Shown piece by piece: positions 1 through 64,000 of a stretch of DNA of 64,000 nucleotides (position 1 is the first letter of the stretch; each line of letters begins with the position of its first letter). The position numbers and the translations under genes are program-made. The stretch covers positions 6,386,001-6,450,000 of the forward strand of contig CM120647.1 of the NCBI GenBank assembly GCA_051362555.1, given 5' to 3'. The DNA comes from Lingula anatina. Taxonomy: Eukaryota; Animalia; Brachiopoda. Under the pieces are notes generated by a model that saw only the letters and a program-made list of their open reading frames with translations, had not been told where the DNA came from and made no database searches.

Positions 1-1
1 C

Positions 2-3000
2 TATGCACATCTCGTTGCCTTCCGCGCGCGCTACCACCTCGTTGAGAAGGACCACGATAGGTGAGTTAGTTGTGCACGGGAGTTCTTGAAGAAAGTTCAG
101 TGAACGAGACGAAGTTCTTATCAGTTTATCATGTAATTTGTCGTTCTCTTTCACTTTGAAGCAGAAGAGTTATTGCAATCCCTTTTTTAATTCTGTTGTA
201 TTATATTGTTACTCCAAGGGGGTAGGGGTGAAGGGTGAAGGGAGGGGGCAGCAGAGATGAAAGAGAGATTACAGATCTAAATGGGAATTTGCAATTAAAA
301 TATGGCTTCTTCAAGCTGGGACTGAGACTATTTTTTGATAAATTGATTTGAACATTTTTTTTTTTTTTTTTACTTTTTTCTTAATAGGAAGATTGAGAAA
401 TGAGAGAAATTGAATGTGTTAGGCATTGATTTTACTTACTGAAAAGATGCGTACAACTTTGGCAGAATGTTGTGTTGGTGAAGATATTGATAAAAATAGT
501 AATAAAAATGATCAGTAATACATATTAGGATAATACATATATAATGAAAGGCATGAGATTTTTGTATATCTCTTATTATGTTGCTATTTAGAGAGTACAC
601 GTATATATATATATATATATATATATATCGAGGTTTATGAATTACATAATAATTAAAGGAAAAACGGGGAGTTTATGGCACGCACGTGGTGTTATTAGGG
701 TGATGACGGACTCTGTTGAGCTCTTGAACCCCTTGGTGTTTTGCAACGCCCTCTTTGAATGTGTCACCCCTACCCCTCCATTTCATACTAGTTTTAAGGC
801 AAGTTCACGGGCTGAGCCAAGCAGACTGAACATATAATATAGTATGATGTCAGTATTTGGCCTTCTGTGTTTGAAGCTCGGTATTGAGCAATGTGGCTGT
901 CTGTATGCATCTGATGGTTTTGATTTATGGTCTAGATTGGTCTGGCCGTGAACTTGCTCTGGTACATGTGAACAAATGGAAAAAAAAAAGTCATTAGATT
1001 TTTTATTGAAAATGATCTCAAGTCTAAGAAACTACCCATTAATTTTTTTTTTTTTTTTTTTGATAAGTATTTGATGCCATCCATGTTTTACCACATTGTT
1101 TTAGATTGAGAGACACTGATCACTTTCTTTTGTCCGTCTTTTGATGTAAATTTAATAGTATTATCCAAAATATTTTGTTTAATTTTAATTTATTTATGTT
1201 ACATGTATCAGTGAAATTAGTGATTGGAGTTGTGTTTCAAGTCAAGTTGGTTCTGCCTAACTTGCTGCAATCCACTGCAGCAGGCTTTTTGATTGTGGTG
1301 ACTTCTCAGAAAGCCTTTGCAATGGCGGATACTGTAATACCATGATGGCGGCACTAGGTGGGACATTGGAGGGATTAGATGTGCTGCCTCTAGGGGGTTT
1401 ATCAGTTAGAATATTAAGCATAATGGTGGCAGCGGGTGGGATGACAGGGATTGGATTGGCGGGCTATGGTGGGTTAATCATAATAAGATACATGAGACAG
1501 TAAAACAATGGTAGAGGCGGGTGGGATGTCTGGGATTAGAGAGGCGGCCTGTGGTGGGTTAATCATAATCAAATATATTAGACAGTAAAACATAATGGTG
1601 GCAGCGGGCAGGATGACTGGGATTAGATGCGCTGCCTGTGATGGGTTTATCAGTTACAATATAAAACAATGGTGGCAACGGGTGGGATGGCAGGGATTAG
1701 ATTGGCGACCTATGGTGGGTTAATCATAATAAGATATATTAGACAGTAAAACATTATGGTGGCAGCGGGTGGGATGATGGGGATTAGATTGTCTGCCTAT
1801 GATGAGTTAATCATAATCAGACTTCTTGACTTGAAACACGACTAAATGAACAAGTGGCATTTTAAGAAAGTGAATCTTGCCTTTAATTGCTACATTGTCA
1901 ACAAAAACATACATAAACATTATCATTATTGATAAAAAAGTGAATAATTTCAACAGGCTAAACATAATTTTTACTTGTGGGGCATGACATTTAGTCTGTT
2001 TAGAAATTATTTACTTTTTTAATCTTCATTACACTAGACCTACATCGCCATATTATCATTATTGTCACATATTGAATCATTTCATTGATACATCAATGTC
2101 ATTGTTGCTGAAGCCTTGTTCTGTTGTTTTCTTTTCCCTATAAAGCGACCCTGCCACCTCAAGCAGTTACACGTAAGTACTAATTTTCATGACACTAAAC
2201 AACAGCCAAGAAAAAAAGTTTTTGTTTATGATTCCAAATACACTGAGAGGCATTTGTGTGTAATGTGTTAAAAAAGGGGAGAGGCTAGGCAAATTTCTAA
2301 TAATTTGTTTATATCCGTTTTACTAATTGTGGAAAGAAATTCATGAGAGTGGTATGATCAGTTGATACCACTCTAGATTTATAAAACTTTTAAAAAAATT
2401 ATTCTAGATTAACCACAAAACTTAACATCAGAAATATCCAATCCTGATTTTTGCAGAAAATATTTTGATAAATGCTAGTTTTTTTTTTTAGAATTTAAAG
2501 AAAAAGGGGTGTTTAATGGGTATTTATGGTATTTGACCAACAGGCCTCTGTCTCGCAGTATCTTGGAATCTTTTATGTGGTTTGTTTTCCTTCATACTTA
2601 ATCCTTCCACTGCCAGACGTTCAATTTCACTGGGTGTGGTGGATGAAGGGTTAAGTAAACCCCTCTTCTTCGAGTTCTGATGCAAACTTGTGTGACTATC
2701 TTAATCAGCCTGACCTTGAGTAATGTTGTGTTGTTGGAGTCTACACTTATAAAAAAAAGGCACTTTGCTAGTTTGACCCTTCTGTGGTATTTATCACCTA
2801 CCGTTCGATTTAATCCTACTGAAATTATTTTAGAGCTAACTCGATCCCATTTATGACCAACATGAATTTTTTAAAGGCATAGTGCTAATGGAAAGCCAGC
2901 TTGGAACCTGTTTGCATGTCTTCCCCACATATAAGACTCCCCCCATCCCCACCCCCCACCCCCCCCCACCCCCACCCCCCCAACCCATATAACACCCACC

Positions 3001-6000
3001 CTAATACAGTCCCATTTAAGACCTTATTTAATCCCATTTCAATATTCTCTCCATACAATTTAAGCCCTGCTACATCCATTTAAGACCAGTTATAAATATT
3101 TAAGTCCTGCTTTATCCATTTAAGACCAGTCGTGTACATTTAGGGACTGTTCACATGGAAAGTCTCTTTTCTAAAAATCTATTTTCTATTTGCGGTATCT
3201 TGTGATCACAGTCTGTGCCCTGAATATCCCGCAGCCAGTTACAGAATCTCCTCCGAGCGCAGCGGAGAATTAATTACAGCTTTGGAAGTAACTGGCTCGT
3301 GCTGCCCGTAATTACGCCGCGGGATATTCAGGGCACAGACCGTGATCACAAGATACCGCAAATAGATTTTTCGATTTTTCGATAATAGATTTTTCATGTG
3401 AACGCAGCCTAAGCCCTGCATTTTATGTGAAAGACCAGGTATGTCAATTTCAGCCCTGCTTTATATATTTAAAACCAGTTATGTCCAATTGACCCCTTCT
3501 TTATTCATTTACAACCAATTATATCCATTTGTGAAGAAAAGGCTTATCCAGTAAAAAAGTTCGAATTCACCCACATATGGAGTGATCAAACCATCATTCC
3601 ATCAAGGCTTGGGATCAGGTGCCTATTAAAACCAAAAATACTTAGCCTCCTAAAATTGGATAGCCAGTGACACTTGGTCCACTTTGCAATGAGATAGCTT
3701 TTGAGAGAGGTTGGCCCACAACAAGTCTTTTACCTCTGCGTCAATCACAATTTGCTTAAGAGCTTAGTTAAAAGTCAAAAGAAAAAAAAAATCAACATTT
3801 GAGATTAATGGTAAAAGGCAACATAGTTCCTTCAGTCTTAGATGATAGATTTTAGCCTTAAAACTGACGTTGGACTTTTGTAACATGAGTCCCTGACAGG
3901 AGCGGATCCAGAGCTATTTACTGACAGTCTTCCAAATTATCTTTGTTGATTCATCTTCCAATTTTGACCGTCTTCCAACAGAAAAAAATAGATATCGTCA
4001 ATGTAAACTTGAAAATCCGACCGTCTTCCGGAAGACCCAGAAGACGGCCTAAATCCGCCCCTGCCTGATGTTGTTCACAGTCTCCTAGGTTATTTCCAAG
4101 TATTTCCAAGTACAGAGAAGGTTCACACATTATATTTGACAACCTTAAGTTTCCAATACCTTGATTTGAAGAAAGACAACTGATTTGGTAGTTATGAATG
4201 CTTTGAAGGACTTTTTTCCCCCCTATCATTTGATGTTTGTTAAATGACTGATAATTTGGCGGAGAAAAAAATGTAGAATTGTCCATGTATAGCCAGTAAT
4301 TGGGTTTAAAATTTAAATAGGATTCATCTAGATTTGTCTGTATTTAATTACCCTACATTTCAAATGAAAACTCGTAGAAAATGCGGAAAAAATTTTGTGA
4401 GCCTTGTCTGTACAATATCGCAAAGTCAGACGACAATGGTCAAGAGCTCAAGAGAGTTTCGTGAACATGTTTTACAAAGTTTTAGACCAGAATGTTGCTA
4501 TAGTTACAATCATGTGACATATGTTGTCATAGTAACATGATGAACAATCAGCCAATAGAAGTTGCTCAGTATACTGGAAGGTAGAGGATTCTGTTGAGAC
4601 AATCCTCTTTTAATTTGAAGATCAGTATGTGATTGCTGGGAGGGGAAAAAAGGGGGGGGGGATACTGGAAGGTAGAGGATTCTGTTGAGACAATCCTCTT
4701 TTAATTTGAAGATCAGTATGTGATTGCTGGGAGGGGAAAAAATGGGGGGGGGGGATACTGGAAGGTAGAGGATTCTGTTGAGACAATCCTCTTTTAATTT
4801 CAAGATCAGTATGTGATTGCTGGGAGGGGAAGAATGGGGGGGGGGGGATACTGGAAGGTAGAGGATTCTGTTGAGACAATCCTCTTTTAATTTGAAGATC
4901 AGTATGTGATTGCTGGGAGGGGAAAAAAATGGGGGGGGGGTATACTGGAAGGTAGAGGATTCTGTTGAGACAATCCTCTTTTAATTTGGTGATCAGTATG
5001 TGATTGCTGGGAGGGGAAAAAAAGGGGGGGGGGTATACTGGAAGGTAGAGGATTCTGTTGAGACAATCCTCTTTTAATTTGAAGATCAGTATGTGATTGC
5101 TGGGAGGGGAAAAAAATGGGGGGGGGGGGGATACTGGAAGGTAGAGGATTCTGTTGAGACAATCCTCTTTTAATTTGAAGATCAGTATGTGATTGCTGGG
5201 AGGGGAAAAAAATGGGGGGGGGGATACTGGAAGGTAGAGGATTCTGTTGAGACAATCCTCTTTTAATTTGAAGATCAGTATGTGATTGCTGGGAGGGGAA
5301 AAAAATGGGGGGGGGGGATACTGGAAGGTAGAGGATTCTGTTGAGACAATCCTCTTTTAATTTGAAGATCAGTATGTGATTGCTGGGAGGGGAAAAAAAT
5401 GGGGGGGGGGATACTGGAAGGTAGAGGATTCTGTTGAGACAATCCTCTTTTAATTTGAAGATCAGTATGTGATTGCTGGGAGGGGAAGAATGGGGGGGGG
5501 GGTATACTGGAAGGTAGAGGATTCTGTTGAGACAATCCTCTTTTAATTTGAAGATCAGTATGTGATTGCTGGGAGGGGAAGAATGGGGGGGGGTATACTG
5601 GAAGGTAGAGGATTCTGTTGAGACAATCCTCTTTTAATTTGAAGATCAGTATGTGATTGCTGGGAGGGGAAAAAAAGGGGGGGGGGATACTGGAAGGTAG
5701 AGGATTCTGTTGAGACAATCCTCTTTTAATTTCAAGATCAGTATGTGGTTCCATTACATTGTTAAACATATACTGTTATTGAAAGGGAGGGTAATAAAAA
5801 CTGAGCATTTTACAGTGCATAGTTTTCAAATTGTTCTTGTAATGTATATGACTGTATGTATATAAACGCCTTAGTATAGATGTGCATTGTCTGAATTTAA
5901 TTGTTAAGGTCCAAAAAAAAAAATTCACAAGACTGCTACAAAAATGTCCTTTTTCTTCTAATTTTTCTTAAAAAATGAACTTTTTTCCTATTACAGTGGA

Positions 6001-6105
6001 GAAGGCAGTCACCAGTCCGGCAACAGCGATGATCGCAATCCAACGGTGCTTGCACGTGCAGTCACCGTGCATCCCGACACTATCAAGGTCATGTACTTCG
6101 CATAA
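2..6105 (+). CDS. AGO: Argonaute (miRNA-class AGO), last two coding exons; 5' part lies outside the window
   Basis: Exon <1-60 reads [20 protein letters not shown] followed by a GTGAG donor. Exon 5997-6105 follows a ttacag acceptor and reads (S)GEGSHQSGNSDDRNPTVLARAVTVHPDTIKVMYFA*. This matches the PIWI C-terminus of AGO-clade proteins (human AGO2 ...[30 protein letters not shown]...TMYFA). The His of the DEDH slicer tetrad (YAH) is present. Phase-2 intron 61-5996. Confidence 0.96.
1340..1820. repeat. Diverged minisatellite, about 80-85 bp unit, about 6 copies, in the AGO intron
   Basis: Recurring aatggtggcagcgggtgggatg..gggattaga..gcct.tggtgggttaatcataat..agacagtaaaac. Confidence 0.85.
3143..3409. 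mobile_element. Palindromic MITE, PIF/Harbinger-like
   Basis: Long inverted arms (gttcacatg...ctatttgcggtatcttgtgatcac.gtctgtgccctgaatatcccgc / gcgggatattcagggcacagac.gtgatcacaagataccgcaaatag...catgtgaac), flanked by TTA/TAA. Confidence 0.75.
3897..4063. mobile_element. Small MITE with CAG...CTG termini and 5-bp TSD (cctga)
   Basis: Termini caggagcggatccag / ctaaatccgcccctg; cctga at 3892-3896 and 4064-4068. Confidence 0.7.
4571..5747. repeat. Tandem repeat, about 93-bp unit, 13 copies (last partial), with variable poly-G tract
   Basis: Unit atactggaaggtagaggattctgttgagacaatcctcttttaatttgaagatcagtatgtgattgctgggagggg(a)n(t)(g)n; starts at 4571, 4662, 4755, 4848, 4942, 5035, 5131, 5224, 5318, 5411, 5504, 5595, 5687. 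Confidence 0.97.
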
Positions 6106-9100
6106 AAAAAAAAACGATGTCAATGTTTATCAAGGGAACAGACGAAGCAGCAGACTGTGTATAGTGTTCCTATCCGTGTTATTGGCAGCAGAATCAATGG
6201 GATTTATTTATATCTCGGTAGTCATAGAGACGCTAAAACATATGGAATCCGATCAAGATTCTGATTTTATGAAAACCCAGACTTGCAGTTTTTTTATGAG
6301 ACACTAGACCCATGAGACTGACTGCCTGTAGCAGTGTTTCTTATCGACATAATCTGTTCCAGTAAAACTTCCAAGTTATATCCTTGTTCCGAGGGCTTTA
6401 GACATACAGGTTCCAGGGGAAAACAGATTGAGAGCGCCATCTTTCCAAGACAGACTTTTGGTGTTGCTATAGTTACAATCATGTGACATCTGTTGTCATA
6501 GTAACATGATGAACAATCAGCCAATAGAATTTGCTCAGTATGCAGTGTTTCATAACTGGAGTAAAAATGTGTCATTTCAAAGCAATATTGGTTGGTGTCT
6601 TCCAAGATGGTTTGGGATCAGGCAAAAAGTGGAAGATGTACTTCAAGTTGGACAGAGTTTTAAAACTAGTTAAGGTTGCAAAAGAAGAAGAGGCGGCAAA
6701 GATCAGGGGAAAAACTCGGAGAAGAGCAATATTGGATGGCGTCTTCCAAAAACGTCTTTGAACAGTGGTACTTTTAGCTCAGCTTGAAACAAACAAGCCC
6801 AGCATCGGTTTTGTCATTGTTGCAAAGGCATAGGCACTGGGCCTTACAAAACATCATGGGATTTTTGCTGTCAGACAGCATTGCTGCTCAAACTGGGTAT
6901 TTGGGTATTCAATTAGAAGATTTTGGTGATCCATTTTATGTTGTTTGCTAATTTTATTTTATATTGTGTGGAAATAAGTGCAGTTATTTGATATTGTGTG
7001 TCAAAAAATGAGATGGAATTCATGCAAATGAGGGTGAAGTATTCTGCCTAGAGTCGGCTGACTTTTTAATTTTTTTTTTTTTTTTTGTTCTTGAACTTCA
7101 TCTGCAGAATTTTATAAACAATGAATTCAATATTATAATTAAGTATTTATCAAATTTGCCCTTCACCAGTAAGGAATTTTTTCAAAGATTTATTTTCACA
7201 CAGTTTTTTCATGCAATGATTTGTAAATTTGTGTTAGCAGAAGCTGTATCAGTCAGAATCCCAACTTTTGTTCCATGCATTCATTAAATGGGCGTTTTTT
7301 TTAATCTATCTTGTGAGCTGGAAGTATTTGAAAATCAAATTTTTTACACATCAGCTGTGACTGTATGAACATGTCCAGGTCACATGGGCCTACATTTTCA
7401 AAACATATGCACAAAATCCTCATCTTAAGCACATGACAACTTTCACCTTGACCATGTGGGTCAAGGCCATGACAAGGTCAAGGGCAAACTTGGGCAGCTG
7501 GAACTTGTTGTTTTTAAAGGTGTCAGCTGTTAGAATACTTAACCCATGTCATTCTCCACATGCAACTTTTGACTACTTTGAAATAGGCATGGCTGTTCAA
7601 CTTTCTATGGACTATATGCAAAAACTTTGAAGTATTTATATGCTGTTCATTGCTGTGCCTGGTAAATAACCGCAAAATTGTTGCACAATCATGACTTAAA
7701 ACATATGTCAAAGAGGAGTTTTAATGATATTTTTTAAGAGAGGCAGTGCAACCAAGCAAGATATATGCCGTAACATACAATTTAGTAGAGGTAGCTTGGA
7801 TAGTGCAACTTTTACCCATGCGTGCATTTTGCAGATACTTAGAGTTTTTTTTTTTTTTTTTTGTTTCTTTGTATGAAATGTAGAGCAATGTTTAAGTGAC
7901 TTTTATGTGAATTTTCTTTTGTTGTGATCTTTGCTTTAGATATCACCCCCTATATCTTATTATATTACATATTGTATAAGATGATATAGAAATGAGGCTG
8001 TGAGCATGGATGTCTGCCTTAAAGGGCAACTATAATAACGGCAATTCCTTTAAGAATTTTAAGGCTGTATGTGATGTAGAATCAGCACGTATCGAGCAAT
8101 ACAATGGCTGGAAGAAAATGCAGCTTTTTTTCCCCAATACTTAAGTTAATATTTTATGTATATTTTGTCTGCTTTAGAATTCTTTGTCTAGAATTACAAC
8201 TGTTAAAATGGGCTCTTCTCCAATTTTTATGAAAAATTAAATCGATGATGGGGTTTTCTCATGTTTTAAGAAAATGTATTGGATTTTATTGAATGGTTTG
8301 TATTGTGTAGTGTGCTTTATTATGAACATTTCAGTCAATCATGTTGAATGCCTTTTTTTTTTCACAGGTGAAAAAATGTTTAGTCTAATTAGCATTCAAC
8401 TGTATTTCAAAAAGGAAATGGCACATATGAATATTTTGGTGTTTTTTTTATTGTGACCACAATGTTCAAATAGTGGTAAAATTATAGTTATTTAAGATCA
8501 TATGATTTGCTAGACATTTTGTTATATACTCTACATGGTGTTTTAATGCATTCTTTGTAAATATGAAATATCAGGCTATGAGATGGGAAGAAAAATTAAA
8601 CACGGTTCTGCCACAATGGGAGTCAATGCGGTATATAAGTTATTAGTTAACCTGTTTGCCTAAACAGTATGAGTTTATATTGACCCAGAGATAGGTCTGT
8701 CCCATGAGGCATTGGGCTCTTTCTGAAGATGGACAAGGATGAGATTTTCGGGCTGTCAGCCGTTTTCTGACTTTTTGAGATGTCATTGGCCTAGGCGGCC
8801 CACTGGACCCCATGTCATATTTTTCCAACTTTTTTCCTAAATGACGGTGTCAATATAAACCTGTATTGGGTAAGCAAACCTGGGGCAAGAAATTTATCAT
8901 TCAATGAACAAAAATGCCTGGTAAACTGCTCATCATCATGCCTGACAAAGAATCTGGTTTGGTGCAGAAAAAGAAGCTCCAATTTCCATCAAGATGGGAG
9001 CCTCTGTTTAACATCAGTCAAACTAAATTATGTCACCGAGTTGGTGCCAAAACGAGACAACCGTAAAACAAGGCTCTCTATCTGTGGAGTTAACATGCTG

Positions 9101-10956
9101 ATAATGTAGACAAAAAATAGTCAGTAAATTCATGGACAGGTCTTGTGTCTGGTCTAACCAATCAAATCACATCGGTTTTCATGGCATTGAATCACATGAC
9201 ACTGAATGATAAATATTTATATTATAATCCATATCAGATAGTTAGGGGAGGGGGTACTATATGGGATCTGTACCTTCTGCTAATACCCAAGTGTGCTCGT
9301 GTGTATATATATTAGGACCAATGCATTTAAGTGAAGGGGTCACCCGGAGTGGGCAGGCGGTGTTCAAGAAATCTCAACCTTTTGTCAAATGTTTGTTAAC
9401 CCATACTGGGATGTTTAACCTCTTGCAACCCATTGCGGCTACTGATGTTACAATTATATTGTATGCTGTTTTGAAGTATTTTTTTTTTCTGTAAATGTTT
9501 AGAGTGTTGATATGGGTTGTGAGATGTGGACGGTGTTGTGTCGCAAATTTTTTCCGTTGTTGTGCGTCAGCGGCGTGGAATGATTTGTGGCGTGTTCACT
9601 GTACAGGGACAGACAGTAGACCGGTGGAAATCAAGTCATTTTAAGCCACATAAGATCAGTTGAGTCAAGCAATGAGCTGTCTTGGATCAAAGAAAATTAA
9701 TTTTTTTGGCTTAAAGTTTTGGATAAATATTTTGGAGCTAATTTTTTTTGTCTGATTCTGAAAAAAAAAATTCTCACCTTTGGTCTACTAGTCTTGTCCC
9801 TGGCATCCTTTGGCTGTGACTTGGTGTTAACTCTTCCAAGGCATGTTTAGACACCCTCTTGGTCCAGTTGTTCCATTTTGGTTCATTTATGGTTTCAGAC
9901 TTGTATCTAAATTGTGTTCCATTTTGGTTCGTTTACGGGTTCAAAGCTGTGTCTAAATGTGCCTTGTCTCTGTTCCAGATCTCATTTAGGTTGACGTGCC
10001 ACTTCCGTTGCCTTCAAGTGCCCAAAATGTTTTAACTTGATAGGTGCAGCAAACTTGAAATAAATGACAATGATATTTAGCTCAGTGATATTTGTACTAA
10101 TTTAATGATTTTTTTTTTTCTGTGAAAATCTAGGCTCACTTGAGCTAGTGCAAGTTCGCTAAGGACTAAATGTGGATCATTTCCAAAAGGGAATCAAATA
10201 TTTAATTTTGTTTTAAAAAGTTTCTGTAAGGAATGCTTTTAGTCCTTGGACTTGCAGATCACAGCAAAGGTTAGCAAGAAAGACTCAATAGATGTTGCGC
10301 AGCCAGTAATTTTGTTTGTTACAACTTTTGTGATTGGCTGTTGTTTTTTTGTTTTTTTTTTCGAGTTCTGCTTGTGGTGGAACATCCATGACATTTTGAG
10401 ATCAAAATCCAGACATTTGGTGTTGGAACATGCTCCCTGGTCCTCCCAATGTAGCGCTATCCATCTTTTGTCATCTTAGACAACCTTAAAATAGTTAAAA
10501 TAAAGAATGTTGTAAGATTGTAGAAGTATATAGGGATTCCAGTTTTTAAACTCTATTGGTATTACTTGAAAGTCAGTTAAATACCTTGCAGAAAATTCCA
10601 CCTAATTTAAACTTAGTCCTGTATAGTTAATTCTTCAATACATTAATATTCTGTTGTGTCCACTCAAGAAAATTAAATAATCAGTGCTGTGAAGCAAAAA
10701 TATTTCTTTGGAAAGAATATTATTTGAGATTGGGGAGGGGGGGAGGTCTGGCCTGTTTCTGTATCCTCCTAGAAATGCATCAGATGTCTTATCTAGGGAC
10801 CATTTTTGCAATTGGTAAAAAAAGAAAAAATAAAAAAATAAAAAATGGTGCCATTAACCATTTCAAATATTTTAGACCTTGATGCCAAGAGCTGATCTCA
10901 TATGGCAAATGTACTAATGCAAAATATGAATAAAAGCTAGTGTAATCCCTCACTAT

Positions 10957-11154
10957 TCCCCTTTACACTGGACGGTGTCCTTTCTGCATGAAACTGGCAT
11001 CGCTGTGGTTGAAGAAATGGGGGAACAAACATCGCTTTGGATGCAAAATAAATGCTCAATGATTTGCCAGTTGCCAGCATGTAAAGTTTTTTTATACTCT
11101 CACATGGGGCAGTACAACAGAATACAAAAAGAACGCCGTCAAGTGTAAAGGGGG
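10957..11154. mobile_element. MITE-like element with terminal inverted repeats
   Basis: ccctttacactggacggtgtcctt ... aagaacgccgtcaagtgtaaaggg. Confidence 0.6.
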
Positions 11155-12837
11155 TTTTAACGAGGTTATAATAACGTTGTTGCTAGGGCCTTCCAGATTT
11201 CTATGCATGTAATTCTATGGTGCAAGAAACTGAGATCAGTCATACTCGCCTGATTAACAAGCAATATCGCCATTATTTTTGTAGTCCCAATATTCAAATG
11301 GTATAATATGAAGGCTGGGTATGGGAGACTTTACTCCTAGGTTAGTTTTACCAGGTAGATATTATGCATGGCTTTTTATGGCCTGTCTAGTAATTTTCAA
11401 GGTTCTTATTCCTGTCCTTCCTTAATGACTGTCTCTATCAAACTTAAAAATTTTTAACAACTACTGGCAATTTCATGCAACTTTTGAGTACCTTCAAAAG
11501 TGATAATCTTTAGATGTGAAAGATATTTTTGACTTGCACAAAAAATGGCTGTTGACGGACTTTTTTTTTTTTGTTATTTAATGGGACATCAGATAATTTT
11601 CTTGCCAGTTTTCCAACTAAAGCTGCCCCAAGATCCCCCAAGGCTAAAAGCCACGCCCATTTTTTACTCCTTTTCTTTTTCTAACAACCCAAAATCATAT
11701 CTGTATTTAGGATTTTGTATCAAATTGCAAATTTTGTATCAAATAATGGGGATTAAGAAAGGACAATAGCATATTTAAAACTTTTAACCCATTTCTGGCT
11801 TTTTTTTAAGGAATATAGTGAGAAATAACTGGATAGCATAACTCTGATCCAGTATATAATATAGATACTGAACACTGGAGTCCAAACTCTGAAATGGCTA
11901 GTTAACTTGTAGCAACAAAATAGTTTTGAGATTTGCCATCTACATTTAAGGAAGACGCAGGAACACATCCATTGAAAAAAAGGACTTGTAGCAGACATAA
12001 AAATCGCCTCCCCGTCTTGACATTTACCATGCGGTTTTTACGGCAACTGTATCCAAAAATAGTCTGAGTGGCACCCCTTTCAGGCATTACCAGTTGCGCC
12101 CCCTTTCAGGCGGTACCAGTGGCGTCCCCTACAGGTAGGGCATATGGCATGATCCCTGCCTGCCATGCTCTTGGTTTGTCACTGGGATGACGAGACTAGC
12201 GTAGAACTCCTGTGTTTCTATTGGCCAACAAATTGAGATGCTCACCCTTGAAAAATTAGGCTCATTTTTCTCACCTGAGTGGTACACTTCACTGAGCACA
12301 TCCATTTTGACTGGTCCACACATGTTATTAAGCTACAGGGAGGTTTGACTCCCTACCAAAAGTTCGGGGGAATTCCCATGAACCCATTGTACTAGCTTTA
12401 GTGATCTAAATCTATGGGGATTCTTGCTAAATTGCGTCCATTGTAAGTGGCTTAAATATCTGGTACGCTTATTCTAACTGTTAGGGGATAATTAACGACA
12501 GCCAACTACCCCCAAGTTACTCAAGAGGGAATGCCAGACAATTAAGGTGATCACACTGAGAGCACTTTAGCAAGAAGCCCAGCAGAGTTAGATTGATCCT
12601 GGTAGTACAATGGGTTTGTGGAAACGCAGTCTAAATAGAGCTCCATCGCAGAAGCTCTGTTCAGTTGACTAAATTTGTTTTAGGCAGATATGAATTTGTT
12701 GGCCTCTCAAAGTGAACCGGTCCAGTGAAGTGTTCGTCTCGATGTGAAAAGGGGGTCTAAGATTGCTATGCAACATGATGCGTAATGGTGCCAGCTTTAC
12801 ATTTGTGAACTTCCTTTTCACCCGTGTGTGTGTCCAT

Positions 12838-13022
12838 GAGCGCATTCAGAACATTAGAATTACCAATCTGTGGATCAAATATGGCAACCCACTATTAAGC
12901 TTACCGCGTAATTCCTGATTAGGCACTGAATAGATTCCCTGCGGGGATTACGTAAAAAGCATTCAAGTGGGTCGGACATATTTGATCCGCGGATCTGTTA
13001 GTTCGCTGTTCTGAATGCACTC
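12838..13022. mobile_element. Palindromic MITE, family C (related copies at about 19735-19895 and 47541-47753)
   Basis: gcattcagaac..ggatcaaatatgg..acccact ... aagtgggtc..catatttgatcc..gttctgaatgc; the same motifs recur at the other two loci. Confidence 0.7.
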
Positions 13023-14999
13023 CAAGATGGCGGTGAGCGAAAGACGTTAAGAAATTTTGTATTGTTCAGTGAAAGAGGAGAAAAGCATGTAGAGCGAGTG
13101 ATTAGAACTGTGTTCCGCTTAATGAATGAAAAGGTGATATTCCAAATCCAAAATACTGATCATTCTAGATAATTAAAATATATATTCCCGTTATTTAGAC
13201 TATGTCAAGCCTTGCACATTATACATATTTATTTGCATATGCCCAAGCGGTAACATGTCAAATGAATAATTGCCAGTGAAGATTTCCAAGGTGCCCAAAG
13301 AGTTTGGTGTTTTATATTGCTGTCTGTATTCTTAGAGGGCCATTTGAGTAGTTATTGTTTGAGATTCTTCATTCAAATGACAGATAAAATTAGAGAGTCA
13401 TTACAACTCCATTTTTTATTCATTGCAATTTATATCATCTTTATCCTAATAATGGAGTCTCTCTGTATCAATATCTATATCGACATCATGAACCCTCTTG
13501 AGAATACAGACTAGAAATAGTTTTGCAAAGGGATCTTAATTACAAGGCAAAAGTAAGGCACAAGCATTTCCTTGAGCAATCTACTGATATTTGATAAAAT
13601 GTTTGGTGCAATTTGATTGGTCAGCCCTTTGAAGTCAGTCATGTGACTGATAACACATATCATTTGACCAATCAAAATTTTGCTCACAAAAAACGGGTCC
13701 CAAAAATGGGGGCCTTCAAGCAAAGCCGGGAAAACAATGTCAAAATATCATAAAGTGCATGCATTTTATTAAGAATTATCATTATTATAATTATAATAAT
13801 TATTATTAATAGCAATCTGCTTTGTTGTGTATCTATTTTATAGTGAAATGTTCATGTATGGTTAATGCAATGATTTTATTTTTAGTTGTGCAGAGGGTAA
13901 CATATTTTAGTTTGACAAAGCTTTGAATTATGTGAAATTGTGTCATGGGTAGTGGTGACACCTTGTGGAATTTTGATGCCTGCTCTCCCCACCTAATTTA
14001 AGATCATTGAGGGTCTTTTTTCGTAACTTTTTGTTTTAAAATGTGAGACGATTTAGTGTTTAAAAAGTGTTTTTATATTAGTTTTATCACAGTTGTTTCG
14101 ATGTAAAAATAAGCTACATTTTGGTGAACGAGGGAATGAGGATAGAATTTGAAATGTACCACGCGCAACTATTATTTTCGATGAGTGTATTATGTATACC
14201 TTATTTCTAGATAAAAGGGAAACTCCCAAGATGGAACTTTTCATCATTTGAACGTAACAAGGTGGAGAACACAATTTGAAGGGAAATTTAAAATATCAAG
14301 AATATGTGTAGAAAAAATAACAAGCTTTGTCATTAAATTGTATTCAAGATTCAGGAATAAGTTTTAGTATTACATTTGACTGAGAATGAAGTATTTAAGC
14401 CCATTTTCAGTTTGCTTTGAACTTGTATTTGTTTTTAAAGGTTTGACTTGTGAATTCATCATAGTAACTGGCTGTGAGTATTTGGTTATCTTATATCTAT
14501 TGTATAATATTAACAATAACAAAGCCTAGTATGTTTTCTTAGTGGACTTTATTAGAGTTAGCAGTAAAGGTAATGTGGCTTCTAAAACCAAGACTTTGTT
14601 TTGCTTAATTTTTTTTTAAATTAAAACAAATTACCATGGAGTTTGAAGATGTCTGTAGGTACAGAGAATAACAAAGAGCTGCCCATCAAGTTTAAGATTG
14701 CTGGAAATCTTTCTCTTGAAATAGTAATATATTACACTGCTTTCTAGAAAATTAAATTCAAAATCTCTGTTGAGAGTGAGAAATGTTCTTCTCCGGTATC
14801 TAAACAAGGGGGTAGATCTGTTTAACATAAATGGGAGGATAATTATTCTTCAAATCTTGAAATTGCTACAAACATAATCATGCAGTCTTCCATGTATCCA
14901 CATGCTACATGTAAGATTGCACATAGGGGGAAAAAAAACTTTTACAGGGAAAATGAAAAACATGACATAGATTTCAGGCAAATGCTCAGCTAATACTTA

Positions 15000-15216
15000 G
15001 GCTGTATTCCCAGAGCTTTTAGATCGATCTATCCCCGCGGGGAGTCTCACTAGATTACTGTCAGATAATCCGGCTTAAATGCCCGCCCCGCCTACAACAA
15101 GCTGTAAGTGGGTAACTAACTTTCGTTTCCGCTCGGCTGACAGCTATTTAGCGTGAACCCCCCGGGAGTTAGGTCAATCTAAAGTAGATCGATATCTAAT
15201 CTCTTGAAATGGGGTC
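15000..15216 (+). mobile_element. MITE family A (Harbinger-like, TTA/TAA target site)
   Basis: tta|ggctgtattccc..tagatcgatctatccccgcggggagtctcactagattactgtcag...gaaatggggtc|tta. Copies at 34752-34974 (reverse), 50056-50270 and a diverged one at 32434-32661. Confidence 0.8.
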
Positions 15217-15291
15217 TTAAATTTTACTTTAAACATACCATAAAGCAAATATGATTTGAACAAGTCAAACTGAAACATCACATCACTTTAA

Positions 15292-15627
15292 AGGATAATA
15301 ACTCTTCGTATGAGATCTATATTTCACAATAAAAACATTGTGAATAACTCATAGAAATATAATATATTCTGTTTTACCACAAAAAAGGCAGTTATAGCTA
15401 TTATTCTGATATCTGAGCTTGTCTTAAGACCACGTGACCTCCATTGATGGCTATACTCTGTTAAAATCTCTTAAGAGATTTTAACAAAAAACCAAACTTT
15501 TTAGAAAAAAACCAGGGACTAACTTTGAATGTAAAAATGGATTCATTAATCATTGGTAAGTATGGGAAAATTGTTGTTTACTCCAGGAAAATTCATTTTT
15601 TGGCCGAAACGAAGAGTTATTATTGCT
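15292..15627 (+). mobile_element. MITE family B (Kolobok/T2-like: TTAA TSD, 5'-AGG termini)
   Basis: TIR agg(g)ataataactcttcgt / acgaagagttattat, TTAA on both sides. Near-identical copies at 29903-30239 (reverse) and 31784-32119. Confidence 0.85.
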
Positions 15628-15964
15628 TTAAATGTTCTTAAAACCAAGACCCAGCAAGACTATAATAAAGATAACCTCATAATATTGAAATATTTGTTAT
15701 TAATAAATAAATAGAGGAAAATCCCTCTTCGCCTGACAAAACCCTAATTTCAAACGGGAAATGTGATGCCCCGTAGGGTTCAGTCACAGCATCATGGCTA
15801 CTTTTTCCTTTCTTCTTTTCAACGCATCTCTACAAACATGCAAGGCATAGCCAACAGTGTTTCAGCATAAGAGTTTATCACTTTCTGACAATTATTCATC
15901 AAAATTTAGCAATCATTGCATATTGTTTCCAGTCACAAAACATGCAGTGCCCTCTATAGTTTTG

Positions 15965-18370
15965 TCACTCCATCATGGCCGCCCCCTCTTCCCCAGTTGC
16001 ATCCTCAGAAATATGCAAGTCATCCAGCATTTCCTGCAGGCTTATGTGTGGCACGTCTTCATCATCACTGGTGTCATCTTGGTCAACTGCCAATTTCTGT
16101 GCATCTGTAATGTCAAGAATTCTTGTTTAATAGGGGAGTAAATAAATGAAATGAAATTGTATTTCATTGGCATCCCTTAACGACAATATAGGCTTTTGGC
16201 AAGGGTTGCTGGAGTACTCTGGCTATTCTCCGGGAGTACTGCTGCAACATTTTACATTCTGTAAGGGATAGGCCATGACTGCTCTATTCTTTATACACCT
16301 ACTTGATAATCTGTAATTTGGCTTTTTTAAAATACCTTCAAAATGTTTTTCTAAATTTATTTTGAGAGAAGTGTTGACTAATTCTGATTACAGGGAGAAT
16401 CTTGTCTTATTTTATGGAAAATGTTTTTTTTTCCTTTTCTTTCTTTTTTTTTTTACAAACTGGACTAATACAGTAATGATATCCACCATTGAGTTTTTTG
16501 ACCTATTTATAACACTGCAAATTTAAACTATACTTGCCTTTGTATATATTGACATTTTGCCTCAGTCCTGGGTCTTCCTCCAAATCATCCAAGAAATCAT
16601 TATAATCCCTAAGAATAATGAAATTTTATGAATATATCACATATTCAAAACCATATTAAAATATGCCTATTTTTACAATGGGAACAGTCAAAATATTTTG
16701 AAAGCAGAATATTCGAGACTCGATTAAAATATGTTTTAATCATGTTAACAACTTATGTTGATTTTTAATGAAATTTTAGAATATATGTTCTTTACCAAAT
16801 AGAAAAGATATATTTCATTTTCCAGTACAAAAACAAACAAACAAACAAACACCTCTCAATACTGGAAGTCTCCTCTTTTTCTGTTTGCTCCAATCTCTTC
16901 AGCTTCCACTTCCTCTTCCTTTGACGCTTGCTCTTGTCATAAATCTTCTTGACAATCACCTGCGTAAAACAATTGACAGATTAATTTTGAGAGAGAAAAA
17001 ATTCACTTGATCTAGTATCTACATCTCACCTTTTCTCCATACCTTTTCTTTTCAAGAATTAAATTGTCTCTTCAGCAAAAACTCCCTTCTATCAACCACT
17101 AAGGGTTACTCTTAAGGAAAGTGAATATGTAAATCGCACCAGTGACACACATTTTGTGTAATATTTCACCTTGCCCAATTATTTTCTCTGCTTTATACTT
17201 TAGTTCCCACGTATATCAGTAATTTAAAAGTAAAATAAAACACACATAAATATCACACAAAATGTGTGCATTGTTGATGTGATCGCAGTGGTTTTATTTT
17301 ATTTTATTTTATTTATTAACTTGTTTATTTTTTTTAATGGAATGACCACAGATACAGGACTTTTGGGTACTACTCACCACATCTGGTATCTTATCAGCAG
17401 GTATACTCTCCAGGTATTTATCATTGACATTACTGTTGTTCAAATCAAACCTGAAAGAAAAACACAAAACATTGAAGAATAATAATAATAATATGGTTAA
17501 CCAAAAAAAAAAAAAGGGTACCGAGACAGTTAATTGTATCACACAATCAACAATATAATCCCTTCTCATCCCACACAATCACACCTAACACAACAATCAA
17601 CACTATTGCTTCTCAGCAAACAAAATCACACCTACCACAATGAAGAGTGTTCCCGTCACTCACCCCAGCACAGAGTCCCAAGGCTGGAATTATGTCAGTC
17701 AATTCTCCTCCAGCACAATCACACCTCTCACAGTCAATACAACTGTTTCTCATCCAACACAATCACACCTGTCACAATCAATACAACTGTTTCTCATCCA
17801 ACACAATCACACCTATCACAATCAATACAACTGTTTCTCATCCAACACAATCACACCTGTCACAATCAATACAACTTTTTCTCATGCACCATAACCACAC
17901 CTATCACAATCATGGTCACTCACCCCAGCACAGAGTCCCCAGGCTGGAGTAGATGTCCCAGGTGGGTTCTGCAGAAATATTGCTTCTCTCCCATCTCACT
18001 GGGTCTGGCCACCCACACCTCAGCCAACACATGCTAGGGGAGAAAAGAGAGAAAAATCTTCATTTTATTTACAAATTTTGCACTTATGTATGCTGTAAGA
18101 TATTTCTGAAAGTTAGCAGTGCACATACATTTAAACTTTCATGACTCACATGATTGTAATCCCATATGGGTGAGTTTGCAGTAAAGAACTTCATATAGAT
18201 GATTAATGCCTTGCTTCTTGGAAACGAAATGTAACATGAAAATAGGATTGTGTGTGTTTTTTTTATTCAATATCTGAGCACTTACATACAAAGTCTGGAA
18301 ATTCTTTTACAGGCACAATCTTAAATTCCCATATTTGGGCATTACATGCGAAATCCAATTACTTTCTATG

Positions 18371-18415
<45 letters not shown>

Positions 18416-20761
18416 ACTAATTAAGACATACAGAAGCACACACACACACTTACAAAGACAGAAATAAACAAACATTCAGAAAGACGCACAAACACACATA
18501 AACAAAGACTAACGGACATAACTCTACATCAGCAATTTCCCATCTCTGCACCCTACCTTCTGAGAGACGGGTCCCCTAACTGTCCCCTGCTTCCCGTGGT
18601 CAAACAAAATCTGGATGTCCATGACAACAAACTCTGTCAAGTTCTTAGGTTCGCACAAACTGCTGAAGGGAGTTCTCCAGAATGTTGTGCCACTCATCTC
18701 AGCAACTGATAGAAATAAGTTTTCTTCTTTTAAAAATTTTTATATGTTACAATGGGCGGTAGATACCAGATTCCATGTCCTTCTACTTTTATTCAAAAAT
18801 CACACCTGTAATTCAATATATCTTTCTTGCAATTTTACAACTTAATTTTTTTTTTTTTTTGAAATTCTAGTGTAGAATCCAAGTTTTGAGTTGTAATAAA
18901 AATTTTAAGTACCATAATTGTCATCAACAACAATACCACATCATTATTATTATACCAGTTTACTTACTCTGCAGTGTGTTGACATCAATTAAGTGTATGG
19001 TCTGGGTGACCCTCTGACAGAGACATATGGGGTTCATACCCCCCAGGGACTGGGCCAGCTTGGGGGGCAGACACACCACATTATCCTGGAAATTATAGAA
19101 ATCAAAAGGCAATTTATTTAGTTCATTTTATTGCACAACAACTTATTTATCTTGTTTAATTATTATTTACACCTAAAATTTAACACTAAATTTGGGGCTT
19201 GGCTTAAAGGGATAGCAGCTGTTGCTTTTGGTAAAAAAAAAAAAAGGATTTTCCTGGGGTAAACCACAGTTTTCCCATACTTATTTCCCTTATCAATGTT
19301 TAATGAGTACATTCCAACATTCAAAGTTAGTCCAAGTTTTTTTTCTAAAAAGTTTTTTGTAATCATCTCTTAACGCAACAATTGTTATCCCTTTAACTTG
19401 TTTATTAAGTTAATTTGTAAATGGCTCCATGGCAGCATGTTGTAAACTGGCCAGCATTACTTTAGCAGGTGCTTCAACAGCGCCCCTCAACACGTCTTCC
19501 CCTACTCTTTTTTTATTTTGGAATACATTTTGACCCACAAATCTGGTCTTGTTGAACGACACGTGAGAACTGAAAATAAAGACTAACCTTGCATATAGGC
19601 ACAATTTCCACTGAGAAAGTGGTCTTGTAGTTGTAGGTGTTACTGTGAACATCATGAGATATCAGTTGCTGTGACGTTTGATACCTGAAATAGACAAATA
19701 ATGGCAGGCGTAAAGATTAACTTTAGTTATCTAAGGCTGCAATCAGAACAGTGGAATAGTCTGAAGGTCAAATATGGCCGACCCACTTGAATACTTCCCC
19801 ACTTGGAAACTATTCAGTGTCTATTACAGATTAGAAGGCAAGCTTTTAAGTGGGTCACCATATTTGACCCGCGGACTGGTCCACTGTTCCGAATCAACAT
19901 ACATCCTCCTTAATCCATTTTACATCTGGTTTCCCACAATGAATAAATTCAAGATGATAAAATGTTAAAATACAGACTGAAAACCATACGGGTTTCTTTG
20001 AAAAGACACATGGGAAGGGCAAGGTCACTTGAGTGTCAAGGTCATTCTGAAAGTGAACAAACTTGGACCCACCTACAAGGAACCACAGCCTGCAAGAAGT
20101 TCACCATCGTCCTGGCTTCTTCCTTCTTGTGGTAAAAGAAGTCGATTCCATCTGAAAGAAAATATCATTGTTCCATTTGATCTTAAGTAATAGGTTTTAT
20201 CAAGGGATGAGACTGCCGTTACATGAAAAAGTCAGAAAAATATGGCGCGATGTCCAGGGAGCTGCATGGGCCGATGATATTTTTGGTTCCCAAAAAGTTG
20301 AAATTTCATCCCTGTTTATGTTTACAGTGGCATTGTTTCTCTCTCAGCCTGCATTTTTTACTTACACTGAGGAAAAGGACATTTTTCTTTTGAACTAATA
20401 ACTATCAATCTTGATTAGTTTCCTGAAAGTTGAATATAATCTTTGGTACATCATGAAGAAATTTCTTTGGGGGAAAAATTCTTACCTGGCACTGGGACTA
20501 TACTGACGGTGTTAGCATGGGCATTGTGCTTCAGTATCAGCTGCTCCAAGTAGAAGAAGGTCTTCTTGTGGGAAGTCTGAAAAATAGAAGAATTTGATAT
20601 AGAAAATCTATAAATTTAATTATTATAAAATTCTATTAAAATATGCTTTTCTGGAAGAAATAGAATATTTGTGGATTCTAGAACCGAATGTACACTGCCA
20701 AAGAAATACTATAATCCTACATCAGGTTTTTAGCCTTGACAAATAATTTTTCTGACTAAGT

Positions 20762-20794
<33 letters not shown>

Positions 20795-23632
20795 GCAGGC
20801 ATACACAGACAGTGACTTTAAATAACACCAATCTTCTTATTTAAGGTCTTAAATGTCTCTCAAATCATACTACCATCAGAGATTCACATTATCTAAACAT
20901 TGAGGCCCCACCTTCTGTCTGACTTGCACACATGCCTTCCAGTAGTCCTTGGCCTCCACCTTGTGACAGTCGTCACACATCTGGTTGTTTACTGTGAACT
21001 CCACCACAAACACCTGCTGCAGTACAGCACCATTTACTACCTGAAAAAATAGAACTGAGGATTAGAGAGGCATAGTCCACTTTAAGGCATTTCCCAAAAA
21101 GGTATAGCACCATTAACCACCCTAAAGTAGAACTGAGGATTAGAGAGGCATAGCAGCCTCCTGAGCATGTACCACCAGTTTGGTAATTAAAGACCTTTCT
21201 CATCAATAACAACACCCAGTTATAGCACCATTAACCACCTGAAAAAAGAATTGAGGATCAGAGAGGCATAGCTGCTTCCTGGCCACCTGCCACCAACTTG
21301 ATAAGGCATTCACAGCAATAATATCACCCACTCAGAGGGTGCAGACCTCCAGCAAGGCAGCAAAGTCTCCATCCAATGCCGTTTCACACCTAAATTTTCG
21401 ATATTTTTGATTATTGATTGATTATTGATCCAGATCACTACCAAAAACTAATCACTTCTAAGTTAACCCATTTCTGACCTACCCCGAAAATTCCATTGAA
21501 ATTCATCTATAACTTTTTGAGTTATGTTGATGGCAAACAGACAGACAGACGGACAGACAAGCAGTGGTGAAAACATAATTATACCACCATTCATGACTGA
21601 AAATAAAATTGAGGGTCAGAGAAGCAAAGTTGCCTCTAAGACATGGACCACCAGACACATTTTTAAAGACCTAAAATATGGTAAACTTATTAAATCCAGC
21701 ACACTTTTATTTTACTTTCATTTTTTATATGCATTAATTTTTAAAATCATGACTATCACCAGTTCAGCTAAGGTTGCTTATTTCTACATGAACAAATAAT
21801 TATCATTATCCTACATACCTCCTTCTGTATGGTCAATTTCACTTTGATTCTCTTAGAGTGAGGCTCAGTCCATATAAACCCAGCATCCACCAGACGAACC
21901 TGTTGATTACAAAGCCAAGGTCACATTTTCATTAAAAAGTGAATGTTTCATTACAATCTTATTGCATGCACTGTCATTAAAACATGAAACTTGAAACTGA
22001 ACTTAAATATGATTGTGATACTCAAAAATATGACTGAAAATGTCAGACTGGTATATATTACAATTATCTAATGTGATGGTTTAAATGTTACAGATGGTTG
22101 TATTTAATGTAACAAAGCAAATTGTTATATGTTGACAAATAAGACTTGATTTTTTAAAGATATTTCAAGCTGAACTGGCTGTCAATATGAACCATCACAT
22201 ATCTCAAGGAAAGACTCAATAAATTGTTACATTTGAAAACACTTCAAAAGCTGAAGACGTGACATTCATTGCTCTCTAAATTCATTTTTCTGTAAAATGT
22301 ACAGTGTCTGTACATAAAAACTGAATTCAGTATTTACCTTGTTAAGCCCCTTCAGTTTCTTCAGACACACTGTTAACAGCTCTCTGGACTCTAGTGATGC
22401 TGCTACCCAGGCACTAGGAGGCTGAAGATATCTATAGAACAAAACAAGGCAGCAAAGCTGTCAAATGTACAGACAAAGAGCAGAAAATAATGATGTACAA
22501 AATAGGCTACTGTCAACTCTGATGCTGCTACCCAGGCACTAGGGGGCTAAGGGTATCTAGAGACCACACAACAAATTCACTACTGGCCAGATTAATGTTA
22601 ATAAAAGTTTCAGTCTGTGCCCCCCCCCCCAAAAAAAAAAAAATAATAATAATAATAATAATGTAATCAATAAAATAAAATAAATATTATATTAGTTTTC
22701 TATATATCTGGAAGGCTCTAAGGATCAACTGGCCTTTAACAGTTAATAGTGGCTGATCATTGAACAAATTTACAAATTTTCACTGGCTCAATTTCAATTC
22801 TGCTGATATAGTACTTATAACAATCTATATTATGTATTTTTAACTTTTAATGTCACAGATGAAATGAACCAGTATTTGTCCATTCATAGAAAATTCTGTT
22901 ATCAATTTACTTGAAGTGGTGAAAAGTGTTTGAATTTTTAGGGAAATTTAATTTCAGTGAAATAAAAGCCTTAGGTTAATGCTTCTCATAAAGAAAGATG
23001 AGCACTCCTTGGAATAAATCAACAAACCTTTCACAATTCCTGCAAAAGTAGATGGTCCCTTGTTTAGGGATTCCTTCTGTGATGTCAACATCTGCCCTGA
23101 GACACGCAATGCACATGTTCGTAGGGTTAGGCTCTATGGCTGTGCCACATGAACAACACAGGCTAAAAGTAATAAAAAATTAGATTTGCTATACTACAAA
23201 AAATTGTTCATCATTTGTGTATCTAATTCATTTCCTATAACAGCAAAAACAGGTCCCCAAAAATGTCAAAGCATTACATAATATCAAGCCACTACATTGA
23301 ATTATGTTGACATTAAAATATGAAAAATACCTGACACTTGACAGGAAAATTGTCACCCTTTACTTTTAAGCCTAAAAAATGTAACTAAATTCTAAAAGAA
23401 ATAGACATGGGCAAAATACACAGTATAAACGCAAGAAACTTTAAGCTAACCGAGTCATATTTCACAACATTTTGTCATGTTGGCAAGTTGTTTTCCTACG
23501 GTTTTCGGAAACGATAAAATGGCCAATATCAAAACTCAAACTTTCATTTGAAAAACACACTTGTCAAATGAATACAGTAAATACTTACATCATGTTTGTT
23601 TGGGTCGATGAAGTTTCGGGTAGATATTCCAT
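15965..23632 (-). CDS. NMD3: 60S ribosomal export protein NMD3, 15 coding exons
   Basis: Exons on the minus strand: 23589-23632, 23028-23162, 22338-22431, 21819-21899, 20912-21040, 20486-20576, 20073-20151, 19588-19684, 18968-19085, 18557-18705, 17924-18033, 17378-17450, 16853-16959, 16538-16608, 15965-16104. They splice in frame to MEYLPETSSTQTNMILCCSCGTAIEPNPTNMCIACLR...LESRELL...VRLVDAGFIWTEPHSKRIKVKLTIQKE...HKKTFFYLEQLILKH...DYNDFLDDLEEDP...ISLQEMLDDLHISEDATGEEGAAMME*, which are diagnostic NMD3 motifs including the C-terminal NES. Confidence 0.97.
17535..17912. repeat. CA-rich minisatellite, about 44-bp unit, in an NMD3 intron
   Basis: Repeated tttctcatccaacacaatcacacct(g/a)tcacaatcaatacaactg; it accounts for three overlapping repetitive ORFs in the track. 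Confidence 0.9.
19208..19392 (-). mobile_element. Short relative of MITE family B
   Basis: ttaa|agggata...tatccct|ttaa, with internal sequence resembling the reverse family-B copy (ttcctgg.gtaaac..ttttcccatactta..acattcaaagttag). Confidence 0.7.
21330..21595 (-). mobile_element. Degenerate short DINE-1/HINE-like element, same family as 37481-37716
   Basis: Shares agacctcc.gc.aaggcagc, attgattgattattgatcc, accaaaaactaatcacttcta, ataactttttgagttatgttgatg, acagacagac and ggtgaaaacataa with the 37.5-kb copy. Confidence 0.7.
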
Positions 23633-24060
23633 CTTCACTCTTTTTTTTTCGACCATGTGTTAGAGATGTGATATCACGTGTAGAGCTGCGCTGTAGTTAA
23701 AACTGTAGTTTCGTAAAAATGAACTTATCCAAGCAGGAATATTGTTTAATGTCGTTTAAATTATTTAAAATAAATTTATGAAAAATCAATAATCTAATCA
23801 ACGAAAAAAGACAGATACAACATATGTTGGTGATACATCATAATTTAGATAATTTCGAAAATTTTCCTTTCTTTCAGCTCTGAAAGAGAGGTAGATAAAA
23901 AAAAATTCAGCTGATCTTTCGGACAACGAATTTCTTACAAATTAATTTGTTAATTAACCCCTACTCATTGCAGAAGTTGGAGCGGGTGAACAGATAGATT
24001 AAAACACACTTCTTCCATGTCGTGACCATGTCGACCGTCGAACTAAAGAACTTGAGTAAG
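23633..24060. promoter_or_regulatory. Short divergent promoter region shared by NMD3 (-) and BTB-ZF gene 1 (+), with an E-box
   Basis: The two ATGs are head-to-head about 745 bp apart. CACGTG lies at 23675-23680, 43 bp upstream of the NMD3 ATG. A GTAAGT donor near 24056 may close a non-coding first exon of the ZF gene. Confidence 0.5.
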
Positions 24061-24375
24061 TACAACATGAAAGTTTTAAAAATACACCATACGTGTGTAG
24101 ACTTGGACAAGAATGCAGAAAGTTGCCTAAATGGTTGCTTATATTTATATTTGGTACTTATATTTACCACAGCCACTTGAATGAATTTTAGGTTTGGAAA
24201 GTTTGCTTTTAAACTAAATTACTTTATTATTATTTTTTTTATCAGATGCAGAAATTTATCAGATACAGAGTGGAAAATCCCTCTAACTAGTCTTTATATC
24301 ATAAATACATTTGCCCTCCTACAAGTGATATGACTCTGGCACTTAATTTACCATGCATATCATCTATTTTCAGGC

Positions 24376-27300
24376 ATGGACTCCAAACTGATCTCGCTAA
24401 CAGCCAAAGCGTTTTCTGACGCCATTCTCTCGTGTCTCCACACATTATATCGCAGTGTTATACTCTGTGACGTCACCCTGGTGGCGCAGAACAGTGTGGT
24501 CTTTCCTGCTCATAAAGTAGTCTTGGCCAGTGCCTCGGGATATTTTCGGTCACTGCTTGACCAGGGATGCCTGCTGGATGAGGACAGGCATCTGTTGACT
24601 GGTATTTAATTTTTTTTTGTTTTTATTCATTCATTCATTCATTAATTCAGTTTCATTCATTCATTTTAAATAAAAGGTTGTCAATTTGAGGAAATAAAAA
24701 GAGATACTTTCATGCATATCATTATTTAAGGATATCTCGTGGTTACTGGAATTTTTGAACAATATTGTTTTTATCATAAGCACTATAAACTTATATTGAA
24801 CTAAAGTTACTGAGGGTAAATCAAATTTATGAAAAGAGCATCTCAGTTTGTAAAAAAATAGATATATATACAATTTTAATAAAGAGCTTGCCATAATTTA
24901 AACAGTTTTCTGTAGCTCTGTAATACCAGTTTATGATTTTATTTCACCTCAGTCATACCAAAAAAATCAAAATTTATGGTCAGTTGTTGTTCTTTTTATC
25001 AGGCATGCCAGCCAGTCAGTTAAAGATCCTATTGGACTTTATGTACACAGGAACACTGCAGCTGACTGAGTCTAATCTGGGACTGATTCAGAAAGCAGCA
25101 GAACAGCTGAAAATAGAGGAGGCTGTCAGGCTGTGTAAAGAGTATACAGAGAATCAGGAATGCAAGGAAGTAAAACAGGAGTTAGATGAAGGTAAGATAT
25201 ATTCTCTCTCTCTCTCTCTCTCTCTCTCCTGTATGTGTGTGTGTGTTTGTGAGAGAGAGATGAGGAAAGAAAAAGCAGGATAGGGGATTAAAAAATGAAA
25301 GCCAAAGTTTAACTTTGATAACATGTTTTCATTTTAAAACAAATTAAATGTAATTCCTAAATTCTCTCAAAATGCTTACTACAGATTGAATTGTCTTGGT
25401 AGACGTGGTGCTATGATACTTATGACGTTTCTATTCAGAGACATGGCTGGTGAGGTTCCAGAGGTGCTCAGAAGATGAAGAGTCCAACACTGGGACAGTG
25501 ACACAGATGACCTTTCATGATGACCTCCACAGTGACCTTGACCTTCACAGTGGCCCCCGTAAGGATCACCACAGTAGTGGTCACAGTACTGGTCAGCAGT
25601 CTGGTCATCAGAGTGATGGACGTACAGGTACATTGGCTGTATTCATTTCGGACATGTTTTGTTGTGACTTAATATATTCGACCCTTTCAGCCATAAATAT
25701 TGAGAAATTTATGGTTAACACTTGTGAGCAGCCCCAGTTTTGAGGAGGTCAGAATTTTTTATTGCATCAATTTTCCAACGCAAGAAAAAATTGCTTTGAG
25801 TATTGTGTTGGTGGATGGGAAAAAATTTACAAATGGAAAAGTCTTTATGATGTTTTTTATTGCTCTAAAAGCATTCAAACCTGAAATAAAAGGGTGAAAA
25901 AAACACTGAACAACCGTAAGATTTGACTGCTGTGCTCTATGCTCAATAAAAAGAAAAATAGAGTAAAATAAAACCTGTATTTTTGTCCACCAACCCTGTT
26001 TAGATAGAATCCATGCTGTTTTACCAACTTGTCAATTTTGTCTAGTCAAACCTTTATACTTCAGCAATTGTAAACAGAACACCAAAATGCAAGATCACAG
26101 CTACTGAGGAAAAACAAATTTCAAAACATGATCTTTGAATAATTTTGCAGATGTTAAGAAGAAATGCTGCAAGAACACTGACAACCTGGAAAGTGCTGCT
26201 GATGTCAGCACTGATGACGGCGATATTACCAACACAGACCCAGAAGTGAATGGTACGGTAACTGTTTAATAATTCTTAATATCCAATTTTCTCTAATATT
26301 TGTCGTCATTTTCAGACACGCACAAAAATGTATTTTCAGACATGTCAACTTATTGTTCTGATGAAGTCTTGAATCGACATAATTTTACTGACAGAATTAT
26401 TGTACCACCAGCGTTAGCGCTGGCGGTACACATGGTTTCGGTCCCGTCCGGATCGTTCCGCCGGCTCCGCCGGACGGCTACCGTTACCGCTTCTCCTCCT
26501 AGACGGTAAGGGCCCCCGTACCCATCTCATGGATTTAGGTCACCTATAATCTCAACTCGTTCCACGTAAAATTTGGGCTTTGTCGGTATTGGGGTCTGGG
26601 TGTGGCACTCATTACAATGCACCCTTGTCTAAAAATGGCAAAATTAAATGCTAATTATCTACCCTACGGAAGGAGTTATGGGAAAAATTTCTATAGACGG
26701 CTTTCCAAAAGTCATATGTGTAGATTTCAAATATACCCTTGGATTTGACCTTTGACCTTTACTTCAAGGTCAAATGGGACAAAATTTTCAAAAAAATGAA
26801 ATTTTTTACGAAAAAAATTTTTTTTGCCCTGTTATTCAGACACTACACAGACTTAACCAATAATATTATTGGAAAGTGTTACCCTTCAGGTCATCTTTCA
26901 TCTCCATGAATTTGGGGTCAATCGGTGCATTTTCACGGGAGTAGCGGCCATAAGATACCGAAACTGAAAACTGTCTCTAATTTGGGAACCGTTAATGCTA
27001 GAGACCCATTCTTTTTTGCATTTTGTAGAGCATGTAAAGCCCAAAACTGGAGGTGGTCTCGGTTTTTTTGTATTCCATACGGTTTTCGAGTTACGCTGTA
27101 TCAAAAAGTACATATTGGTGGTAAAAGCAAAATGTGCAGTACGGTAATGGATAATAAATTTTGAACTCTGGAAAAATAAAACATAAGGCTTGGCAAAGCA
27201 GACAACTTGTGTTCAAAAATGACATTATTTCATCAAATTTGAACTTCTGAAACTTCAGAGCACCTCCTATTTCAAGAATTTTGACCAAAATGACATTTTC

Positions 27301-29779
27301 TTTATTTTAATTAATTTTTTCTGTACGAAATTTAAGGCACATTATGGTAACTCCAAAATTATAACATTTAGTCCCTTATAACTATAATACTATTGAACTT
27401 GAATAGGAAGTCATATACTGGCATTATAAATGTGACATTAAAATTGACCTTTGACCTACTTTACACCATGAACTGAATTTTGCAAATTTTGTTTTCCTTT
27501 TATCTCCAAAACTGGCAGAGATAGGTCCATAGTTACTATTGAAGTTGAATAGGAAGTCATATACTGGCAATCTTACTGTGACCTTGAAATTGACCTTTGA
27601 CCTACTTTTCACCATGAACTGAACTTTGCAAATTTTGCTTCCCTTTTATCTCCAAAACTGGCAGAGATAGGTCCATAGTTACTATTGAACTTGAATAGGA
27701 AGTCATATACTGGCAATCTAAATGTGATCTTAAAATTGACCTTTGACCTACTTTTCACCATGAACTGAACTTTGCAAATTTTGCTTCCCTTTTATCTCCA
27801 AAACCGGCTGAGATAGGTCCATAGTTAGTATTGTACTTGAATAGAAAGTCATATACTGGCAATCTAAATGTGACCTTGAAATTGACCTTTGACCTACTTT
27901 TCACCATGAATTGAACTTTGCAAATTTTGCTTTCCTTTTATCTCCAAAACTGGCAGAGATAGGTCCGTAGTTACTATTGAACTTGAATAGGAAGTCATAT
28001 ACTGGCAATCTATATGTGACCTTAAAATTGACCTTTGACCTACTTTTCACCATGAATTGAACTTTGCAAATTTTGCTTTCCTTTTATCTCCAAAACTGGC
28101 AGAGATAGGTCCGTAGTTACTATTGAACTTGAATAGGAAGTCATATACTGACAATCTATATGTGACCTTAAAATTGACCTTTGACCTACTTTTCACCATG
28201 AACTGAGCTTTGCAAATTTTTCTTCCCTTTTATCTCCAAAACTGGCAGAGATAGGTCCATAGTTACTATTGAACTTGAATAGGAAGTCATATACTGGCAA
28301 TCTAAATGTGACCTTAAAATTGACCTTTGACCTACTTTACACCATGAACTGAACTTTGCAAATTTTTTTTTCCATTTTATCTCCAAAACTGGCAGAGAAA
28401 GGTCCATAGTTACTATTGAACTTGAATAGGAAGTCATATACTGGCAATCTAAATGTGACCTTAAAATTGACCTTTGACCTACTTTACACCATGAACTGAA
28501 TTTTGCAAATTTTGCTTTTCTTTTATCTCCAAAACTGGCAGAGATAGGTCCATAGTTACTATTGAACTTGAATAGGAAGTCATATACTGGCAATCTAAAT
28601 GTGACCTTAAAATTAACCTTTGACCTACTTTTCACCATGAACTGAACTTTGCAAATTTTGCTTCCCTTTTATCTCCAAAACTGGCAGAGATAGGTCCATA
28701 GTTACTCTTGAACTTGAATAGGAAGTCATATACTGGCAATTTACTGTGACCTTGAAATTGACCCTTGACCTATCTTACGAAGAACTTAAATTTGATTGTA
28801 CCATATATATTTTTTGCAAAAGTTTAAAAATTCTTGTTGATTGCATTTTTACAGCTTGTCAAGCACAAAACTGGTGGCTGTGTCCCTTATTTTGTGTATG
28901 TGGGGGTCTATACGAATGCGCTTGCTCCAGCTGGTGGTACAATATTCGGAGGCGGTATCGCCTCTCTGATCCTCTAGTTTTACTAACAGAATCTATTAAT
29001 GGAAAATTATTAATGCATGTTATTCACTTTAATTGTAATGAGTAATAGCCTATAGCCTTGGGCTGTTGGCTAATATATCAGATTACTTTGAATGCATTAA
29101 ACAACTGACTTAATTCTTTCCAAGATATGTAATAATTTTATTTTTCTTTTTTCCTCCAGCTCTTCTTAAATGTGATACATGTGGAAAGTCATACCAGACG
29201 AGAGACGGACTACGAAGACACAAAAGAGTCCACTCCAATGAGTATCCCTACAGATGTGAAGAGTGCCAAAAGGGATTCCACTACGAGAATGCGCTGATGG
29301 ATCACATGCGCACGAAACACCAGGAAAGCGCGATGAAGTGTGCACTGTGCTCGTGTTGCGTGCAGACTGTGGCAGGGTGGAAACTTCACGCCTCCCTGCA
29401 TGAGCGCAACGAGTCATTCCCGTGCGATAAATGCTGCAAGACGTTCCCCAATAAAATCTATTTGAATCGGCACAAAAAGACTCATACTAGGGCGTTTGTA
29501 TGTGCAGTATGCTCAAAGACCTTCACCTCCAAGCAGCATTTGAAAACCCACGCCATAATTCACCAGTCGGATTTTTCACTGTCATGTGACATTTGCTCTT
29601 TTGTTACGAAGCACAAGGGGTCTCTCATTCGCCACAAGAATGCTGCTCATAGTTCCGGGGCTTCCAGACACACTTGTAAGTGTGGCATTTCGTTTAAAAG
29701 GAAATATCGCCTGACGGCTCACATGGAAATTTGCAATGCGGCCCAGGAATTAGGGACAGATCCTAATGTAAAAACGTAA
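24376..29779 (+). CDS. BTB/POZ-C2H2 zinc-finger protein (ZBTB-like), paralog 1, about 7 fingers
   Basis: Exons 24376-24601 (LCDVTLV..FPAHKVVLASASGYF, BTB), 25003-25191 (LKILLDFMYTGTL...AAEQLKI), 25439-25627, 26151-26252 and 29160-29779 (CDTCGKSY..HKRVH, CEEC, CDKC, CAVC, CDIC...). All four junctions are phase-1 GT-AG and keep the frame. Confidence 0.88.
26398..28977 (+). mobile_element. Non-autonomous Helentron-associated (DINE-1/HINE-like) element carrying a satellite array
   Basis: 5' subTIR attgtaccaccagc with adjacent inverted repeat (tgtaccaccagcg-ttag-cgctggcggtaca) and gtcc-like short repeats. Central tandem array. 3' subTIR gctggtggtacaat, hairpin gaggcg-gtat-cgcctc, and a terminal CTAG followed by T residues. 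Confidence 0.8.
27387..28771. repeat. 146-bp satellite-like tandem array, about 9.5 copies
   Basis: The unit marker gtta(c/g)tatt/gttactc recurs at 27532, 27678, 27824, 27970, 28116, 28262, 28409, 28555, 28701 (period 146, once 147). Confidence 0.96.
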
Positions 29780-29902
29780 TATTTTACGATGAGATTGTCT
29801 GCATTCACTTATGATTTTACAATGAAATTATGTGTTGACTGTGATACTGTACTTAAAATATGACTGAAAAATACAAGACTGATATAAATTAAATTTGTTT
29901 AA

Positions 29903-30239
29903 AGGGATAATAACTCTTCGTATGGCCAAAAAATGAATTTTCCTGGAGTAAACGCCAATTTTCCCATACTTACCAATGGTTAATGAATCCATTTTTACAT
30001 TCAAAGTTAGACCCTGATTTTTTTTCTAAAAAGTTTGGTTTTTGGTTAAATTCTCTTAAGAGATTTTAACAGAGTATAGCCTTTAATGGAGGTCACATGG
30101 TCTAAAGACAAGCTCAGATATCAGAATAATAGCTATAACTGCTGATTTTGTGGTAAAACAGAATATCTTATATTTCTATGAGTTATTCACAATGTTTTTA
30201 TTGTGAAATATAGATCTCATACGAAGAGTTATTATCCCT
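29903..30239 (-). mobile_element. MITE family B copy, 124 bp after the BTB-ZF1 stop
   Basis: ttaa|agggataataactcttcgtat ... atacgaagagttattatccct|ttaa. Confidence 0.88.
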
Positions 30240-31783
30240 TTAATACTTTATTAATCAGGAAGTCATAAGAGTAAAAATCGTGCTAAGTATTATTTAGGTT
30301 GTTTCACATTTTTTTCTTGAAATGAGATGTCGTTCGTTATTATTTAAAAACAATTTTTTTTATTAACAAAACTTTCATAACATAAAATATCAGTGCATTT
30401 GCATGGTTTTAATCTTCATTATAATGGAAAATATGGTCCCAAGTCGTTAAAAGTGATTCTTCAAGCATGGAAGAAAATTCAGCCTATCATTCACAATTAA
30501 CATGGTGCAATAATAAATCTAATTCAAACCATTCCTAGGTGTAATTGTTGTTTTTCTTTGAGATTTTTGTGGAACTAATTTGTTTAAAATGTAAGGCATG
30601 CATAGAGACTAGTTCTGTCAGTTGGAGACATGTAATCATTCAAATTTTATATCATTTTCTTTTGGCAGAAATTATTTTAAGAAATATGAATACAGTAGAT
30701 AAAAGATGTATAGAAAGGCAAATGATAATTTTTTAAAATTATTTTTAAAGGGAGATCAATGAACAATAACAAGTGATTCAACTTTTTAACACGTTTGAGT
30801 AAAGTTTGAGTTAATAGAAAAATAAATAATTCAAATGGAGAGAAGTCTGACACCCCCCCCCCCCCAAAAAAAAAGCGCCTTTATGTCACACACTTTTAAA
30901 CTTCTTCAAAGATCAGATCAGTACTTCAGTTTCGGCATAAATCCAGTTGATGAATACAATAAGTTAAACAATATTAATCAAAAGATCCAAATACAACTGG
31001 GTGTTTGTAATCTCAAACAAGGAATCAATGTGATTTTTAAACAACCTACGTAAAACAACTAAGCAATAAAATAGCGAAACAAAACTGCAAACCAAAACCA
31101 ACTTTACATGCTTTCTTACTGGGAAGAAGGTACTTATCGGAGAAAGGAAAATCGCAAATAAACACAAAAGTCATGAGGTAGAAAACAATAAAATACAGGC
31201 GAATTGATACATCAGCTCCCGAAGAAAGTGCAGACGGATGCTCGAAGTGCAAGGTAAGGCGGATCTTCTGCAGAGAACTGAAATTGTACATGAGGTCGAT
31301 GGTTAACCACCCGCGGCCGTTTCTCAGAGAGACGATATCGACGCGATTCGGTGTAAATCAATGCTGCCATCTTTTGGGCTGTTTTGTCAAAATCCCCATT
31401 CATCAAAGTGTAAATAAAATCGACGTATTTCAGGACGCTACCTCTCTTAAACGAGCTGGACCCCCCCCCCCCCCCCCTCATCCCAACACCAATCTCTTTT
31501 TACGTTTTAGCCCATCGCATATGCAGTAGTCTGTAGGTTAAGTCTTTCAATTTTTATCGCAATTTCCAGGGCAGATGATATTAGTGAAATTAGCCTGGGT
31601 CTACCTAACTTAAGGCAAAGAAGATGAGTTAAGTGCAGGTTATTTCAAGGGAACATGCTGTTAGTTGCCAAACACTGCATGTGATTTTTTGTATTACTTT
31701 TTCAATTTCTTTGCAAGTTTGCAATTTACTCACGATAGTGTGATTGTTCATTCCTGAAATTACATCTCTTGTCATTTTTTTAA

Positions 31784-32119
31784 AGGGATAATAACTCTTC
31801 GTATGGGATCTATATTTCACAATAAAAACATTGTGAATAACTCGTAGAAATATAATATATTCGGTTTTACCACAAAAACGGCAGTTATAGCTATTATTAT
31901 GATATCTGAGCTTGTCTTTAGACCACGTGACCTCCATTGATGGCTATACTCTGTTAAAATCTCTTAAGAGATTTTAACAAAAAACCAAACATTTTAGAAA
32001 AAACCAGGGACCAACTATGAATGTAAAAATGGATTCATTAACCATTGGTAAGTTTGGGAAAATTGTTGTTTACTCCAGGAAAATTCATTTTTTGGCCGAA
32101 ACGAAGAGTTATTATCACT
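31784..32119 (+). mobile_element. MITE family B copy, just upstream of the first BTB-ZF2 coding exon
   Basis: ttaa|agggataataactcttcgtat ... acgaagagttattatcact|ttaa; nearly identical to 15292-15627. Confidence 0.88.
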
Positions 32120-32184
32120 TTAAACTTTGTGAATGGGATTGAAATATTATTTTTTTAATCAAGCTATACAATTGCATTTCAAGC

Positions 32185-35100
32185 ATGGAGCCCGACACGT
32201 TCATCCTGACAGCCCATGGCGCATTCTCCGCCACCGTCCTCTCCTGCCTGAATGAGCTCTACCAAAATGGCGTCCTGTGTGATGTCACCCTAATGGCGCA
32301 GAACCTGATGGAGTTTCCCGCACACAAGGTGGTGTTGGTCAGCAGTTCTGGCTACTTTAAGACTCTGCTGGACCAGGGCTACTTGCTGGGAGACGATAGG
32401 CAGATTACTACTGGTGAGTTTTATTTAGCCTTAGGAACCATTCCCACAGATATTTGGATAGATCTATCTCACTAAATTGCTATCAGACTAACCAGACTAA
32501 ACATCTGTCATGCTTAGTAAAACTGTTGGGGGTAATTCTTTACCCCTAGCTGATTCGGTAGGCATGACAGACATTTAAGCCTCTTGAGCTGATAGCAATT
32601 TAGCATGAACCCTCAGGGATTAGGTCGATCCAGATGGTCGATCCAGTATGGGAACCCAGTCTTAAAGCATGAAGATATGCATGTTATATTTGGGTAAAGC
32701 TAAAAAAGATAATATATTCCAATTAGCTGCTGGTAGATGACTGGCAGAGTACTACTTGTGAATGGGCTTTAAAGCTTTGAAGCGTGCAGTGCAGGTTAGA
32801 TGTGGGTATAGCAGAAAAAATGTGAATTTACCAGGAAAATTGAGCATTTTTCTCTCAATCATCGAGAAGTGCTTACTATTAATAAGCAGGCTGTTGCTAT
32901 AGTCTTGGGGACTTGTCACTGGGACTGTTCAGTATGACTGGTCAGTGAGACTGGACATTGAGACATGTTTTTAAAAAAAGGCCCTTCCTGATCACTCAGA
33001 ACCGGTCATCTCTTAAGATCTGAGAAATACATTGAATTTCATGTCAGTCAGTTGGTAAATGTTTAATATATATTCTGAATTAAGGAAATAAAAGAGAATA
33101 GAGATAGTGAAATAAATGAATGAATTAAAACGGACAAGAATGAATTACCATAAATATAAAAAATATGAGCACATCCTTTCTATTCCAGGAATGCCAGCCA
33201 GTCAACTAAAAATTCTCCTGGACTTCATGTACACAGGGACACTGCAGCTGACTGAGTCTAATCTGGGACTGATTCAGAAAGCAGCAGAACAGCTGAAAAT
33301 AGAGGAGGCTGTCAGACTGTGTAAAGAATACACGGAGACTCAGGAAAAGATCAGGAAAGAGGCCAATGCACTTAAAGGTATTTCAATATCATTACAGTGG
33401 ACCTGGCTATAATGTACTGCTTGGGGTGTACCATGAAAATCTGACTCCCCCAAAATGTGACTCCCCAGTCAGATTTTCATTATGAAAATGTGACTCCCCA
33501 GTCAAATTTTCATTATGAAAATGTGACTCCCCCTATGAAATTTTGACCCCCCCCCTCCCCCCCCCCCCCCCCCCCCCCCCCACAAAACTTTATAAATCTT
33601 ATTTTATTTGAGTATATAACTTTTATACTGTAGTATACATAATGGAGGCTGTATTGGCACTTTTTGCTAGTTTGCAGGTGAAAATTTTAATGAGAAAATA
33701 AGGAAATTAAAAAAGTGTATTTTACCACCCAATGACTCCCCTATAAAAAAGCTATTTATTTGATATTTGGTGATCATTTCAACATTTTTCCTTACGTATA
33801 CTTTATGAAGAATATATATTGGAAATATTTGAAAGTTTGGTGGTAAAATATTGGGTGCAAAAAATGAAAAAAAAAATCATAAAAAAAAAATCTTCATATT
33901 CATACCCATGGGATTCGGACACTCATGAAGAAAAGGCCCTATTTTATATCTAGTCACCAAACCATTGTTTTCTACAAGGTTTGCATTGTGACATATATTT
34001 TGTTAATATTTGAAAGTTATGTGGCGAAAATTGTGGTGAAAATTGATAATTTTTGAAACAAGTATTCATCTTACTACTTGCAGGACATGGACTCCCATAG
34101 TCTTTTCATAGGAGTCATTGAGTGGAAAAATACACATTTTAATTTTCTTTTTTTCTCATAAAAATTTTTCTAAAAGTGCCAATGTATCTTCCATTATGCG
34201 TACTATATAATAAAAGTTATATACTCAAATAAAATAAAATGTAGTTTAGTCAAAATTTCATGGGGGGAGTCAGATTTTCATTATGAAATTTTGACTGGGG
34301 GAGTCAGATTTTCATGTTAGAGGGGCACATGATTTTTGATCATATGTGAAGTCAGTTATATGCTTACTAGTATATGATTCTTTGTCGTAAGTTGGGTCTG
34401 GTACTTCCAGTTTTAAAATGATAAAGACATTGCAGTTATATGCCCTCTTTACTGTGTATTATATGTAAAAGATGAAAGTGGAATGAATAACTGATTAAGA
34501 TAGAAAACAGATGAAACCATCTGTGACTTATCATGTACAGAAGCATGAATTTCATTCCCAGCACTGCTTGAATTTCAACACCAGCACGTCAATATACATT
34601 AAGGTGTCATGTGTTACATGACACTTAGAAGCAGGGAAACAAATTAGATCGGCTATTGGAGATGTTAACGCACATAAAAACATATACTAGTAAACTGCTG
34701 ATCCAGCAAAGAAATTTATCAGCTGTGTTGTGCTTTTTTTAGTAAGAATAAGGGTCTATTCCCAGAGATTTAGATCGATCCAGAGATTAAAATTTAGATC
34801 GACCTAACTCCCTGGGGTTCACGCTAAATTGCAGTCAGCCGAGTGCCCACCAAAGTTAATTACCCCTTTACAGCTTTTATTAGGCGGGATAGACTCTTAA
34901 GCCGGCTGAGCTGACAGTAATCTAGTGAGACTCCCCACAGGGATAGATCGATCTAAAATCTATGGAAACATATCTTACCTACAGCTAAAATCAGAGTTAT
35001 TACACCTGCAATATTTCAGCATCTACAAGACTAGTATTCCTTGGTACAGATGAATTATTGGAGTGGTAAAAACTAATTTTTAGCATTTGAACAAAAACTT

Positions 35101-38100
35101 TGTTTCTGTTACTTTTAAACTACTGATCATGCTCATTTTTTCAGACACTCCACGAAGCAGAGGTCGGCCGAAAAAGAAAGCAGCAAATGACACGCCAGCA
35201 GAAGTCAAGGACTTTCCAAAAACCCCAGGAAGGAAACCGAGTAAAAAGGGGCAGGAGAAGCTAAAGGGTGGAAAAAGTACAAAAGCCAGCCCTCCTGAGA
35301 CCAGCAATGAAAAATTGGAAAGTAATAGAAAAAGCATCGAGAGTAAGAGGACTGAGGATGATACTGATGATGATGATGACTCGGATGTTGATGACTCCGA
35401 TAAGGAGTGGGAACCGAAAGGGGTAAAAATCCCAGAATCCAAGCTCACGAGGAAGCAGAAGTGTTCTTGTCATATTTGCAAAAGGCAGTTTGAGTATCAC
35501 TCCCTCTTGTACAGACATTTGCATCAAGACCATAGAATCTCATCCACCGACGTGGCCGACAAATTAAAAAAGCAGTCCATACTTACACATTTCTTAAGCA
35601 TCAAGAAAGAATTAGGGACATCAAACATGTGTATGACATGCAACAGGACATTTAAAACGTGGTCCAGTGCCTCGTTGCATATCAAACGAAAACACTTGAA
35701 ACACGTCCACCGAGTGTGCCGTTTGTGTTTTAAGGAATGCTCAACGTTAACTCATCTACGAAGACATCAACTGGTTAAACATAACTTCACGCCTTTCAGC
35801 GGAGACAAAATGTTGCTTAAATGCAGGCTTTGCCCACGGGTCTTCTTGTACAAGAAATCCAGAAAAAGTCACGAGTTTACCAAACATGGAGCTATGGGGA
35901 AAGACATCGAAAAGCTCGGAGGAGAGCAGCCTAGTTTAAGATGGCGGCGACGCCTGAGGCGGGTCAGTAAATTCAAGTGCGGGGCTTGTTTCAGGAGGTA
36001 CACCACGGAGAATCGTTTGCGGATTCATATGATCAAGTTCCACGGAGTGAAAAGTGAGCAAAGGGGGAGCCACAAGTGCATGTTCTGCGAGCTGGAGTTT
36101 CCGCTGCCCAAACTGTTGAACATGCACGTGTCAGACTGCCATAACTGCGCATGTGAGGAAGGAGAAAACGGAGGTGAGTAAATGCATGTCTGCTGTGGCA
36201 CACACACATGCAAACACACACACACACACACTCTCTCTCTCTCTCTCTCTCTCTCACACATGCACACACACACACCCAACAACAATAAGAACCTTAAGTG
36301 TAAATATAACATGAAATTTTGAGAAATAATGTGACTTTTTACTGAGGTCTTTATAATCATCACCAAAATTTTTATATAGGGACTAAGTAACTCTTAATTT
36401 AAGTAGAAATCATCTCACTCAGTTTTTTTTTTCTCCTTTAGTTTCTCTAGATTTGTGCATTGAAAAACTTGTATGACAGCCAGCCAGCATCTCCATATCT
36501 TGTGTATTTATTTTCATGTTGTGAAAAAAGTCATTGCAATATAACAAACATCTGTCACTGTTTTAAAGACTTAAGTAGCATCTGAAAGCTCAAGTCTTTC
36601 AGTTTTGCGCATATCCAGATAAATTAAAGGTTTAAGATTAATGCACTGGTTTTTTCATCAAGAGAGAGAAACTGACAATAGAAGTCTAGAAATTGTCAAT
36701 CTAAACATAAAATCCAAAGATTTAAGACACTAAAATCCACTTGCAGAAGTTATATTTTACTTTTCTATGTTTTTCTCCTTCTCCTACAGTTGTCCTGTGC
36801 ATGATCTGCAAGCAGATGTTTTTGCGACGAGGAGACTTGAAGCGCCACCTACATGATATTCACAATCTCAATCAGCCTATCAGGAAGAACAACTTGCAGT
36901 TGCGATCGTTCAGATGTGACGTTCAGGGTTGCACGTTTAGCACGGACAGCACGCCAACGCTGAAGATCCACGTAGAGACAGTAAGGACCCCTTGATTTTA
37001 GAATTAAGATTCACAAAGTTGAATTTTTTCAGGCTTTTTATAATTATTGTTATTTCACATCATCATTAAATTGGAGAAGGGGGAAGTTTTTGCATAGCTT
37101 GTTTAGAAGCATGATCTTCTGGCAGTGTGCATATAATTTAAGACCAGTCTTTATATTTTACAAACATCAAATTACACAGAATCTTGTTTAAATGTGTTGA
37201 CAGAGTACATATAGTATATATTACTAAGCAGTATATTTTACATGAATTAATGCCCAAAATTAGAATCTTGTTTATAGATAGCTACAATGGGCAAAAAATT
37301 TTTAAGTTCATAAAAATACATACAGTATTTTCTATATTGTAATAGGTTGTGGCAACATACATATATTACATATGCAGTATATTTCATGTAATGTGCACCT
37401 TTAGGATCTTTCTGTATTGTGACAGTGTATAGGTGATAGGAAAGCAGTATACTTCATTATAATAATAATAATAATAATAACTAGAAAAGCACTCTGAGAG
37501 CGAAGACCTCCGCCAAGGCAGCGATTTTTTATTATTATTGATTATTGATTGATTATTGATCCGGATGACCACCAAAAACTAATCACTTCTAAATTAACCC
37601 ATTTCCCACCTACCCTGAAAATTTCATCAAAATCGGTCCATAACTTTTTGAGTTATGTTGATGATAAACAGACAGACAAACAGGGGTGAAAACATAACCT
37701 CCTTGGCGGAGGTAATAATAATAATAATAATAATAACAGTTTGGATCGTTTTATGCTATTACTATTTATTTATTTATTTATTTATTTATTTATTTTATAT
37801 ATTTTTTATTTTATTATGTATATTTATTTCTGAAATGATGGTGAAATGAAATTATAAGGTTGTTCTGTGACGTTTCCAGGTGCACCCAGAAGTAGTCTTT
37901 AACTGTGAATATTTGGGCTGTACATACAAGAGCTGCCTAAAGATGGACGTACGCCGCCATTACACTCTACGACACGAGCGAGGCATGGGTGTCGTGTGTA
38001 CGCTGTGTGGGAAGAAGTATCGCAAACGTTACCACCTTAGAATTCACATGTTTAATAAGCATGAAGTCCGAGGGGATGGGCTGAGGGTAGGTTTTATTTA

Positions 38101-38274
38101 TATATATTTACTTATTTATTTGTTTTGTTTATTTATTAATTTATTTATTTCATATGTTCACCAACAAGCAGTCCAGTGTTCATTGTGTCTAATTGTGCCT
38201 TGACTGCAAATTGGAAGAATTGAACTTTTGCAGCTTCTCTCCCTCTCCCTCTCTCTCTCTTTCTCTCTCTCTCT

Positions 38275-38365
<91 letters not shown>

Positions 38366-40720
38366 TTTTTCTTTTTTTTTTTTAATTTGTAAAAAGTCAG
38401 GAAATCTGAAATATTGTGTTTCAATAAATATCAAAGTGACAGAAATTTTCAAATGCTGAACGGTCCCAGAATTTTGCTTAATTTAAGACTATTACAACCA
38501 GTGACCTTAAAACTATCATAAACATTTTATCTTTCATTGGTACAAGTACAATACTCCCTGATGATTTTAAAGATTGATATTGTTCAAATTGTATTCCTTC
38601 AGACTTTCAAGTGCCCAGAAGAAGGTTGTGAGTATGAAACGACAGCAAGCAACAGTCTAAAACTCCACGCCACCAAGCATAAGAAGGACAAGCCGTTCAA
38701 CTGCCCTTACTGTGGTCGCTGCGTGAAAACGGAGAAGTAAGTAGGAGAAGTTGAGATGGGTTTAAATGTATACAGTGATCTTTAGGCCTTTATTTGAGAA
38801 AACTTGAACTTGAAAAAGGGTCTGTTGGATGTAATTTTTTTGAACAGTTTTGGATAGAACATACCTTGGTCATAAGAGCAAATTGCAAGAATTTTCAGAA
38901 AATTCCTTTTTCACAGTGGATATTTTGTGAAAAGTAATATGCTTCCAAAATGCTATTTCTCAAACCTTCAATATTAGTCTTTTTTTCCTTTTAAGTGATA
39001 CCACAATGCAGGATGAATCGGAACATGACCTCAGTAATTATGAAAATTATTAATATTTCCAATTATTTTCAGAACCCTACAGAAGCACATCAACAAGCGC
39101 CACCTGAACATAAGGCCTTACTTGTGTCAGGTGTGTGGAGCATCTTACGGAGAGGAACACGAGCTGAAAACTCACGAGGCGCGTCACCTCACGGATAAAC
39201 CTTACATATGTGAACACTGTTCATATTCCACCGTCAGCAAGGCAGATTTGGCGAGTAAGTGATGGATAGGATAAGTACTCAATAAATAAATATATGCCTC
39301 AAAGCAATGCTTTGATTTAGTAGTGCTTTAAGATATTGATGTTAAAGTTTTTGAAAAATTAGTTGGTTTTATTTTGGAAATAATATTTTTGGGGTTTGGA
39401 AATTTGAGTTATTGCAATTAAACCTTCTCGAGGGCCAAGTTCTTTTCTTAACATTTATTTTTTATTTTTGTAATTATAGAACTGATTGGCTGCATTTGTC
39501 TCTTCTTTTATCATATATCTGATGGGGTGAATTTCCTTACATCTGGTTTATGTTCTTTTATTATCAAAAATCTAATTGAGAGTATTTGTTTACTTGTAGG
39601 CCATGTTTCTTTCTAATCATAAATCTTATTGGGTAACTTTGTTTACTTCAAGGTCATGTTATTTTCTAATCATAAATCTTATTGGGTGCATTTGTTTACT
39701 TCTAGGCTATGTTATTTTCTAATCATAAATCTTATTGGGTGCATTTGTTTACTCCTAGGTCACGTTCTAGCCAGACACAACCAGAGACTGGACAGCAAGA
39801 TCAAAGTCTACCAGTGTCACATCTGCGGCTACACCACGACCCGGAAAAAACACCACGAGCGCCACATCAAGGGGCACCTCAACATCCGCGACATGGTCTG
39901 CAACATCTGCGGGAAGACGTTTGCTCACGACCGCACGCTGGCCAAGCACATACGCTGGGTTCATACAGAGAAGAAGGTGAAATGTCCCCACTGCGATCAC
40001 GTCACGGCGGATAATTATCACCTGAAGGAGCACATCCGCGTGATGCACACGCACAGAGATTTGAAGCCCTTTAAATGCGGGTACTGTGATTTTAGGTGTA
40101 AAATATCGGGAAACGTTCGCAAACATTGCCTGCATAAACACAAAGGAGTGGAGGTGAAGTATTTGAAGGTGGCGCGGACGGATGTCGTCAAGGAGGTTCC
40201 GAAGCGCCCTCTTTTGTCCGACGTCTCCATGCGCACGGCGGATGTGTTTAGTTCTGCCCTGGAGATGTTGGCGACCCAGACCGTGCAAGCAGTGTCGTCT
40301 GAATTGAGTCATTTGTCCAATCAGGTCGTTTCAGGACAGCAACAGATCGCCAGCGTTTCCGACCAACCTCATATCGAGTCTTGCTCGCCCGTGCCCATGT
40401 ACGCCGGCAACCAAATCCTCTCAGTGCAGCACGTGACGTTGGGACAACACGTACAGCAACAACATCAAGAACCGCAACACCAACAGCATCAGCAACCCTC
40501 TTCCATAGCGACCAGCCAAGTGATGACCAGTCACATGACGGGCTCGGGGCAGTTGCCAGTCTCGGCAATACGCACAGCGCTGATGCAGCCCGTGACGAAC
40601 CAGATGCCGCCGCCTCACCCCCATCAGCACCCGAACCTCTTGCCCCCTCATGGTCACCTGGCTGGACCCATTGACATGTCCACCGGTCAGATTCCCCACT
40701 GGACCATGGGGCAGTTTTGA
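32185..40720 (+). CDS. BTB/POZ + AT-hook + about 18 C2H2 zinc-finger protein (ZBTB-like), paralog 2
   Basis: Exons 32185-32413, 33189-33377, 35145-36173, 36790-36980, 37880-38086, 38603-38736, 39073-39254 and 39759-40720 splice in frame. Features: BTB (LCDVTL..FPAHKVVL), AT-hook SRGRPKK, an acidic linker, a C2H2 array (KPFNCPYC, KPYICEHC, KPFKCGYC) and a Q/H/P-rich tail. AATAAA at 41440-41445. Confidence 0.92.
32434..32661. mobile_element. Diverged MITE family A copy
   Basis: TTA-flanked; shares tagatctatc and tttagc.tgaaccc..agggattaggtcgatc with family A. Confidence 0.6.
33423..34325. mobile_element. Foldback-type non-autonomous DNA transposon with long TIRs built from short subrepeats
   Basis: The left arm (catgaaaatctgactcccc..atgaaaatgtgactcccc..ttattttatttgagtatataacttttata..ttggcacttttt) mirrors the right arm (aaaagtgccaa..taaaagttatatactcaaataaaataa..ggggagtcagattttcatg). 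Confidence 0.8.
34752..34974 (-). mobile_element. MITE family A copy (reverse)
   Basis: Reverse complement of 15000-15216 (ctgacagtaatctagtgagactcccc.c.gggatagatcgatcta). Confidence 0.8.
37481..37716 (-). mobile_element. Short DINE-1/HINE-like rolling-circle element
   Basis: On the minus strand it begins attacctccgccaaggaggttat (hairpin/subTIR), contains a (gtct) microsatellite and an internal subTIR ccttggcggaggt, and ends CTAG. It is inserted in an (aat)n tract. Confidence 0.75.
38236..38383. repeat. Compound microsatellite (CT)n(AT)n(T)n
   Basis: Directly visible; source of three spurious low-complexity ORFs. Confidence 0.95.
39560..39766 (+). repeat. 53-bp tandem repeat, about 4 copies, spanning the acceptor of the last BTB-ZF2 exon
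   Basis: Unit ttttctaatcataaatcttattgggtgcatttgtttact..(t/a)ag-g.(c/t)atgtt; the last copy is the real acceptor (ctcctag|gtcacgtt). Confidence 0.9.
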
Positions 40721-43099
40721 GAGGTGGTCAGCCTAAAATTTTGGCTCTACGTCGTTCGTGTGTTTGTTGAAAGACGGCGATTGAAATGTTTTGTCGCTGA
40801 TATTGTTTTGTTGAAGGCAAGCAAATTTGATGTGTGGAAACATGCATACACACGTGCGCACGTTCAACACATGTTCACGTACGTGCATTCATACATACAA
40901 TCTACCTCTAACTTATTTGCTTGCACGCACATGCACACACACACACACGTACGCACACGTGCACACATTCACACAAAGCTTTCGGTTATCGTGGTAAATG
41001 ATCAAGAATAATGCAGTGGTAATTTTAGACAATGGAACATTAAGTGGGCAATTCTTTTATAGGAAGGTTTAAATCTCGATCATGATTCAACAGTGGAAAT
41101 TTTATAGTAGATTGCTTTATTTATAGAACTTTTTTTCCTTTATCTTTAAAAGTCTGTTGAAAACAAACTTTAACAGTGAAAGAAAATAGCACGAAGATTT
41201 TATAAGTTATTTATCTATATTTTATACCGTATGTGCTCTTACAAAATAATGGACCTATTTATTGTTTGGTATGGGAATATAGATATAGTAATCAGATGGT
41301 TCAGTTTGTAAAATAATATTGTTTTGTTTTAGAACAATTATACTTGATGACATCATATCGTGCTGTATATGTGAATACGCCAATTGTTTTTGCATTAAAA
41401 TGCAATTGTTGCTTGTTTGTGTAGATATAAAATATTTAGAATAAAACCATTTGAAGTTGGAAATGTCACGAGTTGTTTGTGTTTATTCATTTATTTGAAT
41501 TCACGTGCAATAAAAAAATAAAATGCACGGGGATGTGGGGGCCGCACTACAGCAATTTCTGAACGACGCAATACATTGCTTCAGAAGAGAGCTATCTGTC
41601 TGCAGACAGTAGATTAGTTAGTCAAGAGGGGGCAAACGTTTGCCGAATTGTTTCGTTTGCTTGTATTTAAATATGATTAAAATATCTGTGCTTCGGAGAA
41701 AGAAAGAAATGATCAAATTGTTGAAATTAAATGCAGCAGAAACCATAAACATTTCTCCTTATGGTCGAACAATTCGTACCCCAGCTCAAGGTCGTCGATT
41801 TCACCATGTTGTACTGCTTCGTGAGATCAGAAGCAGGGACATGTTTTCACGTTTCTCCAAGATTCCCCTTTTCTCTTAACACCACAAAGTAACACCTTTC
41901 ACTTTCTTGGCATCTAGAATGAGGTAATACTCTCCAGTATTTCGCAAAAATAGCGAAGGGCAAATTAGTCACCACTCACGTATGAAAACACGTACGTATT
42001 GACGCAAATACGTGGCCACCCACGATTTCGTTTCCAGAAACACTGTTCGTAAACCGACTCGAGTTTTGTACGAAAATTGTGTCCGTAGAGAAGTTTGTAT
42101 TTTGTTCATATGTATATATGAGCGTTTGAGTTCCGAGGCTCATCTGCGCTTGAAAATAATCAAATTATATACCATTCCCAGTTCTCTGTATGTAGGACTA
42201 CGGACTACAGGAAGAACTGATGAGGGCAGAAGCACGGTAATTTCTTAAGAATAATGCGCCTCTCTTTTGTTATATTTTGCTTTTTTTACGATTCTCAATT
42301 TCAATTCTCAATATCCTTTCTGACTTATTGTTTGATGCAAAACCATCTAATTTGTCAAAAATTCTGTACGAGTATTTTAAGTATTACAAACATAAGGTTT
42401 TTTTTTTTGTGAGGGGGATTATTTACCTTGTGCGAATTTATTTCGCAAATGCCGTATATACTTACTATGTGCCTAAAACGTGGGTATTTTGAAGTGATGT
42501 AATAGGTTACTTCGACTAAATTGAGATCGTATAGCAAGTGAAAGCGTGGAGCCGTATATGGAGTGACATGAGGGATTTACAGGGCGTAGCAGGGGCCGAT
42601 TTCACGAAATAACGATACCCGAATGTTGGCCCAAGCTCAAACAGCAAAAATTTTGTCTACCTCTGATCAAGCTAAATCTTCTGACATAAAGATAAGTCTT
42701 ACTCGTTGTGTAACAGGTGCAATATTTATTTTACGTAATCCTGTTACGTTACAGGCCTCGAATCAACCCTCGAGTGATCTGGAACCATTACAATGAATTT
42801 ATCGGGGGGGCTTTGTGTTATTTTTCTTTTCTTGCCAGAACATGTATTTTCAGTGACAGACGTATGCAACAAACTACTGATATCCCGCACATGCATATAT
42901 TTCCAAATGTTCAAAACTTTCAAGGTATATTGGGTATTTTGGTGACTTTTTTCTTCAAACGTTAGTAGATGTTTGATAAAATAAAAGTTATAAGAAAACA
43001 TTACATGTTCTTCCGTGATGTCGCTTAATAATAGTATTTGTTGTATTTTTGTGAAATATATCTATTTGCCCGAAACAAGGATTTTCAAAATGTTCCGTA

Positions 43100-43890
43100 T
43101 GCGCATGCGCATTTGTATTGTTACCAATTTCAGATAAATGTTACACTGCGTACGTGATCTTTGACACGCCCTTCTCAGATTGGTTGAGCCCAGGGGGGTT
43201 CTGCTCAATACATGAGGCACATATCAAACCAGTTTTTTTTTCTTAGATTACTAGCTCTATTTTTCGTGGTATTGACTGAAGACAGAGGAGGCGGGACTTT
43301 TAAAGAATCACTTTATTCGAAAATGGATATTGTTCTGGATGTGCTTCTATGACCTTAATATTAAAATGCTCTAACTTAATTCGTTATTAAGTAAAGTCTA
43401 AAATGTGGACCATGCACTAATGCAATTCGCCGAACTCAGGGAACTTTTTCAAAGCGTTTTAAAATTTTGCGAAAAAAAAGAAACATTTTTTCAGGATTTT
43501 GCTGCCTCGTTGTGCTCGTTTTCTTAACTTACTTCTCCATTGATAGTGCCCCCCCCCCCTTCCCCCACTACCATATTAGAGTAGACCTTTGCTAATGTAT
43601 GAAAATGTGAAAATCATTTTCTGGGAGAGCCAAATCGCCGCCATTTTCCGTTATTTGTTATCTCTTTCTGGGCGATATAACTGCATTCTTTTGGAAAATT
43701 TGAGGACTGAAAACATCAAAAAAGCGAAAGAAAGAAAAATAATTCTAAAGTATTATGCATCGACATCATCAGAGGCAACTTTGACCAATAGCAACCACCT
43801 ATCAGATCGAAGAACGACGTCGGCTCTCTACAAAGAGGAAAAAAGTTACAAGAGCGGTTGCAATATATTTCGTTTGGATATAAAATATCT
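43100..43890 (+). promoter_or_regulatory. Cluster of eukaryotic promoter motifs upstream of the Cj0069-like ORF
   Basis: TGCGCATGCGCA (NRF1 consensus) 43100-43111, ATTGG 43179-43183, GAGGCGGG 43288-43295, CGCCGCCATTTT (YY1-like) 43636-43647, CCAAT 43785-43789, TATAAAA 43879-43885. Motif matches only. Confidence 0.4.
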
Positions 43891-44194
43891 TGAGTTCAAA
43901 GTGAAAGATTCGTTCTGGTATCACCGAGAAGACAAAAGCCAAAGCTTTGCTGGACATACTAAAAACGGGGACAAATATCTAGAGAGAATTCAACATCAAA
44001 TGGACTGATATCGGCAACGTAACATATTCCTCTATATTTTAAAAAATACCAAAATCGGAGAGCAAACGTAACGGGTCTCAGTTTCTGCGTATTTCTATCA
44101 GTGAAAGATAATCAAGGTAGAGCTATTTCTTTTTCTTTCTTTCAAATTAAAAAAAAAAAAAAACAAGAAGCTACGCCAAATTTCATCCATAGCT

Positions 44195-45247
44195 ATGGTC
44201 ATTAAAAAGGTCGTGATCCTCGAGTGCAAATCCTCGCCGGACAAACACGTCGAGAGTGATCGAAAATATCGCCGGGACACACCATGGCTTAGAGATGCTT
44301 TCATTCGAAAGGGCATCCCCTCGGAAATCATCTACATCACCGACGCCACCACCGTGGAAAGCCTCTCAAAGGACTACCCGGAGACGCACTTTCTTGGGCG
44401 CGTTAACCCCGGCGACTTCGAGGACCTCAAGCTTCACAACTACCTACGGCTTCTAGCAGACCTTGCACGCGAGAAACTCCTAGTTGGACCCTTTCCCGAC
44501 CATATGGGTTCCTTGGGATCTAAGATCGCTTTATACTACCTCCAGAATACCGAATTAGGAGTCCCGGGGGTGCGGTACCATGCCCTTGAAGACGACAACG
44601 AGATTGATAGCATTTTACCTCTGAACGGAACCAACCGCGTGTTGAAGACCCTGCTAGGAAGCACGGGTTCTGGGATCTGGAAACTGGAGAACATCGACGC
44701 GAACACCGTTCGAATCACGGACGCTCACGCTCTGAAAACCGAAGACAAACCCCGCAAGGATGTCGTACGAGATTTCCGCGAGTCATTCGGGAAGGAAGCC
44801 ATCAGTATGCCTTTTTTACCACTCATAGCGAGCGGGGAGTACCGTTTCTTGTTGAGCAAGGACAGAGTAATGGAAGTGATCGTAAAGAAACCGGTAGACG
44901 AGACAGCTTTTTGTGCCACCCTCCGCTCCGGGGCCATCTACGAGACGAAAGGGAGAGAGGCCTACACGGCCGTGGCAAACACTTTGGAAGGCTGGGCGCG
45001 GAAAATCCGGGGCATTATGCAGATGCCGGAGCTCCCGTACTGGTGGTCTATAGACTGCATCCCGGATGATACAACCGAGGCCCCCGAGGGCCGGATCCCC
45101 GTGGACGGCAAACCGGATCAGCGGTTCACTTTCTCTGAGTGCAACTGCTCCTGCCTCGGCCTCGTTACCGATACCTCTTCACCGGAAGTGACCAAAAAGA
45201 AGGGCGACGAGTATGCTGATTTTATTGTGGAACAGATTTTAAAATAA
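44195..45247 (+). CDS. Intronless Cj0069/DUF6815-family ATP-grasp-like protein of bacterial type; horizontal-transfer candidate
   Basis: 350-aa uninterrupted ORF, clearly richer in GC and CpG than its flanks. The collinear motifs YRRDT, GRVNPG, PDHMGSLGSKIAL, RVLK..GSTGSGIW, MPFLPLIASGEYR, VKKP..AFCATLRSGA.Y, LPYWWSID and ECNCSCLG match, as recalled from memory, Campylobacter jejuni Cj0069 (YRKDT, RINPG, HPDAM.GYGAKDAL, RVLKQNRGSTGEGIW, MTFLPRIKEGEIR, HKKP..AFSATLFSGAKY, LPLIWTAD, EINCSCVG). Confidence 0.88.
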   Translation: MVIKKVVILECKSSPDKHVESDRKYRRDTPWLRDAFIRKGIPSEIIYITDATTVESLSKDYPETHFLGRVNPGDFEDLKLHNYLRLLADLAREKLLVGPFPDHMGSLGSKIALYYLQNTELGVPGVRYHALEDDNEIDSILPLNGTNRVLKTLLGSTGSGIWKLENIDANTVRITDAHALKTEDKPRKDVVRDFRESFGKEAISMPFLPLIASGEYRFLLSKDRVMEVIVKKPVDETAFCATLRSGAIYETKGREAYTAVANTLEGWARKIRGIMQMPELPYWWSIDCIPDDTTEAPEGRIPVDGKPDQRFTFSECNCSCLGLVTDTSSPEVTKKKGDEYADFIVEQILK

Positions 45248-46846
45248 ATTTGTTTCGTAACTTTAAAAATAATGAAATAATTTAGATGATTTTAGAGTGG
45301 ACATTGTTTTTATTGTTTATTTGAAAGTTTTTTCATTCAATTAATTCATTTATTTTACATTATCATTATCTGGAAGTGGTTGTATAACTCTCCCCCCCTT
45401 TTTTTGCTTGTTTTTTTTTTTTTTTTTTTTTTTTTTTTCATTTTCTTGTTAGCGTAATGAGCAAATACTTTCATTACTCACATTGACCTATGTTATAATC
45501 GACTGTGTGTGTTTACTCGAATTATTATCACCAAAATAAGACATATCTAATGACTGGTATTTAAAAAGATTTAGATTGAGATTTAAGTTGATACTACCGT
45601 CCCTCCGGTGTCGCCATGAGTCATGACCAATAAAACATGTTCTTCCCTTTACGCCATTTTGTTGTTTAATAAACTTCCATGTTTCAAATACCTGAGCATA
45701 TAGATGAACGGTCAATTTTGAGAGAGAATTTAATGGCTGAAAACACAAATTTCTTCATTACTACCTGCCTTAAAACAAGCAAACCAAAAAAAAAAAAAAA
45801 TCATTTTACTCGAAAGGGTCTAACAACTCTGATTTCTGAACATTTGCCAACGTAACATTGCTCACTATGTTAAACTGTTCAAGTGCAAACAAATGGGAAT
45901 AATAACAATTGCTATTTCCCTTTTTTCTACTTATTTGTGGAATAATACTCAGAAATTTTGTCACGAGTTCCTTAAATAGATACCCGGTATATGTTAGCGA
46001 GTCTTTGATGCAAGTACAAAAAAAATACCAATCCAAATGATGTAGCTAGGCAGCATGTAGACTAATCGCCTACTTTTTCATTTTTTTTTTTTGCCAAATT
46101 CTCCAAGCAGCTCCATTAATTAAACGTTAAATATGTATTTTAAACAGTCAGTTTGGATTATTAAAAACTTATATCCTGTTTATTAAAAAATAAAAAAAGA
46201 ATGCTTTACTGCTTTTTATGCACTCAGCTTGAATTGTTTCTTATCGAGCAGAGATTTTTTGTTTATTTTCTCTTTACTGAAAGCAATCCGGAATGAAGAC
46301 TCAAGACCCTGAACACAATTCCAGACAAGTGTTCGTTTTCACCCGGTCCCAGTTGACAATCTTGATACCCTAGGATAAATGTTATATTTTTTTCTCAGAT
46401 ATAATTTTAAAGACATTTCTATTATTTTTGCAAGGTCAACTCTAAGCTCCTCAAACGGCGCCTGTCTCTTTTTTTCTCTTTCTCTCTCTGACCTATTTTT
46501 TCTATCTCTACCATTTACTACTTACTGCCTTGCCTTTTGGTGCTACATCCGCATATTTCAAAGAATGCGACATCCATTATGCATACTATAATACGACGGT
46601 TATCTTTTCTCATACTTTTACTTCAGAAAAAGAAAATTTCAGATTTCGCTAGACGTTTACTGTTTCTGCTTTGCATCATGTAAAACATACCGTACGCCTT
46701 TTCGCCGAGATCAAAGCTCTCAATTTATCAGAAAGATCACTTATATGTTTTTGAATCTGATTTTTCTCATATTAGCTCAATCATTAAGCGAAAAAGGCTG
46801 CTAACACGCTTCACGTCTTCTCTGTCTTCTCTGATAACTATGGCCG

Positions 46847-47022
46847 TTGTGACAGGAATGGAAGTCCTAGAAAAAGAGGTCCGTGGTCCTACATGATTAG
46901 TGCAGGGTAGGTTTTGTTGGAGTAATATGCTTAGTATATGGATGAATGTCACCTGTACCGAAAAGTTATTACAGCGTCTTTGCCTGTACAAAGCAATGGG
47001 GGACGGCCTACCTTTCTGTCAT
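46847..47022. mobile_element. Small MITE family D copy (second copy at 54271-54418)
   Basis: Shares aca.gaatggaagtcc..atgattagt.cagg.tagg..ttggagta.t..gctt.gtatatgga.gaa.gtcacctgtac with 54271-54418. Confidence 0.65.
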
Positions 47023-47540
47023 ACAGTAAACACACAGTAATAACTTAGCTATAGGATGCTTTAACATTATTAATCTTATTATTGTCACTTTTATCATTAG
47101 TACTACTCGTCTCGTATTATTATTTTTTCTATCACTATTTTTTATTATTTAAAGATCTATCATTTCTTTTATTACTTTCACTATGGTAATCCTAACTACA
47201 TGTAATACCAGAAGTACTACTATTAAGACAACCATTATTATCAATTTTTTACTTAGTTACTATTACTTTCATTACCCTTATCATTACTGGTAATTTTATT
47301 AATTACATACGCACCATTTATTACTTACACACAGGCCCGCCTTGAGCCAAAGGTGCAAGCTAATTAATCTTGATCGCCGCGTTCATTTTTGATACATATT
47401 TGGGAAGCGTTGAAGTTGCTGCTTTGCGTTGATATCTGTGCACCTAGCATATTTGCAAAGAGCAGCTCTTTTTTTTTTCAGTAGAGAACGTGCTGCTGCA
47501 GAACAGCATTATATGCCGATTATATATCATTTTGCAACAG

Positions 47541-47753
47541 GGGCGCATTCACAAAACAGTTGTTCCGTCGACTAACAGATCCTCGGATCAAATATGATCA
47601 ACCCACTAGAAAACTTGCCGCATAACCCCCCCCCCCCCCCGGGTACCTATTCAATGTCTGTTAGGGGATTATGCAGCAAGCTTTCAAGTGGATCTCCATA
47701 TTTGATCCCCGGATCTGTTAGTTTGCAGATCAACTTTTATTGTGAATGCGGCC
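47541..47753. mobile_element. Palindromic MITE family C copy
   Basis: gcattcacaa..actaacagatcc.cggatcaaatatg ... catatttgatcc.cggatctgttagt..ttgtgaatgc. Confidence 0.7.
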
Positions 47754-48189
47754 ATAAAGTTTGCGGCAGAAATTGGATAGCGCTACTCCTTCTTTTATTA
47801 GGATGCAATATATAATGTTACGCAACACGTTTGGCACGTCGATTGCCTAATACCAAATTTTTTCGAGGCTAAATAAGAGGAATCAGCGCTGCAGGATCCC
47901 AGACTATCTGGAGTTTTTACCTACCTGCATTAGGATAAAGATAGAAGCACTCGTTCTCATGTTTTGCAACACAAAATAAATAAATAAATAAATAAACAGC
48001 CATTGCCAAAGATGCTGAGCCTATACAATGGATGATACATGTACCACATTAAGTGTCCTGCACGACCATGCTGTACACACATTATCCGAAACTAAAGAAA
48101 CAGAACAAACTCCAAACTCACTTTTGAGCATTTTTTCCCTTTTTTGTTATCTTTTGTCAAAAAGAAGTATCAAGACATAAGTGACTTCA

Positions 48190-48512
48190 TTTCGGAAACT
48201 GCAGAGGGCTGCTGATATCAGAGGTATTGCCAAGTAAACTCTGAAACGCAGGGTGTTACGAGTAACGGCAGAAGCGTGCTGACAATAGGGGTAAGTCCAA
48301 AGTTAACTCTGAAACGCAGGGTGTTACTGGAAACGAAGCACGTGCCAGAACGAGAGGTTAATCCAAAGAAAACTCTGAAATATGACACGTGTTACTGGAA
48401 ACAAGACACGCACTAGCACCTGAGGTTAGTCCAAACTTTGAAACACCGGTGTAACTTGAAACAACAGAGGCGTTCTAGTACGTGAGGTTAGTCCCTCACA
48501 AACTCAGGGTGT
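48190..48512. repeat. Degenerate tandem repeat, about 60-67 bp unit
   Basis: Recurring aactctgaaacgcagggtgttac...gaggtta.tcc. Confidence 0.7.
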
Positions 48513-48688
48513 TATATTGTTATATGCAGACTTGAGTTTAAATTTGGAATCAAAACTCTAGAGTTAACAACATGCCATACTTATATACTTATTTAACTTG
48601 CTCAATTTTATTCAATTCAAAGCAAGCGAGTAAAATGCAAATTTCCGTTGCATACGTGTGTCTTTGTGTGTGTGTGTGTGTGTGTATG

Positions 48689-48856
48689 CAGGCCCGTAGC
48701 CAGGGGGGGTTCGGGGGGTTCGAAAGAACCGCCCCTTTTGCTGAGAAAAGGTCCACTCTGGGTAAAATTTGATCTAGGTACATGACGTTTTTATGGGAAA
48801 AGGTCCACTTTTTCAGAAAAAGAACCCCCCTTTTGAAACTGCTGGCTACGGGCCTG
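48689..48856. mobile_element. MITE with 15-bp TIR and 5-bp TSD (gtatg), inserted in a (TG)n tract
   Basis: gtatg|caggcccgtagccag ... ctggctacgggcctg|gtatg. Confidence 0.85.
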
Positions 48857-50055
48857 GTATGTGTGTGTGTGTGTGTGTTGGGGGTGGGAGAGAAGCTTGG
48901 GCAGTCCATTCTTGAAAAAACAGCTACTGAGAAGAGGTGTAAAGGGAAAATATGTCTTAAATTTGGGCATCGGTTGACTTAAGTTTTGGCCTGCTACATA
49001 ATAACTTACGTTTTAGATATAAATTATTTGAGAAAAGGATGAGCTCCCTGCGCTTAGGATTAAGGTGGCTGGAAAAAAAACACCCTTAGTCCCTATTTAT
49101 TTATTCATTAATTTTATTTATTCCTTTTTAAGCAGGAAAAATCATCATGAATAATCAACTACCAGAGAACCTACATGTACTTTATTCTGGACATTTTTTT
49201 TTTATTTTATCCGAATACCAATACAAATACCACTACCCCCCTCCCCCCTCCCCAATAAACAAAGACTCACCTACTTGATTATAATTGGCCGTTTTTTGCG
49301 TCACTTGATGTTGCACACACTGAATATCTAAGGCACGTATGATACCACTTATTGCATAATAATCTAAGTTAGTCTCCACATTTTACAGACAACATTTTTC
49401 AGACCTGTCATTTAGAGACATATCTCCTGATTCCCCGATTCATAATAAATACTCCCTGATTTATCAGACTAGAACGCGTGGCCATAAAAAAATGCACCTA
49501 GTGACTATACTATGTGCCGTCACTTAATCGCCATGTTCCATTAATTGATTAATTGCAGTAAACAATGAGGAGGAAATGCTGAAGACAAAACAATGTCGGG
49601 TCGTTGTGTGACTCCCTTAACACTTTCTATGTTGCTGTCAAGGAGAAAGGAACCGAGATAGCGCTCATTTAAACCGCAGCTGCTGCTTGTACAGGTAGAC
49701 TTCAACATTTATCATTTAAATGCCCCTTCCTTCCAGCACACCCAACTTGAGGAATGTCATGGTACAGCACACTGTATATCAAATCTTGGTTCAAGTTATG
49801 AAAGGTTTTTAAACCTTAAAAGGCCTCAAGGATATTACAAATACGTCTAAAACTCGATTTTTTGTTTTTTATATGTTAGAAATAATCAATTTTGTATCTA
49901 ATAATGAATTCAGTTATATTTTTGCAACACGGACTAAAAATATACATTTGGAGTTTTTCTACCTGTCCTGACTGGTACGCGTGGCAGCCTTTAGGCTCCG
50001 CCTCCGTTGTCAAGCACCGTTACTATGGGGGGCGGGGCAAGATGGGTTGTCTTAA

Positions 50056-50270
50056 GGCTCTGTTCTCATAACTTTTAGATCGATCTATCACCGCGGGGAG
50101 TCTCACTAGATTACTGTCAGATAATCCGCCTTAAGTGTCCGTCCCCGCCTACTACAAGCTATAAGGGGTAATTTACTTTCGTGTCCGCCCGGCTGACAGC
50201 TATTTAGCGTGAACCCCCAGGAAGTTAGGTCGATCCAATGTAGGTCGATCTAATCTATGAGAATGGGGTG
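50056..50270 (+). mobile_element. MITE family A copy
   Basis: Highly similar to 15000-15216. Confidence 0.8.
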
Positions 50271-51834
50271 TTATAGACTGAAAATTACGTGTGCACAGGC
50301 AGCTCATAAGTCTTACGTCAGCTAAGCATTACACATTTATATACACTGTCATGGGAAGAAAGAAAGTTGAGAGAAAACGGATGAGCGAGGAAAGCAAGAT
50401 GATTTTGAAAGAGAGTGCTTCTGGTGGATGAAGGGGAGTCTTGGCATATGCAGGGAGCGTATGCGTACAACATTTGGGTTGTCAGAAAAAAATCGTTACA
50501 TTCACAATAAAGATCAATCGTAACAGCAAGCAGATTTATAAATTGTAATATTATAAATTTTAATATTGCCACCTGTTTTCAGAACAGTATAATTTCTAGT
50601 CAACTGTACCTTGAATTTTTGATTGACCTTTTATTTTTGAAGTTATTAATACTGAAAGTGGAGGGTCCATAATTAAAAATTTAGTAAAATTCACGTTTTA
50701 TCGAAATAAAATCAAAAGTAAAAATAATAAGAGAAAATCCAGAAGCAGTTTACTGGTTTTTGTGCTAACCTTTAGATAGCTCTTTCAATCGTATTTATAG
50801 GGATTTTTGTTTAAGATAAACCCTTGATTACAAAATATGACAATTTTAGCCCAAAACGAGAATATTACGTCACTCGTGTTACACTGCGACTACAAGCTTT
50901 GGAAATTTTTTTGCTTGGTAGACCACATCCTTTAGTTAATAGGAAATTAAATTAGCTGCATTAGTTTTGGATTTTTTCATTAATATCCTTAAGCCTTAAT
51001 TAAATTTAAAATTGCTGTCAATTATAACCATCCACCAATGAGCGATGGCGTCTACAGGGATATATATCCCCGATCTTGTTTGAACCCTAGTCAGATGTTT
51101 AAGGCCCAAGCTTTGACAGTCACCCGTGGAAAACACACAGCAACGGAACAAAGGTAACACATCACCTTGTTATACTGTGGTGTAGGAAAGATGTAACTTT
51201 GACTTAACTGGTGATTTTTTTACACGATATGCGTGCTGCCATCTGCGGGTCGAATATAAACTTCAGAGACTTAAGAATCAAGAATCACGATGAATATTTT
51301 AACACAAAAGTCGGTGGAAGCCGAAACTAGTTGAGAGAAAATTGTCAATGTTTGGATCAAGTTACGAGAAATTGTTGTTTCTTTTTAAAGATTATAACTG
51401 TCATCATTTAAATATACACAGTTTTACCTTTTGGACAGAGATTTTTGAGAACTACAATGAGTGATATAATATAATATATAAAAATAAGAAAACCAATTTT
51501 GTTGGAAATTTGAGCTATTCTTTTTCCAAAACGAGAAAAGCATACACCATCCAAAAACAATTGAGATAATTGAAACCCTAAGTTAAAAAAAAAATGAATA
51601 TCTCTCTTAATGGAGATAGAAAAGAGTGAACTTTAATGATCACTGTAACAATGAGAAATTCAGAGCGCAAAGAAGAGTTTATGGATCAAGATTTTGTGAC
51701 CGGTTTTGAATTTTGCATTGGCGATTAAAGGAAAAATTACTTACATTTCTAGGAAATGGATTTTTTTGCTATATAAAGGTGTAATGCACAATGTAATGCT
51801 TGTATTTAAGTTAAAGCAGTTTAAGTTGGTAGAT

Positions 51835-52106
51835 CAGAGGCGGATCCAAGATTATTTGAAGGGGGGGGGGGGCGCTGATACGAAGCCGACCCTAGCCAAC
51901 CCTCCTTGGCGTGGAGGTTCGGGGACCGTTGAAGGCCCCCGAAAAATTTTGGCGTATTAGAGGGCGAATGATGCCATTTTGTACGGTTTAGAACTATGAT
52001 TCAGCTAGTCAAAATTCTAATTTCAAGTGGGGGACATCGGTGTGATTTTTTTTCAGAAATCGAAAGTAAGTCTGAACCCCCTGACACCCCCTTGAATCCG
52101 CCACTG
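51835..52106. mobile_element. MITE with CAG..CTG termini; an internal fragment recurs in reverse at about 57200-57263
   Basis: cagaggcggatccaag ... cttgaatccgccactg. The stretch tagagggcgaa..gtacggtttagaactatgattcagctagtcaaaattcta is reverse-complemented near 57200-57263. Confidence 0.7.
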
Positions 52107-52385
52107 AAGATAATAGGCAATTGCAATGAAAAGCTGACCAAAGTAACTTTCATTGAAAACGATCCATGAAAGGAAAGGGGGTTTAAGGGGGTGTGGAAAA
52201 CGACACATGAACTAGATCAGAGCTGTAAGTTCTTTACTTTTCAGTCAAGAAGCTGTTTGGAGATAAATAGTGAAGAAGTCATACCATGGCGATCGAAATC
52301 GTTTTACTGTGAGTCTGTTGATTTTTTTTTCTGTAAAGCGAATGATTTTTATTCCGCAGAATGTCGATTTTTTACACATGCCGAA

Positions 52386-52417
<32 letters not shown>

Positions 52418-53091
52418 GCGCGCGCGCGCACGCGCATGCACACACACACAAACACACACACACACACACACATGCTAGAAGACTATTACATCGTAGCAGT
52501 ACTGAACTACATAAAATCAATGATAAACAGTCACTTGTCGATATAAATTGTCCACTTTTCGCTGAGATAATACTGGCGCACCTTGAACATGCGGGCATAA
52601 TTTTTGTGACAGCATCACAAACTACGATGAAAATTATTTGTAATTCCGTGTCACCGTTCGCTTAAAGGCATAATGGACTAATAAGAGTTAAAGCAGAGCG
52701 AACAACTAACACCTGGAGCCTTAAATTGCCCAATTTTCACAGAAATCATCCAGACATCATTATTGTGAATTATTACAAATAATTATTGTAAACAGATCCA
52801 TTAGAAGTATTTACACTTGATCGACATTTTTCAAGGCCACTCTTTTTTATACCAAACAAAAGCATAAACTTTGTAATTAATAAAGTGCATTTACCCGTCA
52901 TGTGGAGTGTTAGGCAATGTTATCACACAAATTCACAAAATAGCTTGAATAGGGACAAAAAGTGTTAATATCCCAAACAGCTCGAGAGAAGCAAGCCATC
53001 TTTGATTTATTTTATTCACTATTTCTCAACAGAATGTGATAACGTCAATAGAAATTAATATATATATATATTCGCATATTTTTCTGTTTAG

Positions 53092-53666
53092 GTATGCTTG
53101 TGGGTTTATAGCAGGTGTGGGAGGTTACGGAGGTACGTGTCATTTGTTTTTTCTTCACACATTGTGATGTAAATAAAGTAAACTAAAACGATTAATTGTG
53201 TCAAATGAAAATGGAAGCCAAATCGCCAGCATCAAACGGTTTGCGCCTCTTTAATCAGATCGCATTACTGATGCTTGTGAAAGACGGTCTTAGCAAAGAC
53301 GACTATTTGTTTGTGAAAAGACGGTCTTAGCAAAGACGACTATTTGTTTGTGAAAAGACGGTCTTAGCAAAGACGACTATTTGTTTGTGAAAAGACGGTC
53401 TTAGCAAAGACGACTGTTTGTTTTTAAAAGACGGTCTTAGCAAAGACGACTATTTTCTTTGGTCGACGAAATTGCGTTAAGCAAAGGAAGGTACTTTACC
53501 TCGCTTTTTGTCTTTCAACTTATCCCCTATTGCTATTTGCAATAACCTTGGCAACGACGTTGACGCACAGCGATGAAAATAACCCTTTTTTGGCACAATG
53601 ACTGTTGTTCGTAAAATGATTTTTAATGTCTCATGTATATTTAAAAACTACTACTACTTCTACTAC

Positions 53667-53699
<33 letters not shown>

Positions 53700-56600
53700 A
53701 GACCTCATGATAGGCACCATAGGTCAGGTCCGCAATGGTATCACGGCACCAAATGGCATAGAATATCTGGCGTCCCGGATTTCTGAGGGCACCGGATGCA
53801 TCATCTCTATCTCAAACAACGGAGACGGGACACTGCGGGCGCCGCACTGGGACGTTTTTGAGGGGGAGGTGGAAGGAAGCGTGCCACAAGAGATCGGTCC
53901 CAGACAATCCGTGGCTCTGAAATTCCACAAGTCAAAGATAGGTGAGAAGGGCTATCGTCCATCGTATTAAAGGCGTGGGTTGGTGCTGAAAATCAAATTT
54001 TTAGTCAGCAGGCCAATTTCCCTTACTGAGCAAAATGTATCGTAGCATGACAGTAGATCTTATCGATTTTTTTTTGTTTGTAAAGAAAGACACCCATTAA
54101 TGCCACCCTGAGCTTCAGAGATAACTTGACACTAACCTCTTCACTATAGCCTGTCTTTATCGTGTCAAGTTGAACATATGCTATAGTGAAGAGGTTAGTG
54201 TCAAGTTAACTCTGAAGCTCAGGGTGCCCAATGCTGATTTTTCAAAATAATTTTCACATAGGGGAACAGGTGTAACAAGAATGGAAGTCCGGGCTCTCAT
54301 ATGATTAGTACAGGTTAGGGTTAATTGGAGTATTGGGCTTCGTATATGGACGAACGTCACCTGTACAAAGTACTGAGAAGCGGACTATGGTTCTTAGCGG
54401 ACTCCCATTCCTGTTACACTGGGCTACATGTGTAGTGGGTCTAGTAAGACACTTTTGGCCTTGTAGAGTATCGTATGTGACATCGGATATTTGCACGACT
54501 TTGAGCAAATGAAGGTATCACCACCGGGTTTATTGAACAATCGTGAACAGCGCAGTAACAGCCTCTCACTTAAAATGGGCTATATCTGTTGTTATTTGCA
54601 TAACAACAAGTTGCTCATCGTAGTGCGAGCTGTCTTCTCGAGTGCTCACTTGGCAGTTAGACAGAGTCGGGTGTAGACGCAGCAGTAGGCCTATGTGTGG
54701 TGCAGTCAGAAGGTCGAGCTTTTATAAGGCGTGGAAGCAAATGCATGTTTGTAAGTATCACCATTTCTTCATCAACCACAGTCATTAAATACTAAAGGCG
54801 CAGAAGAATGAGAAAATATTAACGACAAATATTAATGACATGAATCCTTTTACCATTGTTACTTGTATGTCACTCAAAATGGTAGAAATTATTGCTTACA
54901 GTACACTGGGACTCCAAATGTTCAGGATAAACGGCGCATTCATCTGACTTTTGATGATAACCCAAGTTTGCTTGAAATCCTCTGCACTTTGTAATCCTCT
55001 GTTTGAACATTTTGTGTGTCCCGGCCTTGACAATTAATTTGGAATATTTTGACCTGATTAAAAAAGTCGTGTGTGTTTAAATATAAGTATTACCACCCAA
55101 ATTAATTAATTGGATGCTTGTCACCGTTCTGAACTTCTGATCCAAGGATTTCGAGTCATCATTACACAATGATTAATAGATACATATTTTACACAGCCTG
55201 ACGTCTCCATTGTGCCGTGTGTTTTCCATCCATTTCACGGTTCACTGTATGAAAACTTATTATATATGTGCAATATATTTGTTATAATTTTCGAAGAGAA
55301 TTTGCAAACGATCTCTTTCTCTGAAATGCGTCAACATGTACAACACGTGTTATAACTTTTAATATGAAGAGGAATATATTACCGGTCGTAGCAATAACCT
55401 CACCCACCCTGCAAATGAAACGGGCTGTGCTATCAATGTTACTTATTTAACAAGAGGCCTCAAATAGTTATATCATTAACTAATTCCAGACTAATTCCAG
55501 ATTATAATTTTGGTTTTAGCTGAACCTGAACATCAGACTAGTTAATAAATGCGCACGCCATTCCATTTATATGTGCCCTCTGCCCTGGGATGTTACATGC
55601 ATTATTAGAATGTAAAGAGCCTTTCTGTTTAATTCAAAGTTGTAAACATTATTTTATCTTTTCAGGAGCTCAACGAGATTCTGCACAGTATCCGCCTGAA
55701 AGCAATCTGTGAAGTCTAGCCTTTGTTTCACACGCAGGAACCCACGCTCCTTCGTACATCTGTTATATGAAAACTCAATAAAAAACTTTTGTAATTTTGC
55801 GTTTTATTTTTTACTTTGTTATGAAATTATTATGATAAGTATAGTAAGAAAATGAGTTTTTTTAGTGTTTGAGTACGTTCAAATTCAATCTGATCAGTAA
55901 ATAACGTCAATGTTTTTGAAGTTGACGGTTTTCTGTGGTGCCTAAATTTTAAATAGTTGTAAAATGACCAGTATTTTCCAAATAACCCCTCCAAGCTGTT
56001 TTAGCGCACTGAAATATCTAAAATGCTTTCCAACAACCTACATTTTACACTTCAAATTAATACAAATTTACATTCCTGGTTTTTAAAAATTTTACATGAG
56101 ATTTTTGTTCCATAGCATATGGAACTGATTCGCTTGGATATAATTTTCACTATATTTTCTCATATAGGGAGGGTACCATTTTGACGGGTTTTGACATTTT
56201 TATCGTGAATTGTTTTAATTTGGCGGCCTATTCTTAGTATAAATACTTAATTTGATATTTGAACGTAATAATGAAAAGGTGGGATGATTCTGATGTAAGC
56301 TTAAATCAAGTTAGTTTTTTAATGGATACGGCTGAAATTGTCCACAAAATTTGATTTCTGAGGGTAAAGCAGAATTTATTCAATTCCTGTTCTCTGAACC
56401 AAATCGGGATAATTACTAGAATCGCCCCACCTGCCTCCCCTTCTATTGGAATGGACTGGCCCCACCTGTCATCCCTCAAATGCAATGGACTTGCTCCACC
56501 TGACGCCCCTTCTAATGCAATGGACTCGCCCCACCTATTAGCCCTCTAACGCAATGGACCTGACCCACCTGTCATCCCTCTATTGCAATGCACTCGCCCC

Positions 56601-57588
56601 ACCTATCACCCCTCTTATGCAATGGACCTGCCCCACCTAACACCCCTCTCATGCAATGGACCTGCCCCACCTGTCAGTCCTCTCATGCAATGGACCTGCC
56701 CCACCTGTCACCCCTGTGATGCAATGGAATCGCCACACCTGTCACCACTCTAATGCAATGAACTCGTCCCACCTGCCACCCCTTAAATGGAATGGAATCG
56801 TCCCACACAACACCCCCTCAGATTGAGTGGATTTTCTCCACTTAACCCCTCCAATTGAATGAAATCTCCCAACTTGTCTATCAGATGACTGTGGAGTACT
56901 ATTCAACCTTACTTGCTTCAGTCAATTCGTCACTGCTAAACCTTTTCACTACTCCTGTGTTAGCTGACCTTGTAAGCAATTTATTAGAATGGATTTTCTA
57001 AAATGAAGTTATAACAATCCATTAATTCACCAGTAACGTCAATCAACTATCAGGATTACTTGAAAACAGCTTTTTAATAATTTTGATAAACCTTGTTACA
57101 TAATTGAAGTCTATTTTTAAGATTTTTTAAAGCTTTTCATCATGTCGGTAATTTCGAGTAGGTACCGACTGCCGGAGGGATCTAATAGCTCTAGTCACTC
57201 TAGAATTTTGACTAGCTGAATCATAGTTCTAAACCGTACTAAGTGGCACCGTTCGCCCTCTAAATTACCATATACAGAAATACAAAGGTTACTGTAACTT
57301 TAAAAAGTCAAAAGTGGGATAATACGGGGAAACTTTCGAGTCCCGACTTTACCAGTATACTAATGATCATATAAATATTTCAGGTAACCCCAAGAATATT
57401 TTCGAGTCCTCCTCCGGTATCATAGGGTACACTGTTAAAGGAACCGCCCACACTTTGGTATTTGGATGGGAAGTGCCCCTGTTTGACGCCAATCATTTCA
57501 GATTTCAGGTAAAGGATTGTTACTATCTTTTTCTCTCTTTAGCTTTGGGTCTATTGGAAGTTTTATATGGGTCACCAGGGTGCTTTCG

Positions 57589-57653
<65 letters not shown>

Positions 57654-58135
57654 TTTACACAAGTAATCTTTTAAAAATTATATAAATTTAAAGGAGTTGC
57701 TTACTGGCACTAAACGTCTTGGTTCACAAAACAAGACTTAGACGTGCTTGGAAGTAGTAAAATATTCTTTTTTGAGGGTAAAAGCACGTTAAAAATAAAA
57801 ATTAACTTTCCCAAGATACTCCCACGCTTGCTTAAGTTTCGGTTATGCACAATTTCAGGTAATTGCCATTGATAGAATAATAAAATTCTTTAACTTGTTT
57901 TATTTCCCCTTGTTTCTCTTTATAGGTATTCCACAAATACGTGCACGCTTCGAGGGAAGTTTACGACGAAATCGAGTCCAGATACAACGTCACAGAAACT
58001 CGCGTCTTCAAGCAAAAGGACTTCGGAGGGTTAACCGTGCAGGGGGCCATGACGAACCGCAAGCAAGCGGAGCTCTACATTTTCCTCGATTATGACCAAA
58101 GAGAATTCGAGCTCGCCGAAAAGTTGGAGAAATAA
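53092..58135 (+). CDS. Actinoporin-like protein, spliced; start codon or first exon not identified
   Basis: Exons 53092-53132 (tentative), 53702-53941, 57384-57508 and 57926-58135 splice in frame: ...CIISISNNGDGTLRAPHWDVFEGEVEGSVPQEIGPRQSVALKFHKSKIGNPKNIFESSSGIIGYTVKGTAHTLVFGWEVPLFDANHFRFQVFHKYVHASREVYDEI...GGLTVQGAMTNRKQAELYIFL...*. The pattern I.I.N....L..P, P..I.P, F.K, G.I.Y, W.VP, A...Y..I, G.M.....A.L.I follows the actinoporin (equinatoxin/echotoxin) fold. Confidence 0.72.
53276..53455. repeat. 37-bp tandem repeat, 5 copies
   Basis: gaaaagacggtcttagcaaagacgactatttgtttgt repeated. Confidence 0.93.
54104..54226. repeat. Near-perfect inverted repeat (about 45-bp stem) in an intron
   Basis: caccctgagcttcagagataacttgacactaacctcttcactatagc ... 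gctatagtgaagaggttagtgtcaagttaactctgaagctcagggtg (1 mismatch). Confidence 0.9.
54271..54418. mobile_element. Small MITE family D
   Basis: TIR tgtaacaagaatggaagtcc / ggactcccattcctgttaca. Confidence 0.7.
56420..56880. repeat. About 35-bp minisatellite, about 12 diverged copies
   Basis: tgcaatggac(c/t)tgccccacctgtcacccctct repeated. Confidence 0.9.
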
Positions 58136-58866
58136 TTACATGAGAAATGATATGAGATGTCAAAGACGGTGTATTTCACGTTTGTTTTTAACTTCAGTTT
58201 TGGAACATAATCCGACTTTAAACTAGGTTTGGCCAGAAAAGCACAGAAACAACATGGATATCGGCGGATTTTTAATTTAAATTACTCTTATTGCCACTGT
58301 TATTACTACTTCTCGTCTAGTACGAATATTTTCTGTGACCATTGTTATTTTATTCAGATTCATTTCACTTAAAAATAATAATTAATAATCATTAAAGCAG
58401 CTCAAAAAAGAAGTACAAGGCATTTATTGGAACATATTTTCTTCAAAGCACCAGTGACAATTCTAGAGTGTCAAGTAGAGTATGCTCAGTGACATTAGAA
58501 TGATACAATTGCATTTAAATTAGGATTACTAGAATTTATAAGCTCAGATTTCCCAATGACACAAATTACAAAAATAAACATAAATAAACAAATAAAAAAT
58601 CAACCAAAATAATTATTAAAAAAAAAAGTCAAATGACGTGAACAATCCCCATTTTCGATCAAAAAAATTCCGTCTGAGCCCACAGCTTCAGTGCATCTAT
58701 TTTAAATTTTTTAATCATTAGTATATTTTCATATTGAGAAATGATTTTGGATATCCAGTAAGGAAAAGTCTAATATAGAATTTGAATAATATATTGATAT
58801 GTTCCTGATTTTTCAAATTCTTCAGGAATATCTCCCAAAACGGGCACAAAACTGTTCTTCACAGTT

Positions 58867-61800
58867 TTAGCTTTCGTCCATCTTTTCCTCTTTCCTTCCT
58901 TCATCCTTGCCCTCGCCCCCCTGCTCAGCGTTTTGCATTGCACGAACAAACGCTTCAACATCTGAAATACATAAACAAAATATCATACAGTGGATATATC
59001 AGGGTTATACTGAACATTATTCATGAAATCCATAGATATTACAGCTTCTTGGCCCTAAAATATAAAATTTGGATGCACAAGTTTTTAAGATCTTTAAATT
59101 TCTAAATTGCCAAGAAATCAGTTATAATCTAAACAATCTTAGAAGCAGGAAATTGTACTACTAAATATTCAGTCAAATTTGAAAGATTTTTCTTACATTT
59201 ATGGATCATTTAATTTAAACATGCAAACCAGAATTATTGAAGTCACTATTTGAATTTCCATAAAAACTTTACCTGCATATGGAAAATAAATAAATAAATA
59301 AATAAGGCAATTAAAACTCACCTCCCTGTGCAGCTGCGTTGGCCACCTCTTCTCCCAGGCCAAACTGCCCCATGAGTGGCCCCAGCTGACCAGAGGCCAG
59401 TGCAGCACTGAATGTACTCAGAGCCTGGAAATAGAACAAAGAGAAAGAATTATTATTATTAGTACTAGAAGAAGATCTGAGAGGGTTAGCATACTACTGG
59501 ACATGTACCACCAGCAGCACTAAAAGTACTTAGAGCCTGGAAACAGAAAACACAGGGAGAATTAGTACATCAGAGAGGGTAAGGGTTCTCCTAGGATGAA
59601 CCACCAGCTGGGTTAGGTGTACACATTAAAGGGATGATAACAAAGATATTTCTGGAGCAAAGGGGTGATAAAAATGATATTTCCAGAGCAAAAGGATAAT
59701 TACAAATATATTTCCAGAAAAACTCAACAGCCTGTTGATAATTTGTAACTGAGGAATAGGAGATGCACAGCCACCTTCTGGGCATGTACCACCAGCGGGG
59801 TCAGTAACATAAAGTGGGCAGAATAATAACATGTAAATATTTCAAGAGACACTTCATTTGGGCAATTCACAATTATAGGTTTTATTTGACAATTAAAAAA
59901 AAATTAAATTAATAAAATAAATTAATTTTAAAAAATAAAATAAATTATTGAATATGGCATCATACAAACCTGTTGAAACTGAGGTGCAGAAACCGTGGCT
60001 CGCAGCTCTTCCTCACTCTTCGGCAGAGAGCCCCCCTGTGGCAAGAAGGGGATGAGCCTCTGCTGTACCTCCTTGTTCGCCAGGATGGGAATGAGGCTGT
60101 CGGGATTCAGGGCCTGAACCAAGTCTACGTCTGGAACAAGAGGGATATGATTCAAAACATACTGAACAAAATTTAGAGAAGAATTTCAAAAATATATTTT
60201 AGGAGCAATTTTATTAATGGACAACAGGAACTTCCACAACACAATAATGAATATAATATAACTCATGAATGAGTGTGTGCCCTGGGAAAAAAAAAAAAAA
60301 AACATTATCTTTTGTTCAGCCCTTTTCCTTTTTAGTATGCACCATAACAGAAAAATCAGGGTAGCAATGAATTACATTTCACATCTATTTTCATCCACTT
60401 ATCTATAATTGTTTTTGCCAATTTATCATCAAGTATTTCAATTTTCTAATTTGCCTGCAACTGGCCAACTAGAAATAAATTCAAACCATTTCTAGAAGAC
60501 AATGATTTATATCAGATATAACAAATTGCCCTTTCATGAGAGGGCCTTGATCACATTTTTACTATCAATGCACAAGACAACAAAAAACCTATTTAAACAA
60601 ACTATCCAACTAGAAGGCTAAGAGATATTTTATCCTTGAGTGAGCTAAGAGAATAAGATGATGCTGGGGTAGCGCTAGCAATTTTTTTTGGTTAGCCAAA
60701 TTACCACTTTTTTTGTCAATTTGTTATCCAAATGGCTTTAATTTGACTAAAATTAGTCAAATCAAGCCCTTTTTGTTTAGCCAGTTTAAGTCAGTTTTAG
60801 CATTTGGCTAAATTGGCGAGTGTTAGGGCTACCCCAGTGATGGTAAAATGTATACATACTTGTTTGACTGGAACCTGTGGCTCCTGATGCTGCCGGCACT
60901 GAAAATTATAAACAAACAGACTTCAAATACACATTAAGATGATATCATACCTGATTTTATTCAAGAGCAAAAACAACTTTCAAACAATATAATCCAGAAA
61001 TTAAAAATTTTAAACCTGTGAAAATCCCACACTGACTCACCTGTCATATTAGACAATATATTCTGCAAGTCACTGAGTTGTATGGGAGTTCCGCCGGCAC
61101 CAGGTGTCGGTGCCTGAGGACCAGCAGGGGGCGCTGTCTGTGGCACAGGTTGCTGCGCTGTGATCAGCGAAGGCTGGGAAGGCAAGGCAGCCGCGGTGGC
61201 AGGCCGCGGAGCAGGGGTCACTGTACTGTCAGCACTGGTGGCTCTGGGACCAGGAGAAGATTGGACTCGCAGTGGCCTGCAATATCAATCAATCAATTAA
61301 TTAGTCAATAAATAAATCAACACTAAATGTTAATGGAGTAAGAAATTCAGTATGAATCAACTGACGATGAATACGGCAACATTTTTATTAATCTGTGCAC
61401 AAAATACGAATAATTCACAAAACAATACAAATATCTGAAAACAATCTGCTTCTTCCACAAAATAAGTTTAGTTTGAATATAATGATTTCATTTCTTTATC
61501 CCTTCTAGTGTGTGCATCTAATTGCAGAGAGGAATAGACTTTGTATAGGAATCAAATACTTCAGAATAAACTGTTTAAATTCTTACGTGGATGAGTCAGT
61601 GGACTGAGCACTGGCAGGTCTGGCTCCCATCATAGATGTCAGTCCTCCCATACCACCCATCCCCATACCACCTGAAGAGTAGAGAACATAGTCCTTATTA
61701 ACTAGATAAATACACTCTCTCTCTCTCTCTGGCACGAACACAAATTCTCTGTCTCTCTCATTTATTCACTCTTTGTCAGACACACCCTCTTTCTCAGGCA

Positions 61801-63499
61801 AAACTCTATTCAAAAAGTTTATCTTGCTCAATGCAAATCCTTGCCAGAATGTCAGCAAAGGTCATTTCACTGGAAGTTATGACAAATGTAGTAAAACAGA
61901 AAATTTTGAATGGTACTCTACTTTAAAATTTCTTACTCTACTTAATTACATAAAAAACTAGTACTTACTTCATTTAAATTTAATAATAATCATTATAATA
62001 AATAAATAAATTTTATTCAAATTACCCAGTAGCTGCATCAACTGTTGCTGGCTCATCCCCCCCAGTATACTTTGTAGATCGCTGTCTCCCAGACCAGCCA
62101 GATCTGGGGGTAGACCAGACATCCCGCCACCCCCTCTGCTAGACCCTGGGGTTGGGGGGTTGTTCAAGTACTCATTCACCTTCTTGCAGTGGTCTTCATC
62201 CTTGTCCGTTTTGGGCTCCTGGAAAATGGCAGTTATTTAAAAAGATGTAAACGTCCAGTTGAAAAAGGTTTAATTTTATAAATTGATTATTTTACATAAA
62301 AAAGCTCAGTCTGTCAATTTGTGTCTCTTCTTTATGGATCTGTTCAATCCTGAAAAGATCTCACCTTCCTCAGGAACACACAATTTACGAGGTATGATCA
62401 AAAAGCTCTTGGCCTAATGTACTTTGATTCAATACATTGACAGACAATCCAAAGCAGTGGAAAATTTTATCTTTTTGAAGGTCATTGGTTGAGAGCATAC
62501 AATTTTCGTGACCTAAGAGCAACATCAGGTATGTTGAATGGTGTTCTAGTAACTTGAGCAAACATCTTAATGTTGTCTTTGTTACTTTACCACTTTTTTT
62601 ATCAAATGGATATGACCTGCATTTTTTCTATTCTTGGTATAAACTTCTAGTTAGGGCAATATTTTCATGGTAGGGTTTTGACTGTCGGACCGTATCATCT
62701 AGAAGAATTATCCTATTTCATATCTCTGAATTTTATTTGGATAATAGTACGGAGCATGCTTCCTTAAATAGGTCTTATCTTCCTTTTTTTTTTTAAATCT
62801 GAAATTCAAAAATCCAAATATGAACCATCTGTTATATTACCTGCATCCAGAAAATAAACTTTCTGGTAGAAGACTTGAACTTGAGGACATAAACTCTCCC
62901 CGTAGTACACTGCGGCACTAGTTTGAACTCGCAGTCATCCGGGAAGATAATCAGGTCCTGGAGAAATAAATAGAAAGATACAAGAACTGCGTATACATAT
63001 TATGGAGTTTTTCATGCTTTATGCTTAAACAAGATGGATAAGATCTCTTTAGTTTAGCATACGAAAATTGGAGATTTGACAAGAACTTGAAGAAGGCAAA
63101 GTATTTTTTTAGATTTCTTAAAAAGCGGTTTTGTTCCGTACTGTTTTCAAAAGTAAAGTTATTTTATAAAAAAGAAGTACACATCAGGTATTTTACATAT
63201 ATTATTTCATCAATAATACACAGCAATTGTTGAGAATAAAATTTAGGCAAATGCGAAGAACGATCATTAACTAAATACTGTCAAAACTGCCTACTCACGT
63301 CTTCCACCGCACCGCTGGTCCTGTCTTTCCAACAGAAGTGCATCAAGGAGTCGTCCGACTGATAAATATACACCATCCCCTTCCTTTTATCGGGGTGACA
63401 CATCTTGCTCTTCAAATACATCTTACCGGCCCTAAATTCGACCAAATTTTTGCTTTGACTGCGGCCACCGGCCGTGCTTCCGAAAAGTGCTGCTGCCAT
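58867..63499 (-). CDS. ADRM1: Proteasomal ubiquitin receptor ADRM1/Rpn13, 9 coding exons
   Basis: Exons on the minus strand: 63299-63499 ([38 protein letters not shown] domain), 62841-62957 ([25 protein letters not shown]), 62026-62218 ([22 protein letters not shown]), 61587-61671, 61041-61276 ([14 protein letters not shown]), 60860-60898, 59970-60130 (PQFQQ), 59322-59424 ([18 protein letters not shown]) and 58867-58961. Confidence 0.97.
60664..60837. mobile_element. Small MITE with 5-bp TSD (tgatg) in an ADRM1 intron
   Basis: tgatg|ctggggtagc ... gctaccccag|tgatg. Confidence 0.7.
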
Positions 63500-64000
63500 C
63501 TTGGAGAAGTTCCCGGATGATGATCGTGATGTTTAGTTTCGATACAGTGGTTTCGACTACATTTAAAAGTGTTTATATACCATTTTTATTTCAAAATTGT
63601 ATCAAAGTCTTGAAAAAAGACATTCTTCAATACATTTGCGTCATTGTTATTTAGACAAAAAGTATGTATATGATAAAGAAACCGACCGGTATTTCTTAGC
63701 GTCTCGATTTCAAATCCGCTCTCAGGAATGATGAGATTGTTTTTAAATCGATACCGAGGTTGTTTCGCGGGGAATAGTAAAGGTAAAGTCCAAAATTCAG
63801 GAAATGTTCAGTCGGGTTTGGGAAGACACTCTGCACTTTTATCGGAAAAATCCCAAAGAAACCCTTCTTACTGGGTTTGGGATTTTGTATCTGTCTTACT
63901 ATTTATTATATGCAGTAAAGGTAGGATATCATTTTGCTTTTTTTTACGGTAAATCAAGTGAAAATTAATTAATAGAACGCTGACTCCTAACATTCAGTCA

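What the first reader, a model, noticed from the sequence alone, without database searches (positions are those of the whole stretch)
44195..45247. Bacterial-type Cj0069/DUF6815 ATP-grasp-like gene, intact and intronless, between animal genes: candidate horizontally acquired ligase
Seen: a 350-aa ORF with no coding introns in a window where every other gene is multi-exon; it is GC/CpG-rich against AT-rich flanks that carry the window's own repeat families. Knowledge, recalled rather than searched: its motif order matches the Cj0069 family of Campylobacter and other bacteria, an uncharacterised family with an ATP-grasp-like fold. Residues typical of active ATP-grasp ligases appear retained: Lys in RVLK, the GSTG loop, Arg in GEYR, Asp in SID and the metal-binding E-x-N in ECN. 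Inference: the animal acquired and kept a bacterial amide/peptide-bond ligase of unknown substrate, which may point to an undescribed small-molecule or peptide-modification pathway.
Basis: partly seen in the sequence, partly recalled or inferred. Interest (0 to 1): 0.9.

Follow-up and report, generated by a model that had tools for sequence, protein, structure and literature searches.

The report
Microbial-type peptide ligase in brachiopod, annelids
A lamp shell (Lingula) carries an intact gene with no coding introns from an uncharacterised, mostly microbial ATP-grasp enzyme family; its closest relatives are annelid worm genes, so it is likely an old acquisition rather than a recent bacterial one, and it is predicted to join amino acids into a small peptide that nobody has yet identified.

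Summary
The ORF is real (350 aa, no coding introns) and lies in Lingula anatina DNA. It passes Pfam DUF6815 (66 bits, cut-off 28) and matches Cj0069 just under cut-off (128.5 vs 150). Its model has an ATP-grasp fold with all ATP/metal residues kept. It is not a Lingula-only bacterial import: its nearest relatives are annelid-type genes (45-48% to the named full-length annelid proteins; best labelled bacterium 29%), several with introns. They form one clade (100/100) on a long stem; silent sites are saturated; GC matches a neighbouring exon. The donor is unresolved: a bacterial one is neither shown nor rejected (AU p 0.37), and weak sisters are unlabelled. Profile alignment puts the family nearest bacterial glutathione synthetase GshB, with a changed substrate loop (ExNCSC for EINVTSPT), so it likely makes another small peptide. 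No reads could be examined; the protein was in none of the collections searched, so expression is unshown. Verdict: undescribed animal branch of an uncharacterised ligase family; directly testable; less startling than a recent transfer.

The parts
44195..45247 (+). Intact single-coding-exon gene, 350 aa, DUF6815/Cj0069-like ATP-grasp protein (P0001)
44270..44281 (+). N-domain R26-R27-D28-T29 motif; aligns with GshB K17/K18-D19-S20; predicted part of the carboxylate-substrate site
   Evidence: role inferred from GshB (recalled)
44399..44410 (+). R69-V-N-P72; aligns with GshB R86-K-D-P89; R69 invariant in the animal clade and type A bacteria, W in type B
44522..44524 (+). K110, first ATP-grasp lysine (GshB K125)
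44636..44674 (+). R148-V-L-K151 and G155-S-T-G158-x-G160 lid loop (GshB K160, G164-G167); Lingula has L154 where 23 of 23 annelid-type rows have R
44834..45160 (+). Pfam DUF6815 match (residues 214-322): E215, R217, K231, D287, E315, N317, C320 (GshB D208, R210, R225, D273, E281, N283, S286); Lingula has V230 where 23 of 23 annelid-type rows have H
44117..44192 (+). Possible 76-nt GT..AG intron in the 5' untranslated region, ending 2 nt before the ATG (untested)
   Evidence: sequence only
45243..45673 (+). AATAAA hexamers at 45243 (overlapping the stop), 45629 and 45668; possible polyadenylation signals (untested)
   Evidence: sequence only
39776..40720 (+). Upstream host neighbour: last coding exon of a C2H2 zinc-finger gene; composition control
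58870..63499 (-). Downstream host marker: seven ADRM1/Rpn13 exons, 94-100% identical to the Lingula anatina protein; fixes the host

Best explanation
This is an intact Lingula gene of an animal branch of the DUF6815/Cj0069 ATP-grasp family that it shares with annelids, likely taken up from a microbe long ago, and it is predicted to be a cytosolic ATP/Mg-dependent ligase that would join a small carboxylate (likely a glutamyl or dipeptide compound) to an amino acid or amine to make a small peptide other than glutathione. Shown: open frame, host context, family, fold of the model, residue conservation, monophyly with annelid-type genes. Inferred step 1: K110, K151, the G155-G158 loop and D287/E315/N317 bind ATP and two Mg ions as in GshB/RimK. 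Inferred step 2: R26/D28/R69 and R217 hold a carboxylate, which is phosphorylated to an acyl-phosphate. Inferred step 3: an amine held near K231 and the T242-L-x-S-G-A loop attacks it, releasing ADP and phosphate. Inferred step 4: the loop after E-x-N (C318-S-C320-L-G322 where GshB has V-T-S-P-T) sets a different substrate, and the conserved C320 may contact or react with it. Inferred history: one entry into an early lophotrochozoan (or annelid plus brachiopod) lineage, loss elsewhere, intron gain in annelids, faster change in Lingula.
For: Pfam DUF6815 E 5.6e-18, 66 bits over cut-off 28; Cj0069 E 3e-37 over nearly the whole model. Model pLDDT 85.8, pTM 0.83; all listed Foldseek PDB hits are ATP-grasp proteins: ArgX E 2.8e-11, DcsG, Ddl, RimK, GshB. 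Family profile vs GshB: probability 99.2, E 1.9e-18, score 100, 280 columns; vs RimK 98.4, score 75. Purifying selection by proxy: the ORF keeps the consensus residue at 77 of 92 columns invariant in 33 homologs, 39 of 69, 26 of 62 and 32 of 123 in ever more variable classes; second codon positions 67-70% identical to 10 of 10 annelid-type CDSs while four-fold sites match at 11-18 of 46-57. Animal clade 100/100, stem 2.53. Annelid-type genomic loci carry spliceosomal introns (L001, L013, L014). No signal or membrane segment in the first 110 residues. Stand-alone enzyme: no shared neighbour among 60 ORFs scanned (of 90) from 9 chromosomal bacterial loci. Independent of glutathione synthesis: 2 of 4 type A genomes have their own GshA and GshB, 2 of 4 show neither over cut-off, and the Corynebacterium glutamicum control has Cj0069 but rang for neither.
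Against: No activity, substrate or expression was tested. The protein is absent from the 5.8-billion collection that holds the Lingula ADRM1 protein, from the 50% representatives and from the Atlas, which fits an unannotated or weakly expressed gene. It scores under the Cj0069 cut-off that 4 of 4 annelid-type proteins pass and has lost R154 and H230. Foldseek ranks ArgX/LysX (protein carrier ligases) above GshB, the RimK profile was shallower than the GshB one (Neff 2.3 vs 3.6), and the sequence-profile hit to solved GshB is not significant (E 0.036). The clade is not nested among labelled bacteria when rooted on GshB. Lingula is further from annelids (46-48%) than its ADRM1 is (63-69%) although annelid-annelid values are alike (69-74% vs 72-73%), and its place in the clade changes between trees. 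Only 5 of 62 clade members carry an organism name.
Confidence: 0.5

Rival explanations
1. Same enzyme, different history: Lingula got its copy separately, either from the same unsampled microbial donor lineage as annelids or from an annelid through a spliced RNA.
For: Lingula lacks all intron positions seen in annelid-type genes, some of which recur in many fragments; end branch 0.78-1.06 against 0.1-0.4; grouped with P0002 at SH-aLRT 91 in one quick tree; the ORF alone lacks the TpG/CpA excess of 4 host genes (0.90/0.78 vs 1.25-1.43/1.20-1.45).
Against: The nesting collapsed in the careful tree and Lingula was sister to all 14 annelid-type rows in another (support 32); four-fold sites are at chance level; codon use differs from host genes no more than they differ from each other; no poly(A) tail or target-site repeat seen at the 3' end.
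Confidence: 0.25
2. No transfer into animals: the gene came down from unicellular eukaryote ancestors and was lost in most animal lines, as argued for GH13_1 amylases of Lingula and some annelids.
For: The GshB-rooted tree leaves the animal clade outside the group that holds labelled type A bacteria (96) and weakly beside unlabelled P0166/P0209 (84); several near rows have N-terminal hydrophobic segments that look eukaryotic (inference); PMC7003070 (discussion read) prefers loss for a similar patchy pattern.
Against: No non-bilaterian, deuterostome, ecdysozoan, mollusc or nemertean record among named hits though such proteomes are in the collection; an ancestral gene in an intron-rich genome would be expected to have introns; grouping with labelled bacteria is not rejected (AU p 0.37).
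Confidence: 0.15
3. It ligates onto a protein or peptide (RimK/LysX/ArgX/graspetide-like tagging) rather than making a free small molecule.
For: Top Foldseek hits are ArgX, LysX and RimK, and PsnB is listed; RimK profile probability 98.4; no pathway genes beside bacterial copies.
Against: N-domain motifs D28 and R69-x-N-P match GshB D19 and R86-x-D-P, and the FLPLI-x-GE-x-R strand matches GshB more closely than RimK; no conserved small substrate gene nearby.
Confidence: 0.2
4. The Lingula copy is silent or decaying, or has become a non-ligating ATP/thiol-binding protein, while the annelid copies are the working ones.
For: Not in any protein collection searched; long end branch; 45 substitutions at columns at least 90% conserved, among them R154L and H230V.
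Against: No stop or frameshift in 350 codons; conservation graded by site class; several replaced residues equal those of bacterial members (G73, I161, I286, C240 in or near family use); every ATP/metal residue kept.
Confidence: 0.1
5. Assembly artefact: DNA of another organism joined into the Lingula scaffold.
For: No reads could be examined; no shared dispersed repeat within 3.5 kb upstream or 1.6 kb downstream; absent from Lingula protein sets.
Against: No N in the window, AT-rich non-coding flanks with animal-type simple repeats on both sides, no bacterial neighbour ORFs; no near-identical source in any collection (best 52%).
Confidence: 0.04

Closest known systems
Cj0069 family (NCBIfam NF033816) / DUF6815 (Pfam PF20668), type A members such as the proteins of G112, G199, G203, G302
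   Same: Whole-length homology, the same DK..R-x-D-T, R-x-N-P, RVLK, GE-x-R, W-x-x-D and E-x-N-x-S-C-x-G motifs.
   Different: Only about 29% identical; separated by a stem of about 2-2.5 changes per site; under the NCBIfam cut-off; sits in an animal genome. The family itself has no known function in the papers found.
Annelid DUF6815 proteins (Helobdella robusta P0010 and P0015, Paralvinella palmiformis P0033 and P0056, Lamellibrachia satsuma P0035)
   Same: One clade with the ORF (100/100); 45-48% identity over the whole length; same active-site signature.
   Different: Annelid-type genes have introns and paralogs and pass the Cj0069 cut-off; they are database entries named only by domain, with no paper found.
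Bacterial glutathione synthetase GshB (E. coli b2947, PDB 1gsa; TIGR01380)
   Same: Best profile match; D19, R86, K125, K160, G164-G167, R210, D273, E281, N283 have identical counterparts.
   Different: 16% identity; EINVTSPT replaced by ECNCSCLG; R233/N235 and Q198 not kept; R225 is K; lacks the N-domain hairpin; occurs with or without GshA/GshB in bacteria.
RimK / LysX / ArgX ligases and their animal offshoots RIMKLA/RIMKLB; carnosine synthase CARNS1 (animal enzymes recalled, not fetched)
   Same: Same fold and predicted acyl-phosphate chemistry; RIMKL and CARNS1 are the precedent for animal ATP-grasp enzymes that make small peptides (recalled).
   Different: Lower profile score than GshB; no sequence-level membership; RIMKL and CARNS1 are widespread in animals (recalled), this clade is patchy.
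Patchy non-ribosomal peptide enzymes and GH13_1 amylases in lophotrochozoans (PMC2922099 passages; PMC7003070 abstract and discussion)
   Same: Stand-alone microbial-type enzymes in a few animal lines, with transfer and loss hard to tell apart.
   Different: Unrelated folds; those cases include cnidarians or sponges, none seen here.

Membership tests
Pfam DUF6815 (PF20668) | Score over the gathering threshold (28 bits) | tested here: met
   66.2 bits, E 5.6e-18, residues 214-322 on profile 2-105 of 105
NCBIfam Cj0069_fam (NF033816) | Score over the curated cut-off (150 bits) | tested here: not met
   128.5 bits, E 3e-37; 4 of 4 annelid-type proteins pass at 152.6-155.6. Filed as a divergent Cj0069-like protein, not a cut-off member.
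NCBIfam Cj0069_fam (NF033816) | Full-length match and type A motif set | tested here: met
   Residues 5-331 on profile 1-323 of 334; motifs
ATP-grasp superfamily | Three-domain ATP-grasp fold | tested here: met
   Model pLDDT 85.8; Foldseek E 2.8e-11 to ArgX, TM 0.59/0.72. The second aligner never ran.
ATP-grasp superfamily | Two ATP-binding lysines, glycine loop, D..E-x-N metal ligands | tested here: met
   K110, K151, G155-G158, D287, E315, N317 align with GshB K125, K160, G164-G167, D273, E281, N283
ATP-grasp superfamily | ATP-dependent carboxylate-amine ligase activity | not testable with these tools
   Needs an assay
Glutathione synthetase GshB (TIGR01380) | Score over the family cut-off | tested here: not met
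   Not among the 2 NCBIfam families listed at E<=1; Pfam GSH-S_ATP only E 0.16
Glutathione synthetase GshB (TIGR01380) | Substrate loop E-x-N-V-T-S-P-T and R233/N235 | tested here: not met
   Kept in 29-30 of 30 GshB rows, replaced here by E-C-N-C-S-C-L-G and C240/T242
RimK/LysX family (TIGR00768) | Score over the family cut-off | tested here: not met
   Not listed for the ORF; weak sub-cut-off scores for some relatives
Chromate-linked type B Cj0069 proteins | W-x-N-P at the R69 site, S at the C320 site, no R-x-D-T motif | tested here: not met
   9 of 13 labelled bacterial rows are type B; the ORF and 23 of 23 annelid-type rows are type A
Horizontally acquired gene | Nested with support inside a donor clade | tested here: inconclusive
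   Outside labelled type A bacteria in the GshB-rooted tree; forced grouping not rejected, p-AU 0.368; most near rows unlabelled
Horizontally acquired gene | Patchy presence among animals | tested here: met
Horizontally acquired gene | Physical linkage to host genes shown by reads | not testable with these tools
   Linked in the assembly only; no run data could be obtained
Horizontally acquired gene | Expressed as a host transcript | not testable with these tools
   No RNA data for Lingula; annelid-type relatives occur as uninterrupted short contigs that look like transcripts (inference)
Recent, Lingula-specific bacterial transfer | Bacterial best hits and alien composition | tested here: not met
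   Animal hits 45-48% vs bacterial 29%; GC and GC3 like the neighbouring exon

The most novel reading that the evidence does not exclude
Annelids and brachiopods share an undescribed non-ribosomal peptide pathway built on a glutathione-synthetase offshoot taken from a microbe hundreds of millions of years ago, with an active-site cysteine in place of the glutathione-specific loop; it makes an unknown small peptide (redox, metal, osmotic or defence role in sediment life), and the intronless Lingula copy may have crossed between animal phyla as a spliced RNA.
Probability: 0.25. Interest if true: 0.85.

Novelty: new variant of a known kind. Interest (0 to 1): 0.58.

Why it matters
Animals have few known ATP-grasp enzymes that make small peptides (glutathione synthetase, carnosine synthase, RIMKLA/B; recalled), and each defined a metabolite. 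This would be another, kept under selection in leeches, vent and seep tubeworms and a brachiopod, and it offers a soluble single-gene route to the first function for the whole Cj0069/DUF6815 family. It also shows a blind spot: a screen that subtracts the best eukaryote hit from the best bacterial hit, as in the tubeworm study (PMC8476170 supplement passage), would drop this gene because annelid copies are already in the databases (inference). If it proves vertical, it becomes a case of massive gene loss instead, which is less surprising.

Tried and rejected
Recent bacterial transfer into Lingula alone: rejected. GC/CpG as alien signal: rejected; codon-use tests did not discriminate. Glutathione synthetase or its replacement: rejected by motif and by co-occurrence with GshA/GshB in 2 of 4 genomes. 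Chromate-resistance role: chr genes lie beside the gene in 3 of 5 plasmid loci read, chrB 4.4 kb off in a fourth, none in the fifth, but all are type B proteins with a different substrate site, so the link was not carried over; the idea that ChrI is this family found no support (no Cupriavidus record among 26 plasmid matches; uninformative). Giant-virus carrier: the Atlas listed Nucleocytoviricota ATP-grasp clusters without DUF6815, but 4 of 4 scans of viral contigs confirmed no relative, phages gave no match and the viral fold search showed only generic ATP-grasp hits at 8-14% identity. Paralog in the window: none. Upstream 137-aa ORF 43595-44008: no convincing family. Single-sequence PDB search: nothing. 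A link to the amide-bonded Fridericia luciferin was considered from recall; the search gave no biosynthesis evidence. A third homolog search with a wider alignment gave no further organism names. Left open because no answer could be had: read coverage and expression, source organisms of the unnamed homologs, a second structural aligner, a genome-wide copy search. No complex prediction was run.
Full report
OBSERVATION. The window has an ATG-to-TAA frame at 44195-45247 (+) of 350 aa; 50 base shuffles of the window gave at most 216 aa. It aligns end to end with homologs, so there is no coding intron. A GT..AG stretch at 44117-44192 could be a 5' untranslated intron and AATAAA occurs at 45243, 45629 and 45668; neither was testable. 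The host is Lingula anatina: an exon at 63332-63505 is 100% identical to its ADRM1 protein and seven exons of that protein map at 94-100%. NMD3 and BTB/zinc-finger genes lie upstream. The window has no N. GC 0.53 and GC3 0.66 match the zinc-finger exon upstream (0.55, 0.70), and CpG o/e 1.08 matches the upstream flank (1.09), so composition is no sign of foreign origin. The one oddity is the lack of the TpG/CpA excess seen in 4 of 4 host genes. Dispersed repeats shared with the rest of the window begin at 46876; none was found from 40700 to 46875.

FAMILY AND FOLD. Pfam DUF6815: E 5.6e-18, 66.2 bits, cut-off 28. NCBIfam Cj0069: E 3e-37 over residues 5-331, 128.5 bits, cut-off 150, not reached; 4 of 4 annelid-type proteins tested pass at 152.6-155.6. 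The Atlas gave bacterial DUF6815 clusters at 0.97. A model from 34 sequences has pLDDT 85.8, pTM 0.83; Foldseek lists only ATP-grasp proteins, led by ArgX (E 2.8e-11), DcsG, Ddl, RimK, GshB and LysX at 9-16% identity. By sequence the ORF alone finds no solved relative; the wider profile finds E. coli GshB at E 0.036 and RimK at 0.12, both below significance. Profile-profile alignment of 96 family rows gives GshB (30 rows) probability 99.2, E 1.9e-18, score 100 and RimK (21 rows, shallower) 98.4, E 6.4e-14, score 75.

ACTIVE SITE. One search pairs D28/D19, R69/R86, K110/K125, K151/K160, G155-G158/G164-G167, E215/D208, R217/R210, K231/R225, T242/N235, D287/D273, E315/E281, N317/N283, C320/S286 and G322/T288 (ORF/GshB). 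The roles of these GshB residues (nucleotide, metal, gamma-glutamylcysteine and glycine binding) are recalled; my searches for them returned nothing usable (listings and passages). In PsnB a conserved arginine brings the carboxylate to ATP (10.1101/2021.03.09.434688, passages); its equivalence to R217 is my inference. One search shows K110, K151, R217, D287, E315 and N317 in 23 of 23 annelid-type rows, 13 of 13 labelled bacterial rows and 53-59 of 59 other rows. It also splits the labelled bacteria: 4 of 13 (type A) share R26, D28, R69 and C320 with the animal clade; 9 of 13 (type B) do not. GshB's V-T-S-P-T loop and R233/N235 (29-30 of 30 rows) are absent, so glutathione is an unlikely product. 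Lingula alone has L154 for R and V230 for H. The ORF keeps the consensus residue at 77 of 92 columns invariant in the 33 other rows of alignment A1, against 39 of 69, 26 of 62 and 32 of 123 in more variable classes, the pattern of purifying selection.

RELATIVES. The homolog search returned 62 proteins among 3154 candidates at 39-52% identity; 5 carry an organism name and all are annelids (Helobdella twice, Paralvinella twice, Lamellibrachia); the ORF's own product was not among them. A wider alignment added no name (63 hits among 7994 scored). The same collection holds molluscs, nemerteans, arthropods, Priapulus, Saccoglossus, Capitella and Arenicola, none of which appeared; this speaks only for annotated proteins that share exact words. 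The unfiltered profile search found 243 proteins at E<=0.001: one full-length animal-type representative (E 9e-183), fragments, then a gap to E 1e-35; the full-length distant ones shown were 20-30% identical to the ORF (output partly cut). The best labelled bacterial protein is 29% identical. A motif scan of 185,579 prokaryote species gave 28 pattern matches and 1 relative, L001: a 1.8-kb contig with simple repeats and a GT-AG intron (1076-1605) whose protein reads like the Lamellibrachia one, so probably host DNA in a symbiont bin. Of 14 metagenome loci (126 pattern matches), L013 and L014 are interrupted at other splice-like sites, and many database fragments end at recurring boundaries. Four-fold sites against 10 annelid-type CDSs match at 11-18 of 46-57: the split is old.

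TREES. Of 213 family sequences 129 passed a coverage filter; the first tree used 84 after thinning the animal clade to 24 and dropping 9 long or duplicated rows; later trees used hand-picked sets of 51, 35 and 42 rows. The animal clade is 100/100 with a stem of 2.53 and Lingula on an end branch of 1.06 in an unresolved base. Lingula joined P0002 at 91 in the quick version and was sister to all 14 annelid-type rows at support 32 in another set: unresolved. Rooted on GshB, the clade lies outside the 17-row group that holds the 4 labelled type A bacteria (96) and weakly beside unlabelled P0166/P0209 (84); forcing it with those bacteria is not rejected (p-AU 0.368). Several near rows carry N-terminal hydrophobic segments, which suggests microbial eukaryotes but labels nothing. 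So a microbial origin is likely from the patchy presence, and the donor is open. Lingula-annelid identity is 46-48% while annelid-annelid is 69-74%; for ADRM1 the figures are 63-69% and 72-73%: either faster change in Lingula or a separate entry.

BACTERIAL CONTEXT. 8 of 401 Pseudomonadota genomes pass the Cj0069 cut-off. Among 60 of 90 ORFs scanned from 9 loci no neighbour family recurs in a telling way: a stand-alone gene. On plasmids, type B genes sit in chrB-chrA(-SOD) clusters in 3 of 5 loci read, near chrB in a fourth, and not in the fifth; this is not carried to the animal enzyme. Of 4 type A genomes, 2 have GshA and GshB and 2 show neither over cut-off (incomplete genomes possible); C. 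glutamicum has Cj0069 and rang for neither.

MECHANISM. Most likely a soluble ATP/Mg-dependent carboxylate-amine ligase working through an acyl-phosphate, with a GshB-like site for a glutamyl or dipeptide carboxylate and a new Cys-Ser-Cys loop that sets another product (about 0.65 for an active small-molecule ligase; 0.5 together with one old entry). Rivals: separate or animal-to-animal entry (0.25), inheritance with loss (0.15), protein tagging (0.2), silent copy (0.1), artefact (0.04); the history and function rivals are not exclusive. Against activity in Lingula: the protein is missing from all collections searched, and no reads could be had.

LITERATURE. 'Cj0069' is in 6 papers (listing); the two read give it as a hypothetical protein in tables (PMC2764114, PMC5841378, passages). 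'DUF6815' is in none. Searches on transfer with annelid/ATP-grasp (3 papers), Lingula/Lophotrochozoa (14), brachiopod/bacterial origin (4) and chromate/ATP-grasp (1) showed, from titles and abstract starts, no account of this clade. PMC8476170 (passages and the 1 supplement file held) reports 4-6 unrelated candidates in tubeworms and has no 'Cj0069' or 'ATP-grasp' in that file; figures and other supplements were not seen. PMC7003070 (abstract, first part of discussion) and PMC2922099 (passages) are precedents for patchy enzymes. PMC11647595, PMC5818473, PMC1995225, PMC6978387 and PMC2845819 were seen as passages and added nothing decisive. The library lacks most subscription papers, and UniRef already labels the annelid proteins by domain. 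Three look-ups in this scan's notes found nothing on this family.

VERDICT. Real gene, right family, plausible ligase; an undescribed annelid-brachiopod branch rather than a fresh bacterial import. New variant of a known kind; interest 0.58.

Noticed in passing
L016:4580-6792, L018:2757-6035, L019:1708-5969, L020:72-5967: Type B Cj0069-family genes lie in or beside chromate-resistance clusters (chrB, chrA, superoxide dismutase) on plasmids of Variovorax, Agrobacterium and Sphingobium, and 4.4 kb from chrB in Pannonibacter; a possible uncharacterised ATP-grasp accessory gene of chromate resistance. One paper search found no account.
   Followed up: partly
L001:1-1814: An intron-containing animal-type gene on a short contig inside a bacterial genome record of the prokaryote collection; probably host contamination of that bin.
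   Followed up: partly
window 53620-58135 (+): A multi-exon gene of no identified family downstream; a resemblance to actinoporin-like proteins was recalled, but single exons gave no Pfam or PDB support.
   Followed up: partly
window 24334-25283 and 32185-33412 (+): Two BTB/zinc-finger genes with a nearly identical BTB exon: a recent tandem duplication.
   Followed up: no
window 25008-25190, 33173-33370 versus 39500-56000: BTB exons are almost free of CpG (o/e 0-0.1) while most of the 39.5-56 kb block has o/e about 0.6-1.4, which suggests methylated and unmethylated domains side by side.
   Followed up: no
window 20876-23179 (-) and 58870-63499 (-): NMD3 exons and the ADRM1/Rpn13 gene; usable as synteny anchors in other brachiozoans.
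   Followed up: partly
window 47541-47753, 54104-54226, 50055-50273, 53280-53464, 39466-39774, 4510-5775: Two hairpin (MITE-like) elements, a 220-nt dispersed repeat with copies at 14999 and 34794, and tandem repeats of 37 nt, 53 nt and a longer unit.
   Followed up: no
proteins P0185, P0192: W in place of conserved G throughout, as expected when TGA=Gly organisms are translated with TGA=Trp; inference.
   Followed up: no
proteins P0174, P0178, P0179, P0183, P0187, P0190, P0202, P0203, P0212; P0220, P0222: Unlabelled family members with N-terminal hydrophobic segments (possibly secretory-pathway forms) and others with the domain repeated in tandem.
   Followed up: no
window 43595-44008 (+): A 137-aa ORF just upstream with no convincing family match; probably chance.
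   Followed up: partly
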